Assembly: GCA_000996205.1 (NCBI GenBank)
Contig: LBYO01000006.1
Coordinates: forward strand, 1,969-65,968
Source: Parcubacteria group bacterium GW2011_GWA1_40_21
GTDB lineage: Bacteria > Patescibacteriota > Minisyncoccia > Phycocordibacterales > GWA1-40-21
Reading direction: 5' to 3'
DNA: 64,000 bases
Shown: positions 1 through 64,000 of the stretch, in pieces
How positions within the stretch are numbered: the first letter of the stretch is position 1
How the letters are laid out: each line of letters opens with the position of its first letter
The notes under the pieces: model-generated
Databases searched by the model: none
What the model saw: the letters and a program-made list of their open reading frames with translations, nothing else
What the model was told of the DNA's origin: nothing
Program-made: the position numbers and the translations under genes

Positions 1-1435
1 GAGAGGTTCTCTTGAGCTTGAAGTGAAGCAGATGATATTGGATGCCAAGGAAGCGGCGAAGAAAATCACCTCCGAAGCGGAAGGAAAGGCTGCCGAGACA
101 ATGAAAGAATTGAGAAACGAGATGAAGGAGAAGGAAGAGAAGTTGAAACAGACCGAGAACAGGCTGATAAAAAAGGAGGATCTTCTTGACCAGCGCCAGT
201 CGGATATAGACAAAGAAGTTGAATCAATAAAAGGCAAGATCGTTGAAATAAAAGAGATAAAAGAGAGGGCTGAAAACATTGAAAAACAGAGGAAGGTGGC
301 GCTGGCAAAACTGGCCAATCTCACGGAAGAAGAGGCGAAAACGGAAATAATCAATCTCGCCGAAAAGAAATACGAGGAAGATATTATGGTGAGAATAAAG
401 AAACTTGAGTCTGTCGGGCAGGAGAAAATGGATCATAAAGCTACGGAAATATTGACCTCCACAATCCAGCGCCTTAGCAGTTCCGTCGTTTCAGACATAA
501 TGTCCACTACGGTAAATATTCCCTCCGATGAATTGAAGGGGAAAATTATTGGCAAGGAAGGCAGGAATATTAAAGCTTTTGAGCGCGCGACCGGCGTTGA
601 GGTAATAGTTGACGATACCCCCGGCGCCATCATTATTTCCTCTTTTGATCCCGTTAGAAGACAAGTTGCCAGAATGGCTCTTGAAAACCTTATAGCCGAC
701 GGACGAATTCAGCCGGCAAAAATTGAGAGTATGGTGGAAAAGGCCAAGCAGGATGTGAACAAGATAATCAAGGAAAAGGGCGAACAGGCTGCTTATGAAT
801 GCGGAGTGTTTAATCTTGACCCGCGCATAATATCAATCTTGGGCAGGCTTTATTTCCGCACAAGCTACGGGCAGAATGTTCTTCAGCATTCTATTGAAAT
901 GGCGCACATAGCCGGAATGATTGCCGAAGAATTAAAAGCCAATGTCTCTATCGCGAAAGCCGGGGCTTTGCTTCACGATATCGGAAAAGCCGTTGACCAC
1001 GAAGTCGCTGGCACCCATGTGGATATCGGCAAAAGGATACTTCAGAAATTCGGCGCCAATGAAGAAATAATAAAAGCGATGCATTCGCATCACGAAGAAT
1101 ACCCTTACGAAACGGTAGAATCGATAATCGTTCAAGTGGCTGACACCATCTCCGGCTCACGGCCCGGAGCGAGAAGAGATTCCATTGAAAACTACCTGAA
1201 AAGGCTTCAAGAGCTTGAAGCTATCACTAATTCGTTTAAGGGAGTTGAGAAATCATACGCGCTTCAAGCCGGCCGAGAAATAAGAGTCTTCGTCGTCCCA
1301 GAAGAAGTTTCCGACCTTGAAGCCAAGAAAATGGCTAGGGAAATAGCCATTAGAATTGAGAACGAACTCAAATACCCGGGTGAAATAAAAGTGAATGTCA
1401 TCAGAGAATCCAGAGTCATTGAATTCGCCAGATAG
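1..1435 (+). CDS. rny: Ribonuclease Y (5'-partial; reading frame open to window start)
   Basis: KH domain (KGKIIGKEGRNIKAFE) followed by HD domain (LLHDIGKA...HH); N-terminal coiled-coil; no stop upstream of first Met, so N-terminus lies outside window. Confidence 0.9.
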   Translation, partial: RGSLELEVKQMILDAKEAAKKITSEAEGKAAETMKELRNEMKEKEEKLKQTENRLIKKEDLLDQRQSDIDKEVESIKGKIVEIKEIKERAENIEKQRKVALAKLANLTEEEAKTEIINLAEKKYEEDIMVRIKKLESVGQEKMDHKATEILTSTIQRLSSSVVSDIMSTTVNIPSDELKGKIIGKEGRNIKAFERATGVEVIVDDTPGAIIISSFDPVRRQVARMALENLIADGRIQPAKIESMVEKAKQDVNKIIKEKGEQAAYECGVFNLDPRIISILGRLYFRTSYGQNVLQHSIEMAHIAGMIAEELKANVSIAKAGALLHDIGKAVDHEVAGTHVDIGKRILQKFGANEEIIKAMHSHHEEYPYETVESIIVQVADTISGSRPGARRDSIENYLKRLQELEAITNSFKGVEKSYALQAGREIRVFVVPEEVSDLEAKKMAREIAIRIENELKYPGEIKVNVIRESRVIEFAR

Positions 1436-1444
1436 GTCAAGACT

Positions 1445-1520
1445 AGCTTCTTAGCTTGTAGCTTTTTAGGAAAGAATGAATTGCAAAACGAAACCTTCCT
1501 AAAAAACCTGCCTTCTTTTT
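1445..1520 (+). terminator. Intrinsic terminator-like hairpin after rny embedded in gene-boundary repeat (tagcttcttagcttgtagctttttagg...ccttcctaaaaaa)
   Basis: Inverted repeat tttttaggaa / ttcctaaaaa directly after rny stop; same 27-mer recurs at 63106. Confidence 0.45.
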
Positions 1521-1699
1521 TTTCTTTTTCCTTAACCTACCACCTATCACCTACCACCTTCTGCCTGCTATTGCGTAAAAAATGGCTTAATATATAATAC
1601 TCGGAGGCTTAAGTCCTGCGGAAATCATTTTTTGCGGGATGAATTAAAAGAGTAAAATCGGGTCGATTCATTATTAAGTTTAAAATTTAAAAATAACAA

Positions 1700-1819
1700 G
1701 GACTTGCGCATTTGGATGCAGTTCGAGGCGCGAGCGAGGCTTGCGACCAAGCTGTATTATTATACTGCGCGGGAGCAAACGAGCGAAGCAACGAAGAAAT
1801 GCGCCGAACGCGCAAGTCC
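1700..1819 (+). repeat. 120-nt structured repeat element, copy A (5' UTR of hup)
   Basis: Terminal inverted repeat ggacttgcgc...gcgcaagtcc; second copy of identical length at 24466-24585 with conserved ends and covarying closing stem. Confidence 0.6.
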
Positions 1820-1830
1820 TAAAAAATAAT

Positions 1831-2103
1831 ATGAATAAACAAGGCATAGCAGAAGCAGTACACAATGTTCTAAATGGAACTAAAGTTCAAGCAGAGCAAG
1901 TGGTAGACACAGTTTTTGATTCAATCGTTAATTCTTTGAAAAAAGGCGAGGAGGTGTCAATCGCCGGAGTTGGTATTTTTTCAGTAAAGCAAAGAGCCGC
2001 TAGACAAGCCAGAAATCCTCGAACGGGAGAAGCGATAAGCGTTCCAGCGATGAAAGTTCCAAAATTCAGAGCCGCCAAAGCTTTGAAAGATTCAGTTAAA
2101 TAA
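1831..2103 (+). CDS. hup: DNA-binding protein HU
   Basis: MNKQGIAEAV...GFGSFSV-like core, RNPRTGE, 90 aa; classical HU/IHF fold signature. Confidence 0.9.
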   Translation: MNKQGIAEAVHNVLNGTKVQAEQVVDTVFDSIVNSLKKGEEVSIAGVGIFSVKQRAARQARNPRTGEAISVPAMKVPKFRAAKALKDSVK

Positions 2104-2133
2104 TTTAAGTTTTATTTTCTCTAGAGAAAAGCC

Positions 2134-2166
2134 AGAACCCCGTTCCGCTATATAGCGGAACGGGGT
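2134..2166. terminator. Bidirectional rho-independent terminator (perfect palindrome gaaccccgttccgctatatagcggaacggggttc + T-run)
   Basis: Perfect 14-bp stem palindrome followed by ttgttttttatt; lies between convergent hup and SGNH hydrolase gene. Confidence 0.7.
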
Positions 2167-2180
2167 TCGCGGTTTGTTTT

Positions 2181-2780
2181 TTATTGTAATAAAACTTCTA
2201 TCTCTGTCTTTATTTTATCAAACATTTTCTTGTGCCCTTCAGTGTTGGGATGCAGACCATCGTCAAGATCAGCTATATCGATGATTCCGTCCATTGAAAT
2301 GAATTTAACATTATTCTCTTCGCAAAATTTCTTTATCGCCCCGTCAAAATGTTTAATATTTTCATTTGTATAAGATATATTAGGATTCAAAGAAAAAGGT
2401 TTTGTCTTTGAATCATCTACGGATGTTAGTCCGACAAAAACAATTTTATCAGCAAACCTCTTTGCGATTGCGTAAAGTTTTTTCAGATTGTTCTTAAATT
2501 CATCGAACAATACGCGTGAACTACTTACGGAATGAATAAACTGCGCATCATTAGTTCCTATGGCAAAAATAATAAGATTCGACTCTCGTGATTTTATCTC
2601 GATTTCAAGATGGGTAAGTAAATCAGTTGTGATTTCGTCAGAAATCGAAAGATTGTAAACAATAATATATCTATTTTTCTTTTCAAGATAATTTCTAAGG
2701 CGAGTAGCCCATCCTCCCCGTTCCGGGTCATATGCGCCCCAAGCTATGCTGTCTCCAAAAATGCAGATATTCATAATCAA
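2181..2780 (-). CDS. SGNH/GDSL family hydrolase
   Basis: N-terminal FGDSIAWG (GDS block) and C-terminal DGLHP (DxxH block). Confidence 0.7.
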   Translation of the reverse strand: MIMNICIFGDSIAWGAYDPERGGWATRLRNYLEKKNRYIIVYNLSISDEITTDLLTHLEIEIKSRESNLIIFAIGTNDAQFIHSVSSSRVLFDEFKNNLKKLYAIAKRFADKIVFVGLTSVDDSKTKPFSLNPNISYTNENIKHFDGAIKKFCEENNVKFISMDGIIDIADLDDGLHPNTEGHKKMFDKIKTEIEVLLQ

Positions 2781-2834
2781 TAATTTTTAAAAACTTTGTC
2801 AGCTGAATCATAATAACAATTCGAAGACTCACTG

Positions 2835-2905
2835 TGCGGGATGGGAGAATCGAACTCCCAACCTCGGTTTGGAAAACCGATATTATACCATTTAACCAAT
2901 CCCGC
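2835..2905 (-). tRNA. tRNA-Gly (anticodon TCC)
   Basis: Cloverleaf: acceptor gcgggat/atcccgc, T-arm gggag-ttcgatt-ctccc, anticodon loop tttccaa; no encoded CCA. Confidence 0.85.
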
Positions 2906-2984
2906 TTCCGCGATATCTTAACAAAATCCAAAGCCCGCCGCAAACGAGGGGCGGGCTTTGGATTAAAATCACCGTCTTTTTTGG

Positions 2985-3074
2985 CTATTCTTCATCCTCC
3001 TCTTCTTCGCAATCTTCACACTCTCCATCAATCATAACCCCACCGCATTTCTTACAAATTTCGTCGTCTTCCAT
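2985..3074 (-). CDS. Small acidic C4 zinc-ribbon peptide (MEDDEICKKCGGVMIDGECEDCEEEEDEE), below the 60-aa ORF-track cutoff
   Basis: CxxC...CxxC spacing, followed 30 nt downstream by a strong hairpin (aaagcccgcc...ggcgggcttt); no clear SD. Confidence 0.25.
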   Translation of the reverse strand: MEDDEICKKCGGVMIDGECEDCEEEEDEE

Positions 3075-3175
3075 ATTATTTTTTATTTTAGATAAACTAA
3101 AACTTTTATTAATAATAAGCCTAAGAAACCAACATAGACTTAAGCTTGCCCGCAATTCTAGCATTGGCCAAATTG

Positions 3176-3487
3176 TTAATCAATGCCAGTTTTACAACTA
3201 GAAGATATTTTAACAAAAGCGTCAAAATCATCTTCCTGGTTGACTCTGTTATTCCTTTCAAAACCGCAATTGACGCATCTTTGGACAATAATATTTTGAC
3301 CACTCTTAAGGAATGCGCTTATCGGTTTCATCATCCCTCCGCACTTCTCTTCCCTGTCGCCCGGATTCACATCAACATGTCTGCTCCAGAGGCATTTCGG
3401 ACAATGGTTAGTATAACCATTGCCTTTCACGCCGAAACTGCAATTTTCACAAATGAAATTTTCAATTTTTCTCTGAAATTTTTTCAC
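3176..3487 (-). CDS. RNHCP-domain zinc-ribbon protein
   Basis: Motif NHCPKCLWSRHVD plus multiple CxxC pairs. Confidence 0.55.
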   Translation of the reverse strand: MKKFQRKIENFICENCSFGVKGNGYTNHCPKCLWSRHVDVNPGDREEKCGGMMKPISAFLKSGQNIIVQRCVNCGFERNNRVNQEDDFDAFVKISSSCKTGID

Positions 3488-3490
3488 CGC

Positions 3491-4246
3491 TTATTTTTTC
3501 AATTCAACACTTTGAACAACAAGGTCGCTTGAATGAATTTTCTTCAGATTTTCGTAAATTAAAAATGAATAAATCGTTACCATCGGAGTCAGTAATGCAT
3601 AACCAATATAGATGTAAATTTTATCAATAACGAGAGTATCCGTGAAAACCGCCAGAGCATTAAACAAATACAAAAACAAGTAAGCAATTATTCCTATGAA
3701 TAAAAACCGCCAGAACACCGCCCTCCAATTTCCCTTGACATAATCTTTGCTTGCCGCCAAAGCTGCCCATCCCTTCTTATTCTCCGAAATAAATACGAAT
3801 GAAGCCAAGCTGAACCATATAAAGAAAATTAAGCCCGGGACAAAAAAGAGGAAAGTTCCGCCAGCTATAATAATCCCCGACAAAAAAGAAACCCAAAAAT
3901 ATGAAATTATCTTGCTCCAGCCTCGCCGATAAGATTCTTTAATGCCGATATTTTCTTCCCTGTCTTTAATGGCATAAAGCAAAGCAATCTGGCTCCATAA
4001 CTGAATTACGATAACACCTAAGGTTAGGAAGCCAGATAAGATTAATATTCCCAAACCAAGCATATTAAAAAAAGCGGAGTGCGCACGCAACAAACTTACA
4101 TCCAACAGGAGAAAGGCAGTCAGCAACAATGAGGCAAAAATAGGAAATGCCATAATTCCTAGAAAAACCCGAAGCCTCTTCTTGTATATCCCCCAAGCCT
4201 GATCCAATAAAATTTTTGCGTTTATCAGCAACATAATCTGTTGCAT
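3491..4246 (-). CDS. Polytopic membrane protein, function unknown
   Basis: 6+ hydrophobic segments; 4-nt spacing to downstream gene. Confidence 0.5.
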   Translation of the reverse strand: MQQIMLLINAKILLDQAWGIYKKRLRVFLGIMAFPIFASLLLTAFLLLDVSLLRAHSAFFNMLGLGILILSGFLTLGVIVIQLWSQIALLYAIKDREENIGIKESYRRGWSKIISYFWVSFLSGIIIAGGTFLFFVPGLIFFIWFSLASFVFISENKKGWAALAASKDYVKGNWRAVFWRFLFIGIIAYLFLYLFNALAVFTDTLVIDKIYIYIGYALLTPMVTIYSFLIYENLKKIHSSDLVVQSVELKK

Positions 4247-4302
4247 AAAATAATATCAGAAAATTTGAGTGCCCGCAATATCGCTAATTCCAATTCAAAA
4301 AA

Positions 4303-4334
4303 ATGGGTGTCACTCAGATATGAGTGACACCCAT
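4303..4334 (-). terminator. Rho-independent terminator (atgggtgtcactcagatatgagtgacacccat + T-run on minus strand)
   Basis: Perfect 13-bp stem; minus strand followed by ttttttt. Confidence 0.6.
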
Positions 4335-4357
4335 CCCACCGTCTATAAAATGAAATT

Positions 4358-4552
4358 TCAGAGAAGACCTCCTTGGATCAATTCTATATCAGTAGAGTCT
4401 TCGTCGTGGGTATGATTCAACTTAAAGCCCATGTTGAAATGAGTTAAAACTTTGCGCGAATCAGAATTGTTCTCTGGCACCGTCTCAAAACCGAAAGCCG
4501 CCGAATCACATCGCCACAAATTACCTTCACCGCTCTCCTGTTTCATTCTCAT
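4358..4552 (-). CDS. Hypothetical small protein
   Basis: ORF followed by terminator; no recognisable domain. Confidence 0.3.
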   Translation of the reverse strand: MRMKQESGEGNLWRCDSAAFGFETVPENNSDSRKVLTHFNMGFKLNHTHDEDSTDIELIQGGLL

Positions 4553-4608
4553 CCCCTTTCAATAAAAATTACCGATAATAAATAAACGGCTAGGAACACA
4601 ACCTGTTT

Positions 4609-4974
4609 TTATTTTCCAACAACAATCCCAGTTTCAATGCAATAGAGCATAGTTTTTTTGAATCTTTTTAGGTCAAACTTTCTCTTTTGACTAAGAAAAT
4701 TAAGAAAATCAATGAAAATATTCATCGGCATTTTTATTTCCTTAGAAACACCCTTGCCTCTCTTCTTTTCTTTTCCCTTAAAAAACCTTTCCCTCTGATC
4801 CAATAAGCTATTCCTGTTATAAAAGCGAAGCTCATTATCTCTATCCATAATGCCCGTAAACTGATTGAAAGTAATTTCATTGCCGACATATTTGGTCAAA
4901 AAAGTCTTTATTTCACTCAAAATAGCTTTATTATCAGTGGGAATAACAGCATCGGATTGATTGATTTTATTCAA
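4609..4974 (-). CDS. Hypothetical protein
   Basis: 121-aa ORF, basic; no recognisable domain. Confidence 0.4.
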   Translation of the reverse strand: MNKINQSDAVIPTDNKAILSEIKTFLTKYVGNEITFNQFTGIMDRDNELRFYNRNSLLDQRERFFKGKEKKRGKGVSKEIKMPMNIFIDFLNFLSQKRKFDLKRFKKTMLYCIETGIVVGK

Positions 4975-5101
4975 TTTTTGCTCCTCGCATTTAATTTTTG
5001 ATGGTGCTTAATAATGAAAAGAACTATTAACTTGAGTAAGTTTAAAACGATAATCAATAAGAAATCAAGCCCCCCCCTAACACAAACAGAAACCAGATTT
5101 G

Positions 5102-5174
5102 TCGGGGTGCCGGGATTCGAACCCGGAGTCGCTTGTTCCCAAAACAAGAATGTTAGCCGTTACACCACACCCCG
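5102..5174 (-). tRNA. tRNA-Pro (anticodon TGG)
   Basis: Acceptor cggggtg/caccccg, T-arm ccggg-ttcgaat-cccgg, anticodon stem cttgt/acaag loop tttggga (G37). Confidence 0.85.
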
Positions 5175-5357
5175 CGATAACTTTCCTAGCTTATCACAGC
5201 AAATTCAGATTCGCCAATTTTTGAACAAGTCTATCAAGTCCGTAAAGTTACACAGGACTTCTCTAGAAGTCCCGCCTTCGTCAGAGACTACGGACGGGCA
5301 CAGTACGGGCGTGGCAAGCAAGTTTATAAAGTAGAGATAAAATTAAATCAATATTTT

Positions 5358-6218
5358 TTATAATTCGCTTTTTTTAATGACGAAATTTTTAGCCAATGCT
5401 CGGCGGATTTTTTGCGCTCGCAATTTATTTCGGGTGATTATTATTCGCGCGACGTGGCAAGAGGTTGTGATTTTGCCTAGTTGGGCAAGTCTGTTTTCAT
5501 CCATAATATCAACTTCGGTCATCAGTTTGTTTATAGCTTCAGCGGTTTTTTTGTCATAACGAGCAATAATTATAAAATCTTCAACAACACATAAGTAATC
5601 AGTTATCGGAACATTATAAAATTCATCAATGGCAATCTGAACATTCCCTTTTTCGAACCCCTTTCTAAAATCACGGGCTAGCCGCGTATCTTTTCCAAGT
5701 GTTAAAAAAATCTTATAGCCTCTTTCTGCGACAGTTTCGTATAGATATGTTTCAAACAGCGGGCGATCATAGATAAACCATTCATGATGATTGAAAAAGA
5801 AAAATGGTTTGTCTTTGAAGCGGTCTGCCAAGGTCAATATTAAATGACCGCAATAAATATCCAATGATTCAGTATTTTTGAACCGGATTGATGTTTTTCT
5901 TTTAAAGGATAATGGATCAAAAATCGCGTTTTCTTTTTCAATCCCCATAGTTTTTTCGCTTTTCATTATAAAATGTCTCATTTGCGAAAGCCAAACGCAG
6001 TTGATTAAGATCAATCTTTTTTGTTTGATAATTATTTCTTCGCTTAACAAAGAGCGAAGCGCTTTATAAACAGCTTGTCTTGTCACCCCGTCTGTCTTTA
6101 AAAAGTTGGAAATGAGATCGTTTGTGTTTTGCGACTCATGAGCGACTTCGCGCACAATTTTCTCCTTTAGAGTGTTCGATGGAAATAACGCTTTTGTAAA
6201 CTTATAGTTTAACTTCAT
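5358..6218 (-). CDS. Hypothetical protein with N-terminal winged-helix DNA-binding-like segment
   Basis: GVTRQAVYKALRSLL helix-turn-helix-like motif near N-terminus; C-terminal 200 aa without recognisable motif. Confidence 0.45.
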   Translation of the reverse strand: MKLNYKFTKALFPSNTLKEKIVREVAHESQNTNDLISNFLKTDGVTRQAVYKALRSLLSEEIIIKQKRLILINCVWLSQMRHFIMKSEKTMGIEKENAIFDPLSFKRKTSIRFKNTESLDIYCGHLILTLADRFKDKPFFFFNHHEWFIYDRPLFETYLYETVAERGYKIFLTLGKDTRLARDFRKGFEKGNVQIAIDEFYNVPITDYLCVVEDFIIIARYDKKTAEAINKLMTEVDIMDENRLAQLGKITTSCHVARIIITRNKLRAQKIRRALAKNFVIKKSEL

Positions 6219-6316
6219 TGTTTTATGATAGTATTTTTTGAAGGTTTGTCAATGGCGATGTATTCTTTTTTCAGATTGTTCTTTATTAAGAAAACTTAAA
6301 AAGAAAGAGGTGGAAA

Positions 6317-6706
6317 ATGTTTTGCGGATTTAACGAAAAAATGCTGGAAGGTTTAAATAAATTCAACGAAGGATTAGTAGAACACGGTTTACTGTTCAAT
6401 TCTAAAAAGAACAACGAGTCAATTGAGCAGGCTATCAGAAGAGAGATTTCTGATATGACGAGGCTTCTCACAGAGACTTATCGAATTGATGATAGCGCAA
6501 AACGCCTTATGACCGAAGGTCTTGTTCAGTATGTTATGCATTTCTTTGTGCTCATGAGGAGAAAGAGTATAGAGGAATACAAAGATGTAGTAAAAAATAT
6601 CGGTGAATACTTCAAAGAGATGGATGACAAATATTATTCCGATTTTAATCAAAAGCCGGAAGACATGAGGGAAATCGCAGAGTTTCTTAATGAGATTCAA
6701 ATTTAG
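6317..6706 (+). CDS. Hypothetical protein
   Basis: 129-aa ORF with SD-like aaagaaagaggtgg upstream. Confidence 0.45.
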   Translation: MFCGFNEKMLEGLNKFNEGLVEHGLLFNSKKNNESIEQAIRREISDMTRLLTETYRIDDSAKRLMTEGLVQYVMHFFVLMRRKSIEEYKDVVKNIGEYFKEMDDKYYSDFNQKPEDMREIAEFLNEIQI

Positions 6707-6812
6707 AGATTAAACTGTCTCATCTTCAGAAAAAGCTAGTCAGTGATGGCTAGCTTTTTGTTATCTTCTGGTTTGATATTAAGTACCCTCTTTTCTGTGC
6801 CTAATGTTGCCA

Positions 6813-7253
6813 TTACAAGACGATGTCCTTTATGTGATCAATCTTTGCTGTTTTATTTTTTATATCCAAAAAAACCGTAATAGCGTCAAATTGCCACTTA
6901 TCATCTTCAGACATATTATTTTCAATCAAATAAGTCTGAATAGCCCTTGATAACCTTTTCAATTTCCAAGGATGAATGTTGTCTTCAGGCCTGTAACTGT
7001 CTAATGTTTCATGTTTAACACCCTTTTTTGTTTCACAAGAAACAAAATCTTTGTTTAACACAAAAGCCAAATCCCTTGAAACTGTTTTGACTTCAACAAA
7101 GTACATAACCTGATCTTTCTTGGCAATAATGTCTATTTCGCCCCATTTTTTCCAATAATTTCTCAATACAATTTGATAATCGTGTTTCATAAGAAACTTA
7201 CAAGCTGTTTCCTCCCCGATTTTTCCTACATTTTGATTGTGTTTATTGTTCAT
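6813..7253 (-). CDS. YraN/UPF0102-family endonuclease-like protein
   Basis: N-terminal GE..A..FL...Y.I..RN....GEIDIIA...VFVEVK pattern typical of UPF0102. Confidence 0.6.
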   Translation of the reverse strand: MNNKHNQNVGKIGEETACKFLMKHDYQIVLRNYWKKWGEIDIIAKKDQVMYFVEVKTVSRDLAFVLNKDFVSCETKKGVKHETLDSYRPEDNIHPWKLKRLSRAIQTYLIENNMSEDDKWQFDAITVFLDIKNKTAKIDHIKDIVL

Positions 7254-7293
7254 AATTTACCCCGAATCACGAAGTTGTTTGTGTCCGGTCTTC

Positions 7294-7330
7294 AATAATT
7301 CTGTGGCTATCTGATAGCCACAGAATTATT
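7294..7330. promoter_or_regulatory. Perfect 18-bp-arm palindrome (aataattctgtggctatc|gatagccacagaattatt), candidate operator
   Basis: Perfect inverted repeat 40 bp upstream of the YraN-like gene start; no T-run so not a terminator. Confidence 0.35.
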
Positions 7331-7700
7331 CTGCTTCAAAAGCTTTCACAAGAAACATCTTTTATAAATTTATAAAGTTTCACATGAAACAAGACGGATA
7401 AATACAGAATAATATTAACCAGTCAATGTCTTTTTGTTAAAACCTTTATTCTTAGCCATTTTTTAGTCTGAAAGACATAATCTTTAAGACAATTTTTAGC
7501 AGTTAGTGGGGGTGTCTTTTATCAACATATACACAGAATTATCCACAGTTTCTTGTAATAGCCAGCTTCTTGCTGTCTCTAAAGACTCATCTTATTTTGA
7601 ATCAAGGACTTACAATAAAAAATTTCAAAAAAATCTTTGACCTTTATAATTTTGAAACTAAAACAGGCTTATTGTCTTTGAATTACGGAACTCTCGTTTT

Positions 7701-7790
7701 CCGTCTTTGCGAGTCGGTATTCCGACGTGGCAATCCAGAGTTTGTCGCGCGTAATCCTGGATTGCTTCGGAATACCTCGCAAAGACGATG
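7701..7790 (+). ncRNA. Candidate structured RNA: roughly 90-nt near-perfect extended hairpin (three stems of 12, 9 and 9 bp)
   Basis: cgtctttgcgag/ctcgcaaagacg, gtattccga/tcggaatac, gcaatccag/ctggattgc; GC-rich island in AT-rich spacer; sigma70-like promoter ttcaaa-N17-tataat about 40 nt upstream. Confidence 0.3.
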
Positions 7791-7893
7791 TGAGAATATA
7801 TACGGTTTCGTAATTCAAAGTAATGTAAAAAATAGCTGTCCTATATAACAACAATATCTTTACCCCCTACCCGCCCAATTTGAAGACTCGCTG

Positions 7894-7964
7894 TGCGGGT
7901 AGGGAGAATCGAACTCCCGTCTTATCCTTGGCAAGGATACATTCTACCACTAAACCATACCCGC
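7894..7964 (-). tRNA. tRNA-Gly (anticodon GCC)
   Basis: Acceptor gcgggta/tacccgc, T-arm gggag-ttcgatt-ctccc, anticodon stem tatcc/ggata loop ttgccaa. Confidence 0.85.
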
Positions 7965-8035
7965 ATAATCGTATTTCAAACAGTTTTCAAAAAACTTGCT
8001 TTCATTATACTAAATAATTAAATATTTCAAAGTTT

Positions 8036-8383
8036 TCAGCCGTTGAGAACTTCAATGGACCTTTTTATAGCGACAAATCCATAACCCCATAAAAAGGGCA
8101 ACCAAAGTGGCATTAAACCAAATAAACTATTTCTTTGAAAAGTTTCAACGCCGGTGCTAACGAATAAATATTCCGAGACTATCATAATAAAAAGCCCGAA
8201 AGTGAATACAAGCAAGTCATTTTTGGTGTTTTTGATGATGAGCGAAACTGCGATAATGGCAATATATATGACAGCAAGTGAATAATCGTTGATAATCAAG
8301 GGTATTAAACCTATCATTATCAGGGTGGGAATTGCGATTATCGTTATATTTAAAGCCTTTTTCATTGGATTAAGACAAAACAA
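8036..8383 (-). CDS. Small membrane protein, function unknown
   Basis: Three hydrophobic helices. Confidence 0.45.
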   Translation of the reverse strand: MFCLNPMKKALNITIIAIPTLIMIGLIPLIINDYSLAVIYIAIIAVSLIIKNTKNDLLVFTFGLFIMIVSEYLFVSTGVETFQRNSLFGLMPLWLPFLWGYGFVAIKRSIEVLNG

Positions 8384-8551
8384 AAAGTTTGATATCGGTG
8401 CGCCCGGCAGGACATTCGAATCTTGCAGATTCAGTATCCTGATTGGATTTTTTGTTCGTTCAGAAACTCCAAAAAATACTCAATCAGGCTTCGAGTCCTG
8501 CGCGTCCCGATACCCATCGGGACTCAGGCGCTTATTTCGCGGACTCAATGT

Positions 8552-8623
8552 GCGCCTGGCAGGACTCGAACCCACAATACAACGTCCGAAGCGTTGCGTG
8601 ATATCCATTTCACTACAGGCGCA
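8552..8623 (-). tRNA. tRNA-Arg (anticodon TCG)
   Basis: Acceptor gcgcctg/caggcgc, D-stem gtga/tcac, anticodon stem caacg/cgttg loop cttcgga, T-loop ttcgagt. Confidence 0.75.
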
Positions 8624-8692
8624 ATTAGAACTCATCTAAATATAATACGCTATGTTAGGCGAAAATCAAAAAATGTAATAATATTATCTCAA

Positions 8693-10207
8693 ATGAAGGA
8701 AAATTTTGAGACAAAACTTTTTGCTGTGCCGGATGAAGTTTCAGGAATAACAAAAACCTTAAAAAAGGCTGGATTTGAGGCTTATCTTGTCGGTGGCTGT
8801 GTCAGAGATCTGCTTTTGGAAAGAAAGCCAAAAGATTGGGATATTACAACAAACGCAAAACCAGAAGATATTATAAGGCTTTTTAAGGAAACATTTTATG
8901 AAAATGATTATGGAACAGTTGGTGTTGTGAATGAAAATGTTTCAGATGAAACACTAAAAGTGGTGGAAGTGACTCCGTATCGGCTGGAGTCTGAATATTC
9001 CGATAAAAGACGCCCTGATTCGGTAATTTTCAGCGAAAAGATTGAAGATGATCTAAAAAGGAGAGATTTCACGATAAATTCAATAGCTTTGGATATAGAA
9101 AACCACCTAGGAGCAGGTAGCATTTATAAAGGACATATCATTGACCCTTATAAAGGACAAGATGATCTGGCGAAAAAAATAATTAGAACTGTTGGCGACC
9201 CTCACGATAGATTTAGCGAGGATGCCTTGAGATTGTTAAGAGCCGTGAGAATATCATCAGAATTAGGTTTCACGATTAACATAGATACGGAAAAAGCTAT
9301 TAAAATTCACGCTCCTTTACTGCAAAAGATTGCAAAGGAGAGAATAAAAGATGAGTTTGTTAGGGTAATAATGTCAGATAGTCCGATGGACGGGCTGATT
9401 TTGTGCCGAAAACTTGGATTATTGCAATATATAATTCCGGAACTAGAGAAATCAGTATCAGTGGAGCAGAACAAAGCTCACTCTTATGATGTGTGGGAGC
9501 ATTTATTAAGGACAATTCAGCATTCCGCCAAAAAGAAGTATCCGCTTGAAATCAGACTCGCCGCGCTTCTTCACGACATTTCAAAACCGGAAACAAGGCG
9601 GTGGGGAAAAGAGCAGAGTCAATACACATTTTACGGGCACGAAGTGGTCGGAGCTAGAGTCGCGACGAAAATATTATCCGATTTGAAATTGCCTAAAAAA
9701 ATAATTGACAAGGTCTCAACCCTTGTCAGGTGGCATATGTTTTTCTCTGACACGGAACAAATCACTTTGTCCGCAGTAAGAAGAATGATAGCCAATGTTG
9801 GGAAAGATAATATCTGGGATCTTATAAACTTAAGGATTTGCGACAGGATGGGAACAGGCAGGCCGAAAGAGAGCCCTTACAGATTGAGAAAATACAAGTC
9901 AATGATTGAAGAAGCTATGATGGATCCCGTGTCGGTCGGAATGATCAAAATTGACGGAAATCGTATAATAAAAATAACGAGCACGGCACCAAGCCCCAAA
10001 ATAGGCTATATTTTACATAGCCTTTTGGACGAAGTGCTGGAAAATCCGAAATTGAACACGGAAGAATATTTGGAAAAAAGAACACTGGAACTTGCCAAGT
10101 TGCCGGAATCGGAACTTAAAATACTAGGTGAAAAAGGGAAGGATAAGAAAGAGGAAGAGGAAGAAAAGAAAATTGAAGAAATAAGAAAAAAGCATTGGGT
10201 CAAGTAG
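8693..10207 (+). CDS. cca: CCA-adding tRNA nucleotidyltransferase with HD domain
   Basis: GGCVRDLLL...DWDI nucleotidyltransferase head, RRDFTINS, C-terminal HD (LLHDISKP); the track ORF start at 8423 overlaps tRNA-Arg, so the internal Met at 8693 is preferred. Confidence 0.85.
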   Translation: MKENFETKLFAVPDEVSGITKTLKKAGFEAYLVGGCVRDLLLERKPKDWDITTNAKPEDIIRLFKETFYENDYGTVGVVNENVSDETLKVVEVTPYRLESEYSDKRRPDSVIFSEKIEDDLKRRDFTINSIALDIENHLGAGSIYKGHIIDPYKGQDDLAKKIIRTVGDPHDRFSEDALRLLRAVRISSELGFTINIDTEKAIKIHAPLLQKIAKERIKDEFVRVIMSDSPMDGLILCRKLGLLQYIIPELEKSVSVEQNKAHSYDVWEHLLRTIQHSAKKKYPLEIRLAALLHDISKPETRRWGKEQSQYTFYGHEVVGARVATKILSDLKLPKKIIDKVSTLVRWHMFFSDTEQITLSAVRRMIANVGKDNIWDLINLRICDRMGTGRPKESPYRLRKYKSMIEEAMMDPVSVGMIKIDGNRIIKITSTAPSPKIGYILHSLLDEVLENPKLNTEEYLEKRTLELAKLPESELKILGEKGKDKKEEEEEKKIEEIRKKHWVK

Positions 10208-10244
10208 AGGGTTAAGCAGTACTCAAATTTTATAAATAAAGTCG

Positions 10245-10285
10245 AGCAATGAAAAAGTCGTTAAACGCGATCTTTGGGGGTTTAA
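10245..10285 (+). terminator. Hairpin terminator after cca (aaagtcgttaaac...gtttaacgacttt)
   Basis: 12-bp perfect stem 40 nt after cca stop. Confidence 0.5.
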
Positions 10286-10633
10286 CGACTTTTAAAGATT
10301 CGCTTTTATCTTAAATTAAATTTTTTTGCATAATATCCTAATGCTGTGGGTGTTGATATTTGCAAAATTTAATTTAATAATTTTTTAGCGATCTTTTTTA
10401 GAGAGTTTGGCCAACTCATTTTTGGAAAGAACTTTTTTCTTTCAAGCCGCTGTAGATTTTGCGCAACTTGAATCTGTAAACATTTTATCATCTATAAAGG
10501 ACATGTAAAGGACATAGCTGTGGATAACTAAAATAGTCGGAAGTTTGTAAAGTTATAAAGTCCATAAAGTGAAGGTATGTAGTCTTTTTTCTCACTTCTT
10601 ATTCTAACTTTATAAACTTGATGACTTTCTACT

Positions 10634-11404
10634 TTAAAACTCAAGCTCCAGCGAAATAGGGCAGTGGTCGGAGCCAAGGATGTTGTAAAGGACATCGGCT
10701 TTTTTCAAATCTTGTTTTAAATCTGCGCTGACGAAAAAATAATCCAATCTCCAGCCGACATTTCTGTCTCGGGCAAAAGTTTTCATATCCCAGTAAGTAT
10801 ATTTGTTTTTCGCTTCGGGATAAAAATATCTGAAGGTGTCAATGTACCCACAACCAACGACTTTATCTATCCAAGCCCTTTCAACCGGCAAGAAGCCTGT
10901 ATTGTTTTCATTTTCTTTCGGTCTGGCGAGATCAATTTCTTTATGAGCGGTGTTTATGTCTCCGCAAAATATTATTTTATGACCATTTTTCCTTAATTTT
11001 TCAATATAATTCATAAAAGCATCGTAAAATCTTAATTTATAGTCAAGACGCACTGGCCCGCCTCCTCCATTGGGAAAATAAATATTAATTAAGACAAAAT
11101 CTTTGAAGAATAAAGCCAAAAGCCTGCCTTCTTGGTCAAATTCTTCTATTCCCATTCCATATTCCACTTTATCTGGCTCTACTTTGGTGAAAACCGCCAC
11201 ACCACTATAGCCCTTTTTAATTTTGGAATGGTCAAAATAAGAATGATAACCTTGGGTATTTCTTACTTCATCCGGTAATTGTTCGGGGTGCGCTTTGGTC
11301 TCTTGAAGGCAGAAAATATCCGGCGATTCATTCTTAAACCATTCCCAACAACCCTTTTTATAACAAGCCCGCAAGCCGTTAACATTCCAAGAGATAAGTT
11401 TCAT
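10634..11404 (-). CDS. xth: Exodeoxyribonuclease III
   Basis: MKLISWNVNGLRA N-terminus and C-terminal GSDHCP motif of the EEP family. Confidence 0.9.
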   Translation of the reverse strand: MKLISWNVNGLRACYKKGCWEWFKNESPDIFCLQETKAHPEQLPDEVRNTQGYHSYFDHSKIKKGYSGVAVFTKVEPDKVEYGMGIEEFDQEGRLLALFFKDFVLINIYFPNGGGGPVRLDYKLRFYDAFMNYIEKLRKNGHKIIFCGDINTAHKEIDLARPKENENNTGFLPVERAWIDKVVGCGYIDTFRYFYPEAKNKYTYWDMKTFARDRNVGWRLDYFFVSADLKQDLKKADVLYNILGSDHCPISLELEF

Positions 11405-11434
11405 TACTTACAATAATATCACATTCACTCCACT

Positions 11435-11716
11435 CTATAGGCGTTTACTCGCTTTTTCATAAACGATTGACCTGTGTCCGATGTAGAATATTTTAACCTC
11501 TCGGCCTTCAATGCGATAAATTATACGATGATCGCCGACTCTTAATTTTCTGTATCCTTTCAGCGAGCGCCTAAGTGGCTTGCCGAACAATTCCGGACAA
11601 ACGGTCAGCTTTTCTCCAATGGCTTTTTTGATTTTATTTTTATCAAAATGGGATAATTTGGGAATATCTTTTTTCGCAACATCCGGGTGATAAACGATAT
11701 CAAAATTTACACCCAT
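11435..11716 (-). CDS. RelE/ParE-family type II toxin
   Basis: GYRKLRVGDHRIIYRIEG...IGHR pattern; overlaps upstream antitoxin ORF by 10 nt. Confidence 0.7.
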   Translation of the reverse strand: MGVNFDIVYHPDVAKKDIPKLSHFDKNKIKKAIGEKLTVCPELFGKPLRRSLKGYRKLRVGDHRIIYRIEGREVKIFYIGHRSIVYEKASKRL

Positions 11717-11928
11717 GCTTTTTTATTAGAAACGAATTTAACTTTTTCCTTATCTCTTTCTGACGCGATAATATCAAAAAATTCATCCTCTTCAGTTTCA
11801 ACTCCAATGCGAATAAGCTCCGCCGCCTTTGTGGCTTGCGGGACTTGATCTCTTTTTGCCAGTTTGGCAAGAATACTCTCCAATGGCGCCGAAAGGCTTA
11901 CATTCACTCTTTTCTTTGTTGTAGTCAT
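11707..11928 (-). CDS. Ribbon-helix-helix-type antitoxin
   Basis: 73-aa ORF with N-terminal RHH-like KRVNVSLSAPLESILAKLAKRD segment; translationally coupled to the toxin. Confidence 0.55.
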   Translation of the reverse strand: MTTTKKRVNVSLSAPLESILAKLAKRDQVPQATKAAELIRIGVETEEDEFFDIIASERDKEKVKFVSNKKAWV

Positions 11929-11982
11929 AACAATAATGTATCAAAAGTGTAACACCTGTGTCAATGGTCGCATAAACGCAGA

Positions 11983-12702
11983 TTAAAACATCGTCCACTC
12001 TATCGGCATTTGCCCAGTTTTAAAAAGATAATCGTTAGTTTTGGAGAAATGCTTAGAGCCGAAGAAGCCGGAGTTGGCGGAGTAGGGGGATGGGTGAGGG
12101 GCTTTTAGGACAAGGTGTTTTCTGGCATCTATCAGACTTTCTTTTTCTTGGGCGAATTTGCCCCAGAGAAGGAAAACGATATTTTCTCTTTTGTCGGAAA
12201 GCGCTTTGATGGCGGCGTTGGTAAGTTTTTCCCAGCCGAGATCGCGATGAGAGGCTGGCGAACTAGCGCGGACAGTAAGGATGGCGTTGAGCAATAAAAC
12301 ACCTTGCTTGGCCCAGCTTTCCAAATTGCCGTTTTTTGTTTTTGGCGGTTTAACCGCCAAGTCGCTTTCTATTTCTTTAAATATATTTACCAAAGACGGC
12401 GGGGGATTGACACCGTCCGGCACGGAAAAAGAAAGCCCATGCGCTTGCCCTTTGCCGTGATACGGATCTTGGCCCAGAATAACGACTTTGACTTTATCAA
12501 ACGGGGTGAGATTGAAAGCGTTGAAAATTTGCTTTGGCGGGGGATAAACAATAACGCCGGATTCCAATTCCTCCGCCAGCTTTTTCTTCAACTCCTTCAT
12601 ATACTCCGCGCCAAACTCTTCCATTAAAGCCTTTTTCCAGCCTTCTTCAATTTGGGGATTGAGCGTTGTTTCGGTGATCATAGCTATAAACAAGTTTAAC
12701 AT
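11983..12702 (-). CDS. ung: Uracil-DNA glycosylase
   Basis: VVILGQDPYHG...GQAHGLSFSV, HPSPYSA motifs. Confidence 0.9.
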   Translation of the reverse strand: MLNLFIAMITETTLNPQIEEGWKKALMEEFGAEYMKELKKKLAEELESGVIVYPPPKQIFNAFNLTPFDKVKVVILGQDPYHGKGQAHGLSFSVPDGVNPPPSLVNIFKEIESDLAVKPPKTKNGNLESWAKQGVLLLNAILTVRASSPASHRDLGWEKLTNAAIKALSDKRENIVFLLWGKFAQEKESLIDARKHLVLKAPHPSPYSANSGFFGSKHFSKTNDYLFKTGQMPIEWTMF

Positions 12703-12812
12703 TAAAAATACCAGATGTGCGCATCATATTATAAAAAGTTGACGAAGTAATAAAAGGCATATATTATTAATTAGAACTTTAAAAACCTTGATCTTTATTG
12801 AAAGGATATATT

Positions 12813-13103
12813 ATGGGTTTAGAACGATGCCTGTGGGAAATAATTGAGTCAAAAATGAGTTTACTGGGAGAAAAATGGGAAAATGTTACAAGAATTACTT
12901 TGTCAGAAGTTTCTCTTGCGGAGGCTTCCTGGCCAGAATCAAAAAGATATACCATTGCTGAATTTAAAAACTTCATTGAATCTGGCAAAAAAATTGCTTT
13001 TTACATATGGTGCAAGAATTTTCTTATCTATAAAGATAGAAATTTAAACCCCACACCCACAACCCCGCATCAATTATTCCATGTCCCATGGGTAACTTCT
13101 TAA
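12813..13103 (+). CDS. Hypothetical protein
   Basis: ORF with aaaggatat SD-like sequence; no domain recognised. Confidence 0.3.
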   Translation: MGLERCLWEIIESKMSLLGEKWENVTRITLSEVSLAEASWPESKRYTIAEFKNFIESGKKIAFYIWCKNFLIYKDRNLNPTPTTPHQLFHVPWVTS

Positions 13104-13201
13104 TGTTTCGTAAACTGCCTTCTCTGCTAAAAACAGTGCGGGCAGTTTTTATTTTTATATCCTATCTATATTCTTTCTCCTTGCCACTCGCATCACTTCG
13201 A

Positions 13202-14128
13202 TCAGCTTCGACGGGTGCGGTGAAAATTTTTATGAACATCGCGGAGCTGTTTGTCCGTTACATGGGTGTAGATTTGGGTGGTGGCGATGTTGGAGTGGCC
13301 GAGGAGGGCTTGGACGGAGCGGATGTCGGCGCCGTTGCTTAATAAATCAGTGGCGAAGCAATGGCGGATGACATGAGGCGTGACTTTTTTGGAAATTCCG
13401 GCTTTGATAGCGTAATGTTTGACGATCCTTTCTATTGATCTTGGTGTCAGTCTTAGGTTGTAGGTTGTAGGTTGTAGGTTGTAGGGGGGGGTCCTAACAA
13501 ACAAGGCATCGTCCATATCTTTTCTTTTGTCCAAATAATTTTTTACTGCCGTTTTGGCTTCACTGGAAAGAAAAACAACCCTAATTTTTTCGCCTTTGCC
13601 TCTAATGGAAAATTCGTCCGACTTCAAACTGATGTCTCTTGGCAGGGAACAAAGTTCGGAAACACGTAAGCCTGTGGAAAAAAATAATTCTAAAATTGCT
13701 CTGTCTCTTAATCCCTTTAGCTCGCTAGTGTCTGGAGCATTCATCAGCCGATTAAGCTCCTCCGGCGTGATGAGGTCAAGCGACCTTTCTCCGATTTTCG
13801 CGAGCTCAATCCTCTCCGGAGGCAAAGTTTTAATACCCCGCTTTATCATATACTTCAGAAAAGAACGGAGGGCGATCAAATAATAATTCTGGGTATTTTT
13901 CTTAAGATTTTCCTTTCGGCCGTCAATTGTTTCCCCTGATTCTTGGCGATTCAGCCACAGTCTATATTCTCTCAAAACATCATCAGTAATGCCTTTCGGG
14001 TCATTGAGTTTTGAAAAGTCAAAAAATCTGCTCAAATACCTGTCATAGTTGGCGACAGTTTTGAGGCTTCTTCCTTTCTCAATTTCCAAATGCTCCAAAT
14101 ATTGCCGCTTTAATTGCTCTAGTGTCAT
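13202..14128 (-). CDS. Tyrosine recombinase XerC/XerD-like, with internal repeat insertion
   Basis: C-terminal HVIRHCFATDLL...LLGHSNIATTQIYTHV catalytic box; contains heptamer tandem repeat plus C8 tract at 13455-13491. Confidence 0.85.
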   Translation of the reverse strand: MTLEQLKRQYLEHLEIEKGRSLKTVANYDRYLSRFFDFSKLNDPKGITDDVLREYRLWLNRQESGETIDGRKENLKKNTQNYYLIALRSFLKYMIKRGIKTLPPERIELAKIGERSLDLITPEELNRLMNAPDTSELKGLRDRAILELFFSTGLRVSELCSLPRDISLKSDEFSIRGKGEKIRVVFLSSEAKTAVKNYLDKRKDMDDALFVRTPPYNLQPTTYNLRLTPRSIERIVKHYAIKAGISKKVTPHVIRHCFATDLLSNGADIRSVQALLGHSNIATTQIYTHVTDKQLRDVHKNFHRTRRS

Positions 14129-14351
14129 AAATGTGTAGCCACATTATACTACTGATTAGTTTACAGGTTCTAGTGAATAGGTGTTAACCAAAAGAAGATG
14201 ACAATAATTTTCAATTATCAATTTTCAGTTTTTATTGAATTTCCAATTTCTAAATTTTCAACCTAAAACCTAACCACTAGAAACTAAAACCTGTTTGAAC
14301 GACGAAATGACAATCGCCAGTCGTGCTGATATAATAACTATAATTAAGCAA

Positions 14352-14855
14352 ATGAGATCTTCACAAAAATTTTTAAATAAGTTCCACAAGTCCAAATCAA
14401 AGGGTTTCGGTCTTATTGAAATTATTATCGGGTCGGCAATTTTGACGGTTTCTCTCATCGCCATATCAACTTATTTTCAAAAATCACTCCAGCTAAGCCA
14501 AGACAGCGGTAAGACAGTGCAAGCCGGCTTTCTTTTGGAAGAAGGCGTGGAGGTCGTAAAATTTTTTCGCGACACAAGCTGGGTTAATATTTCCGGATTA
14601 ACGGCGGGGACTTCTTATTATCTCCAATTTGACGGGACAAAATGGGCGACGACTTCTTCCAATGTTTTTGTTGACGGAATTTTTGAGAGAAAATTTGTCG
14701 TAGACAATGTGTCCCGCGATGCGAATGACGACATCGTTTCCTCCGGCGGAACAAATGACGCAGACACCAAAAAAGCAACGGTTTCGGTTTCGTGGCTCGG
14801 AAGAAATGGCACCACGACCAAATCAATTTCAACTTATATAACAAATATTTTTTAA
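14352..14855 (+). CDS. Type IV pilin-like protein (prepilin N-terminal methylation motif)
   Basis: KGFGLIEIIIGSAILTV class III signal peptide. Confidence 0.6.
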   Translation: MRSSQKFLNKFHKSKSKGFGLIEIIIGSAILTVSLIAISTYFQKSLQLSQDSGKTVQAGFLLEEGVEVVKFFRDTSWVNISGLTAGTSYYLQFDGTKWATTSSNVFVDGIFERKFVVDNVSRDANDDIVSSGGTNDADTKKATVSVSWLGRNGTTTKSISTYITNIF

Positions 14856-14859
14856 GAAT

Positions 14860-15390
14860 ATGCCAAAACAAAAAACAAAGCCGAAATATTTTCAAAAAGG
14901 GTTTTCTCTTGCAGAGATGATAATATATGCCGCGATTTTAAGCATTCTGACTATTGTTACGATCAATTCAACATTTTCCATAGTAAGATCATTCGCTGAA
15001 TTCAGAACAGCCAGAGATTTGAATTCATCGGCGGCTTCTCTTTTGGAAAGAATGACGAGAGAGATCAGAGCGGCAAACGGCATTGATCTAATTCAGAGCG
15101 CTCTCGGCGCGAATCCGGGACGGCTCACTCTTTTAACCAAAGATGTGAGTGGCGCCGATACCACAGTGGAATTCTACGTTGAAAACAGCAAACTTAAAAT
15201 CAGGGAAGGCGGAGCGGCAATGGGGTCGCTCGTATCGAGCAGTACCGCTGTGACCAGTTTCATTGTTCGTTCTTTGTCAAATCCGAATTCAGGCGCGATA
15301 AAGACCGAGCTCGGACTGACCGCTACGCGAGGGGGAGTTTCAAAAAGCGGCAATTTTTACAGCACGATACTTCTTCGAGGAAGTTATTAA
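14860..15390 (+). CDS. Type IV pilin/pseudopilin-like protein
   Basis: QKGFSLAEMIIYAAILSILTI prepilin motif. Confidence 0.6.
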   Translation: MPKQKTKPKYFQKGFSLAEMIIYAAILSILTIVTINSTFSIVRSFAEFRTARDLNSSAASLLERMTREIRAANGIDLIQSALGANPGRLTLLTKDVSGADTTVEFYVENSKLKIREGGAAMGSLVSSSTAVTSFIVRSLSNPNSGAIKTELGLTATRGGVSKSGNFYSTILLRGSY

Positions 15391-15401
15391 ATAAAAAAAA
15401 T

Positions 15402-16712
15402 ATGCCATTCAAATTTAAAAAAGAATTTTATTCAAAAAAAATTAGTTCCGAAAAAGGGGCGGCTCTTTTGATAGCTGTTCTTTTTTTTCTAATTATTTCC
15501 GTGACTATCGTCGTCAGCTCCAGCGGTCCAGTTATTGCCGACAGGAAAGCGGCGCAGAATCTTATCAAGAGCAAAGCTTCTTATTTCGCTTCGGAAGCTG
15601 GAGTGGAAGATGTTTCTTATAGGATTATCAAATCAAAAAATTACGACAATGAAGAAACTTTGATTTTGGACGGATACACCGCTTCATCAGCCGTCATTGA
15701 CAGTGGTGACGACAAAGAAGTGACGACAACAGGCAATGTCTCTAATCACATTAGAAAAACCAAAACGAAATTGATTCCCGGCACAGGCGCATCTTTCCAT
15801 TACGGCGTTCAGGTCGGAAACGGCGGACTTATTATGTCCAACTTTTCGCGCGTTGACGGAAATGTTTTTTCCAACGGGCAAATCAGCGGATCCAACAGCA
15901 ACATCATCAATGGAGATGTGATCTCGGCGGGATCATCAGGGCTTATCACAGGCATTCATACCGCAGACTCCGCTTATGCGCATACGATTACAAACTCCAC
16001 TGTAGGAGAAGATGCTTATTATCAAACCACTTCAGGAACATCCGTCGAGGGAGCTTCCTATCCGGGCAGTCCAGATCAGTCAATCGCACCTATGCCCATC
16101 TCTGATACCAAAATAGAAGAGTGGAAAAGCGAGGCTCTGGCGGGAGGTGTTCATACCTCGCCTTGCCCTTATTCTGTAAGCGGAACTGTTTCCATCGGAC
16201 CAAAAAAAATAAATTGTGATCTTAACTTAGATGGCTCAGACGAGGTTACTCTAAATGGCAATGTTTGGGTTTCGGGAAATATTACTTTCAGCAATTCTGC
16301 CATTTTGAAAATCAATCCTTCTTTGGGCGATAAAACTGTGGTTATGGTGGCTGACAAAGAGTCAAACAGAAGCTCAAGCGGCACGATATCTTTAGCCAAC
16401 AGCTCTCAATTTTTCGGCACGGGAAGCGTCAAATCTTACATACTTCTTATCTCTCACAATAATAGCGCCGAAATGGGAGGAGGAAATTCTGCAATCAATG
16501 TGGCGAACAGCGCTAACGGCAAAGTCCTCTTATACGCGCCGCACGGCACGATTAATTTATCCAATAGCATAAGCGTTAAAGAAGCTTCCGCTTATAAAAT
16601 TCAATTAAATAATTCTGCCAGCGTCCTTTATGAAACAGGCATAGCTAATTTGCTTTTTACAGCTGGTCCTTCTGGAGGATATTCCATAGATAGTTGGCAG
16701 GAAACACAATAG
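15402..16712 (+). CDS. PilX-like minor pilin / pilus-associated large protein
   Basis: N-terminal hydrophobic anchor EKGAALLIAVLFFLIISV then Gly/Ser/Asn-rich extracellular beta-rich region; third gene of a tight operon with the two pilins. Confidence 0.45.
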   Translation: MPFKFKKEFYSKKISSEKGAALLIAVLFFLIISVTIVVSSSGPVIADRKAAQNLIKSKASYFASEAGVEDVSYRIIKSKNYDNEETLILDGYTASSAVIDSGDDKEVTTTGNVSNHIRKTKTKLIPGTGASFHYGVQVGNGGLIMSNFSRVDGNVFSNGQISGSNSNIINGDVISAGSSGLITGIHTADSAYAHTITNSTVGEDAYYQTTSGTSVEGASYPGSPDQSIAPMPISDTKIEEWKSEALAGGVHTSPCPYSVSGTVSIGPKKINCDLNLDGSDEVTLNGNVWVSGNITFSNSAILKINPSLGDKTVVMVADKESNRSSSGTISLANSSQFFGTGSVKSYILLISHNNSAEMGGGNSAINVANSANGKVLLYAPHGTINLSNSISVKEASAYKIQLNNSASVLYETGIANLLFTAGPSGGYSIDSWQETQ

Positions 16713-16751
16713 CCCAAAACTCGAAGACTGTCGTATGTTAAGATATAACAA

Positions 16752-17516
16752 ATGAAAAAAATTATTATCGCGAATTGGAAAATGAATCCATCTTCCGCCA
16801 AAGAGGCGGAGCGGATTTTGAATGGAGTGAAAAAGACGGCCGTAAGGCTGAAAAAGACGCAAGTAGTAATTTGTCCGCCTTTTATTTATTTGAATAATCT
16901 GAAAAAAATTATCGGGAAGTCGGCAAATTTGTCATTAGGCGCGCAAAACGCGTTTTGGGAAGTTGAAGGAGCTTTCACGGGGGAAGTGAGTCCGGAGATG
17001 ATAAGAAATTACGGCGGTTCCTATGTGATTTTGGGCCACTCCGAGAGACGAGCTCTCGGCGAAACTGATGAAATAGTGAGTAAAAAGACATTAACTTGCT
17101 TAAAAACCGGATTAAAAACAGTCGTGTGCATTGGAGAAAAAATTCGCGATGAGCAAGGTGATTATTTGGTTTTCTTGAGAGACGAAATTCGCAACTCGCT
17201 TAATAAAATTCAGAAAAAATTCTTGAAAAGCGTAATAATCGCCTATGAACCGATCTGGGCGATAGGCAAGAAAGATACGGAAGCTATGAGTCCCGCGGAT
17301 ATTCACGAAATGGCTATTTATATAAAAAAGATTTTGTCTGAAATCTACGGACAAGAAAGCGCTCTTGCCGTGCCGATTCTATACGGAGGCTCAGTGGGAG
17401 GAGGGAATGCTGGAAACATAATTAAAAGCGGGGGAGTGGATGGTTTACTCGTCGGACATCAGAGCCTTAAGCCGGAAAACTTCAGTGAAATACTGATGTC
17501 GGCGGAAAACTTTTAA
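16752..17516 (+). CDS. tpiA: Triosephosphate isomerase
   Basis: ANWKMN, AYEPIWAIGTG-like, GGSV motifs. Confidence 0.9.
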   Translation: MKKIIIANWKMNPSSAKEAERILNGVKKTAVRLKKTQVVICPPFIYLNNLKKIIGKSANLSLGAQNAFWEVEGAFTGEVSPEMIRNYGGSYVILGHSERRALGETDEIVSKKTLTCLKTGLKTVVCIGEKIRDEQGDYLVFLRDEIRNSLNKIQKKFLKSVIIAYEPIWAIGKKDTEAMSPADIHEMAIYIKKILSEIYGQESALAVPILYGGSVGGGNAGNIIKSGGVDGLLVGHQSLKPENFSEILMSAENF

Positions 17517-17636
17517 TTCTTTATTTGCGAAAATTCCACTCTTTCATTCCCCCCTCCCCAGTTTTAAGTTTTAAGTTTTAGAAAATATCTGGAACCTAAA
17601 ACTGGGGAGGGAAAATCCAGATTTAGAAAATAAATT

Positions 17637-18770
17637 ATGGACTTTAAAACTATCAAAGATATCGAAAATTTGAGAGGCAAAAGGGTGCTTTTGAGGCTTG
17701 ATCTCAATGTTCCCATAATTGATGGGGTATTGCTAGATGATTTCCGCATCAAGAAATCGATGTCTACTCTGAACTTCCTCCGTGAAAACGGCGCCAAAAC
17801 CATAGTAATAAGCCACATAGAAAGCGTTGAAACAAAATCTTTAAAAGCTGTCTACGAATACTTATCTAAATTTTTTAATATCCTTTTTTTAAAAGACTAT
17901 TTCGGCGAAGAAACTAAAAAGGCCATAGACGGAATGAATGAGGGTGATTTTATTCTTTTGGAAAATTTGAGAATTTACGAAGGCGAAGAGAAAAGTTCCG
18001 AACACTTTGCCCGACAGTTAGCGTCGCTTGGAGAGATTTATGTCAATGAAGCATTTTCGGTTTCGCACAGACAACACGCTTCCATAGTCGGAGTGCCGAA
18101 GTTTCTTCCGAGCTATGCCGGAATTTTGTTTGAAGAAGAGGTTGCGAATTTATCCAAAGCCTTTAATCCAGAACATCCGTTTTTATTCATATTGGGCGGA
18201 GCAAAGTTTGAAACCAAAATGCCACTTATTGAAAAATTTCTTAAACTGGCGGATTTTGTTTTTGTCGGAGGAGCTTTGGCAAATGACTTCTTCAAAGAGA
18301 AAGGCTATGAGACGGGATTATCAGTTTTGTCAGCCAAAAAATTTAATCTGGGGAAAATGTTGGATTCAGATAAATTGCTTTTGCCAGCCGATGTCGTGGT
18401 AAAAAATAATCAAGGAGTTTTCATAAAAAGGCCGAGTCAAGTATTAAAGGAAGATAAAATTCTGGACGACGGACCCGCCACGATTTCAATGCTGGAGAAA
18501 AAATTATTATCGTCAAAATTCGTCCTCTGGAACGGACCATTGGGCGATTATGAAAAAGGTTTCCGAGAGGGTACGGTTGAGCTCGCGAGAGCAATCGCCA
18601 AAAGCGGTGCGAAGTCAATCATCGGGGGAGGCGACACTTTGGCCGTCGTTTCAAAAATGAATCTGGAAAACAAATTTTCTTTCATCTCCACCGGCGGCGG
18701 AGCGATGCTTGATTTTCTAGCGAACGAAACCTTGCCGGGGATTGAAGCGCTGGAACAAAGTTCTGGTTGA
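17637..18770 (+). CDS. pgk: Phosphoglycerate kinase
   Basis: RLDLNVP N-terminal motif and C-terminal GGGA...GGGD nucleotide-binding motifs. Confidence 0.9.
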   Translation: MDFKTIKDIENLRGKRVLLRLDLNVPIIDGVLLDDFRIKKSMSTLNFLRENGAKTIVISHIESVETKSLKAVYEYLSKFFNILFLKDYFGEETKKAIDGMNEGDFILLENLRIYEGEEKSSEHFARQLASLGEIYVNEAFSVSHRQHASIVGVPKFLPSYAGILFEEEVANLSKAFNPEHPFLFILGGAKFETKMPLIEKFLKLADFVFVGGALANDFFKEKGYETGLSVLSAKKFNLGKMLDSDKLLLPADVVVKNNQGVFIKRPSQVLKEDKILDDGPATISMLEKKLLSSKFVLWNGPLGDYEKGFREGTVELARAIAKSGAKSIIGGGDTLAVVSKMNLENKFSFISTGGGAMLDFLANETLPGIEALEQSSG

Positions 18771-18796
18771 AGGAAGTATTCAAGCCGTTTTAATTG

Positions 18797-19192
18797 TTAT
18801 AAAGCCTTTTTAATTTTTTCCGCAATCATTTCTTTTTCGCCTTCTCTGTATTCCTTCCTCGGCCAGAAGACGGGCATATTGTCGTTGAAATATCGAGGTA
18901 TGAGATGGATATGAAAATGCGGGACATCTATTCCGACAACAGAAAGAGCAACGAAATCGGCTGACATTGATTCTTTGATAACTTTAATCAATTTTTTTGC
19001 GTTCGTGAAGACAGCCGAAAGAGTATCGTCCGGAGTGCTTTCCATTTTTTCATAATGTTTTTTCGGTATGACAAGAGTATGTCCGAAATTAACAGGCTTA
19101 ATGTCCAAAAAGGCGACGACTTCATCGTCCTCGTAAATTTTCTCCGCCGGTATCGCTCCTTTTATTATTTTGCAGAATATACAGTCGTCCAT
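18797..19192 (-). CDS. HIT-family (histidine triad) protein
   Basis: CIFCKII, HFHIHLIP histidine triad. Confidence 0.8.
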   Translation of the reverse strand: MDDCIFCKIIKGAIPAEKIYEDDEVVAFLDIKPVNFGHTLVIPKKHYEKMESTPDDTLSAVFTNAKKLIKVIKESMSADFVALSVVGIDVPHFHIHLIPRYFNDNMPVFWPRKEYREGEKEMIAEKIKKAL

Positions 19193-19244
19193 AGTTGTAT
19201 TATATGATAAAATATATTTTATATAAAATCTCTAATTATAAATT

Positions 19245-20336
19245 ATGGAAGAATCTAATTTTGATAAAAAAGGCTTCTTTTTCTTCTTGAAGTTCACCGC
19301 TTTAATTTTTGTCTTGTTTTTCGCTGGCAAGTACGGACCCGGCCTAACCGAGAGCGATTTCATCATTGCCACAAACAGCGAATCGCGAAAAATAGAGCAA
19401 GTCGCGACGCTTATCGCTTTAAAACAATTTGACGAAACAGTGCAGACCAATTCGGCTTCGGTGCCGAAAAAAATAACTCTTGGATTTGTCGGAGACATAA
19501 TGCTTGACCGCGGGATGAAAAGCAGTGTGGAGAAATACGGCAACGGCGATTATATTTTCGCTTTTGAAAAAATAAAAGATTATCTCAACGGTTTTGATAT
19601 TCTGTTCGGAAATTTGGAGGGACCGATATCCGACAAGGGAATTAAATCGGGCTCAATTTATTCATTCAGAATGGAACCGCGTTCGGCAAAATCTCTGAAA
19701 GAGGCGGGCTTTGACATTTTGTCGGTCGCCAACAATCATATGGGCGACTGGGGGAGGGTAGCAATGGAAGATACTTTTCAAAATTTAAGAAACGCGGGGA
19801 TAAATTATTCCGGCGGAGGAGACAATAAGGAAGAGGCTTATGATGTAAAAACGATTCTGGCGGGCGACACGCAAATTGCCTACCTATCTTTCAGCGAATT
19901 TGGAAAAGGTTATCTTGAAGCGACGGACAGCTTCGCCGGTATTGCTATTATTTCAGATGAAAAACTAAAGTCTGGCGTGGAAAAAGCCAGAGCTGAAAAC
20001 GACATTGTGATAGTGTCTTTCCACTTCGGCGAAGAATACAAAAAAGAGCCGAGTAATTATCAGAAAATCATCGCACGGAAAGCCATTGACTATGGAGCCG
20101 ACTTGGTCGTCGGACATCACCCTCATGTCGTGGAAACGATAGAAATTTACAAAGACAAGTATATTGCATACAGTTTGGGAAACTTTGTCTTTGACCAGCA
20201 TTTTTCAAAAGAGACGATGGAAGGACTAGTGCTCAAAGCAACGATTGAAAATAAAAAAATCGCCGATGTCTCTTCTGACAAAATCATAATAAACAAATAC
20301 TATCAGCCGGAGCTTGCGGCCGACTCGTTGGAATAG
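19245..20336 (+). CDS. CapA/PgsA-family metallophosphatase (poly-gamma-glutamate synthesis-like)
   Basis: GFDILSVANNHMGDWG, GHHPHV motifs, N-terminal TM anchor. Confidence 0.75.
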   Translation: MEESNFDKKGFFFFLKFTALIFVLFFAGKYGPGLTESDFIIATNSESRKIEQVATLIALKQFDETVQTNSASVPKKITLGFVGDIMLDRGMKSSVEKYGNGDYIFAFEKIKDYLNGFDILFGNLEGPISDKGIKSGSIYSFRMEPRSAKSLKEAGFDILSVANNHMGDWGRVAMEDTFQNLRNAGINYSGGGDNKEEAYDVKTILAGDTQIAYLSFSEFGKGYLEATDSFAGIAIISDEKLKSGVEKARAENDIVIVSFHFGEEYKKEPSNYQKIIARKAIDYGADLVVGHHPHVVETIEIYKDKYIAYSLGNFVFDQHFSKETMEGLVLKATIENKKIADVSSDKIIINKYYQPELAADSLE

Positions 20337-21145
20337 CGATTATTTAAAGGTTTTTCCTCAATTATTTTTTTAACATAAGCGTTAAGATCTATTTTTTGAG
20401 AATTATCCTGTATGAAAGCGAACAAACTTTTGAACGTTTGGACAATGGAATTATTTTTTATAAAAATCACTTTTTCTTCTTCCGGATTAACGATAAAAAC
20501 ATAATTGCCGCACATTATGATATCTATATAAAAATCAATAAACCGATCGGGAACAATGTGCGTGACAATGAGCCTGTCGGCGTGAGATTCCAATTCGTCT
20601 ACTGTTAACTTTTTAAAAATATCCAAAGCGCTTTCTCCGATTATTCCTTCCATAATGACGCCTTTCCTCTTAAAGGCTTTGTGAAAATCAAAAAAGTACT
20701 CCCTCTCTATTTTTTCAAGCGCTCTTTTGGCCGATTTATTTCCCTGAATGACATAGACTCTTTCGTTGCGGCCGACCTTTAGAATATTTTTGTATGCTTC
20801 TTTGATTCTTTCTTTTCCGTTATACATCTCTACTCCAATGCCTTGTCCCTCAATGCCTCCCAATATATCCGTCTTGCTTTCAAAATCTGACAGCAATTTT
20901 CTTAGCCTTTGGGAAAGAGCGGTTTGAGAGAAAATTTTCCACTCGTAATGGCCGTTTACGGCAATTCTTTCAACCAGTTCTCTTTTAGCCATTTTCTTCA
21001 ATAAAAAATGAACGGTGGTTCTGGGAATTTTTGTTTCTAAAGCGATATTTGTAACGGTGGAATGCGGAATTGAGCCAATAAAGTCAATGACTCTAGTCTC
21101 TTCTTTGGATAACGCCAGTAATTTTATGGCTTCTTTGTTGAACAT
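20303..21145 (-). CDS. Putative transcriptional regulator with N-terminal winged HTH (TrmB/MarR-like)
   Basis: EETRVIDFIGSIPHSTVTNIALETKIPRTTVHFLLKKMAKRELVER wHTH; start moved to internal Met at 21145. Confidence 0.5.
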   Translation of the reverse strand: MFNKEAIKLLALSKEETRVIDFIGSIPHSTVTNIALETKIPRTTVHFLLKKMAKRELVERIAVNGHYEWKIFSQTALSQRLRKLLSDFESKTDILGGIEGQGIGVEMYNGKERIKEAYKNILKVGRNERVYVIQGNKSAKRALEKIEREYFFDFHKAFKRKGVIMEGIIGESALDIFKKLTVDELESHADRLIVTHIVPDRFIDFYIDIIMCGNYVFIVNPEEEKVIFIKNNSIVQTFKSLFAFIQDNSQKIDLNAYVKKIIEEKPLNNRYSNESAASSG

Positions 21146-21376
21146 ATTTTTGTTTTTGCGGACTTGTTGAAATAAATTCAAATTTATGACAATTTTCTTG
21201 TCAAGTTTTTGAATAAAATAAGGCTCAAAACAAGCCTTTTTTAAAAATATAAAAAATTGTTGATATTTTATTGTTCTTAGGTGTAATCTCACATCAGATT
21301 TGTGATTAGCACATTTACATTAATTTAATTGAAAAACCCTCGTAAAATTTTACTATCTGAAGAATAGAAGAAAGGA

Positions 21377-21667
21377 GTGAATATGCTTATGGGTGGTAGC
21401 TTCTCATCAGATGAAACTACAACAGAGCCAAAACCTAGAAAAAAAGGAGCTAGAATAGAGTATGTCAGTAAGGAGGCAACAGAAGATATGATCCCGTATT
21501 GTCAAACCATAAAAAACACAGCGTTTTTAATTTACAAAGGGGAAATAATTGCTAAAGGTTATCCCAGAAGAGGCGAAATTTCGGCATTAGAATCACTTGT
21601 TTGTTTGTATCCAGATTTATTCACCCGAAATGAATCCAAAATTAAAAAGAGAAAGAGGGGGGTGTAA
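21377..21667 (+). CDS. Hypothetical protein
   Basis: aaggag SD 8 nt upstream of ATG. Confidence 0.4.
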   Translation: MNMLMGGSFSSDETTTEPKPRKKGARIEYVSKEATEDMIPYCQTIKNTAFLIYKGEIIAKGYPRRGEISALESLVCLYPDLFTRNESKIKKRKRGV

Positions 21668-21668
21668 A

Positions 21669-22010
21669 ATGTCTTATGAAACACTTGAAAAAGTTTCTTC
21701 GCTGGTAGAGGCTCAAAAAAGCGCAAGAGCGCGGGCTCTTGCAAAAAAAATTAAAGACCCCTATTGGCGGTCAGTGTCTTTTTCAACTATTTTTGCGCTA
21801 ACGGCCAAAAAAGAAGATATGAAGGAAGCGATTGATTCTTTTAAAAAGATAAATCGCAATGATGAGTTGTATGATCAAAAGCGCAACAAGGCAATGCAAG
21901 TCATGAAAATAGCCAAAAAAAAGGTGGAAAAGACGCATCCCGAAAGCAAGTTTAAAAAGGATTTAGAAGAAACTATGAAAGAACTTGGACCGCTACTTTT
22001 CTTAAAATGA
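21669..22010 (+). CDS. Hypothetical basic protein
   Basis: ATG 1 nt after upstream stop; followed by terminator. Confidence 0.4.
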   Translation: MSYETLEKVSSLVEAQKSARARALAKKIKDPYWRSVSFSTIFALTAKKEDMKEAIDSFKKINRNDELYDQKRNKAMQVMKIAKKKVEKTHPESKFKKDLEETMKELGPLLFLK

Positions 22011-22031
22011 CAATGTATAATCATAACACCC

Positions 22032-22062
22032 TGCACAAATACTAACGCGCAGGGTGTTTTTT
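22032..22062 (+). terminator. Rho-independent terminator (acaccctgc...gcagggtgt + T7)
   Basis: 9-bp stem, loop, then tttttttat. Confidence 0.65.
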
Positions 22063-22238
22063 TATAAACACTGCCAATTCAGAGTTAGGGGCTGATTTAT
22101 TGGAAGAAACTTCGACAAAATCATTCTTGTTGCGTGATATAATCCGCCTATGAAAAAATATTCAGTGCGAAAAGAAATACCGGATAGTGCGAGAGAAAAT
22201 CTAGAATCATATCCGGAAATTTTGAGGCGTCGGAAATT

Positions 22239-23891
22239 TTGAGGCGTTTGCTTTTTTATCGGGGAATAGAAAACAACGATGATGCGGAAAAATTTCTGAA
22301 TCCCGATTATGACAGCGGGACTCACGACCCATTTCTTATGAAAGATATGGATAAAGCGGTTGAAAGAATTTTGAAAGCGATTGAGCAAAATGAAAAAATA
22401 ATAATTTACAGCGACTACGACGCAGATGGGATTCCGGGCGCAGTCGTCCTCCATGACTTTTTTAAAAAAATCGGTTTTAACAATTTTGAAAATTACATTC
22501 CGCACAGGCACGAAGAAGGATTCGGACTAAATATGGAAGCGGTGGAGGAGTTCGGAAAAAGTGGCGCAAAACTTTTGATAACAATAGACTGCGGAATCGC
22601 CGATGTGAAAGAGGTGGAACGGCTGAATGAGTTGGGGATTGATGTCATCATCACCGACCATCACGAGCTTGGAGAAAAGATCCCGCCCGCATACGCGATT
22701 TTAAATTCCAAGCAAACGGAATGTTTTTATCCGGAAAAAATGCTATGCGGAGCGGGTGTTGTGTTCAAGCTCGTTCAAGCATTGATAAGCAAAAAAAATA
22801 TTGATTGGCAATTGAAAGAAGGCGCGGAAAAATGGTTTTTAGATATGGTCGGACTCGCCACGCTTTCAGATATGGTTCCTCTTACCGGAGAAAACAGGGT
22901 CTTCGCTTACTACGGTTTGAAAGTTTTAAGAAAATCTCCGCGCGTCGGACTTATGAAACTTTTGAGGAAAATTAAAGTTGAGCAGAAGAATATTACCGAA
23001 GATGATATCGGTTTCACGATAACTCCCCGAATAAACGCCGCTTCAAGAATGGATGCGCCGATGGACGCTTTCAGGCTTCTTGCGACATCCGATGAGACAT
23101 TGGCTGACGAGTTAAGTTCTCATTTGAATAAAATAAATGACGAGAGAAAAGGACTGGTCGCGTCAATGGTCAAAGAGATGAAACATATCATTTCATCGCG
23201 CGCGGATGGCGCGGAGAAAAAAGAAGCGATTGTGATGGGCAATCCGAAATGGAAACCGTCGCTCTTGGGACTTGCCGCGAATACTCTTATGCAAGAAAAT
23301 TTTTGTCCGGTATTTATTTGGGGAAGAGAGGGAGAAAATATTTTGAAAGGCTCGTGTCGTTCACCGGGAAATGTGAGTCTGATCAATCTGATGAAGTCCT
23401 TGCCGAAAGGAATTCTCCGCGACTATGGCGGACATTCTATGTCTGGCGGTTTCAGCGTGAGCCACGAAAAAATTCATTTGCTTGAAGAAGAAATAATCAG
23501 CGCGCTCAAGAAAATAAAAATTGAGAGTGGTGAATTTTCACAGGAAATTTTCATAGACAAAAAATTATTTGTTGATGACGTGAACTGGGAAACTTATAAC
23601 ATTCTTGAGAAACTCGCACCGTTCGGCGCGGGCAATCCGAAACCCCTCTTTCTTTTTGAAAAAATAGAAATCGCGAGCGTGAAAAATTTCGGCAAAGAAA
23701 AAAATCATTTGGAAATTTCTTTCAGAAAAGAAGACGGCAAAAATATTTCCGCCATCGGATTTTTTATGAAAGGCGATGAATGGGGAATAGAACTTAAAGA
23801 AGGAGAAAAAATAAATCTGGTCGCCACGATGGAGAAATCAATGTTCCGCAATTTTCCGGAGTTGCGACTTCGCATTGTGGATATATTGTAA
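22239..23891 (+). CDS. recJ: Single-stranded-DNA-specific exonuclease RecJ (5' end disrupted by 17-bp tandem duplication; TTG start as annotated)
   Basis: DHH motif (DHH at ITDHHE), DHHA1 C-terminal domain; a separate upstream 31-aa ORF (22150-22242) becomes contiguous with recJ if one copy of cggaaattttgaggcgt is removed. Confidence 0.85.
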   Translation: MRRLLFYRGIENNDDAEKFLNPDYDSGTHDPFLMKDMDKAVERILKAIEQNEKIIIYSDYDADGIPGAVVLHDFFKKIGFNNFENYIPHRHEEGFGLNMEAVEEFGKSGAKLLITIDCGIADVKEVERLNELGIDVIITDHHELGEKIPPAYAILNSKQTECFYPEKMLCGAGVVFKLVQALISKKNIDWQLKEGAEKWFLDMVGLATLSDMVPLTGENRVFAYYGLKVLRKSPRVGLMKLLRKIKVEQKNITEDDIGFTITPRINAASRMDAPMDAFRLLATSDETLADELSSHLNKINDERKGLVASMVKEMKHIISSRADGAEKKEAIVMGNPKWKPSLLGLAANTLMQENFCPVFIWGREGENILKGSCRSPGNVSLINLMKSLPKGILRDYGGHSMSGGFSVSHEKIHLLEEEIISALKKIKIESGEFSQEIFIDKKLFVDDVNWETYNILEKLAPFGAGNPKPLFLFEKIEIASVKNFGKEKNHLEISFRKEDGKNISAIGFFMKGDEWGIELKEGEKINLVATMEKSMFRNFPELRLRIVDIL

Positions 23892-23991
23892 AGGCTATCA
23901 TTTTCCACTTTATAAACTTTATAACTTGATGAACTTTATAACTATTCGCCCGTGTTATAATTTACCCTGTTAAATAATTTTAAATTTTTTA

Positions 23992-24249
23992 ATGTTTTAC
24001 TACACTTATATTTTAAAATCCTTAAAGGACAATAAAATGTATACTGGTTACACAAAAAATTTAAAATTACGATTTGAGCGGCACAATAAAGGTCTGGTAG
24101 AATCGACTAAAGACAGAAAACCATTTACACTTATGTATTATGAAGCTTGTTTGAATCAGCAAGATGCTACTCACCGCGAAAAATATTTAAAAACTTACAA
24201 TGGAAAGAGGTTTATCAGAAACAGGCTCAAATCGTATTTAACAGGGTGA
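23992..24249 (+). CDS. GIY-YIG nuclease family protein
   Basis: YTYILKS...YTGYT...LRFERHN GIY-YIG signature. Confidence 0.7.
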   Translation: MFYYTYILKSLKDNKMYTGYTKNLKLRFERHNKGLVESTKDRKPFTLMYYEACLNQQDATHREKYLKTYNGKRFIRNRLKSYLTG

Positions 24250-24252
24250 ATT

Positions 24253-25119
24253 ATGAAAAACGAAATTTTAATCTGGAGCGACGGGTCATCAAGAGGCAAT
24301 CCGGGACCGGGAGGGTGGGGGGTTGTAATCGTTTCACCAGAAAAGGAAGTCGTTGAGCTTGGCGGCGGAGAGGAACATACGACGAATAATAAGATGGAGC
24401 TTGCGGGAGCCATTTCCGCTCTCTCTTATGTTGAGAAAAATATTTCTTCAAACCTGAATCACATAGGACTTGAGCAGTTGGATGCAGTTCAAGGCGCGAG
24501 TGAGAAGCGACCGAGCCATACTTCGCAGTATGGTGAGGGAGCATCGGAGCGAAACAACGAAGAAATGCGCCAAATTCTCAAGTCCTATCATATATTGATT
24601 CACACCGACTCAAGTTATGTGATAAACGGAATTACAAAATGGGTGCATAACTGGCGAAGAAATAATTGGCTGACTTCAGAGAAAGAAGAAGTTTTGAATC
24701 GCGATCTTTGGGAAAAATTATTTTCTCTCACTCAAGACAAAAAGATTGAATGGAAATATGTCGCCGGACACAGCGGGACCCCGGGCAACGAAAGATGCGA
24801 TGATATCGCCACGGCATACGCCGATGGAAACAATCCTTCCCTGTACAAGGGAATGCTGGCAAATTATTCCGTTCCGCTTTTTGACCTCTCAAAAGTTTCA
24901 TCGGCGGACAAAAAAAGTAAATCGCGGTCTAAAGCGAAAGCTTATTCATATTTGAGTATGATTGACGGAATAATTATGAAACACAAGTCGTGGGGAGAAT
25001 GCGAAAAAAGAGTCAAAGGCAAAAGCGGAGCGAAATTTAAAAAAGCTTTAAGCGCTGAAGAGGAGGAAGAAATTTTAAAAGAATGGGCTGTAACTGTGAA
25101 TTACAAAACTCCGTTATGA
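24253..25119 (+). CDS. rnhA: Ribonuclease HI with in-frame 40-aa insertion and C-terminal dsRNA/RNA-DNA hybrid-binding-like extension
   Basis: SDGSSRGNPGPGGWG, ELAGAISAL, HTDSSYV, GHSG...NERCDDIA catalytic blocks; C-terminal AYSYLSMIDGIIMKHKSWGECEKRVKGKSGAKFKKALSAEEEEEILKEW resembles the Cauli_VI/dsRHbd fold. Confidence 0.8.
   Translation: MKNEILIWSDGSSRGNPGPGGWGVVIVSPEKEVVELGGGEEHTTNNKMELAGAISALSYVEKNISSNLNHIGLEQLDAVQGASEKRPSHTSQYGEGASERNNEEMRQILKSYHILIHTDSSYVINGITKWVHNWRRNNWLTSEKEEVLNRDLWEKLFSLTQDKKIEWKYVAGHSGTPGNERCDDIATAYADGNNPSLYKGMLANYSVPLFDLSKVSSADKKSKSRSKAKAYSYLSMIDGIIMKHKSWGECEKRVKGKSGAKFKKALSAEEEEEILKEWAVTVNYKTPL
24466..24585 (+). repeat. 120-nt structured repeat element, copy B (in-frame inside rnhA)
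   Basis: Terminal inverted repeat ggacttgag...ctcaagtcc; first 37 nt and last about 30 nt about 90% identical to copy A (1700-1819); identical length 120 nt (40 codons, no stop). Confidence 0.6.
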
Positions 25120-25351
25120 GCGGAAACTTGCACAGCACGGCGGCGCGACCTGCCCGCCAATGCCTGAGCGATTACAGTGGTAATCTTAATCTTAATAAAG
25201 TTCCACATTTGTATTATAATCTTTTTGCAATACATGGCGCATTGGGGCGAAGGCAGGCGGGGCAGAGCAAATTTTCAGCAGATTTCAGCAGAAAATTATG
25301 CGTGTTCCGCGAATAATGGAGTTTCGTAATTCACAATCTGTAAAGTAAAAA

Positions 25352-25382
25352 ACGGGACAAGTTCCACAGAACTTGTCCCGTC
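25352..25382. terminator. Bidirectional hairpin terminator (gggacaagttccacagaacttgtccc)
   Basis: 10-bp perfect stem flanked by A-run and T-containing tail between convergent rnhA and minus-strand gene. Confidence 0.6.
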
Positions 25383-25693
25383 TAATCTTCTCCGCCCAAA
25401 AACGAACACTCGAAATATTCGTCTAAGTGTTTAAGAGAGTTTTCGTCATTTAATCCCCACGCAATTAGAAAAATCATATAGGCTCCGACGGATGCCAATT
25501 TCAAATCCTGAAGTTTAGGATCAAATTCTGAAGCATATGGATTTTTTTCTTGCCAATCTTTAAGTTTCCTATTTGCGCTAAGAAAACCTTTCGTAGCAAG
25601 ATTGGCGAGATTGGCAGTACGATAAAATTTTAGGCTACTTATAAAGAACAAGAATGGCAGACTCCCAAGAATTACAGCTGAAAAAATTATCAT
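25382..25693 (-). CDS. Hypothetical membrane protein
   Basis: Two hydrophobic helices. Confidence 0.4.
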   Translation of the reverse strand: MIIFSAVILGSLPFLFFISSLKFYRTANLANLATKGFLSANRKLKDWQEKNPYASEFDPKLQDLKLASVGAYMIFLIAWGLNDENSLKHLDEYFECSFLGGED

Positions 25694-25768
25694 TTGGTAA
25701 AACCTCCTTTCTTCAATTAGAATAAATTATATTTGCAATAAGTCAAAGAAAAAAGCTAGCATTTAGAA

Positions 25769-27286
25769 ATGGAAAATGCAAAACCGTTTTATATCCTTGC
25801 TTTCGGATTCACGGGCGGAATATTTTTGAACTCGTTTCACAAGATGGGTTTTTCTTTTTTCCTTTTATCTTTGCTTATTTCTTTGGCGATATTTGTTTAT
25901 GGAAAATTTCTACACTCTGACGCATTAAACAAAAAGACGATTTTTCTAGCATCTTTTTTTATTTTCGCTTTCGCTCTAGGATTATTGCGATATGAAATTA
26001 AAGACTTGCCCAACCGAGACACAATGCTCCAAGAAAATCTAGAACAGAAAGTGATTGTGGAAGGCGTTGTTTCGGACGAGCCGGACAAAAGAGAGAACGG
26101 AGTCAGACTGACTGTAAGTTTCCAAAATATTATAGATGAGGAAAAAACTTTTCCGGTAAAAGCCAAAGGTATAATGACCGCCGATTTTTATCCCGAATAC
26201 CGCTACGGCGACATCTTAAGAATAGAAGGGAAACTCAAGAAACCGCAAAATTTTCAGAATGAAAACGGAAAAACTTTTGACTATGTTTCTTATTTGGGTA
26301 AGGACGATGTTAGCTATGAAATATCTTTTCCAAAGATTGAGATCATCTCGCGAGGGAACGGCAATTTTATAAAAGCGAAATTATACGATTTTAAAAATAA
26401 ATTCATCGGTAATTTCAGCCAGTCCATACCCGAGCCGCACTCGTCTCTCTTAAGCGGACTTCTTCTTGGGGCGAAACAATCGCTAGGAAAAGACTTGCTG
26501 GAAGATTTCAGAAAGGCGGGGGTGATACACATCATCGTTTTGTCGGGCTACAACATCACGATAGTTGCTGAAGCAATTATGTCCGCTTTTTCTTTTCTTC
26601 CGAAATTCGGCAGTATCTCTTTCGGCGCCTTGGGCATTGTCCTCTTCGCGATTATGACCGGCGGAAGCGCGACTGTCATCCGTGCCTCGGCGATGGCGCT
26701 TTTGGTCGTCCTTGCCAGAGCGACAAGAAGGCAATACGACATCACTCGCGCTCTAATCATCGTCGGACTTTTTATGCTTGTTCAGAATCCCAAAATTCTT
26801 GTTTTTGATTCGTCGTTTCAGCTTTCTTTTCTCGCCACGCTCGCTTTGATTTATGTCTCGCCGATAGTGGAGAGAAAATTGCAATTCATCACGCCAAGAT
26901 TCAAGCTCCGAGAATTCGCCACCGCCACAATCTCAACCCAGATTTTCGTCCTGCCACTTCTTCTTTATAAAATGGGGGAGCTGTCGCTCGTCGGACTGCC
27001 CGTCAATATTTTGATTCTGGCTTTTATTCCTCTCACTATGCTTTTCGGTTTCTTGGCGGGAGCGGTGTCTTTCATAAGCGTCGCGATTTCTCTCCCATTC
27101 GCTTTCATTTCTTACGCCCTCCTTTCCTACGAACTAAAAATTGTAGAAATTTTTTCCTCCCTCCCCTTCGCCTCAATCTCAATCCCGTATTTCCCGATGT
27201 GGCTTATGATCGGGGTTTATGCGGTGTATGGGGTGGTGATTTATAGGATGAGAGATATTGCAAACTCCATCAGCACAGAACATTAA
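25769..27286 (+). CDS. comEC: ComEC/Rec2 DNA-internalisation channel (membrane competence domain only)
   Basis: Multi-TM; conserved HIIVLSGYNITIV...ASAMALLVVLA competence-domain blocks; lacks C-terminal MBL domain, which is encoded separately at 33315. Confidence 0.8.
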   Translation: MENAKPFYILAFGFTGGIFLNSFHKMGFSFFLLSLLISLAIFVYGKFLHSDALNKKTIFLASFFIFAFALGLLRYEIKDLPNRDTMLQENLEQKVIVEGVVSDEPDKRENGVRLTVSFQNIIDEEKTFPVKAKGIMTADFYPEYRYGDILRIEGKLKKPQNFQNENGKTFDYVSYLGKDDVSYEISFPKIEIISRGNGNFIKAKLYDFKNKFIGNFSQSIPEPHSSLLSGLLLGAKQSLGKDLLEDFRKAGVIHIIVLSGYNITIVAEAIMSAFSFLPKFGSISFGALGIVLFAIMTGGSATVIRASAMALLVVLARATRRQYDITRALIIVGLFMLVQNPKILVFDSSFQLSFLATLALIYVSPIVERKLQFITPRFKLREFATATISTQIFVLPLLLYKMGELSLVGLPVNILILAFIPLTMLFGFLAGAVSFISVAISLPFAFISYALLSYELKIVEIFSSLPFASISIPYFPMWLMIGVYAVYGVVIYRMRDIANSISTEH

Positions 27287-27329
27287 ACGACCCAATTAGT
27301 CCATTATTTATTCGCCTGAACGGGCTTTA

Positions 27330-27356
27330 AAAAGTGTTCCTAGTACATTAGAAACT
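27330..27356 (-). terminator. Hairpin terminator (gttcctagtacattagaaactaggaac)
   Basis: 9-bp perfect stem; minus strand followed by T-rich tail. Confidence 0.5.
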
Positions 27357-27388
27357 AGGAACTAAAAAAAAGAATGTCATCACAAAAT

Positions 27389-27784
27389 CTAATGATTGAT
27401 TTTACCATCCGGATCAATGTGAGTAATGCAGAAAAATTGACCGCGTTGATATCCAAAAACACGAAATAAGTCGGCTTGTTCGACACGAAAATGAAAATAA
27501 TACTGCTCGACAAATTTTCGTTCCGATGAATTTTGTGTGTGAATGAGAGTGAAATTTTCGCTATCTGGCCTTTCTGTTGTTATCCCATTTTTTCGCGGAA
27601 GACTGGCAAACTGACCCCAAGTTAGTTTTTCAATATGCTGAAGTCTTTTAAGAAAATTTGAGGCATCTTCCCGAGTCAGATTAAAAAGAATATTTTTTGT
27701 CTAGTGAACAATCGCATATAGAAAAAATCACCTTGGATTCAGCGTATTGAAGATCAAATTTTGTCGGCGTTTCTAGTTCATCCA
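27389..27784 (-). pseudogene. Disrupted ORF downstream of Panacea-domain gene (frameshift at an A6 run; no ATG in the long frame)
   Basis: 33-aa ORF MDELETPTKFDLQYAESKVIFSICDCSLDKKYSF* (27784-27680) followed in +1 frame by a roughly 100-aa start-less open frame (27699-27389). Confidence 0.3.
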
Positions 27785-27805
27785 TAGGCAGGCGCCCTAT
27801 CTTGC

Positions 27806-28282
27806 CTATTTGTTCAGCAGTGGAGCGTAATATTCTTTAATCGCTTTGTTAGAGATAATTTTACTTGTTGATTTATTCGCTTCTTTCCACGGAGTGTGAG
27901 CGTGGGTAATATCCACCAACTTGCTTGCGGAGTATCCGCCAAAAGTCCCCCAAACTTTTTTAAGGGTTTCCTTATCTTCATCGGACAAAGATGATTTGTC
28001 TTCCTCGCAAATAATCGGATTGCTTCCATTGTGTCGAAATTTTCGATAAACATCCGGGACAACAGGTCCGTATTCCCATGCTTCAATATTATCGGAAAAA
28101 AGCGGTTTGCCGATTTTTGACAAATAATACGCCTGCGCGAAATAAAGCACCTTTTGGAGCTTTAGGTTTGTTATTCCTTCTCGTTCTTTGTTGTCGCCTA
28201 CAAACGCTTGCGAAGCAAGGTATATAAAATACTTGGCGACATTGCCAGCAGTATACGGAGATTTTATGGGACGAGTGATCAT
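27806..28282 (-). CDS. Panacea-domain (DUF4065, SocA/PanA-like antitoxin domain) protein
   Basis: KLQKVLYFAQAYYLSKIGKPLFSDNIEAWEYGPVVPDVY matches the Panacea/DUF4065 core. Confidence 0.7.
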   Translation of the reverse strand: MITRPIKSPYTAGNVAKYFIYLASQAFVGDNKEREGITNLKLQKVLYFAQAYYLSKIGKPLFSDNIEAWEYGPVVPDVYRKFRHNGSNPIICEEDKSSLSDEDKETLKKVWGTFGGYSASKLVDITHAHTPWKEANKSTSKIISNKAIKEYYAPLLNK

Positions 28283-28538
28283 TGATTACAGTATAGCAAA
28301 TGATAATTGTCCAGCAAGCGAAATTTTCCTAAGCACAAAAAATAAAAGGTGTCCGACACCCATTACCCTCTCCCTCATTATTTTGTTGTCTTTAGCTTGG
28401 TTTAACAATAACTTTAATCATAAGTTAGTAAAAATGAGTAAAATTATAACGAAGATTGTGATAGATATTATCGTTACAATAAACCATGGCAAATATGCTA
28501 TGAACGAATTTCGTTTTTGGGAAATAGTTTTTTGTCCA

Positions 28539-28826
28539 TCACCAATCCTTTCTATATTTTTTCGCGTGTTCCTCTGCTTGTTCAAATTCGTAAAGATAGC
28601 CAATCAAACTAATTGGAATAAATACAAGCAAGACAATAAGTAAAACGCGTACACAAATTGTTAATGGCAATAAATTTTCTCCAAATGTTGCAACTACTAA
28701 AAGTGTTGCTGATAAAGCACTGACTTGAGGAAGCAACTTATATCTTTCCCAAACTGAATCTCGTAATAACTCATGAAAAATTTCTAACCTCCTTAAATCC
28801 ATTTCCCGTTTTTCCTCTTGATCCAT
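28539..28826 (-). CDS. Small two-TM membrane protein (possible toxin partner of the Panacea gene)
   Basis: 95 aa, acidic-then-hydrophobic, immediately upstream and co-directional with the Panacea gene. Confidence 0.3.
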   Translation of the reverse strand: MDQEEKREMDLRRLEIFHELLRDSVWERYKLLPQVSALSATLLVVATFGENLLPLTICVRVLLIVLLVFIPISLIGYLYEFEQAEEHAKKYRKDW

Positions 28827-28864
28827 ATTTTAAATAATTATTTTTTTAGTTTCTTAAAAAACAC

Positions 28865-30025
28865 TTAAAATACTTGCCATTTAATCGTGTCTCTACCAAT
28901 TTTCCCAAATCGGTCTCTTACTTCTACAGTCGCCCTGTGCATGCCTCGGCTGTATTGAGTTGTGCTTACATCCCATTTCTGTAGATTCCCTGCAATACTA
29001 TAATTTTCGTCCCAATTAAGACCATCACTGTCATCAAGATCAATTCTATACTCAAGTTCGTCATTGTCTGGGTCTGTCGCTTTAGCTATAAAGAGAAATG
29101 TTGTCCCCCCTGGTGCTGATGTAGGATCGACTGAAAGTCTGACTATCGGTGCTCCGTTTAGAGCTAGGTTTCTCGCTTTTTTGTTTGCCAATATTGGCAA
29201 ATCGCTAATGTTAATAATATTGTTAATACTCTGTATCATTCCCTGGATTTCATAATTTCCTAATTTTACAGCTGTCGGAATTCCCATGACACAAAGATTG
29301 TTTTTATATTCTGCTATTGCTAATCCGCCAGAATTTCCGCTATCGACTTTTGCTGTGACAAAATAATTGTAATCGGGATAGATACTGGTTGGATTATCAT
29401 CGTAAGAAGAGATTATACCATTTGTTACAGTCAAGTTTATTGATGTAACATCACCAGCTTGAGTTTGTGTCATCGTTTGTGTTGTGGCTGGGAAACCAAT
29501 GACGAAGACTGAAGTGGCGAGTGGTAAATATTTTGGACAAGGTTTGAAACTTTCATCTATCAAAGGAACACCATCTGTTACCCCGTTATTATATGTGACT
29601 TTCTTCAATCCAATTATTGCATAATCAATAATCTCATTAATTTCAACTAAAGCGCTACCAATATCCAAATTATATATTGCTCCGTCGGGCTTATCCGTAT
29701 CGGAATTATTTGGATTGTCATAAAGCAATTGACACCTCACCGCTCCCTCGATAACATGATAGTTCGTTAGAAATTGGTAATTATTATATTTCCATATTGA
29801 TCCCGAACCTGACCAACTATTTCCTTTCCCATCATTACATGAAATGTAGCCAACATATTTAAGATATTTGTTGATATTATTTATTGAATTATCGGTCACC
29901 GGCTTTTCTACTGAATAGCTTTGATATTGTCTCACCCCCCAATACCCTCCACCTCCTAAAACTAAAGCGCCAGCGAAAATTGCGATAAGAAGTAGTATTT
30001 GAATAAATCCTTTTTGGTTTGTCAT
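28865..30025 (-). CDS. Secreted trypsin-like (S1) serine peptidase with C-terminal Ig/PKD-like domain
   Basis: Signal anchor; TNYHVIEGA (His), D, GNSGGLA (Ser) catalytic triad blocks; C-terminal DPDNDELEYRIDLDDSDG beta domain. Confidence 0.6.
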   Translation of the reverse strand: MTNQKGFIQILLLIAIFAGALVLGGGGYWGVRQYQSYSVEKPVTDNSINNINKYLKYVGYISCNDGKGNSWSGSGSIWKYNNYQFLTNYHVIEGAVRCQLLYDNPNNSDTDKPDGAIYNLDIGSALVEINEIIDYAIIGLKKVTYNNGVTDGVPLIDESFKPCPKYLPLATSVFVIGFPATTQTMTQTQAGDVTSINLTVTNGIISSYDDNPTSIYPDYNYFVTAKVDSGNSGGLAIAEYKNNLCVMGIPTAVKLGNYEIQGMIQSINNIINISDLPILANKKARNLALNGAPIVRLSVDPTSAPGGTTFLFIAKATDPDNDELEYRIDLDDSDGLNWDENYSIAGNLQKWDVSTTQYSRGMHRATVEVRDRFGKIGRDTIKWQVF

Positions 30026-30099
30026 TCTATAAAATACCCAATATCCTTATTATAAATCTTCGCAAAGGTTTGAAGTTCAATAACATCAACCCTTTGCTG

Positions 30100-30243
30100 T
30101 CACGATTCAACATTGGAAATATGTGATTGAGGGCGCTTCAATTTCTTGGCGACTTGCACTTGTGTCAATCCAGCATCCTCGCGAGCTTTCCTCAATCTCT
30201 CGACAAAGTAGGCGTACTTTTTGGTGTGAATTGACTTGACCAT
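30100..30243 (-). CDS. XRE-family helix-turn-helix transcriptional regulator (47 aa, below the 60-aa ORF-track cutoff)
   Basis: KARE.AGLTQVQVAKKL.....ISNVE Cro/C1-type HTH. Confidence 0.5.
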   Translation of the reverse strand: MVKSIHTKKYAYFVERLRKAREDAGLTQVQVAKKLKRPQSHISNVES

Positions 30244-30269
30244 AATACTATTATCGCCTGTGCAAATAA

Positions 30270-30761
30270 TCAATGAAATTGAAATTTTAATTCCATCCTT
30301 AATGTTTCTGACAAATATTTATTCTTTGAATATTTAATAATCTTCACCTTTTGGAAACCACATCGTTCATAGACTTTAATTGCCCTGAAATTGGTTGGTC
30401 TTACCTCCAAATAAATTTTAGAGATTCCGTTTTTTTTCGCCCTCCCAATAAGAATCTTGATTGCTCTTGAGCCAAGGCCTTTACTCCAATATTTTTTCTC
30501 TCCAATTACAATCTGCGTTTCGTGCCAATCATTTTGCTTTTTAACTAATGATATATGACCAATAACTTCTTTGTCCGCAATCACCATAAAATTATAATCA
30601 TTTTTGTTGTTTAGTATCGCCTGAAAATATTTATTAACTTCTTGATCTGAAATCATTTTTAGAATACCGCTTGTCAATTTAAGCAGTCCTTTGTCCCTCC
30701 ACCATTTCGCAAAATAATTTTTGTCAGACGGCTTGATTTTTCTCAAGTGAATTTTAATCAT
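30270..30761 (-). CDS. GNAT-family N-acetyltransferase
   Basis: QIVIGEKKYWSKGLGSRAI...VYERCGF acetyl-CoA binding motif A/B. Confidence 0.8.
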   Translation of the reverse strand: MIKIHLRKIKPSDKNYFAKWWRDKGLLKLTSGILKMISDQEVNKYFQAILNNKNDYNFMVIADKEVIGHISLVKKQNDWHETQIVIGEKKYWSKGLGSRAIKILIGRAKKNGISKIYLEVRPTNFRAIKVYERCGFQKVKIIKYSKNKYLSETLRMELKFQFH

Positions 30762-30786
30762 AAATAAAAAAATAGGGCTGAGAGCA

Positions 30787-30820
30787 GTATATCACTTTCT
30801 CTCAGCCCTGCGCACACTTC
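30787..30820 (-). terminator. Rho-independent terminator (gggctgagag...ctctcagccc + T7 on minus strand)
   Basis: 10-bp perfect stem 8 nt after the small-peptide stop, followed by ttttttt on the minus strand. Confidence 0.65.
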
Positions 30821-30827
30821 CACTTGA

Positions 30828-30926
30828 TTAGTGGCAGTTGCTAGGTCGCCGACAAGTGCAGAGCACCTTCCTCTTTGGAAGACTCTTCACCGTCAGATTC
30901 AGACTTTTCTTCATCTGCGACTTCAT
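30828..30926 (-). CDS. Candidate Cys-rich precursor peptide (MKSQMKKSLNLTVKSLPKRKVLCTCRRPSNCH), below the 60-aa ORF-track cutoff
   Basis: Strong SD aagggggtga 7 nt upstream of ATG; 36 nt downstream of radical-SAM stop; terminator immediately after; basic leader and C-terminal CxC...CH. Confidence 0.35.
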   Translation of the reverse strand: MKSQMKKSLNLTVKSLPKRKVLCTCRRPSNCH

Positions 30927-30962
30927 TGCTATCACCCCCTTTCTGTCTAATTTAGTTTGAAA

Positions 30963-32381
30963 TCACGCCAACGCAGTTTCGGTATCTATTTCTCGAAGTT
31001 GTTCGGTGAGAAGTTCGCAAGTCATTTGACGATAGAAATCACACATCCGTTCAATTTTCGCGGTGTTGGTTGCGCGAGAGAATTCTTGAGTAATCACGCA
31101 CCCTCCTCCGCATTGGCCTTCAATCATACATCCTTTGCACATTTTCATCGTGCCTGTTAGATGTTCACGAACAAAATTGGAGTATCGGCTATCAGAAGCG
31201 CAGAACGACTCGATTTGAGAAATTGTTCCGAGCCGTGTCGCGCTATAACCGCATCCGTAAATATCCCCTGAAGGACTAACGCACATATTATTTCCCCGAA
31301 CCATTCCACAGAATGCGACATGCGAATCCAGCGTTGAATCATTTAGATTCTCGGCTGGTCTGGACCAAAAACCGGCAATTTCAATATCGAGATTTTTGGC
31401 ATATTGCCGTAAATACATTAATTTACCGACAATATTTTTAATTGGTGTTTGAACCATACCGATAATATCAATATCGATTCGAACTTCCTTCATGTCTCGG
31501 TCATTAGCCCAATCAATTATTTTTTCATCTATGAACTGGAAATTCCAATCGTTGATCGTGACGGCTATACCCTTCATTGGATAACCTTTTTCTGCCAGAT
31601 TTTCAAATCCTTGCGTAATGATTTCAAATGTACCACCTCCGGATTTTGTAAGTCTTACAAGATCGTTACCATCACGAAGACCATCTAGACTTGATGCTAT
31701 TTCTACATTATATTCTTTAAGTTTTTCCGCGATTTTGGGAGTAATCAAAGAGGCATTTGTGTTGATTGAAAAACAAAAATCAAACTCTCTGCCGTAATTC
31801 AATTGACAATATTCAAGCACTTGCTCGATTACTTCCCACGCAAGAATAGGTTCACCTCCTCCAAAATTTATTTCCGCTATCTTTTTACTGTGCTTTCGTA
31901 AAATCTTTAGATATTTTTCTATTGTTTCTTTTGCAATCTCGAAATTCATGAATTTTTTCGGATTTTTTACCCTATCAGACATTTCGAGATTATTAAAGTG
32001 AACGCAATACGAACATCGAAAATTGCACGCCTCGGACATAATGAGTTCAAGGTAATTGATAAGAGATCCGTCATTGATGAATTTTTCTCGCCCTTTCATA
32101 TGCTTCGCAAGAAACTTTCTTTCGTCAAAATATCTCGGGATAAGATAGTAACTTTCAATCAAATCTTGGATGGCTTTTCTGCTATTTTTGTCGCATTTGT
32201 ATTCATCAAGAACAGAATTGAGCTGATGCGGACTGGAGAAAACATCAAGGAAGGATAATATTTCCGTTGAAACAATTTTGGGATTTCCAAAAAGAGAATG
32301 CCAAATTATTGCTTTATCTTTACTTTTAACTATTTGAATAAACTGCGATTTGATCAGGGTTTTATCTTTTGTAGTTAACAT
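30963..32381 (-). CDS. Radical SAM/SPASM-domain peptide-modifying enzyme with roughly 110-aa N-terminal extension
   Basis: CNFRCSYC (CxxxCxxC) at aa about 118; C-terminal SPASM motif CKGCMIEGQCGGGCV (Cx2Cx5Cx3C) plus upstream Cys pairs. Confidence 0.85.
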   Translation of the reverse strand: MLTTKDKTLIKSQFIQIVKSKDKAIIWHSLFGNPKIVSTEILSFLDVFSSPHQLNSVLDEYKCDKNSRKAIQDLIESYYLIPRYFDERKFLAKHMKGREKFINDGSLINYLELIMSEACNFRCSYCVHFNNLEMSDRVKNPKKFMNFEIAKETIEKYLKILRKHSKKIAEINFGGGEPILAWEVIEQVLEYCQLNYGREFDFCFSINTNASLITPKIAEKLKEYNVEIASSLDGLRDGNDLVRLTKSGGGTFEIITQGFENLAEKGYPMKGIAVTINDWNFQFIDEKIIDWANDRDMKEVRIDIDIIGMVQTPIKNIVGKLMYLRQYAKNLDIEIAGFWSRPAENLNDSTLDSHVAFCGMVRGNNMCVSPSGDIYGCGYSATRLGTISQIESFCASDSRYSNFVREHLTGTMKMCKGCMIEGQCGGGCVITQEFSRATNTAKIERMCDFYRQMTCELLTEQLREIDTETALA

Positions 32382-32542
32382 TTAGACACATCCTTTCGTT
32401 AAGATTATGATTCTATAGTTTATAAAAGAGCTTATATTACTGATTTGTTTATATCACCATTTGTCTGAAAATGTCAATTACAATTCAAAATCTTGATATT
32501 ATAAAATTTTCTACGCAACAATTTTAGCTCGCTCTTATAACT

Positions 32543-33145
32543 TCAGTAATCATGCATAATTTTCTTAAAATTCTCCTCCGCGACATCCCAATTTATATTT
32601 TCAAAAAAGGCTGAGATGTATTCTTTTTTTTGAGAGGGGAGATAGTCAATCATAAAGCTATGCTCCCACATATCGATTCCCATTATGAAAGAGAGACCTG
32701 AGAGATTACCGAGGTGGTGTTCGTCAACCCATGCGTTGAGCAGGCTTTTTGTTTGCGGGTCATAGAATAAAACTGCCCAGCCGATGCCGCGAGTCGTGGC
32801 GACTGTCTTGAATCGGGTAAGCCAATTTTCAAAACTGCCCCAAGTTTCAGTAATTTTTTCTCTAAGTGGGCTTTTGTCGTCCAAAGATTTCGCTCCGCCT
32901 TCGAGTAAGCGGAAATAATATTCGTGATTCCTCATCCCGCAAAACTCAAAACCAAAACGCCTTTGAAGCTCGCTTGTCGCATAAGCGTTTTTCTCTGCAT
33001 CTTTGGGCATTTCTTCAATCTTTTCAAGAATCAAATTGGAATTTTTCACATATCCGGCATAGAGCTTGAGATGCTCCTCAATATTCTTCGCCGATATTCC
33101 TTTCAAGACAGGTAAATCAAATTTTATTTCTTCAAATTTTTTCAT
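32543..33145 (-). CDS. sodA: Fe/Mn superoxide dismutase
   Basis: LPYAY..LEPHI-like N-terminus, H...H, WEHAYY-like (MWEHSFMIDY) and D..H metal ligands. Confidence 0.9.
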   Translation of the reverse strand: MKKFEEIKFDLPVLKGISAKNIEEHLKLYAGYVKNSNLILEKIEEMPKDAEKNAYATSELQRRFGFEFCGMRNHEYYFRLLEGGAKSLDDKSPLREKITETWGSFENWLTRFKTVATTRGIGWAVLFYDPQTKSLLNAWVDEHHLGNLSGLSFIMGIDMWEHSFMIDYLPSQKKEYISAFFENINWDVAEENFKKIMHDY

Positions 33146-33199
33146 AATTTTATGTTAGACTATTGATAATAGAAAAATTGTATCATAAGCGAGAATATG

Positions 33200-33264
33200 A
33201 TTTATGCAATTGCATAAATATAAATGGTACATAATTTCAGCTATCGCTGAAATTATGTACCATT
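33200..33264. promoter_or_regulatory. Two adjacent perfect palindromes in the divergent sod / MBL-gene control region
   Basis: atttatgcaattgcataaat (20 bp) and aatggtacataatttcagc-tatc-gctgaaattatgtaccatt (19-bp arms). Confidence 0.4.
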
Positions 33265-33314
33265 TTATAGGTGTCTAGTTATAATTAGAAAAGAAATAGG
33301 TATTAATTCAAATT

Positions 33315-34166
33315 ATGACATCGTCCAATAAATTCAAGTTTTATTTTTTGCTCGGATTTTTGGCGGTTAATATTTTCATCTGGCATACGGTCGTGATGGA
33401 AGACAGGCGGGGGATGCTGAAAGTTTCATTTTTGGATATCGGGCAGGGTGATGCGATTTTTATAGAAGCACCGAATGGCAATCAGGTCTTGATTGATGGT
33501 GGGTCAAATAGAGCGGTATTGAAAGAGCTCGGCAAGGTGATGCCTTTTTACGACAGGACGATTGACGCGGTGATTGCCACCCATCCGGATAAAGACCACA
33601 TCGGCGGGCTGGTTGAAGTATTAAAAAATTATCGCGCGGATATGGTGATGGAGCCGGGCGTTTCTTCCGACACCGGTGTCTATCAAGAATTGGAGAAAAC
33701 CATTGCTGACAAAAAATTACCAAGAATATTGGCGAGAAGAGGAATATCGCTTAATCTGGGTGATGGCGCGCGGCTCAATATTTTATTTCCCGACAGAGAC
33801 ACAGACGAATGGGAGACCAACACCGCTTCAATCGTGGCGAAGCTCGTTTACGGCAACAATTCTTTCCTCCTCACGGGCGATTCGCCGACAGCGATAGAAA
33901 ATTATTTGTCTATGATTGACGGGCGAAATTTAAAAAGCGATGTCTTGAAAGCGGGTCACCACGGCTCCCGAACATCCACTTCGGAATCTTTCGCCAACCT
34001 CGTGTCTCCGGAGTACGCGGTCATCTCCGCCGGCAAAAACAACCAATACGGTCATCCGCACAAAGAAGTGCTAGACATTCTGGAGAAAATAAAATCTGTA
34101 ATACTTAAAACTTACGAAAATGGGACGATTTCGTTTAGTTCGGACGGGGAGCGGATTAGGTTTTAG
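33315..34166 (+). CDS. Metallo-beta-lactamase-fold ComEC C-terminal-domain protein (stand-alone)
   Basis: LDIGQGDAIFI, HPDKDHIGG (HxHxDH), LKAGHHGSRTS blocks of ComEC MBL domain; N-terminal TM anchor. Confidence 0.8.
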   Translation: MTSSNKFKFYFLLGFLAVNIFIWHTVVMEDRRGMLKVSFLDIGQGDAIFIEAPNGNQVLIDGGSNRAVLKELGKVMPFYDRTIDAVIATHPDKDHIGGLVEVLKNYRADMVMEPGVSSDTGVYQELEKTIADKKLPRILARRGISLNLGDGARLNILFPDRDTDEWETNTASIVAKLVYGNNSFLLTGDSPTAIENYLSMIDGRNLKSDVLKAGHHGSRTSTSESFANLVSPEYAVISAGKNNQYGHPHKEVLDILEKIKSVILKTYENGTISFSSDGERIRF

Positions 34167-34221
34167 GTAGTAGGTATAGTAGGTGGTAGGCGGTATGGAA
34201 GAGGAAAAAACAACAAAAAAA

Positions 34222-34446
34222 CTAAAAAAGTTTTTCGATCTCATCTCTTTCAATTCCGGCTTGCTTTAAAATGCTTAAAATCGTACCCTTGGGCAAATCT
34301 CTGGTGTGATAAGGAATAGTTACTCGTCTTTTACGCTCCTTGTTATAAAAAATATAATGACTTCCTGTTTTATGATCCAATTGAAAACCTAATTTTTCAA
34401 TCATTTTAATTAACCTCTTTGGGGTTAAAACCGGCAATTTAGGCAT
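34222..34446 (-). CDS. hicA: HicA-family toxin (mRNA interferase)
   Basis: KLGFQLDHKTGSHYIF...VTIPYH...LPKGTILSILKQAGI. Confidence 0.75.
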   Translation of the reverse strand: MPKLPVLTPKRLIKMIEKLGFQLDHKTGSHYIFYNKERKRRVTIPYHTRDLPKGTILSILKQAGIERDEIEKLF

Positions 34447-34687
34447 AGATGATTTTTTTAGTTTCTATGTTTACTGTGGTTACAAAGTTATCAATATCAG
34501 AAGGAATTGATTCTTTGTGTTTTTTAAGGCTATAAATATAGCCCTTAATGGCATCTTTCGCCATCATCTTCGCTTCCTCAAGATTTTTTCCGTAAGTGAT
34601 GCAACCCGGCAGGCTTGGAACAAGCACAGTAAAACCTCCCTCTTGTTCAGGTCTGAATATCAAATTATAATGCAATGTTTTTGTCAT
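34439..34687 (-). CDS. hicB: HicB-family antitoxin
   Basis: YNLIFRPEQEGGFTVLVPSLPGCITYGKNLEEA UPF0150 pattern; 8-nt overlap with hicA. Confidence 0.75.
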   Translation of the reverse strand: MTKTLHYNLIFRPEQEGGFTVLVPSLPGCITYGKNLEEAKMMAKDAIKGYIYSLKKHKESIPSDIDNFVTTVNIETKKIIYA

Positions 34688-34918
34688 GCTTCAATACTAT
34701 AACCAGATGACTCAAAAATCAATGATGTTGGACACCGAGTGTCCAACAGAATCACAGCTATCAGCTTTTAGGTTTTAGCTTTTAAAATTCCAAGAGAGCC
34801 TTTGAAATTTTAAAAAGATTGGTTTACTCAAGAAATTTGATAAAAAGCGCTTAAAATGCTAGTTTTAAAAAAGAAAGTTATTTAATTTGTTGTTTGAAAT
34901 TTTATAGGAGGATTGATA

Positions 34919-35581
34919 ATGCGTTATTATCGCTGTTCTATTTTTAACAGATTTGACCGTTTGGTGGGAAAACTAAATGATGAAACGGATCCTTACGGTT
35001 CGCTTATTAAACAGGGAAAAGCTACAGATGTTGAAAAGAGATCTTTGGAGGTCTACATTAAGGGAATGGCTGTGCTAAAGCATAGGTATTTCTACTACAA
35101 AAAGATAATTTTAGGAAAGATAGGATACTCACAAGAAATGGGAACAGAGTCTACTTACAAAAGCAGGGCTGTATCTGCATTGAAGGCGTGTCATACTAGA
35201 GGGTGCGAAATAAAAGAGGATTTCAATATTTTGATAACTATTGAAATTCCACAGAGGTATAAAGGCGACTTAGAGACATTGTTTAAGCTTCAAGAAAAGA
35301 AGAAAGAAGAAAAGAGTAAGTTTATGAAAGAGTGCCTTGATATCGCCGTCTCTTCTTATCATGTTTTTGAAAGTATAGAAAATAGCATTGTCTCCGATTG
35401 TGAGATGCTCCGTTTTTGTGTTTGTAAGGAGGACGATATGCCCCCATACTTACATGGGTGTATGGAAAAGGGGAAGGATATCCTGATGTTGGACAAAGAG
35501 GAACAAGAGAAGATGTGGAATGAAGCGATGGAGAAAACCGGCGAATTCATCGGCTCGCTCATTAAAAACAAGAGGGGGTGA
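34919..35581 (+). CDS. Hypothetical Cys-containing protein
   Basis: Strong SD aggagga 7 nt upstream; terminator hairpin at 35600-35628. Confidence 0.5.
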   Translation: MRYYRCSIFNRFDRLVGKLNDETDPYGSLIKQGKATDVEKRSLEVYIKGMAVLKHRYFYYKKIILGKIGYSQEMGTESTYKSRAVSALKACHTRGCEIKEDFNILITIEIPQRYKGDLETLFKLQEKKKEEKSKFMKECLDIAVSSYHVFESIENSIVSDCEMLRFCVCKEDDMPPYLHGCMEKGKDILMLDKEEQEKMWNEAMEKTGEFIGSLIKNKRG

Positions 35582-35651
35582 AAAAATCTCTCGAAAAAAA
35601 GAGGTAGAGATTGAAAAATCTTTACCTCTTTATATATAAGCCACTATTCAT

Positions 35652-35894
35652 CTAAACAAGCCCCGCTTTCTTAAGAGTGGCATAGGCGCCATTTTTTTGG
35701 ATGGTTTTGATTGCTTTGGCAGAGAGAGTGAGAATGATAAATTTGTTCAACTCGGGAATGAAAATCCTTTTTTTCTGCATATTGGCATACTTCCTGACTT
35801 TTCCTGTCGGGTTGAATTGCGTGGCGCGAGTGCGGTTGCTATAACCGCCGGCGACGAGAGAGCTTTTTTTAGTTATGGGACAAATTTTTGCCAT
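35652..35894 (-). CDS. rpmB: 50S ribosomal protein L28
   Basis: MAKICPITKKSSLVAGGYSNRTRATQFNP...RIFIPELN matches L28 family. Confidence 0.8.
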   Translation of the reverse strand: MAKICPITKKSSLVAGGYSNRTRATQFNPTGKVRKYANMQKKRIFIPELNKFIILTLSAKAIKTIQKNGAYATLKKAGLV

Positions 35895-35986
35895 AGATTT
35901 TAATTTAAAATTCAGATCTGGATTCCCGCCTGCGCGGGAATGACAGAGCAGATTTGATTTGGATATGCTAACATAAGTTTTATAAT

Positions 35987-36607
35987 ATGCAAGAAACGGA
36001 AATTATATTTTCAATAATCATACTCATAATGTCGGTGGTTGTGCATGAAGTGTCGCACGGCTACGCGGCATTATTTTTCGGCGACGAAACCGCTCGTTAT
36101 CAAGGACGGCTAACCTTGAATCCTCTTAAACATCTTGATTTGACAGGTTCTGTCATTGTTCCACTTTTGCTTATTATATCCAAGTCGGGGTTTGTCTTCG
36201 GCTGGGCAAAACCTGTTCCGATTAACCCTTATAATTTCAGAAACAGGAAATGGGCGGAGCCGATTGTCGCTTTAGCCGGCCCGCTTTCCAACATTTCATT
36301 GGCGATTGTTTTCGGTTTGCTTATAAGATTCGGAGGATATCTTGGCATATTAAGCCCCTCTTTCCTGTATATTGCCGGCTATGTTGTCATAATAAATCTC
36401 GTCCTCGCAATATTCAATCTCATACCGATTCCACCGCTTGACGGGTCACATCTTCTTTTTTCCGCTCTTTCCGAAAGATACGCCCGTCTCAAAGAAACGC
36501 TTCGCCGTTTCGGTTTCATCTTCGTGCTAATTTTCATAATTTTCCTCTGGCCGTTCCTTGTTAAATACATTTTTTATATAGCGTCGTTAATAACGGGGCA
36601 ACAGTGA
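35987..36607 (+). CDS. M50-family (site-2 protease-like) zinc metalloprotease, small form
   Basis: HEVSHG HExxH in first TM, multiple TM helices, LIPIPPLDGS motif. Confidence 0.7.
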   Translation: MQETEIIFSIIILIMSVVVHEVSHGYAALFFGDETARYQGRLTLNPLKHLDLTGSVIVPLLLIISKSGFVFGWAKPVPINPYNFRNRKWAEPIVALAGPLSNISLAIVFGLLIRFGGYLGILSPSFLYIAGYVVIINLVLAIFNLIPIPPLDGSHLLFSALSERYARLKETLRRFGFIFVLIFIIFLWPFLVKYIFYIASLITGQQ

Positions 36608-36775
36608 GTCAAAAGTCTATAAAGTTCGTAAAGTTTATAAAGTGAGGACAGGAGTATTTGTAAAAACTTGATAACTTTATGAACTTGATAATTTTTAACT
36701 TTTTTGCTTCAGCTTGGTAGCTTAACTAGCCAGAAAAGCTAGTTAATTTTTTTAAAAATAAAATAATTCGCGAGA

Positions 36776-37195
36776 ATGCCGACAATAAATCAATTAGTAA
36801 GAAAAAACAGAAAAAAAGTCAGCCGCAAGATTAAAGCGGTGGCTTTGATGCGCAGTTTTAATACCATAAAAAATAGACCTAGATTTTTCCCGTCTCCTTT
36901 TAAAAGAGGCGTTTGCGTAAAAGTAACGACCAAAACCCCGAAAAAGCCTAACTCAGCCATTAGAAAAATCGCCAGAGTCAGACTAACTAACGGATTGGAA
37001 GTGACGGCTTATATCCCGGGAATCGGACACGCTCTTCAGGAGCACTCTGTTGTTCTTCTTAGAGGGGGAAAGGTGAAAGATGTCGGCCTTCGTTATACTA
37101 TTGTGAGGGGTATGCTCGACGCGACGGGAGTAGAAACAAGAAGAAAAGGAAGAAGTCAGTATGGGACGAAGAAACCGAAAAAAGATAAAAAATAA
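36776..37195 (+). CDS. rpsL: 30S ribosomal protein S12
   Basis: PTINQLVRK...PKKPNSA(L/I)RK canonical S12. Confidence 0.95.
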
Positions 37196-37201
37196 CAAAA
37201 A

Positions 37202-37672
37202 ATGAGAAGAAAGATAAAAAATAAAAAAGAATTGCGGCCAGACTCGGTTTTTAATTCAACCAAAGTCGCGAAATTCACCAATTACATAATGGAAAGAGGC
37301 AAGAAAACAGTTGCCCGCAAAATTGTTTACGACGCTATGGAATTAATCAAGGAGAAAACAAAGACGCAAAACCCGCTAGAAATTTTTGACACCGCCCTTA
37401 AAAATACTGTTCCTAACTTGGAAGTAAAATCAAGAAGAGTAGGAGGAGCAAATTATCAAGTTCCTATAGAAGTGACACCGCAAAGAAAAATAGCCCTGTC
37501 GATGAAATGGATTATTGACGCCGCGAGAAACAAGAAAGGGGCATCTATGAGCAAAAAGCTTGCGGATGAAATAATAGCCGCCAGCAAAAACGAAGGCGAG
37601 GCGGTCAAGAAGCGAGAAAATACCCACAAAATGGCCGAGGCCAACAAGGCATTTGCCCACTTTGCGTGGTAG
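37202..37672 (+). CDS. rpsG: 30S ribosomal protein S7
   Basis: 156 aa, canonical S7 blocks (RVGGANYQVP). Confidence 0.95.
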   Translation: MRRKIKNKKELRPDSVFNSTKVAKFTNYIMERGKKTVARKIVYDAMELIKEKTKTQNPLEIFDTALKNTVPNLEVKSRRVGGANYQVPIEVTPQRKIALSMKWIIDAARNKKGASMSKKLADEIIAASKNEGEAVKKRENTHKMAEANKAFAHFAW

Positions 37673-37679
37673 GTTTGTG

Positions 37680-37800
37680 GGAAGCAAAGTAGCTTTTTAG
37701 CTTGTAGCTGTTTAGGGAAGATTAGGATTTAGAAAACCTAAAAAGCTAAACAGCTACAAGCTACCTACCTTCTTCAAATTTCTTCCTAAAAAGCTAATAA
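37680..37800. repeat. Gene-boundary inverted repeat cluster (agcttgtagct family) between rpsG and fusA; probable terminator/attenuator
   Basis: agctttttagcttgtagctgtttagg ... cctaaaaagctaaacagctacaagcta ... cctaaaaagctaataagctacaagcta. Confidence 0.5.
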
Positions 37801-37826
37801 GCTACAAGCTAAATAGTTAAAAAATT

Positions 37827-39968
37827 ATGAACAGAGACTATCCATTGGAAAAAGTTAGAAATTTCGGGATTATCGCCCATATTGATGCCGGAAAGACGAC
37901 GACTTCCGAGCGTATTTTGTATTACACAGGTTCGTCCCACAAGATAGGAGAAGTGCACGAGGGTGAGGCGACCACTGACTGGATGGAGCAGGAAAAAGAG
38001 AGAGGCATCACCATCACCGCCGCCGCTATCACTTGTTTTTGGGTGCCAACTTATGAAAAAGGCGATGCGAGCAAAAAGCACAGATTTAATATTATTGACA
38101 CGCCGGGACATGTGGACTTCACTGTGGAAGTGGAACGCTCTCTTAAGGTTTTGGACGGCGGAGTAGTCGTCTTTGACGGAGTGGCTGGCGTTGAACCTCA
38201 ATCGGAAACAGTCTGGAGGCAAGCTGACAAATACCATGTCCCGCGAATCTGCTTTATCAATAAATTAGACAGAACGGGCGGAAGTTTTGAAAAATCTTAC
38301 AAATCCATCTTGGACAGGCTCACTAAAAACGCCGTGAGAATGCAGATTCCAATCGGCGAGGAAGATAAATTTGAAGCCGTGATTGACCTTCTCAAAATGA
38401 AAGCTTATTACTTTGAAGGAGATATGGGCAGTACGATAAGAGAAGAGGAAATCCCGTCAACTCATATTGAAGACGCTAAAAAATTCAGAGCGGAGCTGGT
38501 AGAAAAAATCGTTGCTGAAGATGATACGCTGATGAGCGACTACTTGGATGGAAAGGAAATAGCCGTCGCTGATCTAAAAAGAGTTTTGAGAAAAGCCACT
38601 ATTGGCGAGAGAATCGTGCCTGTCTTTACAGGTTCAGCCTTAAAAAATAAAGGCGTCCAGCTTGTTCTTGACGGGGTTATTGATTATTTGCCGTCGCCCC
38701 TTGATATTCCTCCGGTGAAAGGCGCGGATCCGAAAACGGGCGAGCCTATGGAAAGAAAAGCGTCAGACAGCGAACCGTTTGCCGCGCTGGCTTTCAAGTT
38801 GCAGTCAGACCCTTATGTCGGACAGCTTACTTATTTCAGAGTTTATTCCGGAACGATAGAATCGGGTTCGTATATTTACAACGCAACGACAGGCGAAAAA
38901 GAGAGACTCGGAAGAATCGTCCGAATGCACGCCAATCAAAGAGAGGAAGTCAAAAAAGTTTTTGCCGGAGAAATAGCCGCGGCTGTCGGACTCAAAAATA
39001 CAAAAACCAGCCACACTCTTTGCGATGAAGAAAAACCAATTTTACTGGATAAGATTATATTTGCCGAGCCTGTCATATCTTTGAGAATTGAACCTAAAAC
39101 AAAAGCCGATCAAGAAAAAATGGGTTTCGCGCTCAAGAGGTTGTCTGATGAGGACCCTACTTTTAAAGTGAAATCAGACACCGAGACTGGCGAGACTCTT
39201 ATAATGGGAATGGGAGAGCTTCACCTTGAAATTATGGTAGACAGGATGAAAAGGGAATTCAGCGTGGAATCGAATGTCGGCAAGCCTCAAGTCGCCTACA
39301 AAGAAACAATTATTTCTGAAGCAGAGGCGGAACACAAATACATCAAGCAGTCAGGAGGAAAGGGTCAGTACGGACATGTCAAAATCAAAATCAAACCTCT
39401 TCCAAAACTTGATCCCGATGCAAAAGTCTCGAAAAATACCAAGAGGTCAGAAGGATTTGAATTTATAAACTCAATCAAAGGAGGTGTTATTCCTATAGAA
39501 TTTATTCCTGCCGTTGAAAAGGGCGTGAGAGAGGGTATGGAAAGAGGAATTCTAGCGGGATACAAAGTGGTTGATATATCTTGTGAATTGCTTTTCGGTT
39601 CCTATCACGATGTTGACTCATCCGAAATTGCTTATAAAATTGCCGCCTCTCAAGCTTTTCAAGACGCCGCCAAGCGCGCGAAGCCTGTTATTCTTGAGCC
39701 GATTATGAAAGTGGAAGTCGTGACGCCGGAAAAGTTTATGGGCGACATTACCGGCCACTTGAGCTCAAAGCGCGCCCAGATTGAAGGTATGGAAGAGAGG
39801 GGAATGAACAAGGCCATAAAAGCTAAAGTTCCTCTATCAGAAATGTTCGGCTATGTGACGACCCTCCGTTCAATGTCCGAAGGCCGCGCCTCATCAACAA
39901 TGGAATTTGACCACTACGACATCGTCCCTCCGAATGTCGCCCAAGAAATAATTGAGGCGAGAAAATGA
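37827..39968 (+). CDS. fusA: Elongation factor G
   Basis: [22 protein letters not shown]-domain motifs; 713 aa. Confidence 0.95.
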
Positions 39969-39972
39969 AGAG

Positions 39973-40112
39973 TCGCTCGCATTCTCTTTTTAAAAACACG
40001 AATATCCGTCTGCTGATGGATTTCTCTGCTCGTCAATCAAGAAAATAATCAACTTAAGAAAGTTGTTATTTTCTAATTTCCTGCGCAAGGTTTTTAAAAA
40101 GAGAAGGCTTGC
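39973..40112. mobile_element. MITE-like roughly 145-bp element, copy 1
   Basis: About 90% identical to 52031-52180; about 20-bp terminal inverted repeats (tcgctcgcattctcttttaaaaa / tttttaaaaagagaa[t/g]gc); internal hairpin. Confidence 0.5.
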
Positions 40113-40141
40113 TTTAATCGGTAAGAAAAAGAAATTTGAAA

Positions 40142-40169
40142 TTGACACATAAAGTCCATTGTATATACT
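40142..40169 (+). promoter_or_regulatory. Sigma70-like promoter for dinJ-yafQ (TTGACA-N16-TATACT)
   Basis: Consensus -35 and near-consensus -10, 9 nt upstream of ATG region. Confidence 0.45.
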
Positions 40170-40177
40170 ATGGATAT

Positions 40178-40453
40178 ATGAAAACGATGATCAACATAAA
40201 GGCGGACAAGGAAGTGAAAGAAAACGCGCAGGAGTTGGCAAGGGACTTGGGACTGCCTTTGAGCGGCATAATAAACGCGTTGCTTAAAGAATTTGTCCGA
40301 AACAGAAGCGTGTCTTTTTCCGCCGTCCCAAGGATGACTCGCGCCCTTGAAAATGTCTTGGGTAGGGTGGAAGATGACATTAAAAAGGGCAGGAATATGT
40401 CGCCTGTTTTTTCTTCTGCTGAAAAAGCCAATGAATACCTCGATATTTTATGA
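40178..40453 (+). CDS. RelB/DinJ-family antitoxin
   Basis: MINIKADKEVKENAQELARDLGLPLSGIINALLKEFVR matches DinJ/RelB. Confidence 0.65.
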   Translation: MKTMINIKADKEVKENAQELARDLGLPLSGIINALLKEFVRNRSVSFSAVPRMTRALENVLGRVEDDIKKGRNMSPVFSSAEKANEYLDIL

Positions 40454-40710
40454 AAATAATATTTCATAAGAATTTTGAAAAACAATACAAAAAGTTTCCC
40501 GACAAGACGAAACAGAAAGTAAAAGAAAGGAACATTTTGTTTGGAAAAGATCCATATGATCCGATATTGAATAACCATGCCCTAAACGGCAAATATATGG
40601 GTTATAGGAGTATCAGTATTACCGGAGATATAAGAATAATCTACAAATTTTTGGACAAAGACACGGCTTTGTTTTCAGAAATAGGCACTCACAGCGATTT
40701 GTATTCCTAA
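40450..40710 (+). CDS. YafQ/RelE-family toxin
   Basis: HAL.GKY.GYRSISITGDIRIIY pattern; 4-nt overlap with antitoxin. Confidence 0.7.
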   Translation: MKIIFHKNFEKQYKKFPDKTKQKVKERNILFGKDPYDPILNNHALNGKYMGYRSISITGDIRIIYKFLDKDTALFSEIGTHSDLYS

Positions 40711-40770
40711 ACAGCCTAAAAAACGAAAAAATTTGCGGAAAATATGTATTTATGCTATCGTAGCAATGTT

Positions 40771-41040
40771 ATGCTTACAAAGACAAAAAAAACAAAAATC
40801 ATAAAGGAAGTGGCGATTCACGACAAAGACACGGGCTCTCCTGATGTTCAAATCGGCGTTTTGACGAAAAGGATTGAAGAATTGGCGGCTCATCTTAAGA
40901 AAAATCCGAAAGACAAGCACTCAAGACGCGGACTTTTGGGGATGGTTGCTGATAGGCAGACTCATATGAAATATCTCCAGAAGACAAACATAAGAAGATA
41001 CAATTCCTTGATGAAAAAATTGGAATTAAAGAAAAGCTAA
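40771..41040 (+). CDS. rpsO: 30S ribosomal protein S15
   Basis: DTGSPDVQIGVLTKRIEELAAHLKKNPKDKHSRRGLLGMV canonical S15. Confidence 0.9.
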   Translation: MLTKTKKTKIIKEVAIHDKDTGSPDVQIGVLTKRIEELAAHLKKNPKDKHSRRGLLGMVADRQTHMKYLQKTNIRRYNSLMKKLELKKS

Positions 41041-41092
41041 TATAAATTTAGCTTCTTTTCCTAAAACCTACAACCTAACACCTAATTAAACT

Positions 41093-41629
41093 ATGTCAGT
41101 CATCAAACACAAAGAACAAAGAGTCGGTATTTTTATTGATACTCAAAATCTCTACCACAGTTCCAAAAATCTATATAATGCTAAAGTGAACTTCGGTCAA
41201 ATCGTCAAAGATGCTCTGGCGGGAAGACGGCTGGTGCGCGCGGTGGCTTATGTCATCACCACCGAAAGTGGCGAGGAGAAAAGCTTTTTTGAAGCGCTGG
41301 AAAAAGTCGGGATTGAAACGAAGACGAAAAACCTCCAGATTTTTGCCGGTGGCGCAAAAAAGGCGGATTGGGATGTCGGACTTGCTGTTGATGCGATAAA
41401 GCTCGCTCCAAAACTTGATACGGTGATCATAATTTCCGGCGACGGAGACTTTATCCCGCTCGTGGAATATCTTCAAGTTAATGAAGGATGTCAGGTGGAA
41501 GTTATCGCTTTTGGAAAATCTGCATCAGCCAAACTCAAAGAAGCCGCCGATGATTTCATAGACCTAGACCAAAATGCCAGAAAATATCTTATGGGCTTCG
41601 GCGGGGGAAGGGAGAGGGGGAGGAAATAG
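41093..41629 (+). CDS. NYN-domain (LabA-like/PIN-like) protein
   Basis: RVGIFIDTQNLYH...DVGLAVDAI...IIISGDGDF NYN signature. Confidence 0.7.
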   Translation: MSVIKHKEQRVGIFIDTQNLYHSSKNLYNAKVNFGQIVKDALAGRRLVRAVAYVITTESGEEKSFFEALEKVGIETKTKNLQIFAGGAKKADWDVGLAVDAIKLAPKLDTVIIISGDGDFIPLVEYLQVNEGCQVEVIAFGKSASAKLKEAADDFIDLDQNARKYLMGFGGGRERGRK

Positions 41630-41671
41630 AAATAATTCGTTCTAATAACTTGCAGGATAGAATTTTTAAAG

Positions 41672-42286
41672 ATGGAAAAGATTGATGTAGAAAAATTATT
41701 GTCACAACTTGAAGAAAAAAGACCGGTTTTTCATTCAGAAGCTGATCTCCAACATGAACTGGCGTGGTTGTTGCATAATGAATTTCCAAGATCAAGTGTC
41801 AGATTGGAAAAACCATACACAAGTGAAAGCGGAAAATCAGAATATGTTGATATTTTTGCAGGCATTATTGGTAAAAAATATTTCATAGAATTAAAGTACA
41901 AAACCAAGGAACTGAAACCGAAGAAGGAAATTAATGGGGAAAAATTTCATCTCAAAAATCAAGGTGCTCAAGATTGTGGGCGTTATGATTTTTGGAAAGA
42001 TGTTTCAAGAATAGAATCCAAAGTTGCTGAAACTAATAATAGTTTTGGGTATGTAATATTTTTAACCAACGACCATTCTTATTTAAGAGAACCAAGAAAA
42101 ACAAGTCTAACTTATAATTACAGAACGACAGATGGCAGAAAAGTCACTAAGTGTAGTTTAGGATCACTTAAGGGGTATAATAAAGGCAGAGAAAGAAACA
42201 TAAAAATAAAAAATTCTTATGAAATTAAATGGAAAAATTACGGCAATCATGATTTTAAGTTTTTACTTTTGGAAATAAAGAAATAA
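41672..42286 (+). CDS. Hypothetical protein with PD-(D/E)xK-nuclease-like motif
   Basis: YVDIFAG...IELKYK (D...ExK) arrangement; otherwise unrecognised. Confidence 0.35.
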   Translation: MEKIDVEKLLSQLEEKRPVFHSEADLQHELAWLLHNEFPRSSVRLEKPYTSESGKSEYVDIFAGIIGKKYFIELKYKTKELKPKKEINGEKFHLKNQGAQDCGRYDFWKDVSRIESKVAETNNSFGYVIFLTNDHSYLREPRKTSLTYNYRTTDGRKVTKCSLGSLKGYNKGRERNIKIKNSYEIKWKNYGNHDFKFLLLEIKK

Positions 42287-42350
42287 AAAAATAGCTAAGT
42301 TATTCAATTTTTTTGCAAAAATTTGACGGATACTATATGATTATGGGCAA

Positions 42351-42536
42351 ATGTTAACTACAACCAAAGAAAAAAAAATAACAAACAAGGAAGAAATTGA
42401 ACAGCTTCAGACAAAAGCGGCTATTTTGGATGACTTGGTGGAATTTATTGAAGATAAATATCTCGGGCATTTAATGCGTATTGTGGAAAAAGAGCCAAAT
42501 ATTTCGCTTAAAAAAGCTAGAACAATGCTCCGCTAA
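42351..42536 (+). CDS. Putative antitoxin of ParE/RelE toxin
   Basis: 61-aa acidic helical ORF ending at the toxin start codon. Confidence 0.45.
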   Translation: MLTTTKEKKITNKEEIEQLQTKAAILDDLVEFIEDKYLGHLMRIVEKEPNISLKKARTMLR

Positions 42537-42808
42537 TGGATATTTTATTTAAACCGAGCTTCATTAAGGATTTTAACGAACTTCCCGCCAAGACAAAGGC
42601 GGATGTAAGAAAAATATGCATGGAAGATTTTTTAGCCGCCAAAAATCTGACGGAATTAAAATATGCGGATTTGAATTCAATCAAAGGATTTAAGGGTTAT
42701 TATAGAGTAAGAACTGGAGATTATAGAATTGGCTTCAAAAAAGAAGGTCAATTCATTATTTTTATGAGAGTTAGGCACAGGAAAGACATTTACAAATTTT
42801 TCCCTTAG
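42536..42808 (+). CDS. RelE/ParE-family toxin
   Basis: GYYRVRTGDYRIGFKKEGQFIIFMRVRHRKDIY. Confidence 0.7.
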   Translation: MDILFKPSFIKDFNELPAKTKADVRKICMEDFLAAKNLTELKYADLNSIKGFKGYYRVRTGDYRIGFKKEGQFIIFMRVRHRKDIYKFFP

Positions 42809-42864
42809 TCAAAAGTGTGTTAAAAAAATTTCCACTACTGTAAAAACTCTGCTAAAATTGGGGG

Positions 42865-44985
42865 GTGAAAAAGAAAGAATACTCAATGGAGGTGGGAGGG
42901 AAGATTTTGACCGCGATTTTCAGCGATTTGGCGGAGCAGTCTAACGGCTCTGTGATGATTAAATACGGCAACACTGTCGTCCTTGTGACTGCGGTGATGT
43001 CTGCAGAGACGAAAGACGGACTGGATTATTTTCCACTTATTGTTGACTATGAAGAAAGATTCTACGCCGGAGGGAGGATTCTTGGTAGTCGGTTTGTCCG
43101 CCGGGAAGGCAAGCCGTCTGATGAAGCGATACTAAGCGGACGAGTGGTGGACAGAACGATTCGTCCGCTTTTTGAAAAACATATACGAAATGAAGTGCAG
43201 GTTGTTATCACGATTCTTTCCCTTGACGAATACGATCCTGATGTTTTGGGAGTAATTGGGGCGTCGCTGGCTTTGGGAGTTTCCGATATTCCGTGGGAAG
43301 GGCCGGTGAGCTCGATGAGAATTGGGAAACATAACGGCTCCGATGAATTTGAAATAAACCCGAATTACAATTTTAGAAACGAAAAAAATTACGATTTTGA
43401 TTTGGTCGCCTGTGGGAAAGATGGAAATATAAATATGATTGAGGTTGGCGCGAGTGAGGCAAAAGAAGAAGTTGTTAAGAGTGCATTGGAACGAGCCTCG
43501 CAAGAAATAGAAAAAATCCAAGAATTTCAGAAAAAAATAATCGCGGAAATCGGCAAGAAAAAGAAAATTATTGAAAAACCGAAAATTCCGGACGGATTGG
43601 CGGAAGTTTTCAAAGAAAAGATTGAGAAACGATTGAACAATTCCATTTTCTCTCAATCTGACGCGGAAAATTCTGACAATCTCAAAAAAGAATGGCTGGA
43701 AATTTTCAAAGAAAAATTTCCGAAAGATAGTCTTAATATCGCCGATTCCTATCTTGAAAAAGCGATAGACGAGCTTGTCCACAAAGAAGCGATTGGGAAC
43801 GGAAGAAGGCCGGACGGCAGGGGAGTTGATGAAATAAGGCCTATTTACACGGAAGCCGGCGGAATTTCTTCTGTTCTTCACGGCTCTGGCATTTTCTACA
43901 GAGGGGGCACGCATATATTATCGGTGGCGACATTGGGCGGACCGCAGGATTCTCAAATAATTGACAGTATGGAGGAACAACAGACTGACAAACATTTCAT
44001 CCATCATTATAATTTCCCCCCATTTTCAACGGGAGAAACGGGAAAAATCGGCGGGACAAACAGAAGAATGATAGGTCACGGCGCGCTTGCCGAAAAAGCT
44101 CTTTTGCCTGTGATCCCGTCGCAAGAACAATTCCCTTACACGATAAGAATTGTCTCCGAATCAATGGCGTCCAACGGCTCCACTTCAATGGCATCGGTTT
44201 GCGGAGGAACTCTCGCTCTTATGGACGCCGGGGTTCCGATAAAAGCTCCAGTCGCCGGTATCGCATCAGGGCTTATGATGCGCAGTCCGACCGAATATAA
44301 AGTACTCACAGATATTCAAGGCTACGAAGACCATCACGGAGATATGGATTTCAAGGTTGCCAGCACGAGAGAGGGGATTACAGCGATACAAATGGATATA
44401 AAAGTAAGCGGAATTCCGATTCCGATAATAGCGGAAGCTTTGGAAAAAGCCAAAATCGCCTGTTTGCATATACTGGACAAAATCGAGGGAGCGATAAGCG
44501 CGCCAAGAAAAGAAATCTCGCCGAATGCTCCGCGCGTTGTCATCATCAAAATAAAACCCGACCAGATAGGCCTCGTCATAGGCACCGGAGGGAAAACCGT
44601 AAATGAGATAAAAGAAAAAACCGGAGCCGAGATTGATATTGAGAATGACGGCACAGTTTTCATAACCGGCAGAAATGACTCGGCCACCAAAGCCCAGAAA
44701 ATAATTGAAGAAATGACCCGCGAATACAAAGTCGGAGAAAAATTTGGAGGCGAAGTGACAAAAATTTTTGACTTCGGAGTCCTTGTTCGAATCGCCCCGA
44801 ATGTTGAAGGATTGGTCCACATTTCAGAAATTGCGCCGTTCAGAATAGAAAAAATTGATAAAATTATAAAAACAGGAGAGAAAGTCGCGGTCATTATAAA
44901 GGAGATTGACGAGATTAAAAATAAAATCAGTCTGTCAATCAAAGATGTTGACCCGAATTTCGCGAAGAGGAAAGGACTGGCTTAA
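42865..44985 (+). CDS. pnp: Polyribonucleotide nucleotidyltransferase
   Basis: Two RNase PH domains, KH (GTGGKTVNEI) and S1 (GGEVTKIFDFGVLV) domains. Confidence 0.95.
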   Translation: MKKKEYSMEVGGKILTAIFSDLAEQSNGSVMIKYGNTVVLVTAVMSAETKDGLDYFPLIVDYEERFYAGGRILGSRFVRREGKPSDEAILSGRVVDRTIRPLFEKHIRNEVQVVITILSLDEYDPDVLGVIGASLALGVSDIPWEGPVSSMRIGKHNGSDEFEINPNYNFRNEKNYDFDLVACGKDGNINMIEVGASEAKEEVVKSALERASQEIEKIQEFQKKIIAEIGKKKKIIEKPKIPDGLAEVFKEKIEKRLNNSIFSQSDAENSDNLKKEWLEIFKEKFPKDSLNIADSYLEKAIDELVHKEAIGNGRRPDGRGVDEIRPIYTEAGGISSVLHGSGIFYRGGTHILSVATLGGPQDSQIIDSMEEQQTDKHFIHHYNFPPFSTGETGKIGGTNRRMIGHGALAEKALLPVIPSQEQFPYTIRIVSESMASNGSTSMASVCGGTLALMDAGVPIKAPVAGIASGLMMRSPTEYKVLTDIQGYEDHHGDMDFKVASTREGITAIQMDIKVSGIPIPIIAEALEKAKIACLHILDKIEGAISAPRKEISPNAPRVVIIKIKPDQIGLVIGTGGKTVNEIKEKTGAEIDIENDGTVFITGRNDSATKAQKIIEEMTREYKVGEKFGGEVTKIFDFGVLVRIAPNVEGLVHISEIAPFRIEKIDKIIKTGEKVAVIIKEIDEIKNKISLSIKDVDPNFAKRKGLA

Positions 44986-45005
44986 TTTCATATAATAAAT
45001 GAAGT

Positions 45006-46154
45006 ATGGAAAATAACGATCAAAATAATTTGAGTGCGCCACTTAAAGAAAACCCCGCAACTGACTCGGCAATCTCAACCCAAAATGCCAGCCCGCAAAT
45101 AAAAACGGCGAACCTAAATCAGAAAAGAGATGAATTGCTGTCCAGCGGTCAAATCAAGGAAGAAGTTTTGAGTTACTTAAACGAATTGGGCGAGGAAAAT
45201 TATCCGCCGTTTGCCGAAAATACCTCTACTCCGCGGGAGGAGGAGAAAAATACCGTTAAGCAAAGCATCGTAAGAACTTTTAAAAGCGACGCGGAAGAAG
45301 CCATAAAAACGGAGAGGATGTCTTCCGTGAGCATCGCCATCGCCGAAGAAAAAAGGAGGCAGAAATATCAAAAAACCTCGCCGTCCAACGACGCTCCAAA
45401 ATCTAAAAAGGCCTTGCTCTTTATTACCAGTCTGCTGTTTGTGTTAGCTGGAATTGGCGCTTTTAATTTCAATTACATAAAAGAAAAAGTAAGCGTCGCG
45501 CCAACAACCAAGAAATCGCTTAGGCCGACGCTCCTGCTGACGGCGGACTCGAATTCCGAGCTTAATTTGAGCGATTTCGGTAAAAAAGATGCCGGCAATT
45601 TTCTGTCCAAATTTATAAACACAGCCGACTTTGAATCAAATTCAATACAAAATATTTATATCGCAAAAACCATTCTTGAAAAAGAAAAAGAAACAAAGAA
45701 ATTGGTGGGGACTAAAGAATTTTTGCCTCTCATAAGCTCTAAAATTCCGGACATTCTTTTTCGCTCGTTGTCGCCGGAGTATATGCTCGGCATCCATTCT
45801 TGGAACGGCAACCAGCCGTTTATAATATTGAAAACCGAATCTTACGAAAACGCTTTTGCCGGAATGCTGTCGTGGGAGAAAAATATTGCCGGAGATTTAA
45901 GCGCGTTGTTTCCCAGAAATATCCCGCCGTTAACGCAAGAAATAACCGCCACCACCGAGCAAGTTCTTTCATACAAAAAAGATTTTGAAGATGTCTTGGT
46001 GAAAAACAAGGACACCCGAGCTTTGAGAGATGAAAATGGCGAAATTTTCTTGATTTATTCTCTTCCGGACAAAGAAACTGTCATAATCACATCAAACACG
46101 GACACGCTGTCCGAACTGCTTGACAGGCTTACACGCTCGCGAGCGGTCAGATAG
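45006..46154 (+). CDS. Hypothetical membrane-anchored protein
   Basis: Single TM (ALLFITSLLFVLAGIGAF) after acidic/Ser-rich N-terminus. Confidence 0.5.
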   Translation: MENNDQNNLSAPLKENPATDSAISTQNASPQIKTANLNQKRDELLSSGQIKEEVLSYLNELGEENYPPFAENTSTPREEEKNTVKQSIVRTFKSDAEEAIKTERMSSVSIAIAEEKRRQKYQKTSPSNDAPKSKKALLFITSLLFVLAGIGAFNFNYIKEKVSVAPTTKKSLRPTLLLTADSNSELNLSDFGKKDAGNFLSKFINTADFESNSIQNIYIAKTILEKEKETKKLVGTKEFLPLISSKIPDILFRSLSPEYMLGIHSWNGNQPFIILKTESYENAFAGMLSWEKNIAGDLSALFPRNIPPLTQEITATTEQVLSYKKDFEDVLVKNKDTRALRDENGEIFLIYSLPDKETVIITSNTDTLSELLDRLTRSRAVR

Positions 46155-46263
46155 TAAAGAAGCCATCGCGGAATAAATTTCTAATTTCTAATCAAATTCA
46201 AATTTCTTAAACCTACAACCTACTACCTAAAACCTACAACCTTCTTCGCGCGTCTAGTATATT

Positions 46264-47634
46264 CCAATCCCCTAATGTCCCCTGAAATCACTTTTCGGTA
46301 ATGATGGGTTTTTTAATATTTTTTTCTAATTTTAACTTTGCTTTCTGCATTTCCTCCGCGAAATCATTGTCGCTCTTAGCATACGCAATTTCATCAAGCA
46401 TTGCAAAAGTAACACCTTCCTTCAAGTACTGTTCCGCTTTTTCCAAAGACTTGAAATTCTCATAGGGAACAAATGTTTGGTCGTACTTCTTCCTGATCTT
46501 TCCTCGCTTGTCCGTGTAATTCGTTGCGTATAAACAGACACGATGATAATTGAGGTAAACATTAAAATAATCGGCATAGAATTCATTGATGGCTCCCGCG
46601 CTACTTTTATTAATAAAGTTTCGTCCCATATGTTTGCGAATAACCGAACCGTTTTTTCCTTCAACAAGCGCATTGTCGGTACTCTTCCTCGATCTGCTTT
46701 TTGTTTGTTTAATCAAGAGTCGCGCCAATATTCTTTCCACTACTTGATTAATATATTCGCTGCCATTGTCAGAATGAAAGTTGATGATGACAAAAGGAAA
46801 CATCGAGAGGAGCATTTCAAGCAAGGGCTTCATATATTCATCAGTAATCTGCGGTACGCAACCAACCAGTTCCCATTGAGTGACTTCATCCACTAGATTG
46901 ATGTGATATACACCTTTATCGCCGTCCAAATCTCCCTGATGCACCGAATCTACCCTTATGTAGCCCGGTTTCCCGTAAGGTACGGGTTTCTTCCTTTCCC
47001 CGATATTCGCATTCACTGGGTTTGTTTTTGAGTATTTAATTGCTTCTGAAGAAAGATACTGTCGGTTGTTCTTCCTTAAGTTGTAAATATGCGACACTGA
47101 AATTTTTGCAATATTCGCATATGCTTCTTTCCCAAAAGTTACGAACTCTCTGACGAGCGTTTGTTTTACGGAACGGCCATTGGGGGTCTTGTGCGCGACA
47201 TCAGTCTTGATGAGCAACGCTATGTCTTCCGGTTTGTAAATACGAACCGAAGCGCCGAATGTCTTCCTCTTCACAAAATACAAGCCATCCTTTTTCCATT
47301 TTTTGATTAACCGTTTCATCTGCTTCTGCTCGTACCCCGTCACTTTTTCAAGAAACATTTTTACTGTTCCTTTGTCTTTCTTGCTCAGCTGTTGGTACCC
47401 AACGCTAACTAAAGACGCGCGTATCAATGTGTATTTTTCTTCTCGAGATTCCACATCAAACTCCATATGACGGCTTCCTTCCAAAAACTTCTTCATTTCC
47501 TCCACTTTTGTTATTTGTATGTTTTTCATAATAATCATAAGCACCATTATGAAAAGTCCCTCTTGTAACGCAACACCTTTCAGGGGACATTAGCGTTAAA
47601 ACGGGATACCGTTTCAGGGGACATTAGGGATTGG
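46264..47634 (-). mobile_element. Insertion sequence with DDE transposase and roughly 23-bp terminal inverted repeats
   Basis: Left ccaatcccctaatgtcccctgaaa / right tttcaggggacattagggattgg; extra subterminal copy of tttcaggggacattag at 47571. Confidence 0.8.
46288..47547 (-). CDS. DDE-type transposase (integrase-core/rve fold)
   Basis: HSDNGSEY, DDE spacing, N-terminal HTH. Confidence 0.85.
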   Translation of the reverse strand: MVLMIIMKNIQITKVEEMKKFLEGSRHMEFDVESREEKYTLIRASLVSVGYQQLSKKDKGTVKMFLEKVTGYEQKQMKRLIKKWKKDGLYFVKRKTFGASVRIYKPEDIALLIKTDVAHKTPNGRSVKQTLVREFVTFGKEAYANIAKISVSHIYNLRKNNRQYLSSEAIKYSKTNPVNANIGERKKPVPYGKPGYIRVDSVHQGDLDGDKGVYHINLVDEVTQWELVGCVPQITDEYMKPLLEMLLSMFPFVIINFHSDNGSEYINQVVERILARLLIKQTKSRSRKSTDNALVEGKNGSVIRKHMGRNFINKSSAGAINEFYADYFNVYLNYHRVCLYATNYTDKRGKIRKKYDQTFVPYENFKSLEKAEQYLKEGVTFAMLDEIAYAKSDNDFAEEMQKAKLKLEKNIKKPIITEK

Positions 47635-47670
47635 AGAAGACTCGTCTTTGCAATTATTTTTCCTTTTGTT

Positions 47671-48063
47671 ATGATTTTCAATATGAAATTAGATTTAAAA
47701 CATTTTAAGGCAAAACTTGAAGAGGAGCAGGCAAAGCTGGAAGGCGAGCTTAAAACCGTAGGCAGAATAAACCCTTCCAATCCAAACGACTGGCAGGCAG
47801 TACCATCAGATATGGAAGCGGATGCCGCTGACAGGCTTGAAGTTGCCGAGTCAATTGATCAATTTGAAGAGAATACCGCTATTTTAAAAGAATTGGAAAT
47901 ACAGCTGAATGATGTAAAACATGCCCTGAAAAAGATTGATGATGGCACTTACGGTTTGTGCGAAGAGGATAAAAAACCAATACCAGCCAATAGACTAGAG
48001 GCAAATCCAGGCGCCAGAACCTGCATAGATCATGCAAGGCATACAAAAATTGACATAAGTTAA
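47671..48063 (+). CDS. DksA/TraR-family C4 zinc-finger protein
   Basis: Coiled-coil then C-terminal Cys4 finger (GTYGLCEEDKKPIPANRLEANPGARTCIDH). Confidence 0.7.
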   Translation: MIFNMKLDLKHFKAKLEEEQAKLEGELKTVGRINPSNPNDWQAVPSDMEADAADRLEVAESIDQFEENTAILKELEIQLNDVKHALKKIDDGTYGLCEEDKKPIPANRLEANPGARTCIDHARHTKIDIS

Positions 48064-48128
48064 TTTTTATTTAAATTCAGAACGGTTCTATTCATTCCGC
48101 GCGAACGGAAACCGTTTCAAAATAATCA

Positions 48129-49700
48129 ATGAGCTTCGCCAAAGTATACAGCGCCCAAGTTTCGTTGCTTAAGGCGCAAATAGTCCATATTGAAGTTGAT
48201 CTGTCTAAGGGACTGTATGCTTTTTCAGTAGTCGGATTGCCAGATAAAGCGGTGGAAGAATCAAGGGATAGAGTATCCGCCGCGATAAAAAATTCCGGTT
48301 TCAAATCTCCAAAGCAGAAAAATCAAAAAATCGTTATCGCGCTCGCGCCGGCCGACCTTAAAAAAGAAGGGCCGGTGTTTGATTTGGGAATGGCTTTGGC
48401 TTACCTTCTGGCTTCAGAGGAAATAAAATTCAATCCCTCCGGAAAAATATTCCTTGGCGAGCTGTCTTTGGACGGAGAAGTCCGCAAGATAAGCGGGGTC
48501 TTGGCGATTGCGGAAGAAGCCAAAAAACGCGGGTTTGAAGAAATATATTTGCCTAAAGAAAATGCCCGCGAAGCGGCGCTCATTGGCGGCATAAAAATTT
48601 TTGGAGTAAAAAATATTCAAGAAGTCATCGCTCACCTCAACGAAAAACAGGCAGACAACGAAGAAGATGAGCAAACGGAAATTAAAATTAAACTTAAGCC
48701 AGAACATCCCACCAGGATTGAGACTAAAGAGGAAGAATGCGAAATAGATTTTTCTGAAATAAAAGGACAGGAAATGGCGAAGAGGGGACTGGAAATTGCC
48801 GCCGCGGGCGGACACAATATCGCGATGTATGGTCCGCCCGGCACAGGAAAGACGATGCTCGCTAAAGCTTTCAGTCATATATTACCGCCTCTTTCGTTTG
48901 ACGAGGTGTTGGAAATCACAGCCATACATTCCATAGCCAGAACGCTTCAAGGAGATTTGGTCAGCAACCCTCCGATGAGGTCGCCCCACCACACTGCCTC
49001 TTATGTCTCAATGGTTGGCGGTGGCGCGGTGCCGAAGCCCGGGGAGGTGACATTGGCGCACAGGGGCGTTTTGTTTCTTGACGAATTCGCCGAGTTTGAC
49101 AGACGAGTCATAGAAACATTGAGACAGCCGCTTGAAGAAAGGGAGATAAATATTTCGCGGGCAAAAGGCTCATTTAGCTTTCCGGCAAATTTCATATTGA
49201 TTGCCGCGATGAACCCGTGTCCTTGCGGAAATTACGGAACAAAAGGGAAGGAATGCGTTTGCGCGCCGATAAATTTGGTGAAATATCAGAGAAAAATATC
49301 CGGACCGATAATAGACAGGATTGATATGTGGCTTGAAGTTTCAAAAGTAGACCATCAAAAACTTTCCGACAACAAAAGCGACGGCGACACGACAAAACAA
49401 ATAAAGAAGAGAGTGGTTGGAGCGAGAGAAATTCAGAAAAATAGATTTTCTGATTCAAAAAGAGGAATAAAAACGAACAGCGAAATGAACACGCGAGACC
49501 TCGGCAAAATTATAAATTTAAAAAAGGAAGTCAAAGAAATTTTGAACGCGTCGGCAGAAAAATTGGACTTATCGGCGCGAGCGTATCACCGCATCATCAA
49601 GCTTTCTCGCACCATAGCCGACCTTGCCGGGGCAGAGGAGATAGAAACCAATCACATTCTTGAAGCTCTTCAATATAGGCCAAAAAAGATGGCTGTTTAG
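48129..49700 (+). CDS. comM: YifB/ComM Mg-chelatase-like AAA+ ATPase
   Basis: N-terminal Lon-like domain, Walker A GPPGTGKT, sensor motifs, C-terminal domain. Confidence 0.9.
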   Translation: MSFAKVYSAQVSLLKAQIVHIEVDLSKGLYAFSVVGLPDKAVEESRDRVSAAIKNSGFKSPKQKNQKIVIALAPADLKKEGPVFDLGMALAYLLASEEIKFNPSGKIFLGELSLDGEVRKISGVLAIAEEAKKRGFEEIYLPKENAREAALIGGIKIFGVKNIQEVIAHLNEKQADNEEDEQTEIKIKLKPEHPTRIETKEEECEIDFSEIKGQEMAKRGLEIAAAGGHNIAMYGPPGTGKTMLAKAFSHILPPLSFDEVLEITAIHSIARTLQGDLVSNPPMRSPHHTASYVSMVGGGAVPKPGEVTLAHRGVLFLDEFAEFDRRVIETLRQPLEEREINISRAKGSFSFPANFILIAAMNPCPCGNYGTKGKECVCAPINLVKYQRKISGPIIDRIDMWLEVSKVDHQKLSDNKSDGDTTKQIKKRVVGAREIQKNRFSDSKRGIKTNSEMNTRDLGKIINLKKEVKEILNASAEKLDLSARAYHRIIKLSRTIADLAGAEEIETNHILEALQYRPKKMAV

Positions 49701-49813
49701 CACTGTTTAGCACTGTTGCAATATAAGATTAAGTACTGTAAGTTATTTGCAGATTGTTACCTAGAAGATCTTTTTAAATAAACGCACCTAACCTTCAAGA
49801 AAGGAATAAGGGA

Positions 49814-50163
49814 ATGAACATTAGTCTGGTTAAAGAATTTCCACATTTCTTATTTGCCTCTGATGCTGACAGATTCTTGCAAAATTTTAAAAATAACAAA
49901 GATATAGTCTCTCAGCTTAACAATCGCCGTATACATAAGGTAAAATTTGAGCAATTACTTAGTAGTGGCGGTTTAGGTATAGAAGAAGATGGTTCATTTT
50001 GATTTATCTGGAATACCGCCAATAGTGGTTTGCGGATTATCAGAACAAAATGAAGAAGATGTTGAAAAATTTTGTGACACATTTTCTGAATTATGGCTTG
50101 AACAAGTTGGTAAAGAGAATATTATTTGTCGTATTAAAAACGAACGGCAACTGCTATTCTAAA
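49814..50163 (+). CDS. Two overlapping small hypothetical ORFs (49814-50002 and 49990-50163), possibly one frameshifted gene
   Basis: 62-aa and 57-aa ORFs overlapping by 13 nt in different frames. Confidence 0.25.
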
Positions 50164-50215
50164 AAATGGAAATAGATTGTTTTTAATAGGGAAATATTTT
50201 TTAAGGAGAATGCCG

Positions 50216-50668
50216 ATGCGAAAAGACGGGGGAAATAAGGAAAATCATGTCCTAGTTGAGGATGTCGTCAGGAAGGCTACCGCAGACGGGGGAGTTACAA
50301 TCATAGCCGGGGCACTTGAACAGGGGTGCTTGATGACAAATCTGGCATTGCTGTTGGCGAGTTCAGAGAAAAAAGTTACTATAACTATAACCAAGGTGCC
50401 TTATGGGCCGGGAATTCCTGAAGAAGTCAGAAAGGGTTGGGTAGGAGCTATAATATCTGAGGCTCTTGGGCCATTTACGACTAGCGCATCACCGATAGTT
50501 AGTGAAAGTTCGGATAAGACGTTTTTTGTTAAAGGTTTTGCTGTTGAAACTTCTGTAGCATTGGAATCATTAAAAATTGTCAATGTGATGTCTTGGAAGT
50601 GGTTTTTAAACAGAAGACTTTCAGAATATCTATTTTTTAATGAGGAATGTTGCCGGATTATTACCTAA
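50216..50668 (+). CDS. Hypothetical protein
   Basis: SD aaggaga upstream of ATG; no domain recognised. Confidence 0.4.
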   Translation: MRKDGGNKENHVLVEDVVRKATADGGVTIIAGALEQGCLMTNLALLLASSEKKVTITITKVPYGPGIPEEVRKGWVGAIISEALGPFTTSASPIVSESSDKTFFVKGFAVETSVALESLKIVNVMSWKWFLNRRLSEYLFFNEECCRIIT

Positions 50669-50707
50669 GAACAGTTAATCTAAAAAAATATTTATCTCTT
50701 AAACGAA

Positions 50708-50735
50708 AAGGCGAGCTCTATGCTTCGCCTTTTTC
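50708..50735. terminator. Bidirectional hairpin terminator (aaaggcgagctctatgcttcgccttttt)
   Basis: 9-bp stem flanked by A-run and T-run between convergent genes. Confidence 0.6.
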
Positions 50736-50774
50736 TTATTAACTCTTCTCTTTTATATTTCCACAAATATATTA

Positions 50775-51764
50775 TTAAAACGGATTCTTGGCGCCACGGA
50801 CTTCAAAGTGGAGGTGGGGGCCGGTGGATCTGCCGGTGGAGCCGACATAGCCTATTATATCTCCCTGCGCGACATACTGGCCTTGATAAGAAATATTTTT
50901 GGACATATGCCCGTACACTGTTTGGGTTTTATTAGGATGTTCCATTACGACATATTGGCCGTAACCGCCGTTCCAGCCGTAATTCTTGGTTATTAAAATC
51001 ATACCCGAAGCGGATGCGTATATGGGAGTGCCTGTCGGCGCCGCCAGATCAACGCCATTATACCCGTGAAGCCCTTGACTCTTTCTTCCTCCTTCAATCG
51101 GACGAATATAATAACCCGCATAAGATGGACTGTTCGCGCCTCGTATCTTTTTATTGGATCCTTTCGGGCTGGCGGCGGTTGGCTCTATTCTTCCGTTTGG
51201 AATGATTATCGTGTCGCCGACGGCAAGTGATGAGTCAGCGTTTAAGTTGTTGTACTGGAGAACTTCTTCAAGATCACCTTTATATTTTGCCACTATTTTC
51301 TTAATACTGTCTCCCGACTTTACCGTATACTTAACCCCCGAAATCGGAAGAATGATAAGAGTTTGTCCTTCTTTGATATATGAACCGCTTTTAAGGTCGT
51401 TAGCCCACTCAATGGTGCCCGCAGAGACATTAAACATTTTTGCGATTGAAGATATTGAATCGCCTTTCTGCGCTATATAGGTGCTTATCATTCCGTCAGA
51501 ACTGCCTTCTTCTATGTCGGCGGCAGTGCCGGAAGGGCCGGTTTCAGAAAGCAAAGCTTCGTCTTCAACTATGGTAATGTCTCCGCCTCCTTTTGCCGCA
51601 TTAGGGTCGGAATTCGGCACAGCTTGGAGCAGGGATATATTTTGAGAATTGGTTTCCGCCAGCAATACTTCTTGTTTAATGTCTTCGTCAGAAAATATGT
51701 TTGAAAAAAAAGAAATCACGCTCGCGTCAGCCGTCGCGGGGAAGCTAAACAGCGCCAAACTCAA
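50775..51764 (-). CDS. LysM-domain M23-family peptidoglycan endopeptidase
   Basis: Two LysM repeats (YIAQKGDSISSIAKMF..., YTVKSGDSIKKIVAKY...), M23 HxH (GPHLHFEV); annotated TTG start; frame stays open about 200 nt upstream without ATG, so true start uncertain. Confidence 0.75.
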   Translation of the reverse strand: MSLALFSFPATADASVISFFSNIFSDEDIKQEVLLAETNSQNISLLQAVPNSDPNAAKGGGDITIVEDEALLSETGPSGTAADIEEGSSDGMISTYIAQKGDSISSIAKMFNVSAGTIEWANDLKSGSYIKEGQTLIILPISGVKYTVKSGDSIKKIVAKYKGDLEEVLQYNNLNADSSLAVGDTIIIPNGRIEPTAASPKGSNKKIRGANSPSYAGYYIRPIEGGRKSQGLHGYNGVDLAAPTGTPIYASASGMILITKNYGWNGGYGQYVVMEHPNKTQTVYGHMSKNISYQGQYVAQGDIIGYVGSTGRSTGPHLHFEVRGAKNPF

Positions 51765-52030
51765 AACAAGCCTTGTGTATAAAAGGCCTAAAAATAACGA
51801 TTTTATCGTCCGATTCGCTCGTTTTACTGAAAAATGCGAATCAGAGTCTTGTGGTTGTAGTAAAATAAGCTTAATTTCATTAAAGTTATTGCAGTCTTTC
51901 TGGGAAATGGCTTTATTGAGCCATTTTCTGCCAAAATCTGGCAGAAAAGAATGAAAAATCCGTAAATTCAGACTAGATACTCAATATAGCTTTTAGACAG
52001 AGGAAGTCAACGAAGAAAAACGGCACCTGT

Positions 52031-52180
52031 GGATAACTTTTCGCTCGCATTCTCTTTTAAAAAGCACGAATATTTTCCTGCTGGAAAATTTTTCTGCTCG
52101 TCAATCAAGAAAATAATCAACTTAAGAAAGTTGTCATTTTCTAATTGACTGCGCAAGGCTTTTAAAAAGAGAATGCTCGC
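52031..52180. mobile_element. MITE-like roughly 145-bp element, copy 2
   Basis: See copy 1 (39973-40112); intact terminal inverted repeats tcgctcgcattctcttttaaaaag / cttttaaaaagagaatgctcgc. Confidence 0.5.
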
Positions 52181-52263
52181 TTTTGGCGGTGGAGAATATT
52201 TCTGTTTCCTACAACCTACCACCTAAAACCTACAACCTTCTTCTTGTGTGGTATAGTTTTCCG

Positions 52264-54273
52264 ATGGATTATTTAAAAGACCTGAATGAGAAACAAAAAG
52301 AAACTGTTTTGCATAAAGACGGTCCGCTTCTTATTCTTGCAGGAGCAGGCTCGGGGAAGACGAAAACGATTACTCACAGAATTTTCCATCTTGTGAGCGA
52401 AGGTGTTTCTCCTCGCCAAATTTTGGCAATCACTTTTACCAACAAAGCGGCGAAAGAAATGAGGGAGAGGGTGCTTGATTTGCTTAAAAAACTTCCAGGA
52501 GCTTTGCCGGCTATCCAAGTTGGCGCGAACAACGAAATCAGTAAAAATTTCCAATTTCCAATTTCCAATTTCCAAAAAGATGAAATCCCGTTCGTAAGCA
52601 CTTTTCATTCTCTGGGCGTCCGGATTATCAAAGAAAATTCCAAAGAGCTTGGAATTCCTCGCCATTTTACTATTTTTGACAAAGGAGATTCGCTGAAAGC
52701 CGTTAAAGAAATACTGAAAGAGCTGGACATTGATTCCAAGCAATTTGAACCGTCAAAAATTTTGGGAATAATTTCCAGGGAAAAAGGCGCTCTGACAACC
52801 GCCGAGAATTATTTAGAAAAAGCGGGCGCTTTCAAGGGCTACTCTCTGAACAAAGTGGTATCCGATGTTTGGACGCTTTATGAAAAAAGATTGGGGCAAG
52901 AGAAATCTCTGGATTTTGATGACCTTTTGCTGAAGACATACCGACTTCTTCGCAAAAGCAAGGAAATTTTGGATTATTACCAAAATTTATGGCAATACAT
53001 TCACATTGACGAATATCAGGACACGAACAAAGCTCAATATGAAATAATAAAACTTCTTGCGGCAAAAAACAGGAACATCTGCGCCGTCGGCGACATTGAT
53101 CAGAATATCTACAGCTGGAGAGGCGCTGACATCCAAAATATTCTGAATTTTGAAAAAGATTATCCCGAGGCGAAAGCAGTAATTTTGGAGGAAAATTATC
53201 GCTCAACCCAGACGATACTCGCGGTGGCGAACGGCATCATAGAGAAGAACACAATGCGAAGAAAGAAAAATTTGTTCACCAAAAATCAAGAGGGCGACAA
53301 GGTGACTCTATTTGAAGCTCATAATGAAAACGAAGAGGCGCGCTTCATCGCGGAGAAAGTCAAACGACTTATCGCGGACGGAGTCGCCCCAAAAGAAATC
53401 GCCATTCTTTACAGGGCCAATTTTCAATCCAGAGTCATTGAAGAAGCTTTTTTAACTCTCAATCTTCCTTATCAGCTTCTCGGCGTCAAATTTTTTGAGA
53501 GAAAAGAAGTTAAAGACACGCTTTCTTATCTGCGCGCCGCGCTAAACAGAGACAGCTTGAGCGACATCAAAAGGGTGATAAATTTTCCGACGAGAGGGCT
53601 GGGAAAAGTGACGCTCGCCAAGGTATTCGCCGGCAGAGAGGCGGAACTGCCAGCCGGAACCAAAGCTAAGGTGGCGAATTTTTACGGTCTTTTGGATAAA
53701 ATAAAAGAAAATGTTTTATCCTTAAAACCTTCGGAGCTTGTGCGGTTTATTGTCAAAGAAAGCGGGATTGAAACTGAACTGAAAGACGGAAGCGATGACG
53801 ACAAAGAAAGACTGGAAAACATAATGGAACTCGCTACTATGGCGAAGAAATACGATTATCTGCCGTACGGAGAAGGTGTTGAAAAGCTGATTGAAGAATC
53901 GGCTTTGTCTACCGACCAAGACTCTCTTGAAAAAGAAAGCGGAGCGGTCAAAATGATGACTGTTCACGCTTCAAAAGGTCTTGAATTTGATTATATTTTC
54001 ATTTCCGGTCTTGAAGAAGATCTTTTCCCGCACCAAAGAATCGGTGGCGGCGCGAAAAGCATTGAGGACTCGGAGGAAGAACGGCGCTTGTTTTATGTCG
54101 CCATAACGAGAGCCAAGAAAAAACTTTTTCTTTCTTACGCGAGGTCAAGAACGATTTTCGGCTCGCTTCAGATCAACAGTCCGTCCCAATTTATCTCCGA
54201 CATAGAACCTGAATTTCTGGAGGAAGAAAAAAGTTTTGAGTATCGAGAAAAAATAATTTATATGGATTTGTGA
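52264..54273 (+). CDS. pcrA: ATP-dependent DNA helicase PcrA/UvrD-family, with in-frame heptamer-repeat insertion
   Basis: GAGSGKT Walker A, TFHS, DEYQDTN, VGDIDQNIYSWRGA, TVHASKGLEFD, VAITRAK motifs; start moved to Met at 52264 (track ORF start overlaps repeat array). Confidence 0.9.
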   Translation: MDYLKDLNEKQKETVLHKDGPLLILAGAGSGKTKTITHRIFHLVSEGVSPRQILAITFTNKAAKEMRERVLDLLKKLPGALPAIQVGANNEISKNFQFPISNFQKDEIPFVSTFHSLGVRIIKENSKELGIPRHFTIFDKGDSLKAVKEILKELDIDSKQFEPSKILGIISREKGALTTAENYLEKAGAFKGYSLNKVVSDVWTLYEKRLGQEKSLDFDDLLLKTYRLLRKSKEILDYYQNLWQYIHIDEYQDTNKAQYEIIKLLAAKNRNICAVGDIDQNIYSWRGADIQNILNFEKDYPEAKAVILEENYRSTQTILAVANGIIEKNTMRRKKNLFTKNQEGDKVTLFEAHNENEEARFIAEKVKRLIADGVAPKEIAILYRANFQSRVIEEAFLTLNLPYQLLGVKFFERKEVKDTLSYLRAALNRDSLSDIKRVINFPTRGLGKVTLAKVFAGREAELPAGTKAKVANFYGLLDKIKENVLSLKPSELVRFIVKESGIETELKDGSDDDKERLENIMELATMAKKYDYLPYGEGVEKLIEESALSTDQDSLEKESGAVKMMTVHASKGLEFDYIFISGLEEDLFPHQRIGGGAKSIEDSEEERRLFYVAITRAKKKLFLSYARSRTIFGSLQINSPSQFISDIEPEFLEEEKSFEYREKIIYMDL

Positions 54274-54355
54274 TACGAAGAAGGTTGTAGGCGTTAGGTT
54301 GTAGGTTGTAGGTTGTAGGAAGAAAAAGTCAAAGTCATTTCTAAAAATAAATATT

Positions 54356-55249
54356 ATGAACAACTTTTCAAATTTAAAAGCTAAAAAATCGCTCGGGCAA
54401 AATTTTTTGAAATCAAAAAATGCCATTTTTGCGATGATTAAAGCAGGAGATGTGAGTGAGAATGATATCGTGCTGGAAGCCGGTCCGGGCAAAGGCGTCC
54501 TCACGGAAGAATTGCTCAAAAAAGCCGGCAAGGTCATTGCCGTTGAAAAAGACGATATGCTGGTAGAATTCCTCCGCGATAAATTTAAACTAGAAATAGA
54601 AAGTGGGAAACTAGAACTCGTTCACGGCGACATCTTGGAGTTTAATCCCGCAACCTACCACCTACCACCTACCACCTACAACCTTCCCCTCACAACCTAC
54701 AACCTTCAACCTACAACCTTCCCCTCACAACCTACAACCTTCAAACTTATCGCCAACATCCCTTATCACATCACCGGCCAATTTTTAAGAAAATTTCTGT
54801 CCGGCGACATTCAGCCTTCCAAAATGGTGATTCTCCTTCAAAAAGAAGTGATGGAAAGAATTATGGCGAATGACGGCAAAGAAAGCATACTTTCCATAAG
54901 CGTAAAAGCTTATGGCCGACCGAAAAATATCGGCAAAGTTTCCAAAGAAAACTTTTCTCCGAAGCCAAAAGTTGACTCGGCGATACTTCTCATAGACAAT
55001 ATCTCGCGCGATTTTTTCACTTCGTCTGTCCAAAATAACGAAGATAAATTTTTCCAGATTGTTAAAGCCGGTTTTGCTCACAAAAGAAAAATGCTGGCTG
55101 GAAACTTAGAACATTCCAAGGACTCCCTTTGGAAAGGGAGAAACCGAGAGGAAATTGAAAAGATTTTTGAAACTTGCAAAATACCGCCGAAATCCAGAGC
55201 GGAGGATATAAAACTGGAACAGTGGAAGCGCTTAAGTTCCATGCTTTAA
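54356..55249 (+). CDS. rsmA: 16S rRNA adenine dimethyltransferase RsmA/KsgA with roughly 30-aa repeat-encoded insertion
   Basis: LGQNFL, EAGPGKGVLT SAM motif, NIPYHIT; insertion 54649-54745. Confidence 0.9.
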   Translation: MNNFSNLKAKKSLGQNFLKSKNAIFAMIKAGDVSENDIVLEAGPGKGVLTEELLKKAGKVIAVEKDDMLVEFLRDKFKLEIESGKLELVHGDILEFNPATYHLPPTTYNLPLTTYNLQPTTFPSQPTTFKLIANIPYHITGQFLRKFLSGDIQPSKMVILLQKEVMERIMANDGKESILSISVKAYGRPKNIGKVSKENFSPKPKVDSAILLIDNISRDFFTSSVQNNEDKFFQIVKAGFAHKRKMLAGNLEHSKDSLWKGRNREEIEKIFETCKIPPKSRAEDIKLEQWKRLSSML

Positions 55250-55386
55250 GCCATTTAGCCAAAACCGACATGCAATGTCGGTTTTGGCTTTACTGTTGGA
55301 AATGTACTTGGAAACGAAACATCCAAGTAAAGTGCGAAATTTGGCAGTCGGAGTACCAAGCGCAAAGTGAATGAAACGGCAGGCAG

Positions 55387-55785
55387 TTAAGGCAAACCTG
55401 TTCCGACTTTATTCATAAGACCATAATTCGGCATAAGAACACAGGCTGTGCCCACATACTGCCAACAAACTTGAGGAGCCGCGGGAACATAGGAGCCTAA
55501 ATGCCAAGTGGCTGGAATGCCAATTGCAAAATCGCCATACAGAGTAGTATAGCCCGGCTGATAAACAAGAGCGCCGGTCTTAGGCAAAGGCAACGGAGAT
55601 AAAGGAGCAAACCATATCCATAAATTAGCGCTGCAAGTGCAAGGCAATGTAAAAATAACAAACCCGCCGAAAGGTAGCCCTGGCACCGCAGTCCCCGCTC
55701 CAATAGCAAACAAATTAACAGGTATTACCCACAGAAGAATCATTAATAAAATCAAAAATTTTTTCGTAAAAAAATTATATATCAT
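55387..55785 (-). CDS. Hypothetical secreted/membrane Cys-containing small protein
   Basis: N-terminal hydrophobic signal; Pro/Gly-rich. Confidence 0.4.
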   Translation of the reverse strand: MIYNFFTKKFLILLMILLWVIPVNLFAIGAGTAVPGLPFGGFVIFTLPCTCSANLWIWFAPLSPLPLPKTGALVYQPGYTTLYGDFAIGIPATWHLGSYVPAAPQVCWQYVGTACVLMPNYGLMNKVGTGLP

Positions 55786-56906
55786 TAAAATTTAATTTTA
55801 AAACTCGCTGGTTCTTTATTATAACCGTTCTCGTTCACAACATAAAACGAAACCTCTATCGGCATATTTTTCGCGCTTTTTTCGTTATTCATTTTTGCCA
55901 TTTGTTGCATTGCTGACGCTTTGAATTTTAGAGTTTTGCCGTCAAGCGAGGGTATATTCATTATGTTTCCGAACATTGAATATATGCTGTTTCCGCTTGC
56001 AGTAAAGCCTTTGCCTGAAACCGTTATTTCACTGTCAATGGTCGCCTCCGATGGCTCAACTTTTCCCACAACAGGCCTTTCTGACGGACTGTCCGTGACC
56101 TCAATATATATTTTTATGGTTTCGCTTTTACTGTTTCCGTTCCCGTTTGTCACCCAAATGCTGTATTCCCCGAGTGTCAAATCTTTCGGAACAATAAATG
56201 ATATTTTGGTTCCATTTTCACTGGCGGAAAGATCAGGAACGGAATTATTTTCCCCAAGATGAACAGTGTTTGATTTCGGGGTAAATCCTTCTCCTTCCAA
56301 AATGACAGTTTTGCCGGGCGACACTTGATACTCCGAAGTGGAGTAAGCTCTGACAATAGTGGAATTTTCAGATGAAGATGAAGAACTTTTTACCACTGAC
56401 AATTTTTTGGCTTCTGAACTATTGCTTTTGCTTGAATTCTGACTAGACTGGCTGGATTTTGAAGAATATTTTGACAAAGAACTGCTATTCGCGACAACAG
56501 ATTTTGAGGAGCTTTTGTTGTCGGCTTCCAGTAAATAATTCAGCTTTAACCGCGTTGCCACACCCACAAAACCCGTGCCTGATTTTAGCCCGAATGACTG
56601 CAAAACATCAGAAGCGTACATTTCTTGAAATTTTATAACCGCATTCTTGGTTAGTTGGCCGAAATAAGCGGTTTCATTGCCAGAAGATCCAGTGCCAGAA
56701 GAAGAAATTTTCGTAGCAGGATTTTTGTTTAAAAATTTCTGCAAAAATCTAACATCTTCATTATTATCCCCGATTTTAAGGTCTTTGTTAAAAATTTTAA
56801 CACCCTCTTCCGCTGAAACAAGCTGGAGTTCAAAAGCAAAAAGCTCCAGAGAAAAAAGAAGTGGGAAAATTAAGCCTAAAAACAAAAATTTTTTATAATT
56901 ATGCAC
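55785..56906 (-). CDS. Secreted protein with peptidoglycan-binding-like domain, Ser-rich linker and C-terminal Ig-like domains
   Basis: Signal peptide; LKIGDNNEDVRFLQKFLN...TAYFGQLTKNAVIKFQ PG_binding_1-like; poly-Ser linker. Confidence 0.5.
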   Translation of the reverse strand: MHNYKKFLFLGLIFPLLFSLELFAFELQLVSAEEGVKIFNKDLKIGDNNEDVRFLQKFLNKNPATKISSSGTGSSGNETAYFGQLTKNAVIKFQEMYASDVLQSFGLKSGTGFVGVATRLKLNYLLEADNKSSSKSVVANSSSLSKYSSKSSQSSQNSSKSNSSEAKKLSVVKSSSSSSENSTIVRAYSTSEYQVSPGKTVILEGEGFTPKSNTVHLGENNSVPDLSASENGTKISFIVPKDLTLGEYSIWVTNGNGNSKSETIKIYIEVTDSPSERPVVGKVEPSEATIDSEITVSGKGFTASGNSIYSMFGNIMNIPSLDGKTLKFKASAMQQMAKMNNEKSAKNMPIEVSFYVVNENGYNKEPASFKIKF

Positions 56907-57061
56907 GATAGAAATTTTATCTAAGTATTATATATCAGCATTATTCAAACAAAAAATGAAGTGTAAAGACAGCTGTGAGACTATCCACAGAAATTGACCC
57001 CGCTTGCTGTCTAGTAAACCTTTTCTTTGGTATAATTTCATTAAGTTTCATTTAGAATAAT

Positions 57062-58024
57062 TTGAAATCGCGATCTAAAAAAATAATTTTATTATTTTTG
57101 ACTTTTTCCGCGCTGGGAGGGGTTTCTTTTCTGTTGCTCAAACCTAAAAAAGAAGTGGCGACAAAGGTCGTGTCGGAAGTCAAAGTGATAAAAAATCCGG
57201 TGGAAGTTTTAGATATTGATTCCGATGCCGACGGGCTGAAAGATTGGGAAGAAACCTTGTGGAAGCTTGACCCAAAGAATCCCGACACGGACGGCAATGG
57301 CATACCGGACGCGGAAGAAGTCAAAAAGAAAATGGCGGAGATTGACTCAAAGGGCGAAATGGAAAGTTCAGGCGATGGCGCCGCGGAAAGCGAATCCTAC
57401 ACGACCGATACGGAAACGGATGTTTTAAGCAAGAAGCTTTTTGCCGAATATATAAATTTGAAACAATCGGGAAATTTCAACGAGGAGGCGGTGATAGCCA
57501 CAGTGAACAACTTGGTAGCCGAAGAAATTCAAAACAAAAAAGATACTCAGTATTATTTTCTAAAAAATATAAAAACTTTTTCCCCCGAAAACAAAACACT
57601 GTTAAAGTCTTACGGAAATTCTTTCGCTTCAATCCGAACCAAATACAAAAATCAGTATATTCAAAACCCATTGGTGAAAGAAGGAGGGGTTGCCAATTTG
57701 CTTGATCCGGAATTTCTTCAGGGATTGGTCAGAACTTCAGAAGTTTACAGAAATATGGCCGTAGAATTGTCAAAAATCGCGGCACCGAAAGGCCTGACTG
57801 ATACTCATTTGGAAATTCTGAATAATTATATGGCGAGCTCGGACGGACTCAAGGAATTAAGCGCGCTATCAACTGATCCTGTCTTGGGAATGATAGGGAC
57901 ACAGAGGCACATTGAAGCCGAAGGAAAAGAAAAAAACTTGTTAAGCGATGTGGCTGAATATCTGTCTGAAAACGGCATAATTTTCTCCGGAAACGAAGCC
58001 GGAAATATGTGGAACAATATATGA
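57062..58024 (+). CDS. Hypothetical secreted protein with Asp-rich calcium-binding-like repeats
   Basis: Signal anchor; DSDADGLKDWEE...DPKNPDTDGNGIPD. Confidence 0.45.
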   Translation: MKSRSKKIILLFLTFSALGGVSFLLLKPKKEVATKVVSEVKVIKNPVEVLDIDSDADGLKDWEETLWKLDPKNPDTDGNGIPDAEEVKKKMAEIDSKGEMESSGDGAAESESYTTDTETDVLSKKLFAEYINLKQSGNFNEEAVIATVNNLVAEEIQNKKDTQYYFLKNIKTFSPENKTLLKSYGNSFASIRTKYKNQYIQNPLVKEGGVANLLDPEFLQGLVRTSEVYRNMAVELSKIAAPKGLTDTHLEILNNYMASSDGLKELSALSTDPVLGMIGTQRHIEAEGKEKNLLSDVAEYLSENGIIFSGNEAGNMWNNI

Positions 58025-60174
58025 ATTTCTTTTTTAAAAACAAAAAAACACTTTCTTGTCTCTTAATCGTTCCGATTATAATATCTTTGGCTTTTTCATC
58101 TTTGGCGGTAACAAAAGTTTACGCCATTGATACTGTTCCACCCGTCCCCGTTTCGGACGATGCTTTGAGGTCAAAATTCGTCGGGGTGACGGTGATGGGC
58201 TATACCGTGCCGGGCTTCAGCTGGAACGGAATTTACAATCTAGTGATGAAAACATTGCTCGCCCAGATCACGGACAGCATAGTCAATTGGATAAACAGCG
58301 GTTTTGAAGGGAGTCCTTCATTTGTCACCGACCCGAAAAGTTTTCTCGTTGATGTCGGAGATGAAGTGGTGGGAGAGTTTATAGATGAAATGACTTCATT
58401 TGGCTGGCTTTGCGATCCGTACAGATTAAATATTAAAATCGCGCTGTCTTTGGGAATAGGCAATTTTAAACGGCAGAGAAAATGTACTTTGACTGGAATT
58501 ATTAAAAATTTTGATAATTTCGTTAATGGCACTTTCAAGGAAGGCGGATGGAAAGGCTGGTTTTATCTGACCACTAATCCAAACGCAAATCCCGGGACCG
58601 CTTTCTTGAGTATGCAGGCCGAACTTCAAAAAAGAATGCAACAAAAGAATGATTTGGAGGTTAAGAAGCTGGACTGGGGCAGGGGTTTTCTATCGTGGAG
58701 AACATGCGAGCAGTATGCCACAAAAACTTCCGCGCCGTCTGATGCCGGTCCTGGCCTTGAGTATACTGACCAAACCGATAAGAAGGATAAGTCCAATGAG
58801 AACCAAACTTGCACGAAATATAGCGACATAAAGACACCCGGCACGGTCATTGAAAGCCAGCTTGAACACACGCTTGGCACAAGCTTGAGGCAATTGGAGC
58901 TGGCTGATGATATAGACAAAATAGTCGGCGCACTTGTCCAGCAATTGGTAAAAACGGTTCTTACGAAAGGCTTGTCCAGTATGAATTCATCGGAAGGGTG
59001 GGAAGGCACATCAAGCGACCTTGAAGAAGAGAGCTCAAATACGAAAATAACCGGAACTTGCTCGGCTGACACCAGATCGGCCCTCACGGGAGAAACGGTT
59101 GAATGGACGGTTTATGCTGTAGGAGGTCCGTCTGGTAAAAGCCCTGAATACAAGTGGAATGGAGCTGAAATCAGCACGAATACTAAAACTGAAAAACGCA
59201 CATTAAGCATTGCTTATGATAGCGCTGGAACAAAGAAAGCGCGGGTAACAGTCAAAAAAGGCAATAAGAGCGCGACTATAAAATGCAGCGGTTCAGTCAA
59301 AGTTTCCGCCGGAGATGATTCTGATGTTGCTTCGGGAACTAACGGCTATTGTTCCGCCAACAAATCGGCGATCAAGACGGGCGGCAGTGTCCAGTGGAAA
59401 TGGACACCATACTCGTCCGACGGCTCTTACGACAGCGCCACTTACGAATGGAAGGATGAAAATGGAAACGCGATTGAGGATGCCGGTAGCGCCAAATCAG
59501 TCACCATCGCTTACTTTGAAACGGGGGAAAAGTCAACCAATGTGACAGTCACCAATGACGGAGCGAGTTCCGATTATGATTGCGGGGCGGTTGATGTTTC
59601 AGGCGAGGAAGAATCTTCATCGTCTTCAGAATCTTCAGAGATAACGGCTGATTCTTGCTCAGTAGATAAAACAGCCGCTCTGGTAAATCAAACAGTCAAA
59701 TGGAGCGCTGAATTGGCGGATAGCGGTGAAAGCGCTACTTATAATTGGCTTTCGGATGACACAGACGGTCCGTCTGGCGACACAAAATCAGTTGAAATCG
59801 GCTACACAACCGCCGGGACCAAATCAGCGAGCGTTGAAATAACAAAAGGCGACACGACAACCACGGTGTCTTGCTCAAATTCGGTTGAAATAACAAACAC
59901 CAAATTGTCCGCTTCGTGCAGTGTTGATCTTACGGCTGGAACCGTTGACACCGGAAATAACGACGGCACGGAATTCACTTGGACGGCGACGGCCTCCGGC
60001 TGGACTGGCGACTACGGCTATAGCTGGTCGGGAACGGACGGTCTTGTCGGAAGCGGAGACACGAATACGACAACATACACAGAAGCGGGAAATAAAACAG
60101 CCCGAGTGACAGTCACTTCTGGCGATGAAAGTGTCACGGTAAACTGCGGCACGGCTCGGGTGTTTTCAGAGTAA
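58009..60174 (+). CDS. Large secreted protein with four tandem Cys-bracketed Ig/PKD-like repeats (T4SS-locus surface protein candidate)
   Basis: Signal peptide; four roughly 85-aa repeats each beginning CS.. and ending ..C. Confidence 0.5.
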   Translation: MEQYMNFFFKNKKTLSCLLIVPIIISLAFSSLAVTKVYAIDTVPPVPVSDDALRSKFVGVTVMGYTVPGFSWNGIYNLVMKTLLAQITDSIVNWINSGFEGSPSFVTDPKSFLVDVGDEVVGEFIDEMTSFGWLCDPYRLNIKIALSLGIGNFKRQRKCTLTGIIKNFDNFVNGTFKEGGWKGWFYLTTNPNANPGTAFLSMQAELQKRMQQKNDLEVKKLDWGRGFLSWRTCEQYATKTSAPSDAGPGLEYTDQTDKKDKSNENQTCTKYSDIKTPGTVIESQLEHTLGTSLRQLELADDIDKIVGALVQQLVKTVLTKGLSSMNSSEGWEGTSSDLEEESSNTKITGTCSADTRSALTGETVEWTVYAVGGPSGKSPEYKWNGAEISTNTKTEKRTLSIAYDSAGTKKARVTVKKGNKSATIKCSGSVKVSAGDDSDVASGTNGYCSANKSAIKTGGSVQWKWTPYSSDGSYDSATYEWKDENGNAIEDAGSAKSVTIAYFETGEKSTNVTVTNDGASSDYDCGAVDVSGEEESSSSSESSEITADSCSVDKTAALVNQTVKWSAELADSGESATYNWLSDDTDGPSGDTKSVEIGYTTAGTKSASVEITKGDTTTTVSCSNSVEITNTKLSASCSVDLTAGTVDTGNNDGTEFTWTATASGWTGDYGYSWSGTDGLVGSGDTNTTTYTEAGNKTARVTVTSGDESVTVNCGTARVFSE

Positions 60175-60182
60175 AAATTTCA

Positions 60183-62273
60183 ATGAAAAAATTCATACCC
60201 TACATTTTAATAGCGGCGATGATAAGTGTTTTTTTGATAATTTCTTTTTCGGGCCCATTTTCCGGAACAATGTCAGGACCGAAAAAAGCTTTGGCATCAG
60301 AGGGTCATTGGTATAGTGGTTATTGGTATGACTCAACACTTGATGCTTTTGTTAAATTTGGCAAAGATGTTTACGATGAACCTTTACGCCTAGTTCCAGG
60401 TTATGCAGTAGGAGAAAATGTTGCAGCTTGGGGAGATTGGGGCAAAATAACCGACGCGACGATTGGTCAGATGGTCGCGTGGATTTCCAGTTTTACTTGG
60501 TATATTTCAGCCAAAATATTCACCTTTAGCGGTTTTCTTTTAGATTACGCGGTGGATTTCTCGGTGAAAGATTTTAAGGAGCATATAGACCAAATAAAAG
60601 TCATAAACACGGGATACAAAATAGTCCTCAATGTCGCGAATATGCTCTTTATTTTCATTCTGCTATACATTGCCATTAAGACGATATTAGGGATGGGGGG
60701 TGACACAAAAAAACTTCTAATCAATATTATTGTGGTGGCGCTTTTTATAAACTTCAGTCTTTTTATGACCAAAGTCATCATTGATGCGTCTAATATCGTA
60801 GCTATGGGATTTTACAATGCCGTGCAGACCGAAATGGGAACAGCTAAAGTCAATATGGATGGCAATGAAGAACAAAAAAAGCTAATATCCACCGGCTCTA
60901 TCTCCACCGCTATGATGGCAGGTTTGAGATTGCAAACCCAAATACCTTCTCCTGATTCGTCTTACAATAAAAAAGACTCCTACAAAGGTCTTACTAATTT
61001 CAACATAGCAATGAACAACTTTGGCGGTTCCGCGCTGTTTCTTATTTCGGCTTTTGTGTTTCTGTCCGTTGCCATTCTGTTTATTGTCAGGTTCGTTGCT
61101 CTTTTGTTTTATCTGCTTTTTTCTCCTGTCGCTTTTCTTGGAATGATTTCTCCTGAACTGAAAGAGTACTCTGCAAAGTGGTGGAAAGGTTTGCAAAGCC
61201 AAGCATTATTCGCCCCCGCTTTTCTTTTTATGGCTTATCTGATTTCTGCCATAGTTAATTCCGGTCAATTATGGAATGCGGTCGGCGGAGATGATTCCAC
61301 ATCTACTTTTTATGACGCTTTTTCTTCGTCAAGCCCCGGAGCTTTCAGTATAATAATGAACTATGTGATATTGATAGCTCTGATGATTGGCGCGCTTATC
61401 CTTGCAAAACAAATGGCGGGTCAGGGCTCAGCCGGAGTGTTAAAATACACCGGCAAATTCCAAAGCTGGGCGCAGGGGGTGGCGGGGAGAAATACACTCG
61501 GTAGGGCGGCTTATCTAGCGGGCAATAATAGATATATAGGTAAACTTATGGCAAAGTCTCCAACTTTGGGCACATTCGTCAAATCAAAGTTTGATAGCGT
61601 GGCGGATACAAAATTCGGCAGCAAAACTGGCTATGCGACAGCGCTGAAAAAGAACATTGAACAAAAGAAAAAAATGGCTGATTTTGTCGCTAAAAGCAAA
61701 GTAGGGGAAACAGACAAGCTGATAAGAAAAGAAGAAGATCGACTAGACAAGATGGAAGATCTAAAAGAATTGAAAGACAATGTTGATAAGGCGCAAAGGG
61801 AAGTAGAAAGACTTAGAAATCTGGAAGTGGACATGAGAGCCCTTGGATCGTGGACTAATGCTGACATAGCCATCGCTGATTCAGCGCGCGAAACATTGCA
61901 AAGAGAAGAAGCTTTGTTTGAGAATAGACTTGATGCAGAATCAAGGATAAAAGATGCTACATCTTACAAAAAGAAAGTTCAAGACAAAATGAAAAAACAA
62001 TATGCAAAAAATATTGAGTTTGCCAGCTGGGGTGAAGGTTTTGGCTTTTTAGATAAAATATTCCGATCAGGCGCAGACGCGGCGGCAGAGATAAGAAAAC
62101 CAAAAGGTCCTTATGATAAAACTTTTAAGGATATGCTAAAAGAGTACAACGATGAACAAAGTAAAACAGCAGGTGGCGCTGGAGGAGCTGGTACCGCAGG
62201 AGGTGGAGGGGCGACAGGCGCAACGGGAAGCGGGGCTGGCGGCACAGGTGGCGGAGGAACGGCTCATCCTTAA
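60183..62273 (+). CDS. VirB6/TrbL-like polytopic membrane protein with C-terminal coiled-coil and Gly-rich tail
   Basis: 6-7 TM helices in first 400 aa with TrbL-like spacing, charged coiled-coil, terminal (GGA/GGT)n tail. Confidence 0.5.
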   Translation: MKKFIPYILIAAMISVFLIISFSGPFSGTMSGPKKALASEGHWYSGYWYDSTLDAFVKFGKDVYDEPLRLVPGYAVGENVAAWGDWGKITDATIGQMVAWISSFTWYISAKIFTFSGFLLDYAVDFSVKDFKEHIDQIKVINTGYKIVLNVANMLFIFILLYIAIKTILGMGGDTKKLLINIIVVALFINFSLFMTKVIIDASNIVAMGFYNAVQTEMGTAKVNMDGNEEQKKLISTGSISTAMMAGLRLQTQIPSPDSSYNKKDSYKGLTNFNIAMNNFGGSALFLISAFVFLSVAILFIVRFVALLFYLLFSPVAFLGMISPELKEYSAKWWKGLQSQALFAPAFLFMAYLISAIVNSGQLWNAVGGDDSTSTFYDAFSSSSPGAFSIIMNYVILIALMIGALILAKQMAGQGSAGVLKYTGKFQSWAQGVAGRNTLGRAAYLAGNNRYIGKLMAKSPTLGTFVKSKFDSVADTKFGSKTGYATALKKNIEQKKKMADFVAKSKVGETDKLIRKEEDRLDKMEDLKELKDNVDKAQREVERLRNLEVDMRALGSWTNADIAIADSARETLQREEALFENRLDAESRIKDATSYKKKVQDKMKKQYAKNIEFASWGEGFGFLDKIFRSGADAAAEIRKPKGPYDKTFKDMLKEYNDEQSKTAGGAGGAGTAGGGGATGATGSGAGGTGGGGTAHP

Positions 62274-62303
62274 ACTAAAGATCTAAAATAATACAAATTA
62301 AAA

Positions 62304-63107
62304 ATGAATTATAGCGAACAAATATTAAAAGCCAGATTTGAACAGCTTCCAGAGGATGTGAGAAGCGCGATAACGGCTACGCCTTGGAATGAAAAATTAA
62401 AACAGATTTCAGACAAGCACAATCTGCACATAGACCAAGCGGGACATCTCGGAGAAGAAACGGCTATAGTGATGTTCGGTCTTGACCACACCGATAATCT
62501 AGTCGCAAACATTGCCAAACATGTTGAAGTGTCGGAAGAAAAAGCTGAAGCGATCGCGGAGGATTTGAATCGGGAAATTTTCTTGAAGGTGAGGGAGTCG
62601 CTTAAGAAAATATTTGAGGAAAGAGATGAGAGGGCAGGCGGTAGCTTTTTAGCTGGTAGCTTATTAGGGAAGACTGAAGAAAAAGAAAGCGAAACGGAAA
62701 CGGATGAGACCCTGAAAAGGGAAGACATTTTGCGGGAAATTGAGGACAAAGAACATCACAATCTGCCAGCCGTTAACAAGCAAGAACTCCACTTGGAGGC
62801 GAGGCCTCCAAGTGAGATTAGCGCGCAAGTTTCTTTTCAGAACCAAAAGATGGCGGACAGCGCCAAAAGAGACAAACCAGCCGAAATGATTGTTATCCGC
62901 CCCGAACAACCCCAAAGACAACCTGCGATGCCACAAGGGGAAGCAATGAAAACAATGAAGGGCGATATTTTCAAGAACAAGATGAGCGGAACAGTGAATA
63001 TGCCGAGAGAAACAATTGAGATAAATGACGCCAAGACGCCAGCTAAAAAGTTGCCATCGGATATTAGTAATAAAATAGATCCTTATCGGGAGAAAATAGG
63101 AAAGTAG
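62304..63107 (+). CDS. Hypothetical acidic protein
   Basis: 267 aa, highly charged; between VirB6-like and PrgI-like genes. Confidence 0.45.
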   Translation: MNYSEQILKARFEQLPEDVRSAITATPWNEKLKQISDKHNLHIDQAGHLGEETAIVMFGLDHTDNLVANIAKHVEVSEEKAEAIAEDLNREIFLKVRESLKKIFEERDERAGGSFLAGSLLGKTEEKESETETDETLKREDILREIEDKEHHNLPAVNKQELHLEARPPSEISAQVSFQNQKMADSAKRDKPAEMIVIRPEQPQRQPAMPQGEAMKTMKGDIFKNKMSGTVNMPRETIEINDAKTPAKKLPSDISNKIDPYREKIGK

Positions 63108-63303
63108 CTTCTTAGCTTGTAGCTTTTTAGGTAAGAAAAGAATTGAAGTGGAAATTTATCTTTTGGTAAAAATTTAAGTTATACTAAAGAGGAAAGCCTT
63201 TTATCAGAAGTGATGAAGATGCTCAACAAAATGCTTTCTTCTTTAAAAAGTTCTCAACTTTCTTAACCTAAAAAGCTAATAAGCTGCAAGCTAACAAGCT
63301 AGT

Positions 63304-63738
63304 ATGAAATTCCAAGTCCCGCAATTTATTGAAATAGAAGACAAGATATTCGGGCCTTTGACCTTGAAGCAATTTATTTACCTTGCCGGAGGGGGCGGAA
63401 TTTCTTTCGTCATTTATTCCATAATTCCTTACCTTGTCATAGCTTTATTTTTCATCATACCGGTTATGCTTTTCTCTGTTGCTTTGGCTTTCTATAAGAT
63501 AAATGGCAAGCCGTTCATATTCATTCTTGAGTCGGCCGTGAAATACACTTTGAGCAACAAACTTTATCTGTGGCAAAAAAGAGAAAAAGTTATAACAAAA
63601 AAAGACAGCATTTCCAACGACAACTCATCCCTCCTCAAAGTACCTAAACTGTCAGAAAGCAAGCTCAAAGATTTAACTTGGAGTTTAGATATAAATGAAA
63701 ATATCAATCCGATTACGAGAGATAGTAAAAGGTTATAG
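63304..63738 (+). CDS. PrgI-family (VirB3-like) small membrane protein
   Basis: FGPLTLKQFIYLAGGGGISFVIYSIIPYLVIALFFIIPVMLFSVALAFYKINGKPF matches PrgI family pattern. Confidence 0.55.
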   Translation: MKFQVPQFIEIEDKIFGPLTLKQFIYLAGGGGISFVIYSIIPYLVIALFFIIPVMLFSVALAFYKINGKPFIFILESAVKYTLSNKLYLWQKREKVITKKDSISNDNSSLLKVPKLSESKLKDLTWSLDINENINPITRDSKRL

Positions 63739-63904
63739 GTGCTAGGCGTTAGGTTTTAGGGGTTAGGAAAGAAAAGATAAGATTGGGAATATAAAAAATA
63801 TGTTATAATTTTTAAAAGTTGCAGGTTGCTGTTTTACAACTTTCTTCACTCTCGCCCTAAAACCTAACACCTATAACCTTCTTAAAAACCTACAACCTAA
63901 AAAA

Positions 63905-64000
63905 ATGCCAACCAAATCAAAAGCAACACAGGATTTCGTGCCGATCAAAGAGGTGAGGGACGGCATTGTTATCTTGAAAAACAATTCAATGCGGGCAATC
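63905..64000 (+). CDS. VirB4/PrgJ-like conjugal transfer ATPase (N-terminal fragment, truncated by window end)
   Basis: MPTKSKATQDFVPIKEVRDGIVILKNNSMRAI is the characteristic VirB4/TraE N-terminal box; follows PrgI-like gene as in Gram-positive-type T4SS. Confidence 0.5.
   Translation, partial: MPTKSKATQDFVPIKEVRDGIVILKNNSMRAI

Follow-up and report, generated by a model that had tools for sequence, protein, structure and literature searches.

The tract of tandem heptamers inside the xer gene of this Parcubacteria contig is probably a frame-constrained and concertedly evolving heptanucleotide microsatellite of an STRR-like kind, one member of a genome-wide family of arrays that has come to lie in a permissive surface loop of the encoded recombinase. 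The window, by which we mean the whole 64-kb stretch of DNA analysed here, contains the following features at this locus.

13202..14128, minus strand: Xer-type tyrosine recombinase gene of 927 nt encoding 308 aa, recognised from its ORF and from Pfam, NCBIfam and PDB matches

13455..13482, minus strand: heptamer array of four perfect units, AGGTTGT on the plus strand and ACAACCT/TACAACC on the coding strand, encoding Y216-L225

13484..13491, minus strand: C8 on the coding strand (G8 on the plus strand), part of T213-P214-P215, its final two C forming the start of the first CCTACAA unit

14143..14151, minus strand: conserved -10-like element TAGTATAAT, 14 nt upstream of the xer ATG

14158..14186, minus strand: degenerate ACCTA-type array immediately upstream of the xer -10 element

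The earlier note on this DNA had described four AGGTTGT repeats next to a G8/C8 homopolymer within a xer-like recombinase gene, and both the coordinates and the sequence are confirmed. A single A at position 13483 separates the array (13455-13482) from the G8 run (13484-13491), and TRF calls the array at 13454-13485 with a period of 7, 4.6 copies and 100% matches. On the coding strand the tract is C8-T-(ACAACCT)x4, read as ACC CCC CCC TAC AAC CTA CAA CCT ACA ACC TAC AAC CTA AGA and translated as T213 P P Y N L Q P T T Y N L R226, with the encoded peptide TPPYNLQPTTYNL; it occupies nucleotides 638-673 of the 927, which places it 69% along the gene. The ACAACCT orientation has no stop codon in any of its three frames, each of which reads as a cyclic permutation of LQPTTYN, whereas the opposite orientation has TAG in every frame, and this accounts for the orientation that the arrays take inside genes. 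The homopolymer alone is only mildly unusual, because G or C runs of at least 8 are seen twice in the window (at 13484 and 5070) against about 0.27 expected per 64 kb.

The gene that carries the array encodes a protein with the expected parts of a tyrosine recombinase. The catalytic domain matches PF00589 (Phage_integrase) over residues 120-293 (E = 1.1e-44, profile positions 3-171/172), and the N-terminal SAM-like core-binding domain matches PF02899 at 1.6e-10, with PF13102 and PF13495 matching as well. The catalytic set is intact (R155, K178, H252, R255, H278 and Y287) and invariant across an alignment of 83 sequences. XerC, XerD and XerA are chromosome-dimer-resolving tyrosine recombinases, and the Parcubacteria protein has their domain architecture and R-K-H-R-H-Y catalytic set and is strongly similar in sequence to XerD and XerA, with PDB matches to E. 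coli XerD (1a0p, at 8e-39) and to archaeal XerA. It differs from XerC and XerD in falling below both equivalog cutoffs (247.3 against 329.6 for XerD TIGR02225, and 234.6 against 335.15 for XerC TIGR02224) and in passing only the XerA-type site-specific tyrosine recombinase model NF040815, with a score of 233.3 against a cutoff of 220; what sets it apart from all three is that a heptamer microsatellite encodes the loop ahead of the H-x-x-R helix. The annotation of Parcubacteria group bacterium GW2011_GWA1_40_21, a MAG from Rifle groundwater, includes an identical protein. On the best-supported reading, the recombinase carrying the array would be a functional Xer recombinase.

The encoded loop, approximately residues 213-226, lies between a strand ending in ALFV and the helix TPRSIERIVKHYA, ahead of the H-x-x-R motif. 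The AF2 model gives coil for residues 202-228, with the 211-220 block at a pLDDT of 65 compared to a mean of 82, and the next helix spans residues 229-242. Alignment of the orthologues defines a hypervariable stretch of 10-17 aa bounded by the invariant F210 and R226-L227. The earlier note had taken the tract to replace a short segment of the recombinase fold, but within its own family the segment is no insertion, since the Parcubacteria orthologues have a loop of comparable length at the same position (e.g. TANPNSEKVQKSKT); even compared to the corresponding part of E. coli XerD the loop has only about 8 additional aa. From the model and the alignment together, the loop is predicted to be flexible, at the surface, and tolerant of almost any sequence among the Parcubacteria Xer proteins.

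The xer array is one of many in the window. Among periods from 4 to 12, only period 7 has several near-perfect arrays of at least three copies (five, against none or one for each of the others), and (CCTANNN)n arrays number 10 in the 64 kb but none in any of 100 second-order Markov simulations. Three of these 10 are coding (xer, ksgA, and one at the edge of the pcrA leader and ORF) and the rest are intergenic. The units found in the genome fall into three families, namely ACCTA (NACCTAN), AGCTA/TAGCTTT and AATTTC. The arrays that enter the argument below, other than those at xer, are as follows.

1535..1559, plus strand: ACCTA-type intergenic array, found in the tandem-repeat listing and by the (CCTANNN)n search

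41060..41083, plus strand: ACCTA-type array whose end lies 9 nt upstream of the ATG at 41093

46210..46242, plus strand: ACCTA-type intergenic array preceded by AATTTCT units

52208..52238, plus strand: ACCTA-type array upstream of the pcrA start, ending in ACAACCTTCTTC and followed by TGGTATAGT

52546..52575, plus strand: AATTTCC x4.3 array, in frame, encoding the loop NFQFPISNFQ of a PcrA/UvrD-like helicase between motif Ia and the TFH motif

54282..54319, minus strand: ACCTA-type intergenic array just past the pcrA stop codon, inverted partner of 52208-52243

54651..54744, plus strand: 13.4 imperfect CAACCTA units, in frame, encoding the KsgA/RsmA loop ATYHLPPTTYNLPLTTYNLQPTTFPSQPTTF between the GDIL.F and IANIPY motifs

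63730..63767, minus strand: ACCTA-type intergenic array, inverted partner of 63856-63880

63856..63900, plus strand: ACCTA-type leader array, its end within a few nt of the ATG at 63906

Many of the intergenic arrays share the ending ACAACCTTCTTC and lie directly 5' of a -10-like element or a start codon; several others are antisense to genes or downstream of them. Upstream of xer the motif AGTAGTATAAT is kept in eight orthologue loci, and ACCTA arrays are likewise found upstream of the xer -10 element in three relatives (L011, L105 and L174). The array at 14158-14186 is mirrored by one at 14264-14292 on the plus strand, in front of the divergent pilin-like gene, forming an inverted pair of 29 nt with 76% complementarity. 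This pair simply reflects two genes that diverge from here, each preceded by an array. We considered whether the segments between inverted arrays (52208/54277, 63729/63856 and 14158/14264) might be invertible, but no inversion is seen in about 30 related contigs. Exact matches to a 24-nt array in viral contigs number only eight, and there is therefore no sign of a phage origin.

The two sibling coding arrays provide the clearest view of how such sequences change. Contigs spanning the pcrA array were collected with the array-free gene at 55785-56906 as the anchor, and one of them (L193, ERZ27254732) matches the window exactly over 8,332 nt save for the loss of one AATTTCC unit, 52546-52552, which frameshifts pcrA and splits it into ORFs of 133 and 503 aa. 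This one-unit deletion is direct evidence that heptamer arrays slip in this population, and it bears out, for a sibling array, the suggestion in the earlier note that the xer tract, as a non-triplet SSR beside a homopolymer, is a substrate for slippage. The 19-aa PcrA loop that holds the array is missing in relatives of 90% identity and present in a relative of 95% identity. In KsgA the loop varies among relatives by steps of 7 aa, corresponding to 21 nt or three units, in a series that runs from NTYNLQPTTYKL up to the form in the window, which is 21 aa longer.

For the xer locus itself, scans of metagenomes and genomes did not bring up the source population, and close relatives were obtained by exact-protein look-ups. 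In seven distinct orthologues of 308 aa (nine loci; 78-86% nucleotide identity) the array invariably sits at the same position and has four units. The units are perfect in the window, in L170 and in L172/173, with 15% divergence in the rest of the gene for the window, L170 and L172, and carry one to five substitutions in the remaining orthologues, all of which stay in frame. The C-run differs among the orthologues, being C6, C5 or interrupted (ATTCCCCCC, ATTTCCCCC, ATCTCCTCC and similar at the C8 positions), by substitution and with the total length unchanged, and the C8 therefore arose by substitution in the lineage of the window. Apart from in-frame GC-rich insertions, of 21 nt in L090 and L091 and of 39 nt in L010, the clade has no indels.

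Changes within the xer array are mostly non-synonymous. In its 10 codons there are 14 synonymous differences over all pairs compared to the 86 that the remainder of the gene would predict, and none in six of the seven comparisons with the window (about three are expected per comparison), although these statistics are indicative only, as the orthologue comparisons are phylogenetically non-independent and the array is just 28 nt long. Of the 9 third positions in the array 3 vary, compared to 74% gene-wide. The pattern runs opposite to protein-level constraint, and the synonymous depletion fits either homogenisation of the units or selection on the DNA itself, as a cis-element.

The same loop holds other heptamers in other relatives. 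L198 and L199 have (NAGCTAN)x4 at this site, encoding KLTANSYKL, and L011 and L105 have a degenerate AAATTCC-like run, with the loop types interleaved in the identity matrix. Farther Parcubacteria carry unrelated heptamers in the same loop (AGATTAA x4 in L096 and GTCAAAG x4.4 in L100), and other orthologues have hairpin-forming GC-rich inserts. Across 121 orthologue loops, period 7 alone attains a self-match of at least 0.6. One point against the microsatellite reading favoured here is that several lineages have heptamer arrays at this one loop, which is more than a purely neutral model obviously predicts.

The earlier note had proposed that length changes in the tract switch the recombinase on and off. 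The predicted consequence of a slip stands. By computation, C7 or three units leads to a stop at the TAA closing the array and a product of 222-224 aa, C9 or five units gives a product of 260-262 aa, and any change of one in the tract removes H252, R255, H278 and Y287. The switching itself finds no match in the data, as no length variant is present at xer at assembly resolution, either within the population or among the orthologues. The exact recombinase protein is present on 14 contigs, and where the DNA was read, at nine loci from independent assemblies (different samples, assemblers and archives), the 927-nt gene is 100% identical. The gene is identical even in some strains whose neighbouring pilin-like genes diverge by as much as 7%. 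To avoid selecting contigs by an intact xer, the neighbouring UDG gene was also used as an anchor; all of the UDG-anchored contigs that reach the tract call an intact xer of 308 aa, with the DNA read at five loci, three of them already among the nine. Four short UDG-anchored contigs stop 27-140 nt from the array, and their ends could reflect heterogeneity or, equally well, k-mers shared with co-occurring relatives in the conserved catalytic region.

Eight predicted variant products (C6, C7, C9 and C10; one, three, five and seven units) were absent by exact look-up from a collection of 15 billion proteins, in which the wild-type Xer and both pcrA frameshift fragments of L193, looked up as controls, are present. 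The pcrA control ORF starts with GTG. One apparent variant of 235 aa in the Xer cluster (P0257) proved to be no truncation allele but a fragment of a read that runs out into Illumina adapter, translated as DRKSTRLNS. Uniform support for a single length in the reads together with identical sequence across strains was what the earlier note had named as an argument for a fixed insertion over phase variation, and at the resolution of assemblies this is the pattern seen. As a gauge of hypermutability, the xer tract has only four units and C8, and the pcrA sibling with 4.3 units varies in one of about seven spanning contigs.

A microsatellite under frame constraint, the reading we favour, can be stated as a simple series of steps. 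The array would arise and turn over through slipped-strand mispairing or conversion, and this turnover would keep the units alike and would permit whole arrays to be replaced by those of another heptamer family. As 7 is not divisible by 3, selection on the recombinase should spare only those alleles whose net change is zero or plus or minus three units, so that the unit number in xer would stay at four. A slip of plus or minus one in the array or in the C8 would produce a null recombinase, and would thus be a mutational liability that is purged rather than a selected switch. Single-unit and single-C slips probably do occur at xer, with no sign of their being maintained.

Among the alternatives, a contingency locus, in which the hypermutability of the array and C8 is maintained so that subpopulations can turn the recombinase off and back on, would be consistent with the make-up of the tract (a non-triplet SSR plus C8 in which all single-step changes truncate the protein before H252...Y287), with the one-unit deletion and frameshift of the similarly short pcrA array in one assembly, with the perfect units of the window, L170 and L172 despite the divergence elsewhere in xer, and with the recurrence of heptamer arrays at the Xer loop in several lineages. 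We nevertheless regard it as improbable, with variants seen in no contig read and in no entry of the protein collection, four units fixed across species, many degraded arrays that are still in frame, and a C8 that is specific to one lineage and the product of substitution. Similar heptamers also occur in the housekeeping genes ksgA and pcrA and in many intergenic regions, and, reasoning from what is generally known of XerC/D, we know of no evident benefit in switching off a chromosome-dimer resolvase. The tract differs too from its proposed counterparts, as the heptanucleotide SSRs proposed to be phase-variable in H. influenzae mostly have 7-38 units, in numbers that differ between strains (PMC2651432), and phase-variable species have an excess of SSRs near N-termini (PMC3315296) rather than more than two thirds of the way along a gene. 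A contingency role keeps some probability because the sibling array slips, while the evidence at xer is at assembly level. The idea that the tract is an assembly or sequencing artefact might appeal to the error-proneness of repeats and homopolymers and to the four contigs that end nearby; it carries next to no weight and is rejected, because independent assemblies from different assemblers, samples and archives have the identical sequence, which is also conserved in other species.

The remaining alternatives ask what, other than turnover, could hold the array in place. It might act as nucleic acid, as the binding site of a factor or as a promoter or UTR module, with the xer copy conserved for that role and the peptide incidental. 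The conserved synonymous sites within the xer array, the orientation of intergenic arrays with the downstream gene near -10-like elements or starts (xer, pilin-like, pcrA, and the genes at 41093 and 63906), and the retention in relatives of an array upstream of the xer -10 element all point this way, as do unrelated viral contigs in which the array lies about 20 nt upstream of TGTGTATAAT or adjoins TTGACA and (AAATTTC)n. However, the intragenic array adjoins no promoter-like or terminator-like site on either of the strands checked, the segment with C8 and the array is unstructured on folding (MFE 0 kcal/mol), and there is no Rfam match at the array, the known RNA families in the window being four tRNAs only. 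Relatives moreover swap in other unit families or non-repeat sequence with the gene otherwise unchanged, and several arrays are antisense to genes or downstream of them; with a sample as small as 10 arrays, we judge a cis-acting role unlikely. Selection on the peptide YNLQPTTYNL itself, for example as a partner-binding or DNA-contacting loop with the DNA repeat as a by-product, would account for the roughly conserved length of the loop and the retention of the peptide in about 10 orthologues. It is very improbable, however, given array changes that are mostly non-synonymous with the synonymous ones depleted, the unrelated peptides of close relatives (KLTANSYKL and NPNSEKVQKSKT), and the low model confidence in the loop. 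A survey for the peptide (YNLQPTT)x6 returned 14 short and probably spurious ORFs across intergenic arrays, some of them from Bacteroidota, and was uninformative on protein families.

A more ambitious proposal is possible, though doubtful. The clade might have a dedicated heptamer-array system, in which oriented arrays drawn from the three unit families, each able to stand in for another, work as modules of promoters or leaders, and the same arrays colonise permissive loops of proteins for DNA and RNA maintenance (Xer, PcrA and KsgA), homogenised or swapped by an active mechanism working in a 7-nt register. Frameshift-null alleles of xer and pcrA would then be present at appreciable frequency, as potential population-level switches of genome stability.

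If the microsatellite interpretation is correct, the locus represents not a new phase-variable recombinase but an abundant and evolutionarily active class of 7-nt arrays in an uncultured CPR lineage, with arrays in protein-coding loops that evolve in concert, exchange families at one site, and occasionally knock out genes by single-unit slippage. It would extend the STRR phenomenon beyond the cyanobacteria and offer a natural system for the study of frame-constrained microsatellite evolution. It would also be a warning for annotation, in that repeats can be what lies behind low-complexity loops of the YNLQPTT type and behind split genes in CPR genomes. What was unexpected is the array family itself, its in-frame colonisation of housekeeping proteins and the swapping of arrays at one loop; the switch that had been proposed is unsupported. 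A literature search for heptamer arrays or SSR phase variation in CPR/Patescibacteria found nothing.

Several known systems bear comparison with these arrays. In heterocyst-forming cyanobacteria, STRRs reportedly occur within the gene for RNase P RNA (Vioque 1997, cited in PMC2858038). The Parcubacteria arrays share with the cyanobacterial STRRs tandem units of 7 nt, several families per genome, a dispersed and mostly intergenic distribution, and an occasional, tolerated place in permissive loops of functional genes. They have other unit sequences and come from another phylum (Parcubacteria/CPR), making them an analogue rather than a member, and the Parcubacteria arrays are distinct in lying in frame in xer, ksgA and pcrA and in showing frame-constrained length, three-unit steps, and family swapping at one site. 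With the SSR contingency loci (the tetra- and heptanucleotide repeats of H. influenzae and the poly-G tracts of Campylobacter) the tract shares a non-triplet repeat or homopolymer within an ORF, where slippage shifts the frame, and a one-unit slip with frameshift is seen in the sibling pcrA array; it differs in that the four units of xer, at 69% of the gene, are invariant both in the population and across species. In-frame coding minisatellites (VNTRs) similarly give rise to repeat-encoded, length-polymorphic and low-complexity surface segments, as in the 7-aa steps of the KsgA loop, but here the DNA unit of 7 nt is not a multiple of 3, such that the in-frame unit is three DNA units and single-unit slips cause frameshifts.

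Variation within the window's heptamer arrays is seen in the gene for a PcrA/UvrD-like helicase, which carries an AATTTCC array of 4.3 units at 52546-52575. Over 8.3 kb, the sole difference between the window and a related contig from a metagenome assembly (L193; ERZ27254732 k141_221749) is that the contig has lost one AATTTCC unit (52546-52552); this loss shifts the frame of the helicase gene and breaks it up into two ORFs, one of 133 aa and one of 503 aa. A GenBank assembly of GW2011_GWC1_40_13 (LBYE01000004.1; locus L188, protein P0266) has an in-frame deletion of 30 nt in the same gene (window 52409-52438), and the encoded helicase lacks PRQILAITFT, part of motif Ia. The population may thus contain two separate routes to helicase inactivation, the frameshift of L193 and the motif Ia deletion of L188, although the latter may instead be an assembly error. 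At the nearby ksgA gene, divergent sequence bearing its own degenerate array replaces window 54275-54410, comprising the intergenic array and the start of ksgA, in one assembly (L192), so that L192 represents a strain that has recombined here or else a chimeric contig.

In the gene for the Xer-type recombinase, four short contigs from different assemblies (L182, L184, L186 and L187) end within the 3′ part (window 13314-13428), stopping 27-140 nt before its AGGTTGT array. These ends could arise from k-mers that co-occurring relatives share across the conserved catalytic region, or they could reflect local heterogeneity. The strain-variable part of this region is the adjoining cluster of pilin-like genes with N-terminal methylation motifs (window 14295-16950; loci L004, L007 and L008), which diverges by up to about 7% between strains and has indels, whereas xer and the upstream arrays are identical. 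The genes directly downstream of xer (window 11435-13103) vary among close relatives (L170, L171, L174 and L176), and encode HepT-like, AbiEii, AAA_14/DUF4143 or a 96-aa unknown protein; ParE-type toxin-antitoxin genes are also close by, and the arrangement suggests that a variable defence and toxin-antitoxin islet adjoins xer.

Several of the arrays are present as inverted pairs, one of which flanks the entire pcrA gene, with one array in the 5′ leader and the other directly past the stop codon:

52208-52243 and 54277-54312, inverted pair of 36 nt, 92% complementary
54280 and 54641, similar inverted array pair
63729 and 63856, similar inverted array pair

No inversion between paired arrays was seen in the related contigs.

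In KsgA, the loop separating GDIL.F from IANIPY is encoded by heptamers (window 54651-54744), and its length among the related proteins P0122-P0147 changes in steps of 7 aa (21 nt). The loop of more distant relatives is SYKLTANSYKL, matching the peptide expected from an (AGCTAMM)n array. GC-rich inserts break the heptamer arrays or the Xer loop in some relatives, namely in xer of L010, L090/L091 and L080, where the DNA shows them to be in-frame and 21-39 nt long, and in ksgA of P0124/P0129, where they were observed at the protein level only. Several have in common a CCCGCCCGCC motif or a YPPAT...GRG peptide, and the L010 insert (z = -2.5) and the L080 loop (z = -6.3) form hairpins; the inserts may represent a small palindromic element that targets heptamer arrays and the Xer loop.

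The same ACAACCT arrays are also present sporadically in Bacteroidota (P0249, P0250, Antarcticibacterium) and in unrelated IMG/VR viral contigs. In one of these contigs (L201/L205) TGTGTATAAT lies about 20 nt downstream of the array, and in two more (L206 and L207) the array is followed by TTGACA and (AAATTTC)n. The viral arrangement resembles the composite AATTTC and ACCTA layout at window 14206-14292 and 46176-46242. Where two convergent genes face each other, the array at 46210-46242 is followed by a -10-like TAGTATATT and next by a short sequence whose end is GGGTTTTTT; this segment (46243-46320) could be a small transcript, and has no Rfam match. Elsewhere, about 230 nt (59116-59347) within the gene for a 721-aa PKD-like protein (58009-60174) are replaced in one assembly (L190) by about 100 nt of different sequence, and may constitute a variable surface-protein segment.

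What the first reader, a model, noticed from the sequence alone, without database searches (positions are those of the whole stretch)
22150..22260. 17-bp tandem duplication (cggaaattttgaggcgt x2) frameshifts the 5' end of recJ
Upstream ORF MKKYSVRKEIPDSARENLESYPEILRRRKF* (from ATG 22150) runs into stop tga at 22240-22242. Deleting one 17-nt copy joins it seamlessly to the RecJ frame, giving ...YPEILRRLLFYRGIENN, a typical RecJ N-terminus. As it stands, RecJ would have to initiate at TTG 22239 and would lack about 25 N-terminal residues. This could be a real disruption or switch, or an assembly error.
Basis: seen in the sequence. Interest (0 to 1): 0.55.

Follow-up and report, generated by a model that had tools for sequence, protein, structure and literature searches.

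The report
Likely assembly-error duplication splitting recJ
The 17-base tandem duplication that breaks the DNA-repair gene recJ is really in this sequence, but 20 other contigs of the same groundwater bacterium carry an intact gene, so it is most likely a local assembly mistake and not biology.

Summary
CGGAAATTTTGAGGCGT occurs twice in tandem (22214-22230, 22231-22247). The extra copy cuts recJ into a 30-aa leader ORF (22150-22242) and a 550-aa body (TTG 22239-23891).

Removing one copy gives a 574-aa RecJ that is 100% identical to KKR45199.1 from a sister Parcubacteria genome.

All 20 distinct other contigs covering the site carry one copy, and none contains the copy-to-copy junction. They come from JGI, ENA, Logan and NCBI assemblies of the same aquifer population. 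Most are about 99-100% identical to the window.

A co-occurring strain (L041) is identical to the window for 961 nt upstream. It first differs at the last base of the 17-mer, so an assembly-graph fork sits at the edge of the duplicated unit.

In 50 kb with three or more comparators the window has no real private SNP but three private indels: this duplication, a 35-bp deletion and an 80-bp deletion. The sister genome from the same project has eight.

Best explanation: a local mis-join in the draft (about 0.7). Rival: a real, very recent private frameshift allele (about 0.25). There is no evidence for a switch or recoding. Interest is low.

The parts
22214..22230 (+). Copy 1 of the 17-bp unit CGGAAATTTTGAGGCGT. 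It encodes part of ...PEILRR in the recJ frame.
22231..22247 (+). Copy 2 of the 17-bp unit. This extra copy is absent from all 20 other contigs and shifts the frame by +17 nt.
22150..22242 (+). 30-aa leader ORF. It holds the first 27 codons of recJ, then three out-of-frame codons (RKF) and TGA.
   Evidence: Residues 1-27 equal the N-terminus of P0001.
22239..23891 (+). 550-aa RecJ body ORF starting at TTG, whose start overlaps the leader stop as TTGA. It contains the DHH, DHHA1 and RecJ_OB domains and all catalytic motifs. It is identical to KKR53621.1 (P0006).
22224..22227 (+). GAGG in copy 1, 11 nt upstream of TTG 22239. It is a possible weak Shine-Dalgarno site for re-initiation. This is inference only.
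   Evidence: read from the sequence
22230..22230 (+). Last base of the unit (also 22247 in copy 2). It is the first position at which the co-occurring strain L041 differs, after 961 identical nt. This marks an assembly-graph fork.
   Evidence: The L030 contig starts at 22237.

Best explanation
The extra 17-mer is most likely a local assembly error in this draft metagenome-assembled genome, which is probably Parcubacteria GW2011_GWA1. It is probably not a feature of the organism.

Proposed mechanism (inferred, not shown): two closely related strains coexist in the aquifer. They are identical upstream and diverge starting at the last base of the 17-mer. This creates a fork in the assembly graph where contigs end. 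The two pieces flanking the fork overlapped by 17 nt and were joined without collapsing the overlap, which wrote the overlap twice.

The organism's real recJ would then be the intact 574-aa gene seen in every other assembly. It is a standard bacterial RecJ 5'-3' ssDNA exonuclease. Its N-terminal strand and helix are inferred to pack with the OB-fold domain, by analogy with D. radiodurans RecJ.
For: 1. The repaired ORF is 100% identical over 574 aa to P0001 (KKR45199.1). That protein is found in JGI, ENA, Logan and NCBI assemblies.
2. 19 distinct contigs of the window's own sequence type, plus the variant strain L041, all carry one copy. None contains the junction GAGGCGTCGGAAATTTT. These contigs were built by several assemblers from many samples. 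The recJ DNA is otherwise identical, with 0-1 SNP.
3. The 550-aa product exists only in the NCBI record of this one assembly. No other indexed contig encodes it.
4. L041 is identical for 961 nt and first differs at base 17 of the unit, then is 89.5% identical over the next 181 nt. An independent MEGAHIT contig (L030) begins inside the unit at 22237.
5. In 50 kb covered by three or more other assemblies the window has 0 real private SNPs among 343 polymorphic sites. It nevertheless has three private indels: this duplication, a 35-bp deletion at about 36703-36709 (6 of 6 comparators have the extra sequence), and an 80-bp deletion at 49992/49993 (5 of 5 comparators). The 80-bp deletion removes an HELGH motif, and its left edge coincides with the true end of contig L013.
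6. The sister genome GWC1, from the same GW2011 series, has eight private indels. Two lie in tpiA and rpsO. One deletion (22041-22130) abuts the starts of contigs L009 and L026.
7. Chen et al. 2020 (PMC7111523) describe local assembly errors as prominent in IDBA-UD assemblies, and describe scaffold joins that keep duplicate overlapping sequence.
8. The lost N-terminus is conserved. Y4, R7 and Y21 are at least 90% conserved in 54 homologues down to 58% identity. AlphaFold2 models residues 1-30 confidently. A recJ without them would therefore be expected to be counter-selected.
Against: No reads were available, so read support for the junction was not tested.

There are no Ns at the site. De Bruijn contigs normally need read support for junction k-mers, so an extra step (scaffolding, gap closing or automated re-assembly) must be assumed. 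That this draft was built with IDBA-UD and a re-assembly script is my recollection, not a tool result.

The 17-nt overlap does not match any k-mer size I can document.

Short exact tandem duplications do occur for real in this population. TTTCAGCAGA x2 at 25273 is shared by the window and six independent contigs and absent from four. A JGI contig has a private CCAAAAACGA x2.

I could not establish whether any comparator assembly was made from the same sample as the window.
Confidence: 0.7

Rival explanations
1. The duplication is a real, very recent, sample-specific or minority allele. A replication-slippage or template-switch event duplicated 17 bp and frameshifted recJ in one sub-lineage.

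The cell would then make a 30-aa peptide. It might also make a RecJ lacking residues 1-24, by termination-reinitiation at the TTGA overlap with GAGG 11 nt upstream. That protein would keep all catalytic motifs but lose the N-terminal strand and helix that pack with the OB-fold domain. It would probably be a weakened exonuclease.
For: Real short tandem-duplication polymorphism exists 3 kb away: the 10-bp duplication at 25273 is present in 6 independent contigs and absent in 4. The population also shows real structural polymorphism, such as an IS present or absent at 46256-47642.

The sequence has no Ns and reads cleanly. The TTGA stop/start overlap and the GAGG are present. The D. radiodurans RecJ nuclease core without residues 1-47 and the OB domain keeps reduced activity (PMC4846377).
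Against: 0 of 20 other contigs carry the duplication. There are no accompanying private SNPs. The edge of the unit coincides with another strain's divergence point, which matters to an assembler but not to a replicating cell. The same contig has two other private gene-damaging or promoter-damaging indels. The N-terminus is under purifying selection.
Confidence: 0.25
2. The duplication is a functional device. It could be a reversible on/off (phase-variation) switch for recJ. Alternatively it could be a recoding site, where ribosomes shift -1 at AAA-TTT-TGA to make a full-length RecJ with a 6-residue insertion.
For: A two-copy tandem repeat can revert by slippage. The leader ends in a T-run next to a stop codon. 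None of this evidence is comparative.
Against: There is no copy-number variation among the 20 other contigs, and no 3-copy allele. The 17-mer is ordinary single-copy coding sequence in all relatives.

The zero-frame codons CGG AAA TTT TGA do not form an X XXY YYZ slippery heptamer. A +1 slip lands in the wrong frame. No relative has this arrangement.
Confidence: 0.03

Closest known systems
Bacterial RecJ, single-stranded-DNA-specific 5'-3' exonuclease (TIGR00644; structures 5F54, 2ZXO, 8Y30)
   Same: The repaired ORF scores 510.9 bits against a cutoff of 396.9. It has DHH, DHHA1 and RecJ_OB domains, with the motifs DxDxDG, DHH and GGH intact. Its N-terminal segment is modelled as structured.
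   Different: As written in the window, the gene is split by a 17-bp duplication. The main ORF lacks residues 1-24. In D. radiodurans RecJ the N-terminal region (residues 1-48) belongs to the OB-fold domain.
Local assembly errors in metagenome-assembled genomes (Chen, Anantharaman, Shaiber, Eren and Banfield 2020, Genome Res, PMC7111523)
   Same: The anomaly is private to one draft. It lies at a strain-variation fork and is accompanied by other private indels. The paper describes duplicate overlapping sequence at scaffold joins and says errors are prominent in IDBA-UD assemblies.
   Different: The described duplicate-overlap error has Ns between the copies, and here there are none. Lack of read support, which is the defining criterion, could not be tested.
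Frameshift alleles from short tandem duplications / slipped-strand phase variation
   Same: It is an exact head-to-tail duplication whose length is not a multiple of 3. It lies near the 5' end of a gene and is in principle reversible.
   Different: No second allele state is seen in any other contig. The unit is not a pre-existing repeat tract, and there is no conservation in relatives.
Termination-reinitiation (translational coupling) at overlapping stop/start codons such as ATGA
   Same: The leader stop TGA (22240-22242) overlaps the TTG start (22239-22241) as TTGA, with GAGG 11 nt upstream.
   Different: The arrangement is a by-product of the duplication and not a conserved gene junction. 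TTG is a weak start codon, and nothing shows that it is used.

Membership tests
RecJ (TIGR00644 equivalog) | Whole-protein score above the curated cutoff | tested here: met
   The repaired ORF scores 510.9 bits against a cutoff of 396.9 and matches model positions 3-545 of 546.
RecJ (TIGR00644 equivalog) | DHH domain with its conserved Asp/His motifs, plus DHHA1 with GGH | tested here: met
   PF01368 and PF02272 are both hit. D83, D85, D87, D141, D164-H165-H166 and G421-G422-H423 are invariant in 54 homologues and present here.
RecJ (TIGR00644 equivalog) | C-terminal RecJ OB-fold domain | tested here: met
   PF17768 matches residues 463-572 at E=5e-24.
RecJ (TIGR00644 equivalog) | N-terminal segment that completes the OB-fold domain (residues 1-48 in D. 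radiodurans RecJ) | tested here: not met
   It is met only after removing one 17-mer. The ORF as written (550 aa) lacks residues 1-24, which form strand 3-6 and helix 12-17 in the AlphaFold2 model.
RecJ (TIGR00644 equivalog) | 5'-3' exonuclease activity on ssDNA | not testable with these tools
   This needs biochemistry.
Local assembly error (Chen et al. 2020) | [quoted passage not shown] | not testable with these tools
   No reads were available.
Local assembly error (Chen et al. 2020) | The anomaly is private to one assembly while independent assemblies of the same population agree with each other | tested here: met
   0 of 20 other contigs have two copies. The 550-aa product is found only in this assembly's NCBI record.
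Local assembly error (Chen et al. 2020) | Located at a point of strain variation or at contig ends | tested here: met
   L041 diverges at the last base of the unit after 961 identical nt. The L030 contig starts at 22237.
Local assembly error (Chen et al. 2020) | Duplicate flanking sequence around inserted Ns at a scaffold join | tested here: inconclusive
   The duplicate is present, but the window contains no Ns.
Slipped-strand phase variation | Copy number of the repeat varies among members of the population | tested here: not met
   All 20 other contigs have one copy, and there are no 3-copy alleles. In contrast, the 10-bp repeat at 25273 does vary, 6 contigs against 4.
Programmed -1 ribosomal frameshift | Slippery heptamer X XXY YYZ in the zero frame, conserved in relatives | tested here: not met
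   The zero-frame codons are CGG AAA TTT TGA. Relatives have an uninterrupted ORF.
Termination-reinitiation coupling | Overlapping stop and start codons with an upstream ribosome-binding element | tested here: met
   There is a TTGA overlap at 22239-22242 and GAGG at 22224-22227. Whether it is used is not testable here.

The most novel reading that the evidence does not exclude
The duplication is a real allele that dominates the one sample behind this assembly. It would act as a reversible attenuator of RecJ in a candidate-phyla-radiation bacterium. The 550-aa body would still be made by TTGA termination-reinitiation. Loss of full RecJ activity would in turn raise the rate of the short tandem duplications seen elsewhere in this population.
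Probability: 0.04. Interest if true: 0.45.

Novelty: not a real feature. Interest (0 to 1): 0.08.

Why it matters
The main value is as a caution. The public protein KKR53621.1 (550-aa RecJ) and the missing N-terminus are probably products of a draft-assembly error. The same contig carries at least two more private indels that damage a small HExxH protein and an intergenic promoter-like region. The sister draft has eight such indels, including ones in rpsO and tpiA.

Anyone inferring gene loss, pseudogenes or unusual starts in these candidate-phyla-radiation drafts should compare sibling assemblies first. If the duplication were real, it would only be a private loss-of-function or hypomorphic allele of a well-known repair gene.

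Tried and rejected
- Exact-pattern scans of metagenome contigs and genome contigs, with a variable-gap pattern and then a plain 34-mer, found nothing.
- Look-ups for contigs encoding the 550-aa product, for P0006 and for the 30-aa leader found none.
- I searched papers for the run accessions, to map SRR and BioSample ids to the GWA1 sample. There were no useful hits, so I could not tell whether a comparator shares the window's reads.
- I tried to fetch the start of the MEGAHIT contig k141_1267751. By arithmetic it should begin within about 10 nt of the 17-mer, but it was not among the places shown. This remains inference only.
- A dinucleotide-preserving shuffle script timed out. I replaced it with mononucleotide shuffles and an analytic estimate.
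- Programmed frameshifting was considered and rejected. A +1 slip on TTTT lands in the wrong frame, and a -1 slip lacks a proper slippery heptamer.
- A tolerated truncation was considered and rejected. Relatives keep the full N-terminus.

Full report
**1. The observation**

The window contains CGGAAATTTTGAGGCGT at 22214-22230 and again at 22231-22247. The two copies are exact. They are bounded by C at 22213 and T at 22248, so neither side extends the repeat.

About 8e-6 such 17-bp duplications are expected by chance in 64 kb of this composition. Only 3 of 300 shuffles produced any exact tandem duplication with a unit of 12-40 bp.

The ORF from ATG 22150 reads MKKYSVRKEIPDSARENLESYPEILRRRKF and stops at TGA 22240-22242. 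The next ORF starts at TTG 22239 and runs to 23891, 550 aa. Removing one copy gives a 574-aa ORF.

**2. What the gene is**

- The repaired protein matches the RecJ equivalog TIGR00644 at 510.9 bits against a cutoff of 396.9.
- It has DHH, DHHA1 and RecJ_OB domains.
- It aligns to solved RecJ structures 8Y30, 5F54, 2ZXO and 1IR6.
- The catalytic motifs all lie in the 550-aa part and are intact.

The repaired protein is 100% identical over its full length to P0001 (KKR45199.1), annotated as RecJ of Parcubacteria group bacterium GW2011_GWC1. The 550-aa form is P0006 (KKR53621.1) from GW2011_GWA1, on a 68,075-bp contig. That contig is presumably the source of the window. This form is known only from that NCBI record.

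**3. The N-terminus matters**

Homologues down to about 58% identity begin M-K-x-Y-x-(V/L)-R...YPE(L/I)L..LLF.RGI. In an alignment of 54 sequences, Y4, R7 and Y21 are at least 90% conserved.

An AlphaFold2 model (mean pLDDT 89.9) places residues 1-30 with pLDDT 83-95. It shows a strand at 3-6 and helices at 12-17 and 23-30.

In D. radiodurans RecJ, residues 1-48 are part of the OB-fold domain. The nuclease core without that domain has much reduced activity and processivity (PMC4846377). The 550-aa ORF would therefore be at best a weakened enzyme. That step is inference.

**4. Comparison with other assemblies of the same population**

Look-ups by exact protein returned many contigs from JGI, ENA (three different assembly series), Logan and NCBI. 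Most are about 99-100% identical to the window over up to 21.7 kb.

Nineteen distinct contigs of the window's own sequence type cover the site. All have exactly one copy of the 17-mer. None contains the copy-to-copy junction. A twentieth contig, L041, is a variant strain and is also single-copy. Within recJ the DNA is otherwise identical, with 0-1 SNP.

**5. The site is an assembly-graph fork**

L041 is identical to the window for 961 nt upstream. Its first difference is base 17 of the unit (window 22230, equivalent to 22247). After that it is only 89.5% identical over the next 181 nt.

Two strains therefore share everything up to ...GAGGCG and diverge from the next base. This is the kind of place where graph assemblers end contigs. 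An independent MEGAHIT contig (L030) starts inside the unit at 22237, and another (L043) ends about 40 nt downstream.

A strain boundary in a different genotype has no bearing on replication in the window's genotype. It does bear on how an assembler joins pieces.

**6. The window has other private indels and no private SNPs**

About 50 kb of the window is covered by three or more other contigs, and 343 sites there are polymorphic. The only window-private "SNP" is an alignment artefact of a deletion.

The window nevertheless has three private indels:
- the 17-bp duplication;
- a 35-bp deletion at about 36703-36709, where 6 of 6 comparators have the extra sequence; the missing stretch is intergenic and reads like a sigma-70-type promoter;
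- an 80-bp deletion at 49992/49993, where 5 of 5 comparators have the extra sequence. It removes the HELGH motif of a 142-aa ORF and frameshifts it. Its left edge is the true end of contig L013.

The sister draft GWC1 (L003, L010), from the same GW2011 series, has eight private indels:
- a 25-bp tandem duplication;
- deletions inside tpiA, rpsO, comM and uvrD;
- a 90-bp deletion at 22041-22130 that abuts the start (22132) of contigs L009 and L026.

The other assemblies agree with each other at all of these sites. Chen et al. 2020 report that local assembly errors are prominent in IDBA-UD assemblies. They also report that scaffold joins can retain duplicate overlapping sequence (PMC7111523). 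That these GW2011 drafts were made with IDBA-UD plus automated re-assembly is my recollection and was not checked here.

**7. Evidence pointing the other way**

Short exact tandem duplications are real in this population. TTTCAGCAGA x2 at 25273-25292 is present in the window and in six independent contigs built with several different assemblers. It is single-copy in four others. A JGI contig has a private CCAAAAACGA x2 at 25396.

There are no Ns at the recJ site. I had no reads, and I could not find out whether any comparator came from the same sample as the window.

**8. Verdict**

| Explanation | Probability |
|---|---|
| Local assembly error: a 17-nt overlap at a strain fork written twice | about 0.7 |
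| Real, very recent private frameshift allele | about 0.25 |
| Switch or recoding device | about 0.03 |

If the allele is real, the TTGA stop/start overlap and the GAGG 11 nt upstream could allow re-initiation of a RecJ lacking residues 1-24 (inference). For the switch or recoding option, copy number does not vary among contigs, there is no proper slippery site, and no relative has this arrangement.

Either way, the species has an ordinary, intact recJ. Interest is low. The practical lesson is that this draft and its sister contain several gene-breaking local errors.

Noticed in passing
window 49992/49993 (ORF starting at 49814): The window lacks 80 bp that all 5 other contigs have. The deletion removes the HELGH motif of a 142-aa putative metallopeptidase-like ORF and frameshifts it. 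The left edge equals the true end of contig L013. It is probably another local assembly error.
   Followed up: partly
window 36703-36709: The window lacks about 35 bp (GCATTTTTTTGAGACGCATAGTAAAGTATTTCCTAT) that is present in 6 of 6 other contigs. The missing stretch is intergenic and, read by eye, looks like a sigma-70 promoter (TTGCAT...TAAAGT).
   Followed up: partly
window 25273-25292: A 10-bp tandem duplication, TTTCAGCAGA x2, lies in an intergenic region. It is a genuine population polymorphism: two copies in the window and 6 independent contigs, one copy in 4 others.
   Followed up: yes
L001 (JGI 3300025030), equivalent to window 25396: There is a private CCAAAAACGA x2 in one JGI contig. 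It changes the C-terminus of the minus-strand ORF 25382-25693 (135 aa instead of 103 aa).
   Followed up: partly
window 21743-21750: The homopolymer run is A8 in the window and 14 distinct contigs and A9 in 4 distinct contigs. A9 splits the 113-aa ORF just upstream of recJ. This could be real length variation or a sequencing or assembly difference.
   Followed up: partly
window 46256-47642: A 1387-bp insertion carries an rve-family transposase ORF (46288-47547, minus strand). It is present in the window, L013 and L017 and absent from 7 other contigs. Contig L018 ends exactly at 46255. This is an IS presence/absence polymorphism.
   Followed up: partly
L003 and L010 (NCBI GCA_000995985.1, GWC1): The sister draft has eight private indels relative to all other assemblies. 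Their window equivalents are 14991, 15403, 17377-17423, 22041-22130, 35862-35998, 40833-40962, 49412 and 52410-52434. They include a 47-bp deletion in tpiA, a 130-bp deletion removing most of rpsO, a 28-bp deletion splitting comM and a 25-bp deletion in uvrD.
   Followed up: partly
window 1535-1559, 13454-13485, 14260-14292, 41060-41085, 46210-46242, 52208-52238, 54282-54319, 54651-54744, 63736-63767, 63856-63879: Arrays of the heptamer ACCTAC(A/C), or its reverse complement TAGGTTG, recur near gene boundaries. One 94-bp array lies inside the KsgA/RsmA ORF (54356-55249) and is translated as PATYHLPPTTYNLPLTTYNLQPTTFPSQPTTFKL. No copy-number differences were seen among contigs covering it. Its function is unknown.
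   Followed up: no
window 22135-22150: An extended -10-like box, TGATATAAT (22135-22143), ends 6 nt before the recJ ATG at 22150. This suggests a leaderless or near-leaderless recJ mRNA. The consensus promoter scan did not list it because there is no -35 match.
   Followed up: no
L041 (ERZ27254739 k141_1906293), equivalent to window 21269-22427: This is a mosaic strain. It is 100% identical to the window for 961 nt, then 89.5% identical from the last base of the 17-mer onward. Its RecJ N-terminus is of the P0005/P0009 type. This is a recombination-like boundary inside recJ codon 27.
   Followed up: partly

Follow-up and report, generated by a model that had tools for sequence, protein, structure and literature searches.

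The two 120-nt repeats found in the window (the whole 64-kb stretch of DNA that was analyzed) very probably belong to a family of MITEs of about 124 bp that is carried by Patescibacteria/CPR genomes, is moved in trans, and makes in-frame insertions of the kind made by the Rickettsia palindromic elements. Elements of this kind are known; what is new is the family, with its host range and its conserved structured core. One repeat (copy B) lies in frame within rnhA, and the other (copy A) lies immediately upstream of hup (Table 1).

Two copies of one element in the window

The original prediction had placed two 120-nt copies at 24466-24585 and 1700-1819, and a covariance model of the family (model R1) returned exactly these coordinates and no third copy in the 64-kb window at an E value of ≤1. 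A short match (caagtcc) near position 21160, considered as a third copy, is a chance match. The two copies align end to end, each spanning 120 nt between GGAC and GTCC, and they share the blocks TTGGATGCAGTTC[A/G]AGGCGCGAG and GAGCGAA[A/G]CAACGAAGAAATGCGCC, each of which occurs exactly twice in the window against an expectation of zero from shuffles. Some details of the first description need adjustment. Three mismatches had been counted over the first 37 nt, where there are actually four (positions 8, 12, 26, and 36). The difference between the closing inverted repeats is indeed compensatory (A8-U113 in copy B and C8-G113 in copy A), but the repeat is shorter than the 10 bp claimed: the 3' arm of copy B reads tCTCAAGTCC rather than gCTCAAGTCC, which leaves 9 bp and a C·U mismatch. 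The apical hairpins differ between the copies as had been described.

Both copies fold as an imperfect rod (−46.7 and −53.3 kcal/mol; z = −4.8 and −5.1), and the opposite strand of each gives a poorer fold. The mobile unit exceeds the 120 nt first recognized: a TA belongs to it at either end, and a 5-bp duplication flanks it. The duplication around copy A has decayed (ATAAC versus AAAAA).

Table 1. Features of the window that bear on the two element copies
Feature	Position	Strand	Description
TATAAT hexamer	1593..1598	+	Upstream of copy A; conserved in three hup loci; seen in sequence and alignment
MITE copy A	1698..1821	+	Sense orientation in hup leader; core 1700-1819; left flank AA instead of TA; 139.9 bits
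hup (HU)	1831..2103	+	Pfam Bac_DNA_binding, E = 4e-30; starts 11 nt after copy A
rnhA, RNase HI with C-terminal extension, host of copy B	24253..25119	+	288-aa ORF; Pfam RNase_H, E = 3e-38, matched as two stretches
Left copy of the copy B 5-bp target-site duplication, TCACA	24459..24463	+	Matches TCATA at 4/5 positions
MITE copy B, TA + 120-nt core + TA	24464..24587	+	In frame in rnhA; core 24466-24585; covariance model 110.9 bits, E = 2e-26
Copy B left terminal inverted repeat/outer-stem 5' arm, TAGGACTTGAGCAGTTGG	24464..24481	+	Pairs with 24570-24587; same repeat type bounds unrelated small elements elsewhere
Copy B conserved 5' core, TTGGATGCAGTTCAAGGCGCGAG	24478..24500	+	Exact 23-mer found family-wide
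Copy B apical hairpin, CCATACTTCGCAGTATGG	24516..24533	+	Subtype specific; longer hairpin instead in orthologues L050 and L067 (+39 nt, in frame)
Copy B conserved 3' core, GAGCGAAACAACGAAGAAATGCGCC	24547..24571	+	Block conservation
Copy B right terminal inverted repeat/outer-stem 3' arm, CCAAATTCTCAAGTCCTA	24570..24587	+	Folding and family pairing
Right copy of the copy B 5-bp target-site duplication, TCATA	24588..24592	+	Matches TCACA at 4/5 positions

Transposon ends and target-site duplication

The core of the element is typically 118 to 123 nt long (124 bp including the TAs) and has no coding capacity of its own, with no conserved ORF and with frames that differ among copies. It is bounded by TA-terminated imperfect inverted repeats, in which the consensus ends TAGGACTTACGCAnTTGG and CCAAnTGCGTAAGTCCTA pair, and TA is present on both sides in 79 of 132 unique copies. 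When the left and right flanks were compared at every offset from 0 to 4 and every length from 3 to 9, a signal appeared only at offset 2 and length 5, where 19 of 111 pairs were exact. The full set contains an exact 5-bp repeat in 22 of 132 copies and a repeat matching at ≥4 of 5 positions in 40, against means of 0.52 and 5.0 and maxima of 5 and 14, respectively, when flank pairings were shuffled. The unit has the form NNNNN-TA[GGAC...GTCC]TA-NNNNN, with duplicated 5-mers that are AT-rich and have no consensus. A duplication is recognizable at ≥4 of 5 positions in only 30% of copies, so the remaining copies would have to be old or degraded. Reading the TA itself as a 2-bp duplication, in the style of IS630 or the Correia elements, was rejected because an insertion of 120 + 2 nt breaks the rnhA frame and because the signal exists only for the 5 bp outside the TA. 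Mobility is also evident as presence and absence between relatives, the rnhA site being filled in the window and empty in a related locus (L049).

The terminal repeat TAGGACTTACGCA also bounds small elements with different interiors (L004:6915-7045, with an exact ATATT duplication; L028:1181-1312; L048:2700-2831; and L108:764-885), and this sharing of ends by several families implies a transposase that acts in trans. In about 1 Mb of DNA (the window and 163 loci), no autonomous element bounded by these ends turned up, and no transposase recurs among the genes neighboring the copies. Inverted pairs of the terminal repeat lie 0.26 to 4 kb apart in loci L016, L028, L036, L047, L064, L080, and L118; the one inspected, L016, is a chance occurrence in ribosomal-protein genes. 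Unpaired 5' halves in two loci (L110 and L118) are truncated copies. A 1011-aa ORF beside the L027 copy, considered as a transposase, is DnaE, and no Tn3-type transposase was seen in this DNA.

Extent of the family and its genomic setting

A search for further copies, suggested as a check on the first description, recovered many in Patescibacteria. Among GTDB species representatives, 48 contigs contain an exact match to the core 23-mer TTGGATGCAGTTCNAGGCGCGAG, and almost all of these belong to Patescibacteria (Paceibacterota, Parcubacteria, Taylor-, Kaiser-, and Yonathbacteria, and many Saccharibacteria); one MAG accounts for eight of the contigs and a second for six. In metagenomes the 23-mer is present in at least 113 contigs, and many copies come from the Hainich groundwater wells. 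Genomes rich in copies include Parcubacteria Greene1014_15, Paceibacterota SO_2016_GW1_97, and Taylorbacteria RIFCSPLOWO2_12_FULL_43_20. Three MAGs with the 23-mer are labeled otherwise (Bacteriovoracaceae, Gammaproteobacteria, and Opitutales) and may be mis-binned. A covariance model built from 38 copies and searched in the window and 163 loci found 181 copies, with up to 4 within 8 kb. These loci were seeded with the exact 23-mer, so that the invariance of the 23-mer block in this sample is partly circular; the seeding bias does not touch the 3' core, the stems, or the copies found only by the model.

IMG/VR gave no matches to the 23-mer, and plasmid and phage records gave only chance-level matches. 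At gathering thresholds, Rfam matched only four tRNAs across the window; when the surroundings of the element were scanned by E value, sR33 came out best, at 10.8 bits against a threshold of 37 (E = 7.2), and no ribozyme or intron family matched. A full-text literature search found no description of such an element.

The orientation of the copies with respect to neighboring genes is mixed, comprising 24 antisense tandem, 11 sense tandem, 10 convergent, and 9 divergent contexts. Copies adjoin genes tightly: stop codons are often TAG, made up of the flanking TA and the first G of the element, and start codons downstream often lie 7 to 11 nt past its end. The only recurrent neighbors are hup and the gene next to it.

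In-frame insertion in rnhA and other genes

Copy B is free of stop codons and in frame within the RNase H ORF. Orthologues of RnhA at ≥88% identity (P0002 to P0005) carry the insert, and it is absent from a 245-aa orthologue (P0006; 91% identity over aligned columns) and from every more distant one. This alignment had been proposed as a check on the original prediction, and because the segment is missing from orthologues at or below 91% identity, it is an insertion rather than ordinary protein sequence. The empty site in L049 is visible at the DNA level, with sequence that aligns on either side of the gap. The difference in protein length is 43 residues, or 129 nt, which is the 124-bp element and its 5-bp duplication. 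The earlier statement that the insertion adds codons in frame and without a stop thus holds, but the figure of 40 codons does not, the net gain over empty orthologues being 43. Comparison with solved structures shows that residues 61 to 111 of the query replace residues 60 to 62 of E. coli RNase HI, in the loop between helix A and strand 4. An AlphaFold model of RnhA has a helical excursion from helix A at the insert, where the pLDDT of 34 to 39 is too low for more to be read from it.

ORF tests on all copies identified further in-frame hosts, namely UDG (L026), RecG (L061 and L101), RsmE (L115 and L145), and the CCA-adding enzyme (L059), and in these proteins as in RnhA the Pfam domains are kept to either side of the insert. 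Intragenic copies make up about 5% of the copies. The in-frame copies are all in the sense orientation and use one common frame (G-L-x-Q-L-D-A-V-R/Q-G-A-S-E...E-E-M-R-Q), and the intragenic core lengths (120, 123, 120, 120, and 153) are all divisible by 3, so that the addition of 4 + 5 nt stays in frame. Of 38 copies with a length divisible by 3, 27 have this frame open, and the other frames are open in 9 to 18; five out of five in that frame suggests that the hydrophilic peptide also matters. The proposed likeness to in-frame insertions of Rickettsia palindromic elements is supported by four more genes that carry copies in the same frame. Because every intragenic copy is stop-free and has a length divisible by 3, excision at the RNA level is unlikely, and the rnhA segment is most likely translated rather than removed. 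Searches with the peptide for more in-frame hosts returned one match by word-indexed search and five short ORFs by phmmer against 1.84 billion representatives; DNA-level ORF tests are far more informative for this purpose.

A covarying rod

A selected hairpin with a covarying stem had been proposed from the two window copies, and in the family the covariation is overwhelming. Standard pairs fill 95.4% of pair cells in 62 copies, against 30 to 47% when the partners are slid; two-sided compensatory changes are found at 28 of 32 pairs; and none of 500 shuffles reaches any of these measures. Helix 1 comprises 23 pairs, with 95% of cells paired. There are 84 G·U against 14 A·C combinations (one invariant U·G not counted), and therefore the given strand is the folding strand.

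The most variable part of the rod is its outer 12 to 16 bp, which take forms such as GGACTTACGC, AAACATATATGC, and GGGCGCACGCAG, each with its exact complement. The interior is better conserved than the terminal repeats, which is the opposite of a typical MITE. Divergent copies show covariation in the core as well, where CAGTTC...GAAGAAATG is replaced by CAGAAC...GAAGTTATG and GCGCGAG...GAAGC by AAAAAG...CTTTT. The conserved internal loops may be drawn, judging from the letters, as tandem G·A pairs, one of which would be replaced by Watson-Crick pairs in L005 and L021. In longer copies, additional hairpins are found, always at fixed positions in the internal loops. The idea that the core had been inserted into pre-existing host hairpins was rejected, as the outer stem is present inside coding regions and follows the family consensus.

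The hup leader and conservation at shared sites

Copy A ends, as was first described, 11 nt before the hup start codon (end at 1819, ATG at 1831). The further suggestion that it thereby takes the position of the ribosome-binding site has little meaning here, where a Shine-Dalgarno-like motif precedes only 6 of 46 long genes in the window; because the genes of the window largely do without Shine-Dalgarno sequences, copy A displaces no ribosome-binding site. The same site upstream of hup is occupied by a copy in two other loci (L010 and L034), again downstream of the conserved TATAAT. This hexamer is a possible −10 box, in which case copy A would lie in the hup 5' UTR; a promoter scan made no call on it because the −35 region matches at just 3 of 6 positions.

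Across the hup trio, identity in the inner 96 nt of the element is 90 to 96% (86 to 95% without the seeded 23-mer), compared with 40 to 50% at third codon positions and 45 to 60% in the upstream spacer, and the outer stem has diverged with compensation. A pair of RecG orthologues, whose L101 copy was picked up independently of the 23-mer, behaves similarly, with the element 90% identical against 64 to 73% at third positions and with one compensatory change and one G·U change in the outer stem. Same-site copies from different species, about 90% identical, are therefore either under purifying selection or repeatedly homogenized by other copies. Such conservation is not predicted by a purely selfish, decaying MITE.

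In a different reading, the rod would itself be functional, as a structured RNA or a single-stranded DNA module that transposition merely spreads, and some copies would be kept by the host, perhaps to bind a protein or to direct processing or stability. We regard this as a real possibility, though less likely than not. It adds to the MITE reading and does not exclude it. Across class-level lineages the core keeps both its sequence and its structure; it compensates even internally (in the CAGTTC/GAAGAAATG to CAGAAC/GAAGTTATG change), and, with a G·U-to-A·C ratio of 6:1, folds from one strand; same-site copies are conserved far above neutral sites, with the outer stem of the RecG pair changing by compensation and G·U; and the extra hairpins leave the rest of the rod undisturbed, much like the expansion segments of functional RNAs. 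All this has to be set against the mixed orientation of the copies (with antisense exceeding sense among the tandem contexts), the lack of an evident internal promoter or an Rfam match, and the ability of gene conversion among copies to mimic purifying selection. A more specific form, in which the rod core with its G·A-rich loops and covarying helices would be a new structured RNA or single-strand DNA module carried on a MITE and adopted by hosts as a cis-acting element, as in the hup leader, can be offered only tentatively and is somewhat doubtful; if true, it would explain both the roughly 90% same-site identity despite neutral saturation and the restriction of hairpins to fixed positions.

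The strand-specific fold, and a hairpin shape that is conserved while the stem sequence varies, would also suit a hairpin element that moves as a single strand, of the IS200/IS605 or REP-RAYT type, through an HUH (Y1) transposase that recognizes folded DNA hairpins, but this family has TA-terminated inverted repeats and a duplication of fixed length (5 bp), and no conserved flanking tetra- or pentanucleotide was seen, which makes this very unlikely. We give equally little credence to an intervening sequence, intron-like or cut out by an RNase, whose removal from the transcript would yield a protein without the extra residues: a long stable hairpin does lie within the mRNA, but excision would not impose on all six intragenic copies a length divisible by 3, the absence of stops, and a single frame and orientation, most copies are intergenic in either orientation, and no ribozyme or intron family matches. 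A coincidental local duplication without wider meaning, which the presence of only two copies in the window might have suggested, can be dismissed given hundreds of copies in unrelated contigs and lineages.

Comparison with known elements

The closest counterparts of the Patescibacteria family in behavior are the Rickettsia palindromic elements, palindromic repeats of about 100 to 150 bp in a lineage with reduced genomes, which occur between genes and in frame within housekeeping genes, where they add a hydrophilic peptide at a tolerated surface position. The Patescibacteria elements are likewise palindromic, about 100 to 150 bp long, and found both between genes and in frame within intact genes. 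We treat the two as functional analogues only, likened by behavior and not by sequence. They differ in host phylum, here Patescibacteria, and in that clear terminal inverted repeats and a 5-bp target duplication can be demonstrated here; moreover, the Patescibacteria family spans many class-level lineages and has only about one copy in 20 within a gene.

The Correia elements of Neisseria and the ERIC/IRU elements of enterobacteria are imperfect palindromes of 100 to 150 bp that occur in many copies beside genes in either orientation and are cotranscribed with their neighbors as long RNA hairpins, and the Correia elements have a boundary TA. The Patescibacteria family shares the imperfect palindrome, the position beside genes in either orientation, and, with Correia, the TA boundary. 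However, the Correia elements duplicate the TA itself, whereas here the TA belongs to the element and the 5-bp repeat lies outside it. The sequences are unrelated to those of either group, and here the interior is more conserved than the ends, with covariation over the full length of the rod. Among MITEs that make 5-bp duplications, the Tn3-derived TIMEs and others are similarly nonautonomous and bounded by inverted repeats. Tn3-family ends are about 38 bp long and begin with GGGG, whereas the ends here begin with TAGG, any resemblance between the ends being no more than a lead. The IS200/IS605 and REP/BIME elements resemble this family as hairpin-forming repeats with a strand-specific fold. 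They have neither target duplication nor terminal inverted repeats and insert beside a short specific sequence, in contrast to the 5-bp duplication and terminal inverted repeats found here, and REP elements, at about 35 nt, are much shorter.

Proposed mechanism and implications

In the mechanism we propose for the MITE family, a putative transposase acting in trans would make a 5-bp staggered cut in AT-rich target DNA and leave NNNNN on either side of the TA-bounded element; the duplication is demonstrated here, and the type of enzyme is inferred. Copies would then persist where they do little harm, in short spacers beside start and stop codons and in either orientation. Survival within a gene would require that the element and its duplication together be a multiple of 3, that one frame be stop-free and hydrophilic, and that the target be a surface loop; in rnhA, 124 + 5 = 129 nt would in this way have become a stretch of 43 residues separating helix A from strand 4. 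Selection acting on one strand would maintain the rod, with its purine-rich internal loops, whether for transposition or for use by the host.

Patescibacteria are regarded as extremely streamlined and as having little mobile DNA, and yet as many as 4 copies of this family can lie within 8 kb, its range extends from Saccharibacteria to Paceibacteria, and it has remodeled at least five proteins of DNA and RNA metabolism. An interior more conserved than both the terminal repeats and synonymous sites could be a sign of a new functional RNA. With the covariance model and the 23-mer, elements could be flagged and CPR contigs marked in metagenomes, and detection of the elements could correct gene calls by exposing spurious ORFs and false N-terminal extensions. 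To our knowledge, almost no genetic tools exist for Patescibacteria, and an active small transposon could serve as one. The 5-bp duplication and the shared ends also define a search for a CPR transposase; the paired terminal-repeat motif for such a partner search is TAGGACTTACGC ... GCGTAAGTCCTA.

Modules and truncations within element copies

Several copies of the element, the roughly 120-nt hairpin whose two arms pair into a rod, carry additional sequence (see the table). A module of ~33 nt, made up of CGTCYACAGGYGC, a 5-bp stem with a 7-nt loop, and GCC, is inserted at mirror-image internal-loop sites, in either arm and in both orientations. This module may represent either an expansion segment or a mini-element nested in the larger one. 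Some copies have in their 5' arm a ~75-nt insert consisting of three small hairpins, flanked by GAGG on the left and TGCGACC on the right, which brings their length to 194 to 211 nt. An 18-nt hairpin, CCTGCCCGCGCAGGCGGG, was found in the 3' arm at three loci (L054, L065, and L101:2161). Truncated copies retain the 5' arm alone; in one (L118), the breakpoint is the apex of the rod, and in the other (L110), it lies inside the 5' arm, after GCGAGCGAGG, with unrelated sequence following in both.

Other small elements with the same ends

The terminal repeat TAGGACTTACGCA is common to at least two further small hairpin elements whose interiors are unrelated to that of the element. One such family has the interior sequence TGTCATTCCCGTGAAAACGGGAATCCAG, and another has GCGTCTTTGCGAGG...CCGAAGCAATCCAGA; the window contains neither interior. 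The L004 copy is flanked by an exact 5-bp duplication, ATATT.

The hup and rnhA neighborhoods

The neighborhood of hup (the HU gene) is a repeated target of the element, a copy of which adjoins this gene in six genomes. In the window, gene leaders are A/T-rich, and a Shine-Dalgarno-like motif was seen in just 6 of the 46 long ORFs (all long genes of the window). G+C content is 40% for the window versus 53 to 57% for the element. The RNase HI encoded by rnhA has a C-terminal extension (window positions 24930-25119), and Pfam PF01693, the RNase H1 N-terminal hybrid-binding domain, is also recorded for some homologues.

Locations of features, given as window positions or as positions within fetched loci (L-numbers; mostly Patescibacteria)
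Feature	Location	Remark
Copies with ~33-nt module	L009:3993-4147; L033:952-1103; L057:3505-3658; L059:3020-3172; L141:1727-1947	L009 copy abuts hup stop codon
Copies with ~75-nt insert	L073:4819-5012; L097:1510-1704; L147:692-902; L078:337-535	
Truncated copies	L118:2963-3022; L110:3283-3340	L110, minus strand
Tandem antisense copies	L048:2006-2125, 2205-2324	Upstream of hup
Small hairpin elements with TAGGACTTACGCA ends	L004:6915-7045; L028:1181-1312, 2936-3075; L048:2700-2831; L080:204-335; L108:656-885	
Small GIY-YIG nuclease gene	Window 23992-24249	Directly upstream of rnhA
7-nt tandem repeat tracts	Window 1526-1571, 13440-13485, 14252-14297, 46202-46247, 52198-52243, 54274-54319, 54630-54745, 63729-63884	
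GTAGCTTnTTAGCTTGTAGCT repeat	Window 1437-1483, 37683-37729, 62635-62681, 63098-63144	
GTAGCTTnTTAGCTTGTAGCT repeat, inverted	Window 37737-37819, 63267-63301	
Direct repeat	Window 39973-40122, 52041-52190	

Other repeats in the window

Tandem repeats of 7 nt (AACCTAC or ACCTACC; complement, TAGGTTG) occupy many spacers, and the hup promoter region has one such tract immediately upstream of it. Another repeat of the spacers, GTAGCTTnTTAGCTTGTAGCT, is likewise built on a 7-nt period, with copies in either orientation. There is also a 150-nt direct repeat, its two copies 87% identical and 12 kb apart.

Follow-up and report, generated by a model that had tools for sequence, protein, structure and literature searches.

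The 64,000-nt window analysed here, a stretch of contig LBYO01000006.1 of Parcubacteria group bacterium GW2011_GWA1_40_21, carries what is probably a compact, horizontally spreading three-gene RiPP-like cassette of Patescibacteria that would form Cys thioethers. The cassette pairs a radical SAM/SPASM enzyme with a short peptide and a transferase, and appears to represent a family of enzyme-modified peptides not described before. In support of the original prediction of an undescribed system, the enzyme reached no curated NCBIfam cutoff, and no description of the cassette was found in the searchable literature on CPR/Patescibacteria radical SAM peptides or the PSNCH motif.

Gene order, conserved neighbours and spread

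All genes of the locus lie on the minus strand, in the order of a 472-aa radical SAM/SPASM peptide-maturase-like enzyme (30963-32381), a 32-aa putative precursor peptide (30828-30926; MKSQMKKSLNLTVKSLPKRKVLCTCRRPSNCH), a hairpin and a 163-aa GNAT acetyltransferase (30270-30761). The peptide ORF starts exactly 36 nt past the enzyme stop, the spacing originally given. For comparison, 50 related loci, nearly all from Patescibacteria MAGs and 48 of them with readable DNA, were gathered by searching one genome per species (185,579 species) with the motifs invariant in the enzyme family. Enzyme and peptide were adjacent in 48 of the 48 readable loci, in a sample that was gathered via the enzyme and outside which fall peptides occurring without it. 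A 32-aa ORF is meaningless by itself; its recurrence beside the enzyme in every readable locus is more than chance, and a short Cys-containing ORF co-conserved with enzyme orthologues was the check that the original prediction had set beforehand.

The conserved unit consists of three genes, the third being a transferase directly after the hairpin, which was the only further conserved neighbour in the 50 loci. This gene encoded a nucleotidyltransferase in 29 related loci, a GNAT acetyltransferase in 18 and a methyltransferase in 3, while the window itself has the GNAT (Pfam Acetyltransf_1 and Acetyltransf_3, E 1e-17). GNAT orthologues at the same position in the 18 other loci had a median identity of 62%, which tracked the enzyme identity, and the transferase types were intermixed among enzymes 85-91% identical. 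The GNAT had been predicted to be part of the unit, and its place in the cassette, as one of three interchangeable transferases, is supported by these counts.

An intrinsic-terminator-like element (30762-30809) follows the peptide, made up of a hairpin (30774-30809) with a 13-bp stem and a dG of -22.3 kcal/mol in RNAfold and a T-run (30762-30773) that ends at the GNAT start codon. The hairpin begins 18 nt past the peptide stop; a terminator had been predicted here, at a distance of 8 nt. A stem/T-run scan detected an equivalent hairpin and T-run in 43-46 of 48 loci compared to 21 of 480 control segments. Between lineages the stems varied in sequence, with compensatory changes. Owing to a loop of more than 8 nt, the hairpin escaped the standard terminator scan of the window, and an Rfam search of the peptide and its hairpin gave no meaningful match. 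In addition, a Shine-Dalgarno site (AAAGGGGGTGAT; 30931-30942) with an anti-SD duplex of -16.8 kcal/mol was located 4 nt upstream of the peptide ATG. The site is very strong as predicted but ranks second, not first, in the whole window, the sole better match lying inside the enzyme ORF at GGGEP codons. In most of the related loci the equivalent site AAGGAGGTGA, with an in-frame reading of 'RKEV', lies ahead of the peptide.

The enzyme family was found almost only in Patescibacteria, and carriers of the cassette include Nanosynbacter-type Saccharibacteria of animals. Homologues of the window enzyme occurred across CPR lineages at 59-77% identity. Enzyme identity across CPR lineages was 80-92% and incongruent with taxonomy, which suggests that the cassette spreads horizontally. 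The enzyme was also more conserved than the neighbouring housekeeping genes. With only 50 loci among 185,579 species, each represented by one genome, the cassette is accessory. A scan of IMG/VR returned distant, generic radical SAM proteins only and thus gave no evidence of phage carriage, and no convincing island marks (direct repeats, GC shift) were seen around 27.3-33.3 kb.

Domain make-up of the enzyme and organisation of the peptide

Pfam Radical_SAM (PF04055) matched the enzyme with an E of 4.6e-20 and 72.9 bits, above the cutoff of 29.5. The CX3CX2C motif, which binds the SAM-cleaving [4Fe-4S] cluster, was present at C119/C123/C126 (32004-32027), one residue later than the aa 118 first given. 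Both features place the enzyme in the radical SAM superfamily. The SPASM subfamily is defined by a C-terminal seven-Cys pattern, CX9-15GX4C ... CX2CX5CX3C ... C, with two auxiliary clusters. The C-terminal region of the enzyme (31041-31310) held C358, C367-x4-G372-x4-C377, C415-x2-C418-x5-C424-x3-C428, which is the predicted Cx2Cx5Cx3C, and C447, with C358 as a Cys beyond the seven. Structure and profile comparisons both aligned this region with the SPASM domains of TigE, CteB and anSME, and it was assigned to SPASM through motif and homology. All three cluster motifs, including the eight SPASM-region Cys, were invariant in 29 homologues.

The N-terminal region of about 105 aa (32067-32381) appears to be a winged-helix domain, with strands at residues 8-38, three helices at 39-76 and a strand at 80-82 in the AF2 model (pLDDT about 80-90). 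By profile it aligned with TigE residues 6-85, which form the crystallographic RRE of that enzyme (PMC10878394), and we infer an RRE-like leader-binding domain from the model and the alignment. The Pfam SPASM and PqqD models gave no match even at E <= 10, either on the whole enzyme or on its N-terminal and C-terminal parts in isolation; the domain calls are therefore based on motifs, the alignment with TigE and the AF2 model. Overall, the evidence supports the peptide-maturase layout originally proposed, in which a radical SAM core stands between an RRE-like domain at the N-terminus and a SPASM domain at the C-terminus. COG-based annotation labelled the enzyme 'arylsulfatase regulator (Fe-S oxidoreductase)'.

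The peptide is composed of a Lys-rich N-terminal part and the C-terminal core T-C-R-R-P-S-N-C-H (30831-30857), directly followed by the stop. Peptides of the related loci were 24-38 aa long, Lys-rich and ended T-C-x-x-P-S-N-C-(H)-stop in 48 of 48 readable loci. Their N-terminal half varied, with L-P-K-x-K-V-L as a recurrent stretch of the leader, and the core stayed invariant even where the enzyme was down to 37-38% identity. The prediction of a Lys-rich leader and a Cys-rich core therefore held for the Lys-rich part and the conserved C-terminal core, with only two of the three Cys conserved; the first Cys of 'CTC' varied as C/N/M/A. Synonymous codons were mixed at the invariant core residues (for example TGC/TGT 24/23), which shows that selection acts on the protein. 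Judged from the sequences, an encoded precursor co-conserved with its enzyme and organised into leader and core would qualify as a RiPP in the general sense. In an exact look-up, the sequence of the window peptide was absent from the protein collection, which makes the peptide unannotated; only two versions, both from Saccharibacteria, were present.

Relatives, likely product and competing readings

The best NCBIfam scores of the enzyme, all below cutoff, were with PapB and CefB, then QhpD and CcpM. CefB and PapB are peptide maturases and QhpD is a subunit maturase. The original prediction had proposed this HMM search and had named a closer kinship with anSME or cofactor SPASM enzymes as the result that would count against it; peptide maturases came out on top and PapB, CefB, QhpD and CcpM all outscored anSME. 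The ranking was dominated by Cys-targeting, thioether-forming maturases (PapB at 137 bits, CefB, QhpD, CcpM, RumMC and the SCIFF maturase). Membership in the PapB family of ranthipeptide maturases (NF047865; 137.6 bits against a cutoff of 340) and in the SCIFF maturases (TIGR03974; 80.3 against 425) was rejected, both scores being far below cutoff, as was membership in the anaerobic sulfatase maturases (TIGR03942; 94.3 against 349). SCIFF and ranthipeptide pairs and the sactisynthase CteB, the second-best structural match, resemble the cassette in their minimal enzyme and peptide unit with a Cys-containing C-terminal core. However, the cassette peptide lies downstream of the enzyme and has two conserved Cys in about 30 residues where SCIFF has six in about 45, the third position is always taken by a transferase, of exchangeable type, and the family is almost confined to Patescibacteria.

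The closest solved structure was the cyclopropylglycine synthase TigE (PDB 8VPO), with a profile match of E 7e-49 over enzyme residues 8-458 and a Foldseek TM of 0.68-0.71. In both enzymes a radical SAM barrel and a SPASM domain follow an N-terminal RRE, which is putative in the cassette enzyme; the two are alignable end to end at 22% identity and have a G-x-W motif at the same position. In the TvgB/TigE cluster, GYW is strictly conserved with its Tyr ligating Aux I, and the substrates have a repeated motif whose Val or Ile is conserved (PMC10878394). In contrast, the cassette enzyme has G337-F338-W339 with F338 nearly invariant and an additional Cys (C367), and its substrate would be a single C-terminal T-C-x-x-P-S-N-C core with neither a repeat nor an invariant Val or Ile. 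The enzyme was therefore not assigned to the cyclopropyl synthases.

In the proposed mechanism, the enzyme would bind the Lys-rich leader of the peptide, of about 30 aa, via its fused RRE-like domain, with L-P-K-x-K-V-L as the likely contact, and SAM-derived radical chemistry would then modify the invariant core. The likeliest product would be a peptide bridged internally by one or two Cys thioethers, as in sactipeptides or ranthipeptides. In sactipeptides the Cys sulfur is joined to the alpha-carbon of the acceptor residue, and in ranthipeptides to the beta- or gamma-carbon. The very strong Shine-Dalgarno site and the hairpin with its T-run would provide for abundant peptide, with the third gene reached by read-through transcripts only. 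The third gene could add AMP/NMP, acetyl or methyl to the product, as tailoring or as neutralisation for self-protection, and its target could also be something other than the peptide. The GNAT domain of MccE, which is RimL-like and belongs to the microcin C peptide-antibiotic cluster, inactivates the product by acetylation and so gives self-immunity; it may serve as a model for the cassette transferase by analogy, as a GNAT in a peptide cluster. It differs in having no sequence-specific relationship, in an entirely different maturation chemistry and in that a nucleotidyltransferase or methyltransferase can stand in for the GNAT of the cassette. No leader peptidase or exporter was conserved near the cassette in the 50 loci, and this is unusual for a secreted RiPP. 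A bolder and less likely form of this reading would be a new CPR-specific RiPP class, with an uncatalogued cross-link on the invariant octapeptide core. Enzymes that AMPylate, acetylate or methylate would interchangeably gate or neutralise the activity of such a peptide, and the cassette would be traded horizontally as a weapon-plus-immunity or signalling module of ultra-small episymbionts versus hosts or competitors.

Two points argue against thioethers, and with them a rather unlikely alternative may be considered in which the same cassette carries out other chemistry on the core, such as a formylglycine-like aldehyde, a C-C cross-link, cyclopropanation or epimerisation. First, TigE makes cyclopropylglycine, not thioethers. 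Second, the Cys pattern C-x8-C-x9-C ... C-x2-C-x5-C-x3-C ... C resembles that of anSME, in which case the eight Cys would presumably ligate both auxiliary clusters fully and leave no open Aux I site of the kind that in CteB reportedly binds a substrate Cys. The anSME model also scored 94 bits, and for an aldehyde formed by anSME-like oxidation of Cys or Ser, there is a loose likeness between C-x-x-P-S of the core and C-x-P-x-R of sulfatases. However, the GFW motif and the lack of an invariant Val or Ile speak against TigE-like chemistry. For anSME, the lower score than that of the Cys-peptide maturases, the lack of an RRE domain and of a dedicated small peptide, and the differing motif spacing all count against it; the partner here is a peptide of about 30 aa with C-x-x-P-S-N, not a sulfatase with C/S-x-P/A-x-R.

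Quite unlikely is a reading in which the peptide is not secreted or antagonistic but gives rise to a cofactor or regulator inside the cell, as in PqqA/PqqE and MftA/MftC, with the transferase as a biosynthetic step. Those systems likewise have a very short precursor with invariant residues at or near the C-terminus and an RS-SPASM enzyme, which works there with an RRE, and the unusual conservation of enzyme and core and the lack of a conserved exporter or protease nearby would fit. However, their RRE is separate where the RRE-like domain of the cassette is fused, the enzyme scored only 55 bits on the MftC model, and neither a redox partner enzyme nor downstream pathway enzymes are conserved near the cassette. 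The patchy, accessory distribution and the phylogeny incongruent with taxonomy also argue against it, and three chemically different interchangeable transferases would be odd for a fixed cofactor pathway.

The swappable gene behind a terminator could also be the low-expressed toxin of a toxin-antitoxin-like conflict module, with enzyme and peptide as antidote or controller; this is very improbable. The parallel would be the GNAT and nucleotidyltransferase toxins that acetylate or nucleotidylate tRNA. A conserved upstream module, a throttled downstream effector and a distribution that looks horizontally mobile agree with such a module, as do the third-gene sizes, which would fit those toxins. 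However, the GNAT was closest to acetyltransferases of the RimI, streptothricin and aminoglycoside types and not to known toxins, the nucleotidyltransferases matched Lnu, ANT and the MntA antitoxin over the catalytic motif only, and PADLOC gave only generic viperin and nucleotidyltransferase matches. To our knowledge, no antitoxin is made by a radical SAM enzyme.

Finally, the original prediction had drawn a larger system from genes that are co-directional and close together in the window, in which a secreted protease (28865-30025) could remove the leader and an XRE gene could regulate; in the full form of this reading the upstream Fe/Mn SOD (32543-33145) would protect the Fe-S enzyme. The identities of the GNAT, Trypsin_2 protease and SOD were borne out by Pfam matches, and all three of protease, XRE gene and SOD were absent beside the cassette in the 50 other loci. 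The XRE, a helix-turn-helix gene shortened by an in-frame TGA, forms an ATGA-overlapping, translationally coupled pair with the protease rather than with the cassette, so that neither regulation nor leader removal has comparative support. As the hairpin also parts enzyme and peptide from everything downstream, the larger system is scarcely credible, and by this comparison the three genes are bystanders.

Meaning for Patescibacteria

Genomes of the CPR/Patescibacteria are tiny, and for a long time hardly any specialised peptides were expected to be encoded in them. Retention and exchange of the cassette among many CPR lineages, together with an enzyme more conserved than its housekeeping neighbours and an invariant core, suggest an important, transferable function. 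The cassette offers a small enzyme and substrate system in which new radical SAM chemistry may be studied, and the mutual replacement of its three transferase types amounts to a natural experiment. It also gives a rule for spotting an unannotated small gene whose peptide is missing from protein databases.

Organisation of the locus and conservation of the peptide

All genes of the locus were located on the minus strand. The radical SAM enzyme (472 aa; 30963-32381, −; Pfam Radical_SAM) was followed after a 36-nt spacer by a 32-aa peptide ORF (MKSQMKKSLNLTVKSLPKRKVLCTCRRPSNCH; 30828-30926, −), a hairpin identified by RNA folding (30774-30809, −), a T-run (30762-30773, −) and a 163-aa GNAT (30270-30761, −; Pfam) with its ATG immediately after the T-run. 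Further downstream were a helix-turn-helix (XRE) gene starting at approximately 30243 (−; Pfam HTH) and a Trypsin_2 protease of 386 aa whose N-terminus includes a hydrophobic segment (28865-30025, −; Pfam). An Fe/Mn superoxide dismutase (SOD; 32543-33145, −; Pfam) was located upstream of the enzyme and separated from it by a gap of 160 nt. The Shine-Dalgarno sequence of the peptide (AAAGGGGGTGAT) was very strong as proposed, and ranked second rather than first among the anti-SD matches of the 64-kb window, the sole stronger match lying within the enzyme ORF. The hairpin 3' of the peptide was also confirmed, with a computed fold of −22.3 kcal/mol, and was measured at 18 nt after the stop codon instead of 8 nt. 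Apart from this distance, the remaining description of the locus in the original prediction was accurate.

A protein search with the enzyme returned an identical entry under 'Parcubacteria group bacterium GW2011_GWA1_4...' and, at 59-77% identity, more than 120 clusters whose members came from Azam-, Uhr-, Brenner-, Magasanik-, Peregrini- and Saccharibacteria. Screening a single genome for each GTDB species (185,579 representatives) with the family-invariant enzyme motifs recovered 50 loci with an enzyme identity of 37-76%. Wherever the downstream DNA was readable, a peptide ORF of 24-38 aa was present 0-40 nt 3' of the enzyme. In the apparent exception, L013, the peptide adjoined a second enzyme copy on the opposite strand, and thus the predicted pairing of enzyme orthologues with a short Cys-containing ORF was found in 48/48 readable loci. 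The L013 copy retrieved by the search had retained the hairpin and lost the peptide; the other copy was on the minus strand, its peptide ORF approximately 0.6 kb from the start of that strand. Second radical SAM/SPASM paralogues were also seen in other related loci (L027, 7188-8585; L004, 3-905; L023, upstream ORF).

Generally, the peptides had a Lys/Arg-rich N-terminal half with a frequent L-P-K-x-K-V-L stretch and ended in T-C-[QRK]-x-P-S-N-C-[H]-stop. Both Cys, the Ser and the Asn of this C-terminal core were invariant in 47 aligned peptides, the Thr and Pro were present in 45 and the last residue was His in 42. The first Cys of the window peptide ('CTC') occupied a position that varied among the copies (C/N/M/A). 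The conserved core residues used mixed synonymous codons (TGC/TGT 24/23, ACC/ACT/ACA, all four CCN, AGC/AGT and AAC/AAT), which indicates that the constraint acts on the protein and not on the RNA. The peptide is essentially unannotated, as the protein collection contained only two Saccharibacteria versions of it.

A hairpin with a T-run was found between the peptide and the following gene in 43-46 of 48 loci compared to 21 of 480 control segments, with stem sequences that differed from lineage to lineage among the 48 loci. The ATG of the transferase encoded next was 6-40 nt past the hairpin and T-run in the related loci. This interval is too short to hold a promoter of its own, so expression of the transferase probably depends on read-through.

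The transferase and the neighbouring genes

Clustering of all ORFs of at least 70 aa from 51 loci (window included) showed a single further conserved position, immediately 3' of the hairpin, and the remaining flanking genes varied between loci. In 29 loci the position was occupied by a Pol-beta-type nucleotidyltransferase (NTase) of approximately 238 aa, in 18 loci and the window by a GNAT of approximately 160 aa, and in three loci by a class I SAM methyltransferase, with a GNAT next in two of these three. The median identity of the GNATs was 62% compared to 67% for their enzymes, and that of the NTases was 33% compared to 48%. Partner identity tracked enzyme identity (Spearman 0.53 for GNATs and 0.79 for NTases), which argues that the transferases are integral to the cassette; the proposed membership of the GNAT was therefore borne out. 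The types were intermixed among enzymes 85-91% identical, indicating frequent exchange. The closest characterised relatives of the GNAT were streptothricin/aminoglycoside acetyltransferases, RimI and N-alpha-acetyltransferases, while the NTase had weak matches with lincosamide and aminoglycoside nucleotidyltransferases and MntA. In addition, three Azambacteria-type loci carried 3' of the NTase a P-loop (GGVSGVGKSK) kinase-like protein of approximately 200 aa (L003, 2812-3429; L004, 6314-6922; L027, 6294-6887; 78-83% identical), which may be a lineage-specific fourth cassette gene.

The protease and XRE regulator, also proposed as parts of the system, and SOD were bystanders, as the same clustering placed none of them beside the cassette in any related locus. 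The XRE frame (30022-30243, −) contained an in-frame TGA (30100-30102; MVKS...SHISNVES-TGA-QQRVDVIELQTFAKIYNKDIGYFIE) and, when read past it, ran into the start of the protease gene with an ATGA overlap, so that the two genes form their own unit. HTH_3 proteins usually have a Gly at this position (E-x-G-x-R). The TGA probably reflects a GGA-to-TGA nonsense mutation, a pseudogene or a sequencing error. Readthrough is possible; the other genes of the window were read normally with TGA as stop. The C-terminal 95 aa or so of the protease (28865-29150, −) resembled a PKD/Ig-like beta domain by eye, with no Pfam match.

The surroundings included a ComEC-like competence-domain ORF (25769-27286, +) and, by sequence motifs, a metallo-beta-lactamase (MBL)-fold ORF similar to the ComEC C-terminus (33315-34166, +). 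Between them were approximately 6 kb of opposite-strand genes, comprising a 158-aa SocA/Panacea antitoxin-domain protein (27806-28282, −; Pfam E 1e-27), a 95-aa membrane protein, the protease, XRE, the cassette and SOD. The block is possibly an island that was inserted within comEC or beside it; the search around it revealed neither flanking direct repeats nor a GC shift. Another ComEC-like ORF was located approximately 2.6 kb from the cassette in L038. Between SOD and the divergent MBL-fold gene lay a 20-bp inverted repeat without mismatches (4-nt loop; 33222-33265), which was marked as a terminator-like element of the minus strand, and two overlapping ORFs of 74 and 82 aa (34222-34687, −) were a putative HicA/HicB toxin-antitoxin pair by sequence.

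The enzyme and the probable chemistry of the core

An alignment of 29 homologues showed that the radical SAM cluster motif (C119-x3-C123-x2-C126) was invariant, together with C358, C367-x4-G372-x4-C377, C415-x2-C418-x5-C424-x3-C428 and C447. This C-terminal pattern is the SPASM signature preceded by an additional Cys (eight in total), a pattern like that of anSME, in which both auxiliary clusters are fully ligated. The Pfam SPASM and PqqD models did not match the enzyme. All NCBIfam models scored below cutoff, the highest being PapB (137 bits, cutoff 340), followed by CefB, QhpD, CcpM, anSME, HxsB, Nif11 maturase, RumMC, YhhB and SCIFF maturase. The predicted grouping with peptide maturases was thus supported in that Cys-targeting ones led the ranking and anSME came lower, none at cutoff.

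The family profile matched the crystal structure of the cyclopropylglycine synthase TigE (8VPO) over residues 8-458 (E 7e-49). The AlphaFold2 model (pLDDT 74, pTM 0.74) matched, in order, TigE (TM 0.68-0.71), CteB, anSME, ChlB and SuiB. The RiPP recognition element (RRE) of TigE comprises residues 3-85 in the crystal structure (PMC10878394), and the matching region of the enzyme was predicted with high confidence as strands followed by three helices. However, the GYW motif that is strictly conserved in and defines the TigE family, and whose Tyr is an Aux I ligand (PMC10878394), was G337-F338-W339 in the enzyme, with the Phe nearly invariant. The enzyme is therefore related to TigE, and its identity as a cyclopropyl synthase was ruled out by this criterion.

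Overall, the evidence best supports a RiPP-like cassette of three genes, in which the fused RRE-like domain would recognise the leader and the enzyme would modify the invariant core. The most likely modification is thioether cross-linking, given the two invariant Cys, the Cys-directed NCBIfam ranking and a core whose invariant residues are neither aliphatic nor aromatic. In view of the relationship to TigE and the eight-Cys pattern, other chemistries are possible. Because three chemically different transferases face the unchanging core of the cassette, blocking or capping of one product by interchangeable transferases, for self-protection or gating, fits at least as well as tailoring. No exporter or leader peptidase was conserved beside the cassette in the 51 loci, so an intracellular role of the product is possible.

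Distribution and novelty of the cassette

In nearly all genome pairs with a common flanking gene, the enzyme exceeded the flanking protein in similarity (for example, 76% vs 44%, 79% vs 33%, 52% vs 37% and 85% vs 58%, where some flanking pairs may be paralogues). Enzymes were 80-92% identical among MAGs labelled Ryan-, Brenner-, Magasanik-, Portnoy- and Peregrinibacteria, while those of two Peregrinibacteria or two Azambacteria were just 63-64% identical. These identities, together with the recovery of the cassette in 50 of 185,579 species representatives searched by the family-invariant motifs, argue for an accessory cassette that was spread horizontally within CPR. No close relative was found in the IMG/VR viral contigs. 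A few copies were in MAGs with non-CPR labels. L017 (contig DATATE010000211.1, 128 kb) carried a complete enzyme-peptide-NTase cassette in a 60%-GC stretch of a MAG labelled Pseudonocardiaceae, which reflects either transfer beyond CPR or an error in the binning or labelling of the contig, and several further loci had implausible labels (Gammaproteobacteria, Omnitrophica, Anaerolineales and Oscillospiraceae).

None of the NCBIfam equivalogs, Pfam families or PADLOC models covered the enzyme or the peptide, and no description of the cassette was found in the literature searched. Systems in which a precursor accompanies a radical SAM/SPASM maturase are already known; what is new is the precursor, the obligatory and swappable transferase, the unusually strong conservation and the near-CPR-only distribution.
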